Virus record (IMG/VR): IMGVR_UViG_3300022547_000006
Coordinates: 1 to 29,435 of that record
Direction: 5' to 3' (one strand)
Length of the DNA stretch: 29,435 bases
DNA from: a virus
The notes beneath the pieces were generated by a model. The model made no database searches. It saw nothing but the letters and a program-made list of their open reading frames with translations, and was not told the origin of the DNA. Both the position numbers and the translations under genes were made by a program. Below, in pieces: positions 1-29,435 of the stretch; the first letter of the stretch is position 1; each line of letters starts with the position of its first letter.

Positions 1-127
1 TGACAAAAATAGTAAGGCTTATATACCCTCTAATACCAATATATAATTAAGGTTGATAAGAGGGAGGCGAACGAAAAAGATGGCGGAAATAAGCGGCGCG
101 GCGGCTGGTCGCGCGGCGGCGGAAGTG
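1..127 (+). repeat. Inverted-repeat cassette R, truncated copy (promoter + RBS + first 16 codons)
   Basis: Identical to 26453-26579. Bases 2-127 are the reverse complement of 2857-2982. Sequence diverges from the other copy at 128. Confidence 0.95.
11..67 (+). promoter_or_regulatory. Archaeal promoter within cassette R (TTATATA 19-25, second AT box 38-50) and RBS GGAGG (63-67); present in all four R copies and pointing into the island
   Basis: A-rich BRE-like stretch, TATA box, and GGAGG 12 nt before ATG 80. Confidence 0.7.
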
Positions 128-268
128 CGACGGCTCCCGACCAATGAACGGGGCGATCTGGTCAAAAGGTCGCCCCGGGATGTTGTAGGTGCTAGCGCCC
201 GAGCTCAGCGAAGGATGAGCACGGAAAAAGCGGGGTGCCGAGGATCAACACGAAGGAGGAAAAAATAG
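80..268 (+). CDS. 62-aa ORF: R-encoded N-terminus MAEISGAAAGRAAAEV plus an Arg-rich tail; may be a non-functional by-product of promoter duplication
   Basis: ATG 80 has an RBS. The first 16 codons are shared with the 49-aa ORF. The tail has low-complexity composition. Confidence 0.35.
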   Translation: MAEISGAAAGRAAAEVRRLPTNERGDLVKRSPRDVVGASARAQRRMSTEKAGCRGSTRRRKK

Positions 269-285
269 AATAGGAGGTGAAATGT

Positions 286-597
286 ATGAAAGCAATAATA
301 AATGGAAAGAAGTACGACACGGAAACTGCGGAGCAGATCGCGGATGATGGTTTTGGTCATCCAAGAGATTTCCGATATTGGAGCGAAGTGTTATACAAAA
401 CGAAGAAAGGGAACTACTTCATCGCGGGTGAGGGTGGTGCACTAAGCAAATACGCGGTTCCGGCCGGGGGCAATAGCACTTCGGGCAGTTCACGAATCTG
501 CGCACTCACTCGTGCTGAGGCTTTCGAGTGGTGCCAGGAGCATAACGCGACGGAAGCAATAGAGGCCCACTTCTCCGATCTGGTCGAAGACGCGTGA
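286..597 (+). CDS. Conserved phage-type hypothetical protein (103 aa, MKAIINGKKYDTETA...)
   Basis: GGAGGTGA (273-280) lies 5 nt before ATG 286. The IINGKxYDTETA / LYxTxxGxYF / GEGG / SKYA motifs resemble a family I recall from bacterial phages and prophages. Confidence 0.85.
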   Translation: MKAIINGKKYDTETAEQIADDGFGHPRDFRYWSEVLYKTKKGNYFIAGEGGALSKYAVPAGGNSTSGSSRICALTRAEAFEWCQEHNATEAIEAHFSDLVEDA

Positions 598-648
598 AAC
601 TGTCTCTCGCCTGCGCAACATGTCCGGCACAGAGGAAATTGGAATGAA

Positions 649-678
649 GGGGCCCGAGTCCGGGCCCCTGTATTTTTT
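649..678 (+). terminator. Hairpin GGGGCCCG-agtc-CGGGCCCC followed by a T-tract
   Basis: Perfect 8-bp stem at 649-668 and T6 at 673-678, downstream of 286-597. Confidence 0.6.
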
Positions 679-818
679 CCCCTACCTGACATCCTCTCCG
701 CCCTGAAGGGCGAGACTTTCTACGTGAAAAAAATGGTAATACGGGAGAGTACAAAGTAATATAAGCTTACCCTGCTCATCTCAATTACTTATCAAAGATC
801 TTAGGAGGTGATAAACAA

Positions 819-1037
819 ATGAGTGAACTATACAATCGAGATATTTTCGCGCTTTGCGAGTGGATGGATGACATGAAAGCGGAAATGCTCGCTTCGCAGA
901 GTGCGCGGCTACATCGCGGTTTCATACCAGAAGAGAAGCGGCGGTACATGGAGCTGCTCGCACAGATTAGGGCGCGAGTGGAAGCTATGGATACTGGCGA
1001 CTTCCCGGAAGTGCATCCGCAAACACTCGCAGAATGA
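819..1037 (+). CDS. Hypothetical helical protein (72 aa) with its own promoter
   Basis: TAATATAA at 757-764 and GGAGGTGA at 804-811 before ATG 819. Confidence 0.8.
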   Translation: MSELYNRDIFALCEWMDDMKAEMLASQSARLHRGFIPEEKRRYMELLAQIRARVEAMDTGDFPEVHPQTLAE

Positions 1038-1038
1038 A

Positions 1039-1056
1039 CGGGCACTTTTTTGCCCG
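1039..1056. terminator. CGGGCA-cttttt-TGCCCG hairpin/T-tract where the two island operons converge
   Basis: 6-bp perfect stem just after stop 1037 and near the opposing stop at 1093. Confidence 0.45.
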
Positions 1057-1092
1057 CCTTCCCCTAAGTTTGTTGGCTATGCCGGGTTGGTA

Positions 1093-1284
1093 TTAGGTGC
1101 GATGTTTGATCATCACCTGCATGAGCTCTTTGCCTGAGATGCGGTAAACGACGAAGCGCGCGCCTGTGTCGTCAACTACCGTTCTGACGCGCCGCGCTTT
1201 TTCCTTGATGTCGGGCCAGCACGCTTCATGGTTCGCGTTTCGCATCATGCGAATGGTTTTACGACGCGGGATGATCACGGTCAT
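1093..1284 (-). CDS. 63-aa protein, paralogue of 3168-3422
   Basis: AGGTGA upstream; shared RN-x2-H-x3-W-x2-IK-x-K ... D-x-G ... VYRIS-x3-L-x-Q-x-M pattern. Confidence 0.75.
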   Translation of the reverse strand: MTVIIPRRKTIRMMRNANHEACWPDIKEKARRVRTVVDDTGARFVVYRISGKELMQVMIKHRT

Positions 1285-1350
1285 TTTTCTCTCTTCACCT
1301 TCGCTGCTGCGTTTTTTCTTGCATATTTTCTACGCCTCCTGCTGATCTTC

Positions 1351-2412
1351 TCAGTACCTCGCTGGTGTGCGTCGATCCTTGCCCGCATCTATGTAGAGTG
1401 TCTGCGCGATCCGCAGTGCCAAGTCCGCTGCAACTTCATCACTGATATGATACGCACCCTGAAGTAGCTCACAACACAAGATCCCTTCAGTGATACACTC
1501 ACGCATGAACGTCGGGCTATCATTAGCGATCTCCTCTTTCGTATGTTCATTCATCTTATCGGCCATTGTTGTCTTCTCCACAGGCTTCGCTTCTAGCTCT
1601 TGCAGCTTCTTCTCCATTTCCTTATAACTCTCTATCACGAGCTCGCGCGGGATCGCCATACGCGCCTTGCCCTCCTTGTTCGCTACATTGAGGCTCGCGG
1701 GGATAAACCAGCTTCCGTCCTTCTTGCGCTTGATCAGCTTCGCTGGATAGCGTATCTTCAGGCCCGCTACTTCGCCTTGGCCTTCCAGGATCTCCACCGT
1801 TCTCGAGTCACCGCGCACTTCCACGAGCCGCCCTACTACAATCGCCGGGGGCACCTTGCCCTCCTCGCGGTAGATGTAGAAGTTCCTGATCGGTGGTAGC
1901 TTCCTGCAATCGTCACGCTGTAGGAATGCAGGCCGACCGTCACGTTCCACTATCTGGTCATCTTCATCTACGGGCACCGCTGAGAAGTTGCCGTTGGGGT
2001 ACTGGTCACTATACTTCCGAGTGATCCAGACCTTCGGATACGGGGACTCCTCATCAAGTATGCTCGTCGGAAGCTTCAACTTGAATTTCAGGCCCTTTCC
2101 CTCCGCTCGGTCATCATATCGCTCGTACCCGAGCGCCCTTAAGATGGCGTACTCCAGCTCCAAGTCATCTTCGGTCTTCTTAGCTGTGCCTTCCTTCACT
2201 AGCGTAGGATTGGCTGCTTCACCATTGAGCTGCTTCTGCTGCTGCTTTTTCGCGCTGGACTCCTCTTTCGGGGAGGTGTTAGGGAGAGTGCTTTCTCCGC
2301 TTTCTGCATCCTCAGCCAGGACTACCATATCATGTGCCGTTGGGATTGGGAACATGCCTTCGAGTTCGTGTAGCTCGTCTTCACTGAAGTTGAAGTCTTC
2401 TAGGTCGTTCAT
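1351..2412 (-). CDS. 353-aa hypothetical protein (acidic N-terminus, beta-rich core, helical C-terminus); possible ssDNA-binding or recombination protein
   Basis: GGGAGGAG RBS before ATG 2412, which overlaps the upstream stop (ATGA). The function is a weak inference. Confidence 0.8.
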   Translation of the reverse strand: MNDLEDFNFSEDELHELEGMFPIPTAHDMVVLAEDAESGESTLPNTSPKEESSAKKQQQKQLNGEAANPTLVKEGTAKKTEDDLELEYAILRALGYERYDDRAEGKGLKFKLKLPTSILDEESPYPKVWITRKYSDQYPNGNFSAVPVDEDDQIVERDGRPAFLQRDDCRKLPPIRNFYIYREEGKVPPAIVVGRLVEVRGDSRTVEILEGQGEVAGLKIRYPAKLIKRKKDGSWFIPASLNVANKEGKARMAIPRELVIESYKEMEKKLQELEAKPVEKTTMADKMNEHTKEEIANDSPTFMRECITEGILCCELLQGAYHISDEVAADLALRIAQTLYIDAGKDRRTPARY

Positions 2413-2573
2413 AGGTTCTCCTCCCGGATCTCGATCATATCCAGCAGATCGCACTCGCTCGCGCACTCCTGCACCGCTAGCTTCAGATCATCTAGCGCAC
2501 TAATGACCAAAACGGGATTGCCGATAACCGTAACTACGAGCTTCGCGCCCGCAACACCGTTATGTGCTTTCAT
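2409..2573 (-). CDS. 54-aa hypothetical protein MKAHNGVAGAKLVVTVIGNPVLVISALDDLKLAVQECASECDLLDMIEIREENL (not in ORF track)
   Basis: Fills the gap exactly: it overlaps the upstream stop, and its TGA overlaps ATG 2412. Confidence 0.65.
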   Translation of the reverse strand: MKAHNGVAGAKLVVTVIGNPVLVISALDDLKLAVQECASECDLLDMIEIREENL

Positions 2574-2754
2574 TGCCACACTCCCCGCCAGCCGCCTTCC
2601 GTAACCCCTCTCGCACCAATTGCGCCGCGATCGTGGCGAGTCCGATCCTGGCTCCGCCTTTGCCGCGTGCGCGTCGTATCTCTTTTTCTGCTTTCGCTAT
2701 CTCCTCAAGTTGCTGCAACTCGCTCGTGTCAAGCGTGATGAACAGATGCGGCAT
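2560..2754 (-). CDS. 64-aa putative ribbon-helix-helix-like DNA-binding protein
   Basis: Strand HLFITL, helix SELQQLEEIAKAE and helix LATIAAQLVREGLRK. ATG abuts the upstream TAA. Confidence 0.6.
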   Translation of the reverse strand: MPHLFITLDTSELQQLEEIAKAEKEIRRARGKGGARIGLATIAAQLVREGLRKAAGGECGNEST

Positions 2755-2904
2755 TTATATCCCCCCACTCTTCTCCGCCCGCGACAATACATACGATAGT
2801 AGCGCGAGCTCGAACCCGCGCCGTATGGCCTCGCTTTTACCGTCTTCGGCCGCCGACACTTCCGCCGCCGCGCGACCAGCCGCCGCGCCGCTTATTTCCG
2901 CCAT
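2755..2904 (-). CDS. 49-aa ORF MAEISGAAAGRAAAEVSAAEDGKSEAIRRGFELALLSYVLSRAEKSGGI (not in ORF track)
   Basis: First ORF after the R promoter and RBS. Its TAA abuts the next ATG (2754). Confidence 0.6.
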   Translation of the reverse strand: MAEISGAAAGRAAAEVSAAEDGKSEAIRRGFELALLSYVLSRAEKSGGI

Positions 2905-3013
2905 CTTTTTCGTTCGCCTCCCTCTTATCAACCTTAATTATATATTGGTATTAGAGGGTATATAAGCCTTACTATTTTTGTCGCCGCTCCCCATATGCCA
3001 AAATGTAGGGGGG
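2857..3013 (-). repeat. Inverted-repeat cassette R (157 bp), copy 2
   Basis: Reverse complement of 26423-26579 with one mismatch (2983). Confidence 0.95.
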
Positions 3014-3070
3014 CCTCCGAAGAATTCCTAATGCCCGTAACTATATGGAATCTTCAGCTTAGCTTCTTTC

Positions 3071-3211
3071 TCATTTTGAGCGTTTCGGTGTGGTTATGCT
3101 CATCACGCGCTCGCTACCGCACTTGCAGCTCGGCTTCGGGGTCGGCACTCTAGTCCAGAAGACTTCGTTACATTCCAGGCACTTCCACCAATACTTCGTC
3201 TTTAGACTCAT
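3071..3211 (-). CDS. 46-aa Zn-ribbon microprotein MSLKTKYWWKCLECNEVFWTRVPTPKPSCKCGSERVMSITTPKRSK (not in ORF track)
   Basis: CxxC...CxCGS motif. It overlaps the 3' end of 3168-3422 in another frame. Confidence 0.75.
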   Translation of the reverse strand: MSLKTKYWWKCLECNEVFWTRVPTPKPSCKCGSERVMSITTPKRSK

Positions 3212-3422
3212 TTCGCTTCAATATTCGCTGTGAGTGCATCGCATACGGCATCATGATCTGTATGAGGTCGACCGCGCTGATGCGATACACCAGGCAGGGG
3301 CCGCAGTCGCGTTCCTGTAGCCCTAAATATTCGGACTTTGCCTTGATCGCTTGCCACTTGTGAAGGTGGTGATCGTTCCGCTTTATGCTGATTACTATTT
3401 TCGGCAGCTTCTTACTTCCCAT
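3168..3422 (-). CDS. 84-aa protein, paralogue of 1093-1284
   Basis: Shared motifs, including VYRIS; lies in an operon after 3441-4430. Confidence 0.75.
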   Translation of the reverse strand: MGSKKLPKIVISIKRNDHHLHKWQAIKAKSEYLGLQERDCGPCLVYRISAVDLIQIMMPYAMHSQRILKRNESKDEVLVEVPGM

Positions 3423-3440
3423 CTTCGCCCGTTTCCAGAC

Positions 3441-4430
3441 CTATATGGTAGAACTGCCTTGAGGTCGCCCTTTATCGTGCCGTGCTTCTCGTTCCGCAAG
3501 TGCGAGCTCGCGCATCTTCTTCAGAGCTGCTGCGTACTCTTCAGACTCTGTACGAGGTCGCTGTAGCACGTTCTTGAATCGGTCTGCCTGGTACTCTTCG
3601 CGTGTCTTCCTAGCGCCCCAGGGGAGAACGATCTTGCCAGCGAGTTCTTTAAGCTTCGCACCAAGCCCCGCTACAAATTCGCAGCAGTCTTTCAACGCAC
3701 CATAAATGCCGCGATTCGCACCTGCTCGCTGTAATGCTTCAATGCCGTGCTGCTCCACCTTCTCAGCTCGCTGGCTCAAATAATTGCCGAGGAATCCGTA
3801 CAGCAGCTTGCGGATGTACGGGCCTCTTCGGGAGGCGAAGACGTAAGCGATATTGCTGCCGTTCTGGTTGCTTCGTCGCGCCATGCCGCGCAGGTGCATG
3901 TTCGCCGCCTTGTCTTGCTCGTCAGCAATCACGACTACGCAAGTATCTCGTACCTCCTCCTGACGGTAGTGCAGAATCTTCACTCGCGCCCGCGCAGCGG
4001 CATATAAGATCTCTTCCGCAGCCTCCTTCGTGAGTTTGGCGACATGGACGAAGACTATCTTGAGATATTCAACATAATCCTCGCCTTTTGCCGGGAAGGT
4101 GGGAACGACCGCAACCGCAATTCGCCGGATATTATTGCTGATCTTTCTTACCGCGCCGCGCCCTTCTTCGCCTTCGCGTGGAAGGATCATCCGATAGTTG
4201 ATGAGCATGCTCGGGTGGATCTTCCACGGTAATCTTCGCACCGCCCACATATACGCGGTCTTCTCCTGGTATAATTCGTTCACAAAATCGTTGAAAAGGC
4301 CGTTGAACCGCGTTGCGCCTTTTCTCGTCGCTGTCTCTTGGTTGCCTTCAACCCCTTCGGCAACCGATACCTTTTTATACCCCTCTACCTTATTTAAAGT
4401 AGGTGAGGTATTCCCAACAGATACTCTCAT
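3441..4430 (-). CDS. 329-aa hypothetical protein; possible degenerate restriction-endonuclease-like (Mrr-type) fold; candidate replication or DNA-binding protein
   Basis: GGGAGG 7 nt before ATG 4430. Strand/helix pattern IVFVHVAK-LTKEAAEEIL...TCVVVIA-DEQDKAA...IAYVF. The fold is inference only. Confidence 0.8.
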   Translation of the reverse strand: MRVSVGNTSPTLNKVEGYKKVSVAEGVEGNQETATRKGATRFNGLFNDFVNELYQEKTAYMWAVRRLPWKIHPSMLINYRMILPREGEEGRGAVRKISNNIRRIAVAVVPTFPAKGEDYVEYLKIVFVHVAKLTKEAAEEILYAAARARVKILHYRQEEVRDTCVVVIADEQDKAANMHLRGMARRSNQNGSNIAYVFASRRGPYIRKLLYGFLGNYLSQRAEKVEQHGIEALQRAGANRGIYGALKDCCEFVAGLGAKLKELAGKIVLPWGARKTREEYQADRFKNVLQRPRTESEEYAAALKKMRELALAEREARHDKGRPQGSSTI

Positions 4431-4746
4431 CTTTTTTCCTCCCTTTTTTTTCTTCTTCCGCTTCAGCGATGCCACCGCATTCGTCATGTTGATACTTCTT
4501 ACTACTCGCAGTATTAAAAAGGCATAGGTTCAGCTCACCTTTTCGGAGCTTGCGGACGAGCATCTCGCCGTAATTTGCATCATTCGGTGGCTGGTTCGTA
4601 GAGAAGAAGGCTGAGAGGATCGCCTCGATCAACTCTGACCGGGATATTTTTAGCTCTTTCGTCAGCTTCTCCATCGCTTGCTCCAAACGCTCTTTAAGCG
4701 CAGGATTTACCGCAGCTGTCACGATCGCATAATTTTTAGGGGCCAT
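4390..4746 (-). CDS. Ribbon-helix-helix (CopG-like) transcriptional regulator
   Basis: YAIVTAAVNPALKERLEQAM...ISRSELIEAILSAFF is a typical RHH pattern. TTTATATA (4779-4772) lies 25 nt upstream. Confidence 0.8.
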   Translation of the reverse strand: MAPKNYAIVTAAVNPALKERLEQAMEKLTKELKISRSELIEAILSAFFSTNQPPNDANYGEMLVRKLRKGELNLCLFNTASSKKYQHDECGGIAEAEEEKKGRKKDESICWEYLTYFK

Positions 4747-4920
4747 AATAATTTTATATAGATTATAAGAGTATATAAAGGTAGCACATGCTGCCCATGC
4801 ACCTGCTTCTTAAACGAGAGATAACAATAGAATATATTAATAGAATTCTAGTAGAATTTTACTCGTGGATACCCTACCCTACCCTATCCTAACTTTTAAG
4901 AATCCAGCCCGTTAAACCGA
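4747..4920. promoter_or_regulatory. AT-rich intergenic region with the RHH-operon promoter, TAGAAT x3, palindrome TAGAATTCTA and a (TACCC)3 array; candidate replication origin
   Basis: Motifs at 4828, 4841 and 4852, and at 4870-4893. Origin function is inference. Confidence 0.45.
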
Positions 4921-5015
4921 ATGGTGTCTTTACCACTGTTAGGTGAACTACCACCCAACAAGTTGAGTGGCTTCCTGCTTCCACGATTCTCCAGCAAGAA
5001 TCTCCACAGGCGTTG

Positions 5016-5225
5016 CTATAGATTCGAACAGCCCCTGCTGCGTCTCGCTTCTTCTGCGAGTACCCGGTTCCTTGTGAAGATCTCCTCGATCGTGAGTGCC
5101 CGTGCGAGATTGAGCACTTCTAGAAAGATCTCGGTATCCGAAAGCCCGCGTTTACGCGCATCAATCACCGTCTGCCGCAGCCAGTGATTGAACTCCAGTG
5201 CCGTGATCTGCTCCTTTTCGGTCAT
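5016..5225 (-). CDS. Hypothetical protein (69 aa)
   Basis: Clean ORF 15 nt downstream of hjc with helical composition. Confidence 0.65.
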   Translation of the reverse strand: MTEKEQITALEFNHWLRQTVIDARKRGLSDTEIFLEVLNLARALTIEEIFTRNRVLAEEARRSRGCSNL

Positions 5226-5240
5226 CTTAGCTCGCCCGTC

Positions 5241-5552
5241 CTAGTAGAATTTCCACTTCTCCTTGTGTTCTCGAAGATTCTGCCGCACCATTAAGATCCA
5301 CGATACCCCAGGTACGGGATGGTCCTTCTTCCACTGCTCGAGCACCTTGAGAAAGCCCTGGGTGCGGCCCGTCTTCACCTGTACGAAATGTACTTGATCG
5401 CCATTGACCGCTACGAAATCGAACATATTGAAGATGTCCTTGTCCGTGAACCTGCTGCATCGAGTGGGCCGATAGACACTCCAGCCGTACTTCTCATACT
5501 CTTCTCGAGCTTCGCGTTCCGAGAGATCGCCTTTAGACTTCGCACTGTTCAT
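5241..5552 (-). CDS. hjc: Archaeal-type Holliday junction resolvase (Hjc, PD-(D/E)xK)
   Basis: KGxxxERE...GWxVxR...FDFVA...VQVK motifs; upstream TATA-like box at 5596-5586. Confidence 0.88.
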   Translation of the reverse strand: MNSAKSKGDLSEREAREEYEKYGWSVYRPTRCSRFTDKDIFNMFDFVAVNGDQVHFVQVKTGRTQGFLKVLEQWKKDHPVPGVSWILMVRQNLREHKEKWKFY

Positions 5553-5643
5553 AAGAGTGCCCCTATATCGAAGCTCATAGCGAAATTATAATAATATCGC
5601 TCGTGAGGCCACGAACCCACCTCTTTTATGCACGCCATAGAAC

Positions 5644-6756
5644 CTAAAAAATGATGCCGAAAGACCGAGCTTTCCCTACGGCCGCTTCGCTGATTACACC
5701 GATATTCGCATACCCTTTCTGGGAATGACCATCTGACCGGAAAGCGACGGCACAACTTGCATCGCCATTATATGCTATCTCATTGTAATTTGTCTGACCT
5801 GTGGGGGGAGGGTTGTAATCGTAATATTGGCTTCCTAGTGTGATTGTGGTTCCACTGACAAATACCCACTTGGCACTGCCTGCTGTTTCAGCATCGCGTT
5901 CAACGCTCAATATTACTGTATCATCGTCATATCTGCATAGCGAATGAAACCGTGGATCGTTATCACTATATTGTACTGCTGTACCCCAAGTAATTGTACT
6001 ATCTGAAACGGATGCTGCTCGGAGATATCCTATTTGCGAATTTGTATAGGCCACAACAAAACGCGAAGAATCAATTGCCACAACCCAATCCCATCCTATC
6101 TCAACATTAAAATATTGAGAAACGGATCCAAAAGTGATTTCGGTACCCGATATTGTTCCTATAACTGCATACCCTCCGTTTGCATCTCTGAATGCAACAA
6201 CAATTTTTGTACTATTAAGAGCGGTTATGTGCTCTTCGTATGGAGTTTTGCTAGCATCCGCTGTATATTCACTGCCGTAACTCACCGTAGTCCCGGAAAT
6301 AGTTAGTATACGTGCACGAACACGATCCGAATACTTGTACGTTATCGCCGCCGCAGAGGGTGATAAAGGTGCCACTGATAAGCGGCAATAATAGTCTGTA
6401 TTCCCCCAGGTTGTAACACTACCCATAGAGATATCAGTGCCTGAAATCGATATTACACAAGCTTGGCCTGCGTTGCCATCGCTAGCTTGCCATACAAGTA
6501 GCGCCTTGTCATCTTCTAAGCGGCGTACTACGGGCCACTTGAGTTCATAGTAGTCACCGAGAAATTGAAATGTGGGTCCCCATGTAAGGACATTGCCCGA
6601 GACTGTACCGGCACGTACGAAACCACCCCAATTGCTCTCAGGTTTGTACCATGCAACTAGTATTTTTGAAGCAGTGAGCCATGTAACTGATGCATGGCGC
6701 ATAGAGTAATCAGCAAAGTTAGATATATTTCCAAAGTCAATCGCTTTCTCAGCCAT
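5644..6756 (-). CDS. Putative receptor-binding protein, repeat-built beta-propeller-like (370 aa)
   Basis: Six roughly 49-aa-spaced GTVSGTTITFG-like repeats; last gene of the tail module; low GC. Confidence 0.6.
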   Translation of the reverse strand: MAEKAIDFGNISNFADYSMRHASVTWLTASKILVAWYKPESNWGGFVRAGTVSGNVLTWGPTFQFLGDYYELKWPVVRRLEDDKALLVWQASDGNAGQACVISISGTDISMGSVTTWGNTDYYCRLSVAPLSPSAAAITYKYSDRVRARILTISGTTVSYGSEYTADASKTPYEEHITALNSTKIVVAFRDANGGYAVIGTISGTEITFGSVSQYFNVEIGWDWVVAIDSSRFVVAYTNSQIGYLRAASVSDSTITWGTAVQYSDNDPRFHSLCRYDDDTVILSVERDAETAGSAKWVFVSGTTITLGSQYYDYNPPPTGQTNYNEIAYNGDASCAVAFRSDGHSQKGYANIGVISEAAVGKARSFGIIF

Positions 6757-6763
6757 ATTTTAT

Positions 6764-7654
6764 CTATACCTTAGTCACCTGAAGTGCGATTGTTACTCTG
6801 GTGATCGTTGTGCAGGAATCCACATTGAACGCTAGAATATCACCTGCACTCACCGTTTTTGTCCAACCCGAAAGTGTTGAATCTTGAGACTTCTGCGCCG
6901 AGGAGATAGTGGGCTTCGCAGAAGCAGTGATAGTATCCTCAACCGTAGGTGGGAAGTTCGCATACGTATCTTTCCAGATGTCTACTACAATACTCCCGCT
7001 CTGATCAGCTAACATAGTTACACGGTCAATCGTACATCCGTATGGCACTTCAAGATGTCCTTTCTGGCCGGTCGTTATAACCTCGCCACCTCCGTCTATT
7101 ACAAAAGTAATTGTAGCTGGTTCTTGTGCAACACCGTCTTTGATCATTAAACCCGCGATTATTATCCCGTCGTCAGGTTTATATTCCTCAATAGTTTTTA
7201 CTTTAATACTACCAAGTAGTTTTAGATTTGCGACCGCGAACCATCCATCTAGATATAGGGGTTCTAAATCCGATTCGTACGTTGCGAATTCAGCTAGGTA
7301 TTTTGTAGTTCCACCAGCCTTGAAATGTAGCAACGCGCCGTAATTCGCATCACAAACGAGCTTCGCATAATCACCATTTACATTATAAGAAAAAAAGCTG
7401 CCTGCTTCCACAATTTTATCCGGGGGGAGTGTTAAGTCCCCCGTCATTGCGCGTGAGCCGTCTTTCAGAAATAACTCGGTATCTAACTGCGCGACCGCGA
7501 TAACGCCATCCTCATCTGGATCGTACGTACTCTTGAGCATAGCGCCGTCTATTAATACGTGCGCATCATATATTCCCTGCTCGATCTTATTCAGATTAGT
7601 CTCGTCAATCGCCGGCGGCGTGTTATTTACCCAGGTCGTTTTCGTGTACGCCAT
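6764..7654 (-). CDS. Tail fibre/baseplate protein (296 aa)
   Basis: N-terminal AYTKTTWVN...IDETNLNKIEQGI motif typical of phage tail-appendage anchors; beta-rich C-terminal domain; position in tail module. Confidence 0.65.
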   Translation of the reverse strand: MAYTKTTWVNNTPPAIDETNLNKIEQGIYDAHVLIDGAMLKSTYDPDEDGVIAVAQLDTELFLKDGSRAMTGDLTLPPDKIVEAGSFFSYNVNGDYAKLVCDANYGALLHFKAGGTTKYLAEFATYESDLEPLYLDGWFAVANLKLLGSIKVKTIEEYKPDDGIIIAGLMIKDGVAQEPATITFVIDGGGEVITTGQKGHLEVPYGCTIDRVTMLADQSGSIVVDIWKDTYANFPPTVEDTITASAKPTISSAQKSQDSTLSGWTKTVSAGDILAFNVDSCTTITRVTIALQVTKV

Positions 7655-7687
7655 CTAGTTATCTATTCGCTCTCCTTCCTATTTATG

Positions 7688-7897
7688 TTATTCCTCGCCC
7701 TCCTCGATTACGTTCGCGCTCTTGTGCACGCGCGCGACTATGCTACTGTCTATGAGTGAGATCGCAAGCGCGAGCGCATCGTACGGCGAGACCGTGAACG
7801 AAAAAACGCGGCCGCCCTGTTCTGTGAACCGTATCAATACCTGCCCCGCAACCGGCCCGATATTGATATCCATATGCTTCTGGTCTTCCTCGCTCAT
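7688..7897 (-). CDS. Hypothetical protein (69 aa)
   Basis: ATG 7897 overlaps the upstream TGA (ATGA). Confidence 0.65.
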   Translation of the reverse strand: MSEEDQKHMDINIGPVAGQVLIRFTEQGGRVFSFTVSPYDALALAISLIDSSIVARVHKSANVIEEGEE

Positions 7898-8436
7898 CCT
7901 TTGAAGCCTAATCCCGCTAGAAACTTCGCGATCTTCTGTACGAGCTGCTCCAGCCACGTGAGCCGCTGCTCGTGTTCCGCGGTCGTGTTCTCCAGGTCCG
8001 TGAGTCGCTGCCCCGACGATTTCATGCCCGGTGAGAGAGTCGTGGGGACGGGTAAGGATGTAGGTGATACCGTAGGCTCGGGTATCAACTCTGGTGTCGG
8101 CTCTGGTGTCACGGGAGCGATCGGTGAGGGTTGATAATTTATCGTTCTCAGGGGCTGATCATCAAAAACCATGACCGACCAGCGCTGATCCTGATAACCC
8201 ACCTTCTTCAGCGTGTAATTGATACCGGCACTATGGGAATCTCCCCGCGAGAGCGCCATACACTCGATACAACCTGTCTCATCCGTCCGCCCAAAGTAAT
8301 ACCCCTCTACGAATACATCCACATGAGCGCCCGCGGGCCCATCCAAGCAGAGCGTGAACTGAATCGGCTTACTACTCACGGACATGATCACCCCTACAAA
8401 GACTATGAGTAAGAGCAGAGCTATGCTTTTCTTCAT
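7894..8436 (-). CDS. Secreted or surface protein: signal peptide, PEGA-like beta domain, Pro/Thr linker, coiled coil and amphipathic C-terminal helix
   Basis: MKKSIALLLLIVFVGVIMSVSS leader; VFVEGYYFGRT...YTLKKVGY; TPEPTPE linker; own TATA box (8467-8459) 22 nt upstream. Confidence 0.75.
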   Translation of the reverse strand: MKKSIALLLLIVFVGVIMSVSSKPIQFTLCLDGPAGAHVDVFVEGYYFGRTDETGCIECMALSRGDSHSAGINYTLKKVGYQDQRWSVMVFDDQPLRTINYQPSPIAPVTPEPTPELIPEPTVSPTSLPVPTTLSPGMKSSGQRLTDLENTTAEHEQRLTWLEQLVQKIAKFLAGLGFKG

Positions 8437-8475
8437 ACTTATACATTCTACCTACGGGTATAATTAAGATTGTGG

Positions 8476-10770
8476 TCATTTGCTCTCGATAAATCCCTGT
8501 ACGTGGCAATTCGCCTCGATGCGCAAGACCTGATTCGGCGTGAACTCCACATCAATCCACTTATTTACACCTTCCGCCTTAACAAGCGTAGTAATATCAC
8601 ACTTGTTCTGGTCCTCCGTGAATGGCGAGTCAGAGACTTCCGTTAGACTACCACCATCCTCTCCGACCTTTACAATGATAGATGGCGATGAGTGTGAAGC
8701 TTCATAGATTTGGTACGTCATCGCGTGCTGGTGGTCTGAGATCGTATGTTCGTGATCCAAGACCGTATGCGTGTGCGCCGGGTAAGTATGCGTATGAAGT
8801 CTTGTCGGCACCTCGTTCTGGGACACGTCTGTTATCGGTAGGAAACTTATGAAGTTGTTCCCCGATGCATCCCCCGTATTACCCGTACCGCCTGGGCCCG
8901 TAGCACCTGTACCATCACTATTCGTCGTAGCCCAATTACCGGACCCACCCCCTGAGCATCTTAGACCATGCTGGTTGCCAACTAAGCCGACCTCGTAGTC
9001 TAAACTCGCCTCTACGAAGGGGATCGTATGCGTATGCGACGGCCCGCTGTGCGTATGCGATGGTCCTGAATGATAATGTGTCCTCAAGGAAACGTAAACA
9101 ACGGGTGACATGTAAGTCCCAATCGTCCAAAGCAAGAAATAGTCGCCAGTAGCCCCGGACGTGGAGCCGCCGCCCGCGGGAGTCGTATGCCCGCCGCCAG
9201 CTGGCGTTGTGCCGCCGCCGCCCGCGGGAGTCGTGCCCGTGTACGCGCGATAAGGCTTGATCTTGAACGAGAGGAAGACATGATTAATTGCCTTGATCTC
9301 CTCCGGGAGAAAGAACCGGAGGTGAAGCGGATGCATCGCGTCACAGTTCTCGTACGATTGGATTGAGTAGATACAGGTATTCCCGAGTCCGTACACAGAA
9401 GAGGTATCAAGATTCTTCTGGAGCTGCGAGATGTCCTCCAGGAAGTCCTCGCTGGCGCCGCCGAGCGTGAGCCGAAGCGTGTACTCGTCTTCATTGAACT
9501 CGTACGCGATTACGCGAAGCGTGGCCGAGAGATGCCCGGGATAGAGCCCCACGGACGGGTACAGCGTTGCGGATGGGTATAGGCTATCGAGGAACTGGAG
9601 CCGTACGTGGTCGCCAATATCCGCTATGAGCACTTCCTGCGCGGCAATGAATTCCGCGCGTTCGATCGGTCGTTCATATTTATTTATGAGCCGCTGCGCG
9701 AGCAGATCTACGGTCGTCTGGTGCATTATGCTCTGCTCGGGGTATACATTCTCACGAAGTCCATATACCGCGATTGAGCTCCCGGACTGCGCATCATCAA
9801 ACGAAGGGTAGCCACTAGCGGAGTACTGGAGATCGATAATCTGCGCGCCCTTCTTGTGCGCGTAGGCCCCGATATAGTACGGGTTGTCCGTTGGCGGATT
9901 CACGACTGGAATATGCCCGCGAGTGAGCCCGGAGAAAGTCTTCGTCTCGTTGTTCTTCGCGCTGTACTTGATCCATTCGCGCCCACATCGGAGATCACCC
10001 GAGGAAGGGAAGCTGTCGATCGCCTCGGCGACCGTAAGTGAGGTTGCGTCCGCTGAGATCTCCGCAGCCAGCGTCGCACGGTTCGCAGTTGCGGCGAACG
10101 ACTCGCTCATAATCTGATTAACGCCATCGCCGTACCCCATCACGCGAATAACATTATAGACTTTATCTACATCTTTGTGCCGTATGATGTCGATCGCGGT
10201 CTCAGATGCGGAGAACGTTTCCGTGACTGTCTCGGAACCGTAATGTGCGACGAAGTTCAGCCGGTCGGTATCGAAGCCTACGGCCTGATCCACATACCAG
10301 TCGTAGCCGATCGCGTTCGCTAGTGACATGATCGACCGTAGTACGGAATCCTCCTCCGCTCTGAACCCTACCTTGATTGCGGGTTCGATCGTGCCCTCAT
10401 CCATTATACCGCTGATCAGTTCCTTCACGATAGCGTCTGCCGCATCATCGTTCCATTGCTTGCGGCCGCGAATTGTCCGATCGTGCAGCTTGATCTCCAT
10501 GCCGTTACCTTCGAGCGTCCATTCCTCATCCGCATCATTCTTGTCCACGTTACGGATCTCGCCCTTGAGGATGAGCTCCGAGCCGTAAAGCAAGTATATC
10601 AGGTTGCCTTCCTTCACGAGCGCCTTCTGTTCGGTCGTGAGCAGAAAAACCGTTACTCGGAATGCTGAGATCTTATTTAATTCTTTCCTATACCAAAGTC
10701 GGTAGTAGTATGGGAATTCAACAGCAGCCGCGTAGTTCGTTGCGGTGATCTTGATGACGTACTCGCTCAT
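8476..10770 (-). CDS. Baseplate hub / tail-tip protein with a C-terminal His-rich fibre segment (764 aa)
   Basis: Follows TMP and Dit; hub-like N-terminal domain; TTPAGGG x3 and HTH(S/T) repeats. Confidence 0.75.
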   Translation of the reverse strand: MSEYVIKITATNYAAAVEFPYYYRLWYRKELNKISAFRVTVFLLTTEQKALVKEGNLIYLLYGSELILKGEIRNVDKNDADEEWTLEGNGMEIKLHDRTIRGRKQWNDDAADAIVKELISGIMDEGTIEPAIKVGFRAEEDSVLRSIMSLANAIGYDWYVDQAVGFDTDRLNFVAHYGSETVTETFSASETAIDIIRHKDVDKVYNVIRVMGYGDGVNQIMSESFAATANRATLAAEISADATSLTVAEAIDSFPSSGDLRCGREWIKYSAKNNETKTFSGLTRGHIPVVNPPTDNPYYIGAYAHKKGAQIIDLQYSASGYPSFDDAQSGSSIAVYGLRENVYPEQSIMHQTTVDLLAQRLINKYERPIERAEFIAAQEVLIADIGDHVRLQFLDSLYPSATLYPSVGLYPGHLSATLRVIAYEFNEDEYTLRLTLGGASEDFLEDISQLQKNLDTSSVYGLGNTCIYSIQSYENCDAMHPLHLRFFLPEEIKAINHVFLSFKIKPYRAYTGTTPAGGGGTTPAGGGHTTPAGGGSTSGATGDYFLLWTIGTYMSPVVYVSLRTHYHSGPSHTHSGPSHTHTIPFVEASLDYEVGLVGNQHGLRCSGGGSGNWATTNSDGTGATGPGGTGNTGDASGNNFISFLPITDVSQNEVPTRLHTHTYPAHTHTVLDHEHTISDHQHAMTYQIYEASHSSPSIIVKVGEDGGSLTEVSDSPFTEDQNKCDITTLVKAEGVNKWIDVEFTPNQVLRIEANCHVQGFIESK

Positions 10771-10775
10771 GTTAG

Positions 10776-11165
10776 TTAGAACGCGCCCTCCTCTAACTCT
10801 ATCAAGAATTCATACTTTTCCTTGTTAGATTCCTTCCACATATCCACTTTCATAATAGAGCAGGCATATGGATTACCACCGTTATTTTCGCCCCAAAAAA
10901 ACCGTACACGACCCATCATCGCGCCCGTGCCGAGCATCCACCAGTTCTTGCTCGCGGCTTCAATACTATCCTTCTCCGCCTGCGTTGCCTTCCCCGAAAT
11001 AATGAAAAGCGAGCGCCGGCGTGACCGACCTGGCCTAATCTTCGGTAATTCCTGACCCGCACGATCGGCTACAACCGGAGTCACCGCCACGCGCTGGTCT
11101 ACTCGTGTCACTCTGAGCACAATTTCGATATCTGTTTCCGACTTGATCTTTACGGTCAAAGCCAT
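10776..11165 (-). CDS. Putative distal tail protein (Dit-like, 129 aa)
   Basis: Position directly after the tape measure gene, size and beta-rich pattern. Confidence 0.6.
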   Translation of the reverse strand: MALTVKIKSETDIEIVLRVTRVDQRVAVTPVVADRAGQELPKIRPGRSRRRSLFIISGKATQAEKDSIEAASKNWWMLGTGAMMGRVRFFWGENNGGNPYACSIMKVDMWKESNKEKYEFLIELEEGAF

Positions 11166-11166
11166 C

Positions 11167-12915
11167 TTACGACCTCACGTAATCTTTAAGTTCGCGTTTG
11201 AGTTCCTCCTTTAGCTTGCGCGCTAAATCGCGTAGGTCCGTCTCAGAGCGTATCGCCGCGGTAATCGTGACCGGCATATTAATATTAATCTCGGTAGTCG
11301 CTGGCGATCCGCCAGCTGTGGATGGCGCGAACGTTTCAGGGTATGCGATGGGCTTAACCGCGGGCGCGACAACCGGCGCGAACGTCCGCGAATCAAGCGC
11401 GACTTCACCTGCGCCCTGAACGAGTGTGAGTGGGATCTGCTTGCCGATTTCCAATAACGTAGGCGAAAAGCTAAGGGTACCTAATGCCCAGCTCCCGAGT
11501 TCGCTAGATACGTAGGACAGCCCGCTGCGGATATGACCCATTATGCGGCTACCGATATCGCCGATGCCGCGTATGAAGCTGCTCACGAGCTCCGCGCCGG
11601 CGTTGTACGCAGTCCGCGCCCAATCTCTAAGCGAGCTATCTACTGTCGGTAGCTTACTGCGTATATGCGACCAGATACGCGCGCCGATATCGCCGATCCC
11701 TGTGATGAACCGCATCACGAGTTCGCCCCCGGGTGTAGTGAATAGGCTGGTCCATCGCGTTAATTCCGTCATAACCGTGCCGATCTTACGCTGTGACCAG
11801 GTCCAGATACGCGCGCCGATATCGCCGATCCCTTTTAGCAGTGATTCCACGAGCGCGTAGCCGGGGCCGTAGAAAGTGGCGGCCCACGTATCCAGCTCGG
11901 TCTGCACTGTACCGATTGTGCTTGCGATACCAGCCCATACCCGCGAACCGATATCGCCGATGCCCGCTACGAGCCTATCTAACTCTGTACGGATTGCCGC
12001 ATCATACGATGCTAAGATAGCCTCTGTTGAGGTTTTGAACGCGCGCCAGTGTACGAGTGCTTCCCCGAATATCCGCTTGAGCTCGCCCGGTATCTGTTTC
12101 AGTTCGCCCTCCATGACCAATACCGCGATCGCGCCGAGCGCCTGCAACGGGGCCGTTACCGCCATGAAGAAATCGCTGAAGATGGGGTGAGCCTTACCGA
12201 ACTCGTCAATCACGTTGCCGAGTGCCTTCGTGACCCCCGAAGTATATAGCTTCCAGATTACCAATCCGCCCAGTACTAATGTAGCGATCGTTGCGAACGT
12301 TGCAGCCAGGCCAGCACCCGCTAGCAGAGATGCGAAGAACGCCTTGATACCCGCGATAAGCGGTATTAGCGTCGCCTTGATCGAGGCGAAGATGCTCGCT
12401 AAGCCCGCAGCGGCGAAGATAGCCTTTACGGCTGCGATCGCGGAGACGAGTCCTAAGAAGCCTGTCGCGGCCCCGATTATGACGCCCGTAGCTAGTTTTA
12501 CGGGCCCCGGTAATGAGACGAACAGATCCCCCACCTTCCAGAGGAAATCGAGTAACGGATCTATTACCGGTGCCATCGAAACCCCGATTTCATCAAAAAC
12601 AGAGCCGATAATCATACCGAACTCGGAAAAGTAGCCGCGGATCACCGCTGAGCTTTTCGCGACCGCGTAGAGCGATGCGATTGCGGCCGCGCCAACCGCG
12701 ATCCAGCCCATCTTCCATTTACTAAGGAATCCTTCGATTTTCTTCGTCTCCTCCAACACTCCCGATCCAGTCGTCTTCGTCGCCGTACCCATCTTCTTAA
12801 GTTCTATATCCGAGACGCTCGCGACATCCTTAACTTCACGCTGGACTGATCGCAGACCGGCAAGCGCATCCGCTACCTCGGAGGATACAACAACCTGGAG
12901 ATTCGCAACCTCCAT
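11167..12915 (-). CDS. Tape measure protein (582 aa)
   Basis: Follows the chaperone; Ala/Gly-rich hydrophobic helices; four 44-aa GIGDIGxRIW repeats; typical INMPVTIT C-terminus. Confidence 0.88.
   Translation of the reverse strand: MEVANLQVVVSSEVADALAGLRSVQREVKDVASVSDIELKKMGTATKTTGSGVLEETKKIEGFLSKWKMGWIAVGAAAIASLYAVAKSSAVIRGYFSEFGMIIGSVFDEIGVSMAPVIDPLLDFLWKVGDLFVSLPGPVKLATGVIIGAATGFLGLVSAIAAVKAIFAAAGLASIFASIKATLIPLIAGIKAFFASLLAGAGLAATFATIATLVLGGLVIWKLYTSGVTKALGNVIDEFGKAHPIFSDFFMAVTAPLQALGAIAVLVMEGELKQIPGELKRIFGEALVHWRAFKTSTEAILASYDAAIRTELDRLVAGIGDIGSRVWAGIASTIGTVQTELDTWAATFYGPGYALVESLLKGIGDIGARIWTWSQRKIGTVMTELTRWTSLFTTPGGELVMRFITGIGDIGARIWSHIRSKLPTVDSSLRDWARTAYNAGAELVSSFIRGIGDIGSRIMGHIRSGLSYVSSELGSWALGTLSFSPTLLEIGKQIPLTLVQGAGEVALDSRTFAPVVAPAVKPIAYPETFAPSTAGGSPATTEININMPVTITAAIRSETDLRDLARKLKEELKRELKDYVRS
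11555..11963 (-). repeat. Four 132-bp (44-aa) repeats in the tape measure gene
   Basis: ATATCGCCGAT recurs at 11555, 11687, 11819 and 11951. Confidence 0.9.
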
Positions 12916-12916
12916 T

Positions 12917-13117
12917 TTATTTCGACATCGCCTCCTGCTTCATCTTCAGTACCTCGTCCAAATACACCGCGAACCGCCCTACCTTTTCCGCGCTCATCTT
13001 TTGCATATCTCCATAGGTCAGCCCCGGGACGTGCATTAGTAGCATGAACTCTGTGAGCTCGGCCGCAGTCCCAGGGTCGAGTTCTACTACGCCTCGGATG
13101 GCGCCCCGGTAAAATCC
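12917..13117 (-). CDS. -1 frame extension of the tail assembly chaperone (gpT-like; no start codon of its own)
   Basis: Open -1 frame from G GAT TTT (13117-13111) to TAA at 12917: YRGAIRGVVELDPGTAAELTEFMLLMHVPGLTYGDMQKMSAEKVGRFAVYLDEVLKMKQEAMSK. Confidence 0.7.
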   Translation of the reverse strand, partial: GFYRGAIRGVVELDPGTAAELTEFMLLMHVPGLTYGDMQKMSAEKVGRFAVYLDEVLKMKQEAMSK

Positions 13118-13470
13118 GCTTGCTCCTCTGTGAGAAGCTCCTGGCTCCTCGGTACGATCTTCGCGAGTTGCTGCCCCGCATCGTCGCCGAGCTTGATCAG
13201 CGCGATTTCCAGGTCGTCTGAGAACGGATGCTCAACGATCATGCGCTTGAGGCATCCGCGATTGTAGAGATCTACATCCAGATGGCCCTTATTCATATTG
13301 TCAATACTCAATGAATCGCTCAGGATCTTGTTACGTGCTGCCCAGGTGAGTGCGCGATATTTGAAGACATACTCCTTCCCGCCAAGCTTTACGATATGCT
13401 CTTTGAGCGTCTGGTCCGCGTAGAGCTCAGAGCCATCAGCCGCGCCCGTCTTTCGTTCGCCCTTCGTCAT
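13087..13470 (-). CDS. Tail assembly chaperone (gpG-like)
   Basis: Lies between tail tube and tape measure genes, with a slippery site near its 3' end. Confidence 0.75.
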   Translation of the reverse strand: MTKGERKTGAADGSELYADQTLKEHIVKLGGKEYVFKYRALTWAARNKILSDSLSIDNMNKGHLDVDLYNRGCLKRMIVEHPFSDDLEIALIKLGDDAGQQLAKIVPRSQELLTEEQADFTGAPSEA

Positions 13471-13473
13471 CGC

Positions 13474-14442
13474 TTACGGTCCTGTCTCGTTCGGATATGC
13501 TGAGATCGCATCAACTACGATGATCTCCAGACTGCGCATCTTGATGAGCACGTCCACCTCCATCTTACCCTTCTCGGGTATTGGATGTGGCGCCTCCGGC
13601 ATGAAGCACGTGTATCCAGCCGCGTTCTTGATCTCGATTGAATCGCTCGTTCCGCGCGATATCTTGAAGTCAATGTCGAACTCCGTCTCCGCGCCGATAT
13701 GATCAAAGATGTCAAGGCTCGTGGGTACGATGGTCGCTTTCATCTCGACCGTCTGCTCGTTCTCATCTAATTCGTAGGGATAATCAGCGTTTTCATTTTG
13801 CCAATACCAGGATTGCTCCAGGTGGTTGTCAACGGTGAGGGACCAGTTCTTCACGCGCGCGAACGGTGTACCCCAAAGAGTCAGATTCGTACTCGTCTGA
13901 TGGAACTGATATGGCTTGATATCCAATGGTACGACCGTGCTCGGCGTGTTCGTGGATTTGTAGCCCTTTGCCGCGAGCACATCGAGCGTCGCCTTGATCA
14001 CGCCCTTCTCCGTGCCCTCCAGCGTCATGCGATTCACCTTCACGCCGGTATAGTACCGCAGATAATTGGTAGTACCGTCTCCGATTGTCGCCTCCACAAC
14101 AAAACTCGGTAACTCGTCCGCCGTCTGGATCGTGTGCGTAAATGGTGGACTTGTTCCTGTCTTCACCGATTTCCCGAGTCCAAACACGAGCGCCTTGCCG
14201 TGTTGCAGCGTGAACGGGATCGAACCCTCGAAGACTATCTCGTTCCGATCTACGCCTGTCGGTACCCGTGACGCGCTCCCCGCGACCCGATAGATTTCGT
14301 ATGCCCGTTTCGGGTCTGGCAGCGGGATCTTATCCCGGAGTAGTCCGAAGACCTCGGTCTGCGCCTCTGCCGTTGGTGTCTCGTTATAGTCAGTCTCTTC
14401 TTTCCAACTCAGATAGGCCGTTGAAGCCTTTAATGTTCCCAT
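13474..14442 (-). CDS. Major tail (tube) protein
   Basis: 322 aa; YLRYYTGVKVNRMTLEG...ATLDVLA and NWSLTVDNHLE patterns of siphoviral tube proteins; gene order. Confidence 0.85.
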   Translation of the reverse strand: MGTLKASTAYLSWKEETDYNETPTAEAQTEVFGLLRDKIPLPDPKRAYEIYRVAGSASRVPTGVDRNEIVFEGSIPFTLQHGKALVFGLGKSVKTGTSPPFTHTIQTADELPSFVVEATIGDGTTNYLRYYTGVKVNRMTLEGTEKGVIKATLDVLAAKGYKSTNTPSTVVPLDIKPYQFHQTSTNLTLWGTPFARVKNWSLTVDNHLEQSWYWQNENADYPYELDENEQTVEMKATIVPTSLDIFDHIGAETEFDIDFKISRGTSDSIEIKNAAGYTCFMPEAPHPIPEKGKMEVDVLIKMRSLEIIVVDAISAYPNETGP

Positions 14443-14495
14443 TTTTCTGTTTTCTTACCTCCTCCTCCTTTTGTGCATTTTATTGCCTTTCAGTC

Positions 14496-14912
14496 CTATA
14501 GCGGCTCGTTCCATTTAACGAGCCCGTAATCAATGACACCACGCCATGAACCCGCGCGATGGAATAGCGTCCGCCGTATGAAATCCAGATGGTCCCAGTC
14601 AGTATGCGGATCGCGCCGCTTCGCCTTCCGGATACGTTCGACCTCCGCGTAGAGGGCTTTCCAGCGTGCCTCGCTCTCAGTCGTACGGATGTCAAGCGAG
14701 ATGAACCCGGACTTATCCTCAGTATTATATGCGAGATCGCCCTGCGCCTTCATTAGCCCGGATGTCTCGTAAATCAGAATTAAGTCGCCCGCCCTGAGAT
14801 CAACACGCTTCTCATCCCACTGCGCGATAATGGTCGGTAACGGGACGGTCGCGGGATTCCAGTTGGCCGTTAAAACTGTCTCTATTATATGCGTAATATC
14901 TTCCTCTCCCAT
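14496..14912 (-). CDS. Putative tail terminator/completion protein
   Basis: 138 aa, between adaptor and tail tube genes. Confidence 0.6.
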   Translation of the reverse strand: MGEEDITHIIETVLTANWNPATVPLPTIIAQWDEKRVDLRAGDLILIYETSGLMKAQGDLAYNTEDKSGFISLDIRTTESEARWKALYAEVERIRKAKRRDPHTDWDHLDFIRRTLFHRAGSWRGVIDYGLVKWNEPL

Positions 14913-14969
14913 GTCTTACTCACTCACTTTTCCTTAGCACCGGGTATTGATTGGTCCTATGCGCCCCGG

Positions 14970-15629
14970 CTACGCGATGATTAGTTCTTCGCGCCGCTCG
15001 CGAATCTTGTCTACATCCTCCTTCCAATGTCTGACCTTATCCTCCAGATTCACACGTTCCGTGGTATCAATTGTGAGAACCGTCCAGTCATCCGAGTAGA
15101 TGAGGTCGATTGCGGCCTGTTTGATCGCCCACTCTTTGATGTCGCCCGGGACGGATGACTCGCCGTAAGCGTACGTCACGCGCACGGTGCTCTTGCCGAT
15201 CGCGGGCGCCACATCAACGAAATAGATTACGCCGCATTCGTAATCGATCCAGTAGTCCGCGTCGCGACCTTCCGTATAACCGTTTGCGGTTAATACGAGG
15301 TCGATCCACTCCCCACTAGCCCATATCTCTATCTTGTGCGTGCCGCTCACGAACGCGCGAACGGCACGGTGGCAGAGGAATACGCAGCGGCACGGCTCGC
15401 GCCCGCGCGGATAACCGCGCTTACGGATTCCCGCGTAATCGTGGTACTCGTTCGTGACCGTTACAGACCGCCAAGCATGCCTCGTCTCGCGGTCAATCAT
15501 GTCCTCGACGCGGTTGATGAGTGCCTCGACAGTCGTCTTTTGCGGCTTCGTGCTCTCGCTGAAATCGCCCTTTTTATCCCCAAATAGGAACTGACTCACT
15601 TCCGCGCTCGTGCAATATGTAACCACCAT
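14970..15629 (-). CDS. Head-tail adaptor (gp6/gp15-like, with beta insertion)
   Basis: YCTxxEV...ID...VRVTYxYG...VPxDIK pattern. Confidence 0.75.
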   Translation of the reverse strand: MVVTYCTSAEVSQFLFGDKKGDFSESTKPQKTTVEALINRVEDMIDRETRHAWRSVTVTNEYHDYAGIRKRGYPRGREPCRCVFLCHRAVRAFVSGTHKIEIWASGEWIDLVLTANGYTEGRDADYWIDYECGVIYFVDVAPAIGKSTVRVTYAYGESSVPGDIKEWAIKQAAIDLIYSDDWTVLTIDTTERVNLEDKVRHWKEDVDKIRERREELIIA

Positions 15630-15632
15630 CGT

Positions 15633-15992
15633 TCAGGCGATCACCTCCTGAGGGTCAATACCGAGTTTCAATAAGAGAGCGGCCTTCGCTGTACTGAGAA
15701 CTTTTTTCATTGTCTCGTTCTCACGTGCGAGTACGACTATCGCGTCTGCGACCGCGTACCGTTCTCCTTTTGTCTTCTGTGAGAGTGCGCCCGCATCGAG
15801 TTTCGGCTTCGGGACAGTTAGTGTGATTTCGCGTTCCTCATAGTCCCATATACGCGATGGCGGATATTCTTCGCCGAATTCCATTATTGGGTGCTCAATT
15901 TCTTTCAGATTCCAACGTACCCGTAATGTCGCAGTCGTGCCCTTCAGATCCCGGAGCCAGTACCAGGTGGGCTTCACGTTACTTTGTACCAT
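15633..15992 (-). CDS. Hypothetical protein (119 aa), possible fibre chaperone
   Basis: Directly follows the CLec fibre gene. Function inferred from position only. Confidence 0.65.
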   Translation of the reverse strand: MVQSNVKPTWYWLRDLKGTTATLRVRWNLKEIEHPIMEFGEEYPPSRIWDYEEREITLTVPKPKLDAGALSQKTKGERYAVADAIVVLARENETMKKVLSTAKAALLLKLGIDPQEVIA

Positions 15993-16009
15993 ATTTCGCT
16001 CTTCCTCTG

Positions 16010-17518
16010 CTAGCCAATATATTCGGCGCGGTTGCCGATAAACCGACTGGCAGCCGACGCGGTGTTAGACGAAGCGAGACACGCGACCCCCGCAGCGACG
16101 CCATCAAACCAAGTGTCGCCGGCCAGCAGAATATTCGTCTGCCCCTTCTGTTTGCTGTTGAACATATCGCAGAGGTATGTGTTTGAGGCACCCGCGATTG
16201 CGTTCGGTATGAACAAGAGCGCGAGTAAATCCTCATATTCTATATTGCTCGCATATCCGAAAACGTATCCACCTACAGGATTCGTTATCGGGGCCGCAAC
16301 CGACGCTTCGTAATTGCCCGCGGTGAGCGTGCTCGTGAACACGCCCGTGCCATCACGTTTGATAATCCTATACTCAGCATCAACCGCATTGTAGCCATCA
16401 ATGAAGTTCCAGACATTACCCCAAGGGTTTTCGATGCCACGGTAGACCACTGGTGTGAGACCGTTAGTACCCGTGCCTGTGCCTGTGCCATTCGTGCCGA
16501 CATTCGTATCCGCTGAGTCTATACCGTTCAGTTCGCCTGCGAAGCCCGTTCCAGCCGCTTTGCTCACAATGCCCAACCCGAGCTTCGTCTGTGAATTGCC
16601 CGTTGCATTTTCAATGTACCAGAGCAGCTTCCACGCGCTGCGTGTCCATATATTTTCAAGGCCCCAGCCCGTTCCGATATTCTCACAGAGAGTCCGGCAA
16701 TAACCAATATTAACGATCAGTCCTGTCGGTGCGGCAGTTGCGGTACCCAATGCGACACCGTCAGCTGTAATCGCGTCTGCGGCCAGTATGCCGCAAGTAG
16801 CATCGCCCGGCTTCCTGATCCAGATGAGCGCAGTATCGCCCGCACCACCGCCGCCCCATGCACCTGCAGTCTTCAAGTACTTGTGCAACAGGAAACCGCC
16901 TTCGGTGCCCGCGATCGTTGCGCCTATTGCGGGTTCTGCACCCAGGTTATTAATCGGTATGCGCCAGAAGCAGTCTGCATTGCCGGTTAGCGGCTGCTTG
17001 CCCGTTCTTGAGTGCAGTTTCTCGTGTGCTGCATTGTACGCTTCGTTCACGCCATCGTAGTCGAAGTCGCCCGCGTAGGCCATCACGTAGATTTGGTTGC
17101 GTTCTATGCCGCCACGCATACGGAACGCAGGATGGCAGCGGAAGCCGTCGAACAGATATGGTGAGACCCAATAGCGGTAGACGTTCGCAGACGGGTTCGC
17201 GGTCTTAAAGAAATATTTAGGGATCCTGACCATGACGCGCCCGCTTGCGCCCGTGAGGTCGAGTCCATCGCCACGCGCATTCGTGCCGTATGTCGGAACG
17301 CCATCGGGTGTTAACGTGCAGCGCCACATCCTTCCCCAGATAGGATGGTTGTCAAAATAGTTAGCGGGAGGCGTAACGGTCTCGCCAAATAAATTGATGT
17401 GTCTCCATGTGTCTATGTTCTGGTTCCACTCGATGCCGATGACCCCAAATCCGATACCCCCGCCACCGATTTCTGCGAGGTTCCACTTCAGGTACTCACG
17501 GGTTATTGATCGTGGCAT
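16010..17518 (-). CDS. Virion fibre/adhesin with a C-terminal C-type-lectin (FGE-like) domain of the DGR-target type (502 aa)
   Basis: VMVRIPKY, HPAF, YRGIENPWGNVWNFIDG and GxxWxxGxxAG...IGxR terminal motif. Confidence 0.8.
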   Translation of the reverse strand: MPRSITREYLKWNLAEIGGGGIGFGVIGIEWNQNIDTWRHINLFGETVTPPANYFDNHPIWGRMWRCTLTPDGVPTYGTNARGDGLDLTGASGRVMVRIPKYFFKTANPSANVYRYWVSPYLFDGFRCHPAFRMRGGIERNQIYVMAYAGDFDYDGVNEAYNAAHEKLHSRTGKQPLTGNADCFWRIPINNLGAEPAIGATIAGTEGGFLLHKYLKTAGAWGGGGAGDTALIWIRKPGDATCGILAADAITADGVALGTATAAPTGLIVNIGYCRTLCENIGTGWGLENIWTRSAWKLLWYIENATGNSQTKLGLGIVSKAAGTGFAGELNGIDSADTNVGTNGTGTGTGTNGLTPVVYRGIENPWGNVWNFIDGYNAVDAEYRIIKRDGTGVFTSTLTAGNYEASVAAPITNPVGGYVFGYASNIEYEDLLALLFIPNAIAGASNTYLCDMFNSKQKGQTNILLAGDTWFDGVAAGVACLASSNTASAASRFIGNRAEYIG

Positions 17519-17524
17519 CTCTGA

Positions 17525-17899
17525 TTACACGAGATACAATCTCACTGTTCCCTTCTTCGCGCTACCTCCGTTCGCGATCGTGAACGTGAGCTTCGACGCG
17601 CACGCGCATAGCAGGATTTCAGGTACGCATTGCTCGACCGCGCCAATACCGCCACTATCGCGGTCCAGCCCGTGACCGCCGAGCACGTCCGCGCCGTCCT
17701 CATCAAGGATTGTGAGGTCCCAGTTCGCGGTGGGCGGCACCACACTATCTGGCTTCGTTACCACGCGCTGGACCAATCCAAAGATCTCCTGATCAGTCGT
17801 CTCGCTAGCATTCCCGCTACCGTCCGTCGTGAACGCCCATGTCCAGAGCGCAACGGGCACTTTCCCGTGTCGGTCGTCTACTGTCTTCGTTAGTGTCAT
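17525..17899 (-). CDS. Putative head accessory protein (124 aa, beta-sandwich-like)
   Basis: PTANWDLTILDEDGADVL motif; located in the head module. Confidence 0.6.
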   Translation of the reverse strand: MTLTKTVDDRHGKVPVALWTWAFTTDGSGNASETTDQEIFGLVQRVVTKPDSVVPPTANWDLTILDEDGADVLGGHGLDRDSGGIGAVEQCVPEILLCACASKLTFTIANGGSAKKGTVRLYLV

Positions 17900-17911
17900 T
17901 TTTAGTCCTCT

Positions 17912-18079
17912 TTATAACGCTCCAAGAAAGAACCCGCCCAGGCCAGCGATCAGCGCTATCGTCAGCGATAGCACTTTTCCATTGACCCCGAGCAGTAACG
18001 CAATGATCTCGATCGCCGTTATTCCCGCAATTGCGCCTAGTGTGCAGATCGTCGCGTATAGCGGGTCATCTGGTATCAT
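17912..18079 (-). CDS. 55-aa two-TM membrane protein MIPDDPLYATICTLGAIAGITAIEIIALLLGVNGKVLSLTIALIAGLGGFFLGAL (not in ORF track)
   Basis: Two hydrophobic segments; ATG overlaps the upstream stop; fills the gap to the next gene. Confidence 0.75.
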   Translation of the reverse strand: MIPDDPLYATICTLGAIAGITAIEIIALLLGVNGKVLSLTIALIAGLGGFFLGAL

Positions 18080-18288
18080 ACGTTCTTACTACCTTTCGTC
18101 GGCTTCAGCACCTCTAGCACGTTCCAGTTGAACTCCGCGAGCAGGTCCGCCTTCGAGGGCGCGAGTCGCTGCTCCACGCCGTGTTTGAAGAGCATCCCCT
18201 CGACCGTGAGGCTTCCAGAAGGTCCGACATAGCGCACGTGGAGTTTGCCGTCGCTATGCAGCATTTTCTCCAAGTTTCTCGGTTTCAT
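18076..18288 (-). CDS. Small hypothetical protein (70 aa)
   Basis: Operon-packed ORF in the head module. Confidence 0.65.
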   Translation of the reverse strand: MKPRNLEKMLHSDGKLHVRYVGPSGSLTVEGMLFKHGVEQRLAPSKADLLAEFNWNVLEVLKPTKGSKNV

Positions 18289-18304
18289 TTCTTCTCGTCT
18301 CGGC

Positions 18305-18778
18305 TCAGTCGTAGTTTCTGTTCGCCCTCACCCACCGAGTATACACACGCGCCTTACCAGCTGCGCCATCGCCCGTGCATGCTTGCGTCACTTTCGCGAA
18401 TACCTTGTTACCGCCTGCCAGGGGTAACGCGGGCGCGCCATCCGCTAATGGAGTACGCCATCGAATATCGCCTACAATATCGCCGCTCTCATCCGCAAAC
18501 TCGATCGTGCCGAGCGAGGTAGGTGTCCCCGTATTCTCGTAGATCGTGATCACCGCCTGATCCTGCGTCGCGCCGGCGAGCTGCGTCGTAACAATCGCGA
18601 ATACTTCGAGCACGAGCGAGCCGGGCGTCACCATCTTTGCTGGTATAAGCTCGATCTCTGAATTTACTTCGGTGAGCGTGAGCTCGGCGCCGCCGTGAAT
18701 GAGTTCCGCGAGATGCTCACCTTCCGGGATATACGGAACGAGCATCTGCGCGATCCTATCCTTCGTCTCTATTGGCAT
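18305..18778 (-). CDS. Putative capsid decoration protein (157 aa)
   Basis: Beta-rich protein immediately after the MCP gene. Confidence 0.55.
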   Translation of the reverse strand: MPIETKDRIAQMLVPYIPEGEHLAELIHGGAELTLTEVNSEIELIPAKMVTPGSLVLEVFAIVTTQLAGATQDQAVITIYENTGTPTSLGTIEFADESGDIVGDIRWRTPLADGAPALPLAGGNKVFAKVTQACTGDGAAGKARVYTRWVRANRNYD

Positions 18779-18818
18779 TTCTCGTTTTATCCTTCTCCAT
18801 TACGCTGTCGGTGGCAGC

Positions 18819-20000
18819 TCAACCCTTCGCGATGTACTTGATCGCCGCGTGGCAGTTGAACCGGTCCGCGATCAGGTTACCTCCGAACAGGATATCGTGG
18901 AAGATCTGCGTGTAGTCCATGCGCAGATAGTCGTTGCCCATATCGGTGTGGAAGTAGCTGATCGGCAGCGAGACTCGCAGCTCGATGTGGTCGAGGTCAA
19001 TGAAGTACAGGTTGCCCGCACCTCCACTCACAGGTACTGCAACGTTCGGATCGCTGAAGACCGGGATAGTGAGCCCATTCGTGATCAGGGAGGCGACCGG
19101 TATTCTGCCCGCGCCATGCCCGCGCCGGGTGACTACTCCGTCCTGCGTGAACTCGACCTCGTTCTGCCCGTGCAGTATCCGGCCCTTGGGGTCAATGAGC
19201 TTCTGGATCGTATTGATCGTGTCGTCGTTCGTTAGCGCGATATAGTTCCCGCTTCCGTACCTCTTCGCCGCGGCCATGATATCATCTATCATCTCTAGCG
19301 TGAGCGCGCGATTTTCCTCCGTTGCCGGGAGATCTACCTGCGCGTCCCAAGTCGTCGCCGATGAGCGGTCTATACTCTTCGAGGTTTGGGTCTGCCAGAG
19401 ATCGCAATCGCCCGCGTCAATCCATGATGCATCATCTTCCGCCTTGCAGCTTATGATACGGTCGAGCGAGTCCGGCTTGTTCGTGCTCAGCGTGTCTACG
19501 GTCTGCAGGAGCTGATAGTCGAGCAGATGTACGTACCGTTCCATATTGTACTTTCTGAGCAGCTCAGGCGTGAAGTTCGGCTTGGCCGTCCAGCCCGCTT
19601 TGAGCTGAGCCTGCATCGAGACCTTCCAGGGCAGATCCACGTAGCCCGGCTCGATGTAGTTGATATCCGAAACGTCCGGTACGTCCGTATCAACGGAGGC
19701 GAACAGCGCAGTTGTTTCAGTTACTGCCCTGAGCGTGTTCACGGTCGAGTACACGTACGGATCGGCCGGAATGTATTTGATCGAGTCGCCCTTCTCCATG
19801 TACGTCGTCTTCGGAAACAGCCGATACGCGGTCTCCGCGCGTACCGCCCATGCTTCGATCATCGCGGAATATTTCGGGTCGAAGTAGTCTGTGCGCGCGA
19901 CCAGATACGGGTCATCTGCTTTTCGGAGTAGTCCGTTCATGCCGATTTCGCGCCGATACCAGAGATCCAGGAACTCCTCAAATGTCCGTGGTGTGTCCAT
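18819..20000 (-). CDS. Major capsid protein (HK97-fold, 393 aa)
   Basis: Follows the protease/scaffold gene; size; KADxP...PKxxY..G N-terminal pattern recalled from archaeal tailed-virus MCPs; LYFIDLDHI...GNLIA C-terminal strands. Confidence 0.85.
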   Translation of the reverse strand: MDTPRTFEEFLDLWYRREIGMNGLLRKADDPYLVARTDYFDPKYSAMIEAWAVRAETAYRLFPKTTYMEKGDSIKYIPADPYVYSTVNTLRAVTETTALFASVDTDVPDVSDINYIEPGYVDLPWKVSMQAQLKAGWTAKPNFTPELLRKYNMERYVHLLDYQLLQTVDTLSTNKPDSLDRIISCKAEDDASWIDAGDCDLWQTQTSKSIDRSSATTWDAQVDLPATEENRALTLEMIDDIMAAAKRYGSGNYIALTNDDTINTIQKLIDPKGRILHGQNEVEFTQDGVVTRRGHGAGRIPVASLITNGLTIPVFSDPNVAVPVSGGAGNLYFIDLDHIELRVSLPISYFHTDMGNDYLRMDYTQIFHDILFGGNLIADRFNCHAAIKYIAKG

Positions 20001-20005
20001 TCAAA

Positions 20006-21103
20006 TCACCTATTGAAAAACTCCTTTGCGCTTCTTGCGCTCATTGCTTCCTCGATCGCCTTCGCGACAAAGGAACCGCGATCCTGCCCCGGCACCTGTG
20101 ACGGCTTATCACTCGTTTTCGTTACGATTTTGTTCGCATCAATGATTTTCTGGACCGCTGCCGCGAACTCCTCATCGCTCTTGAAGCTCACACGGACCTC
20201 GCCCGGTTTACCGCCGACCGATTCCGCGGGTGCTTCCGTCTTCGTCTCCGTTATCGGGGCCTCTTTACTCTTCAGCATTTGAGCCAGCATCGCCTTCAGC
20301 TCTTCGAGCGCGCGCATGATCATCGCCATCGGATTCTCCTCCGCGGGCGGCGCTTCTGACGTTACCGGTTCTTCCTGCTTTGCTACCTCGGTTTCCACCT
20401 TTCCTTCTTCCGTCATTTTATCGCTTTGTGGTTTTAGTACCTCCTGTTTAGCCTCTAATTCTGATTCCAACTTACCGCAGAATTCTGATTTCAACTTACC
20501 GCAGACCTTTTTGGCCGTCTCCTCGTCATACTGTTGCCGCATCTCCGCCATGCAAGCGTCCCAATCCTTCCACGGTCCGAACGGCTTTTGTATCAGCTCT
20601 GGCAGCTCTGGCTCACTTTTCGCCATAACGTTTACATGCGTGACGGCCGCGCCCGTGTTCGCAGGTGACGCGCCGACCCAGGATGCCTCGAAGATACCGA
20701 GCTTAGAAATATCGTTAAAACAAGAACCCGTGAAGTCGTCACATTTGAGCTGAGCCTCGACCTTACTGCCGCCGATGCTCATGTACCCGGGTACGCCCGC
20801 GAGATAGTAGTCCTTGATCTGCTTCCAAATCCAATCGTAGTGCGGGAATAGCCCCTCGTAATTCGTATGCGCGCCGGCCTTGATCTTGATGACGTCACCC
20901 TCGCGTTTCCAGCCGAGCGGCTCCGCAAAATTGATGAAGCTGTGTTTGTAGTGGATCACGCCGTACTTGACGAACCAGTCCATTACCTTTTCGAGCCCGG
21001 ACATCCGCACGAGCTCATGCTGGCGATCTATATCCTCCGTAGAGATGATGGCCTCAAAGATACGGTCGTTATACCACTCGCGTTCGCCGTGCCACTCACC
21101 CAT
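20006..21103 (-). CDS. Prohead protease fused to an acidic scaffold region
   Basis: D-R-Q-x-E, H, SIGG and E-x-S-x-V-x2-PAN motifs; Glu/Pro-rich C-terminal half; TATA box (21135-21127) 23 nt upstream. Confidence 0.85.
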   Translation of the reverse strand: MGEWHGEREWYNDRIFEAIISTEDIDRQHELVRMSGLEKVMDWFVKYGVIHYKHSFINFAEPLGWKREGDVIKIKAGAHTNYEGLFPHYDWIWKQIKDYYLAGVPGYMSIGGSKVEAQLKCDDFTGSCFNDISKLGIFEASWVGASPANTGAAVTHVNVMAKSEPELPELIQKPFGPWKDWDACMAEMRQQYDEETAKKVCGKLKSEFCGKLESELEAKQEVLKPQSDKMTEEGKVETEVAKQEEPVTSEAPPAEENPMAMIMRALEELKAMLAQMLKSKEAPITETKTEAPAESVGGKPGEVRVSFKSDEEFAAAVQKIIDANKIVTKTSDKPSQVPGQDRGSFVAKAIEEAMSARSAKEFFNR

Positions 21104-21147
21104 ATTTGTAGATTGGCCGAGGTTACTTATATTAATTTATCCGACCA

Positions 21148-21396
21148 CTAAACTTCGATCGTCCTGATTACAGGCTGGCATTTGTATACCTCCTCATAGG
21201 CTTCGCTAGCGGCTTCGCGTTCACTCTTACCCTTACTGATCAGTTGTGTCCGCACCTCTTCGTATTCCCGATGTAGGTATTTGAGGACGGTCTCATGCGT
21301 GACGCCATACTTCTCCGCAAGCTGCCCCATCGACATGTACCGGACGTCATTACGCATCTCTGCGACCTGCTCGCGACTGAGCTTCAGAGGTTTCAT
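21148..21396 (-). CDS. HTH DNA-binding protein (82 aa)
   Basis: MSMGQLAEKYGVTHETVLKYL; ATG 21396 overlaps the upstream TGA. Confidence 0.75.
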   Translation of the reverse strand: MKPLKLSREQVAEMRNDVRYMSMGQLAEKYGVTHETVLKYLHREYEEVRTQLISKGKSEREAASEAYEEVYKCQPVIRTIEV

Positions 21397-21941
21397 CGCC
21401 CCTTTACCTCCCGGAGCCGCGCCGTAACGTCTTCCGCGAGATGCGCCTTGATCTCCTCCGCCGCCGGACGCATGAACGGCCGCGGCTCTAGGCTGTGCGC
21501 CTTGATATCCTTTGCGATATAGAACGCGATCGCCCACCAGTCAGAATCGCGCGTCTTCACCGAGCCGATGATACCCTTCTTCAGCATCCACCGCTTAATT
21601 CCCGTGAGCGACTCGGGATCGCGCGGCGTGAGCTTATGCCGGCGGACCCATTCATAGATCACCTTCAGAGGTGGCATCTTGTCCGTGTACGTTGCTCCGA
21701 ACTCGACGTAGATCGCGTGTAGCGCATCGTAGCTGATTATACGTTCTAACTCACGCGGCTTCGTGATATGCCCGCTCTGAAGTAACGTGCCGCGGTCAAA
21801 GCTCTGCTTCGTAACGAGCTCCTGCGACAGCTGGAAACCGCGATCGGTCGAGTCCCCGATCCCCAGGTCTATCGCATCAAGTAGCGTATCGGTAAGTTCC
21901 TCTAGCCCTTCTAGCTTCACTGTGATTTTACTCGTTATCAT
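21393..21941 (-). CDS. HK97 gp10-like (putative neck/tail-completion) protein
   Basis: VKLEGLEEL, GTLLQSG, AIYVEFG and PRPFMRPA motifs. Confidence 0.8.
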   Translation of the reverse strand: MITSKITVKLEGLEELTDTLLDAIDLGIGDSTDRGFQLSQELVTKQSFDRGTLLQSGHITKPRELERIISYDALHAIYVEFGATYTDKMPPLKVIYEWVRRHKLTPRDPESLTGIKRWMLKKGIIGSVKTRDSDWWAIAFYIAKDIKAHSLEPRPFMRPAAEEIKAHLAEDVTARLREVKGR

Positions 21942-22087
21942 TTCCTTTTAGGTTTGAAGAGGATTTCGGCGAGTCGCTGCTCATAATACCGTACATCCTC
22001 TCTCAGCTTCGCTAGCTCCGCTTCCTGAGCCGCGCATTCCTGGCCGGTCACGCAACCCGCGAAACATCGTAGGAACTTAGCTAGCAT
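21938..22087 (-). CDS. 49-aa Cys-containing coiled-coil ORF (start uncertain; the ORF track starts at 22120)
   Basis: Its stop overlaps the next ATG; coiled-coil tail. Confidence 0.5.
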   Translation of the reverse strand: MLAKFLRCFAGCVTGQECAAQEAELAKLREDVRYYEQRLAEILFKPKRK

Positions 22088-22158
22088 CGTACCGTGCCCT
22101 CGTCGCCGCACATTCGACATACGCCTTTGTTCGCCTTCAGGCCGATCTTGATGCTCAT
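22081..22158 (-). CDS. 25-aa ORF MSIKIGLKANKGVCRMCGDEGTVRC (not in ORF track)
   Basis: G-rich RBS-like run before ATG 22158; CxxC motif; overlaps the next ORF. Confidence 0.35.
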   Translation of the reverse strand: MSIKIGLKANKGVCRMCGDEGTVRC

Positions 22159-22176
22159 TTATCCCCCCCCCTCACT

Positions 22177-24309
22177 CTACACTACACGCACGAAGCTCGA
22201 CCGGCAGCCGTAATGAGCCACGAACTCGCGCACGTACCTGAAGCGCGAGCCCGTCTCCTCTGCGAACCGTTCTGACTCCGCCTTCACAATCTCTTTTAGC
22301 TTCGCGAGCGGAACGCCCTTTACGGTCCGGTCTACAATCCGCCGGCAACATTCAGTTGTCCGCGCGTCCTTTGGATTGAGCCACTTGTACCGCCATTCGC
22401 CCGCGGGATCGCGTTCCACGTAATCGAGCTCGCGCGCCTTGTTCAGTACCGCGGACATCTCCGTACGGCCGATGATATCTGCACGCGCCTCGGTGAGCCC
22501 GAGCTCCTTGATGAGATCCTCGCGGATCTTGCGCAAGCTGATGTTCGGCTGCGTGAAGTGCCGCGTGAGGATTTGATTCACGAGGTCGGACTCTTGGCCC
22601 GTAAGCCCGTAATATTCCTGCCAGAGCGTGCCCGCGTAGATTGCCTCATAGACCTGCTCCCAACGCGCCTTTACCAGCAACTCTTCTTCAGGTAGATACA
22701 GCCAGTCCTCCCCAAATTGGCCGAGCCCGGGGGCCGTGTGGGCCCGACCCCCGGGCTCAAGTTGTGTGGTATCGTTAGGTCTGAATAAGGTTATTTCGTC
22801 CTGCCGCATCTGCAGGTCGTCATACGCCTGCGCTTTACGTGCGATTTCGCCAGCTGCGAATGGCGACGGCATCGTTACATCGGGCCGCGAGGCGGACCCG
22901 GAGAAGACGAACTCGCCATTCTCGTCTAGCTCTACCGCGAAGCCCATATCGAGCATCGCGCGCGCATTCTGGATCTTCATACTCTCGATGGTAAGCTTCT
23001 TCTGCTCGCTTTCAGCGGTCGGCGGCTTCAGCGTGAGCTTCCAGTCCGTAACACCCATCGTAGTGAGGAGCTGAGGGAGTACCTTCTCGTTGTACGTCAT
23101 CTGCTTCGCTTTTGCGCGGTCCTCCTGGACGAGGAGCTGTTGCCCCTCGCCAGAAAGTGCCGAGGATCTTTCGACATCTGCAGCGTAGAGCGGAACGACA
23201 CCGTAGACCGTATTGATCGTCTTCTTGATCTGGTCGCGTGTGTCAATATTTGTGAGGTCCGCGACCGAGTCATCGGTGAGCGATATCTTCTGTACTGTGC
23301 CGTGGCCCGTCTGCGACTCGATACCGACGAATGGGACCTCACCGGCTTTCGATTGTTCGATGATTTCCGCCTTTACCTTATTGAGCGCTGCGGGATTGCT
23401 CGTCGTGACCGCGATGATGTCTTTCGGAAGGACCTTGTTCCAGAAACGCTCGTAGAGCTCATCATCCATACCCCATTCGACGAGGACCGACTTGAGGATT
23501 GCGTAGATGGGAGAATAGCCTTTCGGATCGTAGAAATGCCAGTCAATGAATTCTTTCTGCGCGTAGTATCGCTTTGTACCTTTTTTATCGTCGTACACAT
23601 ACCATGCCTGGAGAAGTGGCGTGCTGCACTTGATACAGTATCCTGGTTCGCTATATATCCGGTCTCGATGCTGGATGCAGAAGTATTCGCGTACATGCCG
23701 ACCCTCTTTATCGAGATTATGCGTGACGAGCTCCGGCGGAATTGATTCAATTGCCGTGACTCGCTTGCCCGCGAAGCTGGGCTTGCCGTCATCCGTGAGC
23801 GAGTTGAGCTCGTATTCAGTTTCGAGCCAGAGTACCGCCGTGTCTACTTGATTTATCTGATCCTCTGCCTCTTCGAGCACCTCCTGAAGCGACTGGTCGT
23901 ACTCATTGACGTCGTGGAAGAAGTCTTCTGCATTCTCTTGCTGCTTCTGGTCCGGCTCGCGGGTCGTGGCGCCGCAACGTTCGCAGGTCGGTATCTTCTG
24001 CTCGAACTCCGCGCCGCACTTCGTGCACTTACTGCCGAAGCGAGGGAGCCACTCGAAGCCGTTTTTAAACACACACTCGCGGAGAGTAATTCGGGCATTT
24101 AGAATGCTCGATGTGTCGCGGCAGATTTGGCGAAGTTCCGGGAATTGGTACTGTTGGTATTCGCGCTGATAATCATCGAGTGTTTTTTGTTTCGGTTTGT
24201 TCTGCGTGAGCGCAATGCGCCAACTAGCCTTCGCGAAAGTTGATGCTGTGTCCATGCGCGGCCCGCCTTTTCGGAAGATCAGGGGTAACTTGAGATCGAA
24301 AAGACCCAT
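22177..24309 (-). CDS. Portal protein with Zn-ribbon insertions, fused to a C-terminal MuF (SPP1 gp7-like) domain
   Basis: Follows TerL. Portal core pattern (GxSPI, FxNxxxP, FGVxPL-like YGVVPL). C-terminal RAxxIGRTE...KW...DARTTxxC...HYGCRS. Confidence 0.88.
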   Translation of the reverse strand: MGLFDLKLPLIFRKGGPRMDTASTFAKASWRIALTQNKPKQKTLDDYQREYQQYQFPELRQICRDTSSILNARITLRECVFKNGFEWLPRFGSKCTKCGAEFEQKIPTCERCGATTREPDQKQQENAEDFFHDVNEYDQSLQEVLEEAEDQINQVDTAVLWLETEYELNSLTDDGKPSFAGKRVTAIESIPPELVTHNLDKEGRHVREYFCIQHRDRIYSEPGYCIKCSTPLLQAWYVYDDKKGTKRYYAQKEFIDWHFYDPKGYSPIYAILKSVLVEWGMDDELYERFWNKVLPKDIIAVTTSNPAALNKVKAEIIEQSKAGEVPFVGIESQTGHGTVQKISLTDDSVADLTNIDTRDQIKKTINTVYGVVPLYAADVERSSALSGEGQQLLVQEDRAKAKQMTYNEKVLPQLLTTMGVTDWKLTLKPPTAESEQKKLTIESMKIQNARAMLDMGFAVELDENGEFVFSGSASRPDVTMPSPFAAGEIARKAQAYDDLQMRQDEITLFRPNDTTQLEPGGRAHTAPGLGQFGEDWLYLPEEELLVKARWEQVYEAIYAGTLWQEYYGLTGQESDLVNQILTRHFTQPNISLRKIREDLIKELGLTEARADIIGRTEMSAVLNKARELDYVERDPAGEWRYKWLNPKDARTTECCRRIVDRTVKGVPLAKLKEIVKAESERFAEETGSRFRYVREFVAHYGCRSSFVRVV

Positions 24310-24330
24310 GGTATTAGATTATTTAGTTCG

Positions 24331-24340
24331 CGATATAAAG
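24331..24340 (-). promoter_or_regulatory. TATA box (TTTATAT) of the portal operon; leaderless transcript predicted
   Basis: 23 nt upstream of ATG 24309, the same spacing as for the protease, RHH and secreted-protein genes. Confidence 0.65.
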
Positions 24341-24594
24341 ATACGCAAAGATCTCACAAGACCAAAAAGCGCTAAAATCGCCCGGATAGGCAACTTCGCC
24401 GGGGTTTTTTCGCCCGTTACCGATTCCGGGGCCGCTGTGCAGTTTTCGGTATTTCGAGGTCGCGGATATCCGCGCTGCGGGCTCCGTTCGACGATTTCAC
24501 CGAGTATTTTCCGTCCGATTGCTACGCCGTAATATTCTGGCTGCCTGCGACCTTTTAGTCGCGGCGCCATGAGAAATTCGCGCTACGGTCACCG

Positions 24595-25965
24595 TTAGAG
24601 GGGGCTCCAACGTGGCTTAGCGCGCGCGGGGCCGCGGAACGCCTCAGCGAGCCCCCCAAAGTTGATGATGCTATCTCCGCGCGTCACGCCCGAAACGATA
24701 TACCGGAGCGCATCGAGCCGGTGATAAGATTCCTTATCTCTGATCCTGAGCGTAGGCTCACCGAGCTCATTTACCTCGCGTGAGTAGGTATTGATCTCAT
24801 CGAGGATACCAACGCACGTCGTGAAGAAATATAGTCGGCGTTCACGGAGTAGCTGAGTCACGCGGTCTATCTGAGCCTCGACGTCTTTGAGCGGCGGCGC
24901 GCGTAGATTCACGCCCTCATGCTGCCAGTCGAGCCGCACCTGCAGCTCGGAGGTCGAGCCGCCGATCCAGCCCGTAACGTTCTCGCCTTCCGCGCGCGCT
25001 AAGGCGCGCTGCGCATGAGCGGCCGCGTGCAACCCGCCCTCTAGTGTTTCCTGATAGACGTAATAGCAGCCGGTTAGTGGCTCCTGAGCGAGCCAGACCG
25101 TAGCGGTATGGAGCGGCCCGGGATCAACGCCCACGCACCGCGGCCACTCGGGCGGGACCTTGAACGGTGCGACGACATGGATCTTCGGGTCAAAGTCCGC
25201 GTAGATCATACCCGCGGGCCGCGCGAATATCCCTTGATACTGCATACTGAACTTCCAGCCCGGTAGCGTGCGCCGTGCTCGCTCGTATTCCTCACGCGGG
25301 AAGACTGGATTAGCGAGGCTATCAAATTGTATCACGTCATAGTCAGGGTCCCCACGTTCCCAGCGCGTGTAGATCTCGTTTCTGAGCCAGCCGAAGTTAT
25401 AAAGCGTTGTAGTGCCGAGTACCCGGCCGCGTGAGAGTGAGAGCCTGCGTAGGATGGATTCCCAGGCGCTGATACTGAAATCATCGAGCCCGCACTCATC
25501 GAGCCACGCCGCCTTTACGGTCGCGGATTCCAAAGCCGATACACCCACCTTGCCACGCCCCGCAGAAGCGGATGCGAGTAGGATACGGCCCCACATAGAG
25601 TCGTGCGCGGAAACGGCTTCAAACTTGTTAGTCTTGGGGTTCTTGATTTCGATGAGATTAGAACTGCCCCAGTAGCGACCAACCTTCATCACGTCCGTGA
25701 ATACATTTATGAGTTCCGGGAGCATCTTCCGCGTGAAGAGCGGATAGTTCGCCGTGACAGCCAGATAATCGCCCGCCCCTTTGCCGATTTCCTCATCGAA
25801 GATCTCACGCCAGAGCCACCAGGGGCCGAATACAGTCTTGCCGGATTGCGTGCCCGCGAGTATGAATATCAGCCGCTTTTTAGATTCCCACGCCTGGAGC
25901 TGGCCGTCGTGTAGTGCCAGCTCGGGTTCGTTAGTTGTCGGATTGATCTGAAAGAACGGCCTCAT
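24595..25965 (-). CDS. terL: Terminase large subunit
   Basis: Walker A AGTQSGKT, Walker B AWLDE, GTTT coupling motif, nuclease GVDPG and HxxDALRY. Start placed at ATG 25965. Confidence 0.95.
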   Translation of the reverse strand: MRPFFQINPTTNEPELALHDGQLQAWESKKRLIFILAGTQSGKTVFGPWWLWREIFDEEIGKGAGDYLAVTANYPLFTRKMLPELINVFTDVMKVGRYWGSSNLIEIKNPKTNKFEAVSAHDSMWGRILLASASAGRGKVGVSALESATVKAAWLDECGLDDFSISAWESILRRLSLSRGRVLGTTTLYNFGWLRNEIYTRWERGDPDYDVIQFDSLANPVFPREEYERARRTLPGWKFSMQYQGIFARPAGMIYADFDPKIHVVAPFKVPPEWPRCVGVDPGPLHTATVWLAQEPLTGCYYVYQETLEGGLHAAAHAQRALARAEGENVTGWIGGSTSELQVRLDWQHEGVNLRAPPLKDVEAQIDRVTQLLRERRLYFFTTCVGILDEINTYSREVNELGEPTLRIRDKESYHRLDALRYIVSGVTRGDSIINFGGLAEAFRGPARAKPRWSPL

Positions 25966-26377
25966 CGTCACGAGTCTGCCGGTACACATTCACAACCCTT
26001 ATGGGTACATCCGCTTCCAGCTTAACGGTTTCTTCGAGCCGTTGCTTCTCCGACCAGTCGAACCCGAGCTGGAGTGCGAGCTTGATTGCGGGCACATCGC
26101 CTTCCATCGCTTTCTTCACCAGCGCGAGCATGATCCTATCCGCATAGGCTTTAATGGGCGGACGCAATTCGGTGATATCGAGTTTCGCCATGTGCAGGCA
26201 TACCGTTTTGCGTGACACGCCGCAGAAATCAGCAACCTCCTGCTCCGTAGGTATCCGCATCTCCTTCATAGAGATCCGGCGGTACGCATCCTTTATAGCG
26301 AGATGTATCTGCTCCCAATCTTTTCGTGTTTTTCGCATAGTTATGTTACGTTTTGTAACCGATATGACATGAGACAC
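25931..26377 (-). CDS. terS: Terminase small subunit (HTH); start either GTG 26377 or ATG 26338
   Basis: PTEQEVADFCGVSRKTV HTH, AMEGDVPAIKL, directly upstream of and overlapping terL; TTAATAT box at 26408-26402. Confidence 0.8.
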   Translation of the reverse strand: MSHVISVTKRNITMRKTRKDWEQIHLAIKDAYRRISMKEMRIPTEQEVADFCGVSRKTVCLHMAKLDITELRPPIKAYADRIMLALVKKAMEGDVPAIKLALQLGFDWSEKQRLEETVKLEADVPIRVVNVYRQTRDDEAVLSDQSDN

Positions 26378-26422
26378 CTATACGAATATTGTCAGGACTT
26401 GATATTAAGATTTGCGGGCCCC

Positions 26423-26579
26423 CCCCCCTACATTTTGGCATATGGGGAGCGGTGACAAAAATAGTAAGGCTTATATACCCTCTAATACCAATATATAATT
26501 AAGGTTGATAAGAGGGAGGCGAACGAAAAAGATGGCGGAAATAAGCGGCGCGGCGGCTGGTCGCGCGGCGGCGGAAGTG
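26423..26579 (+). repeat. Inverted-repeat cassette R (157 bp), copy 1
   Basis: CCCCCCTACATTTTGGCATATGGGGAGCGG followed by the 127 bp identical to 1-127. Confidence 0.95.
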
Positions 26580-26681
26580 TCGGCGGCCGAAGACGGTAAA
26601 AGCGAGGCCATACGGCGCGGGTTCGAGCTCGCGCTACTATCGTATGTATTGTCGCGGGCGGAGAAGAGTGGGGGGATATAA
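26532..26681 (+). CDS. 49-aa ORF (duplicate of 2755-2904)
   Basis: Mirror copy in the terminal duplication. Confidence 0.6.
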   Translation: MAEISGAAAGRAAAEVSAAEDGKSEAIRRGFELALLSYVLSRAEKSGGI

Positions 26682-26876
26682 ATGCCGCATCTGTTCATCA
26701 CGCTTGACACGAGCGAGTTGCAGCAACTTGAGGAGATAGCGAAAGCAGAAAAAGAGATACGACGCGCACGCGGCAAAGGCGGAGCCAGGATCGGACTCGC
26801 CACGATCGCGGCGCAATTGGTGCGAGAGGGGTTACGGAAGGCGGCTGGCGGGGAGTGTGGCAATGAAAGCACATAA
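26682..26876 (+). CDS. 64-aa RHH-like protein (duplicate of 2560-2754)
   Basis: Mirror copy. Confidence 0.6.
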   Translation: MPHLFITLDTSELQQLEEIAKAEKEIRRARGKGGARIGLATIAAQLVREGLRKAAGGECGNEST

Positions 26877-27027
26877 CGGTGTTGCGGGCGCGAAGCTCGT
26901 AGTTACGGTTATCGGCAATCCCGTTTTGGTCATTAGTGCGCTAGATGATCTGAAGCTAGCGGTGCAGGAGTGCGCGAGCGAGTGCGATCTGCTGGATATG
27001 ATCGAGATCCGGGAGGAGAACCTATGA
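26863..27027 (+). CDS. 54-aa protein (duplicate of 2409-2573)
   Basis: Mirror copy. Confidence 0.65.
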   Translation: MKAHNGVAGAKLVVTVIGNPVLVISALDDLKLAVQECASECDLLDMIEIREENL

Positions 27028-28085
27028 ACGACCTAGAAGACTTCAACTTCAGTGAAGACGAGCTACACGAACTCGAAGGCATGTTCCCAATCCCAACGGC
27101 ACATGATATGGTAGTCCTGGCTGAGGATGCAGAAAGCGGAGAAAGCACTCTCCCTAACACCTCCCCGAAAGAGGAGTCCAGCGCGAAAAAGCAGCAGCAG
27201 AAGCAGCTCAATGGTGAAGCAGCCAATCCTACGCTAGTGAAGGAAGGCACAGCTAAGAAGACCGAAGATGACTTGGAGCTGGAGTACGCCATCTTAAGGG
27301 CGCTCGGGTACGAGCGATATGATGACCGAGCGGAGGGAAAGGGCCTGAAATTCAAGTTGAAGCTTCCGACGAGCATACTTGATGAGGAGTCCCCGTATCC
27401 GAAGGTCTGGATCACTCGGAAGTATAGTGACCAGTACCCCAACGGCAACTTCTCAGCGGTGCCCGTAGATGAAGATGACCAGATAGTGGAACGTGACGGT
27501 CGGCCTGCATTCCTACAGCGTGACGATTGCAGGAAGCTACCACCGATCAGGAACTTCTACATCTACCGCGAGGAGGGCAAGGTGCCCCCGGCGATTGTAG
27601 TAGGGCGGCTCGTGGAAGTGCGCGGTGACTCGAGAACGGTGGAGATCCTGGAAGGCCAAGGCGAAGTAGCGGGCCTGAAGATACGCTATCCAGCGAAGCT
27701 GATCAAGCGCAAGAAGGACGGAAGCTGGTTTATCCCCGCGAGCCTCAATGTAGCGAACAAGGAGGGCAAGGCGCGTATGGCGATCCCGCGCGAGCTCGTG
27801 ATAGAGAGTTATAAGGAAATGGAGAAGAAGCTGCAAGAGCTAGAAGCGAAGCCTGTGGAGAAGACAACAATGGCCGATAAGATGAATGAACATACGAAAG
27901 AGGAGATCGCTAATGATAGCCCGACGTTCATGCGTGAGTGTATCACTGAAGGGATCTTGTGTTGTGAGCTACTTCAGGGTGCGTATCATATCAGTGATGA
28001 AGTTGCAGCGGACTTGGCACTGCGGATCGCGCAGACACTCTACATAGATGCGGGCAAGGATCGACGCACACCAGCGAGGTACTGA
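27024..28085 (+). CDS. 353-aa protein (duplicate of 1351-2412)
   Basis: Mirror copy. Confidence 0.8.
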   Translation: MNDLEDFNFSEDELHELEGMFPIPTAHDMVVLAEDAESGESTLPNTSPKEESSAKKQQQKQLNGEAANPTLVKEGTAKKTEDDLELEYAILRALGYERYDDRAEGKGLKFKLKLPTSILDEESPYPKVWITRKYSDQYPNGNFSAVPVDEDDQIVERDGRPAFLQRDDCRKLPPIRNFYIYREEGKVPPAIVVGRLVEVRGDSRTVEILEGQGEVAGLKIRYPAKLIKRKKDGSWFIPASLNVANKEGKARMAIPRELVIESYKEMEKKLQELEAKPVEKTTMADKMNEHTKEEIANDSPTFMRECITEGILCCELLQGAYHISDEVAADLALRIAQTLYIDAGKDRRTPARY

Positions 28086-28151
28086 GAAGATCAGCAGGAG
28101 GCGTAGAAAATATGCAAGAAAAAACGCAGCAGCGAAGGTGAAGAGAGAAAA

Positions 28152-28343
28152 ATGACCGTGATCATCCCGCGTCGTAAAACCATTCGCATGATGCGAAACG
28201 CGAACCATGAAGCGTGCTGGCCCGACATCAAGGAAAAAGCGCGGCGCGTCAGAACGGTAGTTGACGACACAGGCGCGCGCTTCGTCGTTTACCGCATCTC
28301 AGGCAAAGAGCTCATGCAGGTGATGATCAAACATCGCACCTAA
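28152..28343 (+). CDS. 63-aa VYRIS-family protein (duplicate of 1093-1284)
   Basis: Mirror copy. Confidence 0.75.
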   Translation: MTVIIPRRKTIRMMRNANHEACWPDIKEKARRVRTVVDDTGARFVVYRISGKELMQVMIKHRT

Positions 28344-28398
28344 TACCAACCCGGCATAGCCAACAAACTTAGGGGAAGGCGGGCAAAAAAGTGCCCGT

Positions 28399-28617
28399 TC
28401 ATTCTGCGAGTGTTTGCGGATGCACTTCCGGGAAGTCGCCAGTATCCATAGCTTCCACTCGCGCCCTAATCTGTGCGAGCAGCTCCATGTACCGCCGCTT
28501 CTCTTCTGGTATGAAACCGCGATGTAGCCGCGCACTCTGCGAAGCGAGCATTTCCGCTTTCATGTCATCCATCCACTCGCAAAGCGCGAAAATATCTCGA
28601 TTGTATAGTTCACTCAT
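28399..28617 (-). CDS. 72-aa protein (duplicate of 819-1037)
   Basis: Mirror copy. Confidence 0.8.
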   Translation of the reverse strand: MSELYNRDIFALCEWMDDMKAEMLASQSARLHRGFIPEEKRRYMELLAQIRARVEAMDTGDFPEVHPQTLAE

Positions 28618-28838
28618 TTGTTTATCACCTCCTAAGATCTTTGATAAGTAATTGAGATGAGCAGGGTAAGCTTATATTACTTTGTACTCTCCCGTATTAC
28701 CATTTTTTTCACGTAGAAAGTCTCGCCCTTCAGGGCGGAGAGGATGTCAGGTAGGGGAAAAAATACAGGGGCCCGGACTCGGGCCCCTTCATTCCAATTT
28801 CCTCTGTGCCGGACATGTTGCGCAGGCGAGAGACAGTT

Positions 28839-29150
28839 TCACGCGTCTTCGACCAGATCGGAGAAGTGGGCCTCTATTGCTTCCGTCGCGTTATGCTCCT
28901 GGCACCACTCGAAAGCCTCAGCACGAGTGAGTGCGCAGATTCGTGAACTGCCCGAAGTGCTATTGCCCCCGGCCGGAACCGCGTATTTGCTTAGTGCACC
29001 ACCCTCACCCGCGATGAAGTAGTTCCCTTTCTTCGTTTTGTATAACACTTCGCTCCAATATCGGAAATCTCTTGGATGACCAAAACCATCATCCGCGATC
29101 TGCTCCGCAGTTTCCGTGTCGTACTTCTTTCCATTTATTATTGCTTTCAT
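28839..29150 (-). CDS. 103-aa conserved phage-type protein (duplicate of 286-597)
   Basis: Mirror copy. Confidence 0.85.
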   Translation of the reverse strand: MKAIINGKKYDTETAEQIADDGFGHPRDFRYWSEVLYKTKKGNYFIAGEGGALSKYAVPAGGNSTSGSSRICALTRAEAFEWCQEHNATEAIEAHFSDLVEDA

Positions 29151-29167
29151 ACATTTCACCTCCTATT

Positions 29168-29356
29168 CTATTTTTTCCTCCTTCGTGTTGATCCTCGGCA
29201 CCCCGCTTTTTCCGTGCTCATCCTTCGCTGAGCTCGGGCGCTAGCACCTACAACATCCCGGGGCGACCTTTTGACCAGATCGCCCCGTTCATTGGTCGGG
29301 AGCCGTCGCACTTCCGCCGCCGCGCGACCAGCCGCCGCGCCGCTTATTTCCGCCAT
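29168..29356 (-). CDS. 62-aa chimeric ORF (duplicate of 80-268)
   Basis: Mirror copy. Confidence 0.35.
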   Translation of the reverse strand: MAEISGAAAGRAAAEVRRLPTNERGDLVKRSPRDVVGASARAQRRMSTEKAGCRGSTRRRKK

Positions 29357-29435
29357 CTTTTTCGTTCGCCTCCCTCTTATCAACCTTAATTATATATTGG
29401 TATTAGAGGGTATATAAGCCTTACTATTTTTGTCA
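29309..29435 (-). repeat. Inverted-repeat cassette R, truncated terminal copy
   Basis: Reverse complement of 1-127. Confidence 0.95.

Follow-up and report, generated by a model that had tools for sequence, protein, structure and literature searches.

Among the known systems close to the locus described here is the L-region of Halobacterium virus PhiH, an 11-kb early/immunity segment flanked by ISH1.8 that inverts by recombination between the repeats (PMC6210493). The Mu G and P1 C segments (Gin/Cin) and the int1 tail-fibre switch of phiCh1/PhiH1 likewise place a segment of a few kilobases between inverted repeats in a tailed virus. The plastid small-single-copy region and the herpesvirus isomers are quadripartite (long unique, repeat, short unique, inverted repeat), and their repeats recombine without a dedicated invertase; plastid and herpesvirus repeats extend over kilobases, and their isomers occur in roughly equal amounts. 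A further resemblance is to the products of de Bruijn over-extension at inverted repeats, in which a contig ends on a k-mer within the repeat and carries a unique segment twice in opposite orientations, while another assembly recovers the same genome as a circular contig (DTR). Support for ITR contigs in IMG/VR is often lacking, with 33% rated high quality (PMC8116208), and 87 vOTUs that hold both DTR and ITR contigs have been flagged as possible artefacts (PMC9610469).

The window analysed here is the whole 29,435-nt stretch of an IMG/VR record that is listed there as an ITR genome, a class that suggests an unusual replication mode for a virus with a terminase and a portal. Repeat comparison, with a pattern far beyond chance, gave exactly the R-X-R'-core-R-X'-R' arrangement that the initial annotation had described, in which the terminal R and R' copies are each 127 nt long and the second copy of X (X') spans 26580 to 29308.

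1 to 127, plus strand: truncated R copy, comprising the T allele at position 1 and the inner 126-nt repeat; the contig path begins on this 127-mer vertex, which equals 26453 to 26579
128 to 2856: segment X, 2,729 bp; orientation A with respect to the core start; two convergent operons
2857 to 3013, plus strand: R', the core-start copy, comprising the inner 126 nt, G at 2983 and the outer 30 nt
2983, plus strand: variable base, the sole difference between the R copies; G here, where 26453 is T (complement A)
3014 to 26422, minus strand: core, 23,409 bp; almost every gene is on the minus strand
26423 to 26579, plus strand: R, the core-end copy, comprising the outer 30 nt, T at 26453 and the inner 126 nt
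26453 to 26580, plus strand: extra 128-mer, comprising the T allele, 126 nt and the first base of the 2856 end of X; the only 128-mer missing from the majority circle
26580 to 29435, minus strand: second pass through X, the reverse complement of 1 to 2856; redundant assembly sequence, not extra genome

The inverted arms run from 1 to 3013 and from 26423 to 29435. Within them lie direct repeats (1 to 127 equals 26453 to 26579, and 2857 to 2982 equals 29309 to 29434) and internal inverted repeats (2 to 127 with 2857 to 2982). The pair of 157-nt inverted repeats that had been proposed is present but not perfect: the two full R copies are identical at 156 of 157 positions, an outer 30 nt and a perfect inner 126 nt being separated by the one variable base, and the arms fail to be fully complementary at 2983, which is G where the complement of 26453 (T) would be A.

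Joining position 26452 to position 1 had been predicted to give a 26,452-bp circle, and we found that circle as a separate MEGAHIT contig of the predicted size. Contig ERZ27245514:k141_103175 is 26,593 nt long (26,452 + 141) and ends in the same 141 nt with which it begins; the parts of it that were compared match the window at 100% identity. Its order, core end, R (T), X (128 to 2856), R' (G) and core start, is orientation A. A SPAdes contig, ERZ1742330 NODE_5185, begins 77 nt within R', crosses X and extends past position 1 into a full R and the terminase end, so that position 1 is not a physical end. The unit genome is thus a 26,452-bp circle with X in the majority orientation A. The three other assemblies with contigs of this virus are 100% identical to the window, and they may come from one sample and so may not represent independent populations.

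If the genome were truly linear, 29,435 bp long and bounded by inverted terminal repeats of 3,013 bp, with a protein-primed or hairpin-telomere mode of replication, this would agree with the IMG/VR classification of the record as ITR. Against a linear genome stand two other assemblies that carry on beyond position 1 through R to the terminase end, a circle of exactly the predicted length, and contig ends that coincide with a k-mer vertex. Coverages of 301 (X plus core) and 283 (core only), taken from SPAdes contig names and not from reads, would put X at about 1.2-fold rather than 2-fold. The gene content also argues against a linear genome, since a terminase and a portal are present. Six-frame searches found no match at E <= 1 to the protein-primed polymerase profile PF03175 (DNA_pol_B_2) or the protelomerase profile PF16684 (ResT/TelK), in agreement with the initial annotation, which had seen no enzyme of either kind, although the absence of a profile match is not absolute proof. 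We therefore give a linear genome almost no credence. The virus probably belongs to the tailed viruses of archaea, and its genome is presumably packaged by the terminase. The core features considered here are as follows.

3168 to 5552: non-structural core genes
5241 to 5552: candidate PD-(D/E)XK-like nuclease, 103 aa (PDDEXK_5, E = 7e-4, below the cut-off)
13474 to 14442, minus strand: tail tube
18819 to 20000, minus strand: major capsid protein
22177 to 24309, minus strand: portal
24595 to 25989, minus strand: large terminase
25931 to 26338, minus strand: small terminase

We also considered the 103-aa core protein as Hjc but kept it as a PD-(D/E)XK-like candidate, the only match, to PDDEXK_5, being sub-threshold and the protein having no PDB relative.

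The 3,013-nt 'ITR' is not a physical feature but an assembly product, in which one 2.7-kb segment has been read twice. Both termini of the contig coincide exactly with the 127-mer 'SNP + 126 nt' (1 to 127 and 29309 to 29435), and it was this 127-nt signature that suggested which assembler and which k lie behind the IMG/VR record. In simulated k=127 graphs, this vertex branches, with two outgoing edges, once the 128-mer at 26453 to 26580 exists, and that one extra 128-mer, the only evidence for a second form, is all that separates the whole window from a pure orientation-A circle. Contigs of JGI 3300010291 break exactly at the vertices predicted for k=123, showing that their ends there are set by k-mer size. 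Unlike in ordinary over-extension, the repeat copies here differ by one base, so a misjoin at k=127 needs a real minority 128-mer and hence some second sequence form in the sample.

The account that we think probably right overall is an over-extended, SPAdes-type k=127 path on the 26,452-bp circle, with the minority 128-mer supplied by a same-orientation variant. The assembler would have walked X, R', the core and R, re-entered X from its other end through the minority 128-mer at 26453 to 26580, and halted on the branching k-mer, leaving the 3,013-nt 'ITR'. The minority 128-mer could come from co-occurring genomes with A instead of G at 2983, which would have a perfect repeat and X in the same orientation; such a 2983-A variant would account for it most simply, with no inversion needed. 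Two contig breaks bear on this variant. SPAdes contig NODE_32398, from another assembly, ends exactly at 2984, a break to be expected only where the core-start flank is followed by both alleles; this agrees with an orientation-A variant or an outer crossover and not with a simple inner-crossover isomer. The opening of the k141 circle falls exactly on the '126 nt + 15 nt of X' vertex, which branches only if both alleles precede it. Two observations pull the other way. If only orientation A existed, an assembler drawing on read pairs should have picked the circle, and its choice may reflect real read-pair support for the other junction. In addition, crossing over within the inner 126 nt to form a true inverted isomer would yield the same 128-mer as the variant.

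Inverted repeats are known hot spots for template-switch chimeras, and since contig and circle differ by one 128-mer only, template switching between the repeat copies during amplification (MDA or library PCR) could in principle have created junction reads that are absent from virions. Links of this kind are usually rare and of low coverage and are removed by assemblers, yet the traces occur in up to three assemblies, and the allele break at 2984 goes unexplained unless the switch fell in the outer 30 nt. We consider an in-vitro chimera very improbable.

R' holds AT-rich TATA-like motifs (read by eye), GAGGGAGG and an ATG, all facing into X. A sigma-70 promoter scan gave no more matches than chance, as expected if the host is archaeal. 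Each 157-nt repeat appears to be a cassette of a putative promoter region, a ribosome-binding site and 16 codons facing X. Because both repeats are the same inward cassette, the two convergent operons of X would share one control sequence. The genes and open reading frames of X are the following.

80 to 268, plus strand: 62-aa Arg-rich leader ORF, starting within the core-end R copy; its first 16 codons (MAEISGAAAGRAAAEV) are common to the 49-aa ORF
286 to 597, plus strand: X103, 103 aa, a gene call without a family match; terminator-like hairpin downstream at 648 to 669
819 to 1037, plus strand: X72, 72 aa, without a family match
1093 to 1284, minus strand: X63, 63 aa, paralogue of the 84-aa protein at 3168 to 3422 (BLASTP E = 1e-7, 35% identity)
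1351 to 2412, minus strand: X353, 353 aa, not assignable to any family or fold; homologues encoded in the non-structural part of a 40-kb relative
2409 to 2573, minus strand: X54, 54 aa, 76% identical to the gene adjoining the X353 homologue in that relative (L003)
2560 to 2754, minus strand: X64, 64 aa, without a family match
2755 to 2904, minus strand: X49, 49-aa ORF whose putative promoter region, ribosome-binding site and first 16 codons lie inside R'; abuts X64

The 62-aa leader ORF is probably a by-product of the duplication. None of the X proteins has a match in Pfam or PHROG. The AlphaFold model of X353 (pLDDT 72) gave no convincing match to PDB (Foldseek) or the ESM Atlas; its best hit in a VIA-wide structure search (Z 6.1) lay on a helical tail and was unconvincing, and no relatives of X353 were found in the viral and metagenome contig collections, which may lack the window's own records. 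A paralogous relationship between X353 and c329 was ruled out (E = 4.9).

The initial annotation had regarded X as an early regulatory island and not a tail-fibre cassette. Tail-fibre genes are indeed absent from the segment, and its genes are non-structural. X is not self-contained, however: a collinear non-structural block runs across R' to about 5552, and X is half of it, the label 'early regulatory' following solely from position.

The same annotation had gone on to propose two inversion isomers on the plastid or herpesvirus model, and this part is not supported. The only trace of a second orientation is one 128-mer, which a same-orientation single-base variant explains equally well, and the variant accounts better for the contig break at 2984. 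The repeat here is 157 nt long, unlike those of plastids and herpesviruses, and one orientation dominates. An equimolar, plastid-like flip-flop is contradicted by the k=141 assembly, which closes a single circle; in simulation, such closure requires the other branch to have been a minority that was pruned. Every contig apart from the window shows X in orientation A.

A rarer event, in which homologous recombination between the 157-nt repeats sometimes flips X to give mostly orientation A and some orientation B, is a possibility that we entertain tentatively and regard as doubtful. X is bounded by 157-nt inverted repeats with 126 nt of perfect identity, in the MEGAHIT circle as well as in the window, and 126 nt of perfect homology is sufficient for homologous recombination. 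The 156/157 identity of the repeats fits ongoing exchange. The 128-mer at 26453 to 26580 joins the core-end T allele to the 2856 end of X, as would be expected of an isomer formed by inner crossover, the k141 circle was opened at the matching vertex, and the 2984 break could represent an outer-30-nt crossover class of the same process. Such an inversion would, however, require two product classes for what one SNP variant explains alone. The B junction occurs in no contig but the window, and the reciprocal junction (the C allele beside position 128) was seen nowhere; three of the four allele/X-end combinations occur among the contigs, and the SNP variant yields the same three. The clean MEGAHIT circle at k=141 means that B must be a pruned minority there.

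The machinery for such inversion would be of the host RadA type, perhaps together with the small viral PD-(D/E)XK-like nuclease candidate at 5241 to 5552, an assignment that is weak given its sub-cut-off E of 7e-4 and want of a PDB relative. Six-frame searches gave no match to serine (PF00239) or tyrosine (PF00589) recombinases, and the X353 model matched no recombinase-like fold. Unlike Mu G, P1 C and the phiCh1/PhiH1 int1 switch, the locus thus has no recombinase gene in any frame and no tail-fibre genes, and inversion of X would change no coding sequence or promoter link. The X junction sequences are the same in either orientation except for one base. With the same cassette at each junction, inversion would have no evident regulatory effect, and a flipped X would amount to a neutral by-product rather than a switch.

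The precedent for inversion is the early/immunity L-region of PhiH, invertible between ISH1.8 copies and, like X, a non-structural, non-tail-fibre segment between inverted repeats in an archaeal tailed virus (PMC6210493). The PhiH repeats are 1.8-kb insertion sequences whose inversion was shown experimentally, whereas here there are 157-nt cassettes, no mobile element and a putative inversion. That a small archaeal tailed virus with no recombinase flips a 2.7-kb non-structural block at low frequency, by homologous recombination between 157-nt promoter cassettes, seems to us unlikely. If this were true, the locus would be an IS-free miniature counterpart of the PhiH L-region or the plastid flip-flop, and the 2983/26453 single-base marker would record crossover positions; confirmed, it would be a modest addition to the known repeat-mediated rearrangements.

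Correcting the record to a 26,452-bp circle alters the genome length, the gene count (X being counted twice) and the inferred biology. The virus offers a clean example of one genome that two assemblies present differently, once as a DTR and once as an ITR contig, and it suggests a simple diagnostic, namely, whether contig ends fall on a k-mer inside the repeat.

Exact-pattern scans for R in viral contigs and for the inner end of R in metagenome contigs found nothing, as did a terminase scan of the genome contig collection. Three relatives identified by their terminase (L005 to L007, 47 to 48% identity) and one by its major capsid protein (L017) have no homologues of the X or core-start proteins, and neither L006 and L007 nor the 40-kb relative L003 has a comparable inverted repeat. 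In L003, the nuclease, RHH, c329, c84, X54 and X353 genes lie on one strand, collinear with orientation A. On our account orientation A is also the ancestral gene order, and the conservation of that order speaks against inversion of X.

Repeat finding in the window placed the inverted arms at 1-3013 and 26423-29435, direct repeats at 1-127 (= 26453-26579) and 2857-2982 (= 29309-29434), and internal inverted repeats at 2-127 and 2857-2982. This is exactly the layout proposed in the initial annotation, namely, R (127 nt), X (128-2856), R' (2857-3013), core (3014-26422), R (26423-26579), X' (26580-29308), and R' (127 nt), where R and R' are the core-end and core-start copies of a 157-nt inverted repeat, X is the 2,729-bp segment between them, and X' is a second traversal of X. 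The 157-nt copies are thus present as described, but the arms are not perfectly complementary, since base-by-base comparison found one mismatch, G at 2983 versus T at 26453 (complement A). As the arms differ only there, each copy can be divided into 30 outer nt, the variable base, and 126 inner nt that match perfectly.

Exact-protein look-ups led to three further assemblies, each with contigs that match the window at 100% identity; all four assemblies may come from one sample. The 26,452-bp circle predicted from joining 26452 to 1 was found as ENA ERZ27245514 k141_103175 (MEGAHIT naming), which is 26,593 nt long, exactly 26,452 + 141, and whose last 141 nt repeat its first 141 nt. In the parts retrieved, the core end is followed by R with T, then X running from 128 to 2856, and then R' with G and the core start (here called orientation A); identity across the remaining 3.3 kb or so is inferred from the exact length. 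In ENA ERZ1742330, NODE_5185 (SPAdes naming, coverage 301) starts exactly 77 nt inside R' and continues through X and across position 1, takes in all of R, and reaches 6.5 kb into the terminase/portal end, while NODE_32398 (coverage 283) spans 5284 down to 2984, ending one base short of the variable position. Four contigs of JGI 3300010291 have ends at 2860, 26576, 5, and 2979.

Because NODE_5185 reads through position 1, that position is not a physical end. Furthermore, a linear genome with real inverted terminal repeats (ITRs) would give X at 2x core depth, whereas the coverages in the two SPAdes contig names (301 versus 283) imply about 1.2x, and we regard such a genome as scarcely credible. 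The 3,013-nt ITR is an assembly-graph path that uses X twice and corresponds to no molecule. The unit genome measures 26,452 bp, with orientation A in the majority. The window is the complete IMG/VR record, classed under "inverted terminal repeats", and CheckV estimates its completeness at 41% despite closure of the genome as a circle. JGI and ENA contigs also end at about 1187-1460, 4040, 5284, 16473, and 19898, where the window has no repeat, suggesting further strain-level polymorphism in the sampled population.

We constructed de Bruijn graphs for four model populations; the assembler and k behind the IMG/VR record were inferred from its 127-nt signature. Of the 128-mers in the 29,435-nt window, exactly one, 26453-26580, was missing from a pure orientation-A circle with the single-nucleotide polymorphism (SNP); it consists of T followed by the 126-nt repeat and one base of X, the first at its 2856 end. 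In the simulations, two minority forms could supply it: an inverted isomer with its crossover in the inner 126 nt, or an orientation-A genome whose repeat is perfect because 2983 is A rather than G. Either makes vertex 1-127 (= 26453-26579) branching, and the window contig starts and ends there. The branch vertices expected with k=123 (5-127, 2857-2979, 2860-2982, and 26454-26576) fit all four JGI contig ends, and every scenario gave the NODE_5185 start, 2933, with k=77. For NODE_32398, a stop at 2984 was predicted only if both alleles follow the core-start flank, which agrees with the orientation-A SNP variant or with a crossover in the outer 30 nt and disagrees with a simple inner-crossover isomer. 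The pure circle has no branch at k=141. The MEGAHIT circle was opened exactly at the vertex formed by the 126 nt plus 15 nt of X, which branches only if both alleles precede it; therefore, a minority branch existed in the k=141 assembly and was then pruned.

A second sequence form does exist at a minority level. One SNP variant (A at 2983, orientation A) would account for the extra 128-mer, the MEGAHIT opening point, and the break at 2984, and probably no inversion is needed. The clean circle obtained at k=141 contradicts an equimolar, plastid-like flip-flop of X. A real minority inversion isomer is a possible, though less probable, source of the second form: the choice of the "wrong" X end by a read-pair-aware assembler suggests that the junction may have some genuine support, but two crossover classes would be required for facts that one SNP variant covers, and the reciprocal junction was not seen in the contigs of the four assemblies. 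That the second form is an in vitro chimera is very unlikely.

The unreliability of metagenomic ITR contigs is known: of the IMG/VR ones that had a completeness estimate, just 33% were of high quality (PMC8116208), and in a Dutch gut study, direct and inverted terminal repeat contigs occurred together in 87 vOTUs, which the authors flagged as possible artifacts (PMC9610469). The window is an explicit case of this pattern.

Each R copy carries AT-rich TATA-like motifs, GAGGGAGG, and an ATG with 16 codons, all directed into X. The 49-amino-acid open reading frame (ORF) X49 (X-encoded proteins are numbered by length) begins in the core-start copy and abuts X64, X54, X353, and X63. A 62-amino-acid Arg-rich ORF, whose first 16 residues are those of X49, begins in the core-end copy and precedes X103 and X72. 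The two operons converge near 1040-1090. In the simplest history, the X49 promoter and 5' end would have been duplicated in inverted orientation, the copy now also driving the second operon. With the same cassette present at both junctions, inverting X would leave every promoter-gene link unchanged. No family or fold was assigned to the X proteins. X63 (1093-1284), the product of the final gene in the X operon, is a paralogue of the core-start protein c84 (3168-3422), the product of the final gene in the adjacent core-start operon (35% identity, E = 1e-7); the large proteins preceding them (353 and 329 amino acids) are unrelated.

A 40-kb relative from another run, L003, has homologues of a nuclease-like gene, a ribbon-helix-helix (RHH) gene, c329, c84, X54, and X353, in that order on one strand, and has no inverted repeat. 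Orientation A is thus the conserved gene order. These six nonstructural genes, common to the window (3168-5552 and 1351-2573) and L003:2456-11194, are 52 to 76% identical, and the block crosses R' to about 5552, so X is only part of it and not the self-contained island first envisaged. The structural module of L003, with a Terminase_3-type terminase, differs from that of the window; the sequences suggest that tailed viruses with no other relationship share a mobile replication/early module.

If inversion of X is real, its nearest precedent is the L-region of Halobacterium virus PhiH, an invertible nonstructural segment between ISH1.8 copies (PMC6210493). Six-frame profile searches of the window found no serine or tyrosine recombinase, protein-primed polymerase, or protelomerase. 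Gin/Cin-type and Int1-type switches were excluded as the family, since the recombinase is absent and inversion would have no switching consequence. A 129-amino-acid head-module protein (21148-21537) gave a weak resolvase-type HTH_7 match (E = 1e-3) without a catalytic domain and was rejected as an invertase; it is read as a DNA-binding protein. No polymerase, primase, helicase, or integrase was recognized in the whole window; replication must therefore rely on host functions or on the unassigned 353- and 329-amino-acid proteins.

The core genes lie nearly all on the minus strand and encode, besides tail and further virion structural proteins, the following.

Principal structural genes of the core
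24595-25989, large terminase (Atlas score 0.99 to terminase clusters)
22177-24309, portal fused to a Mu-F-like domain
18819-20000, SU10-type major capsid protein
13474-14442, tail tube (E = 6e-26)

In a tblastn search of 50,697 GenBank phage records, the portal matched 20, every one an archaeal tailed virus with haloarchaea or Methanomassiliicoccales as hosts, and in L017, a relative found through the capsid protein, a replication-factor-C (RFC)-like AAA+ gene adjoins the capsid gene. For both reasons, an archaeal host is likely. Although the virus is probably archaeal, its proteins are not obviously halophile-like. In a 582-amino-acid gene, located downstream of the tail tube and chaperone genes, a 41-nt core motif occurs four times at 11539-11975, spaced exactly 132 nt (44 codons) apart; the gene looks like a tape-measure gene with internal tandem repeats.
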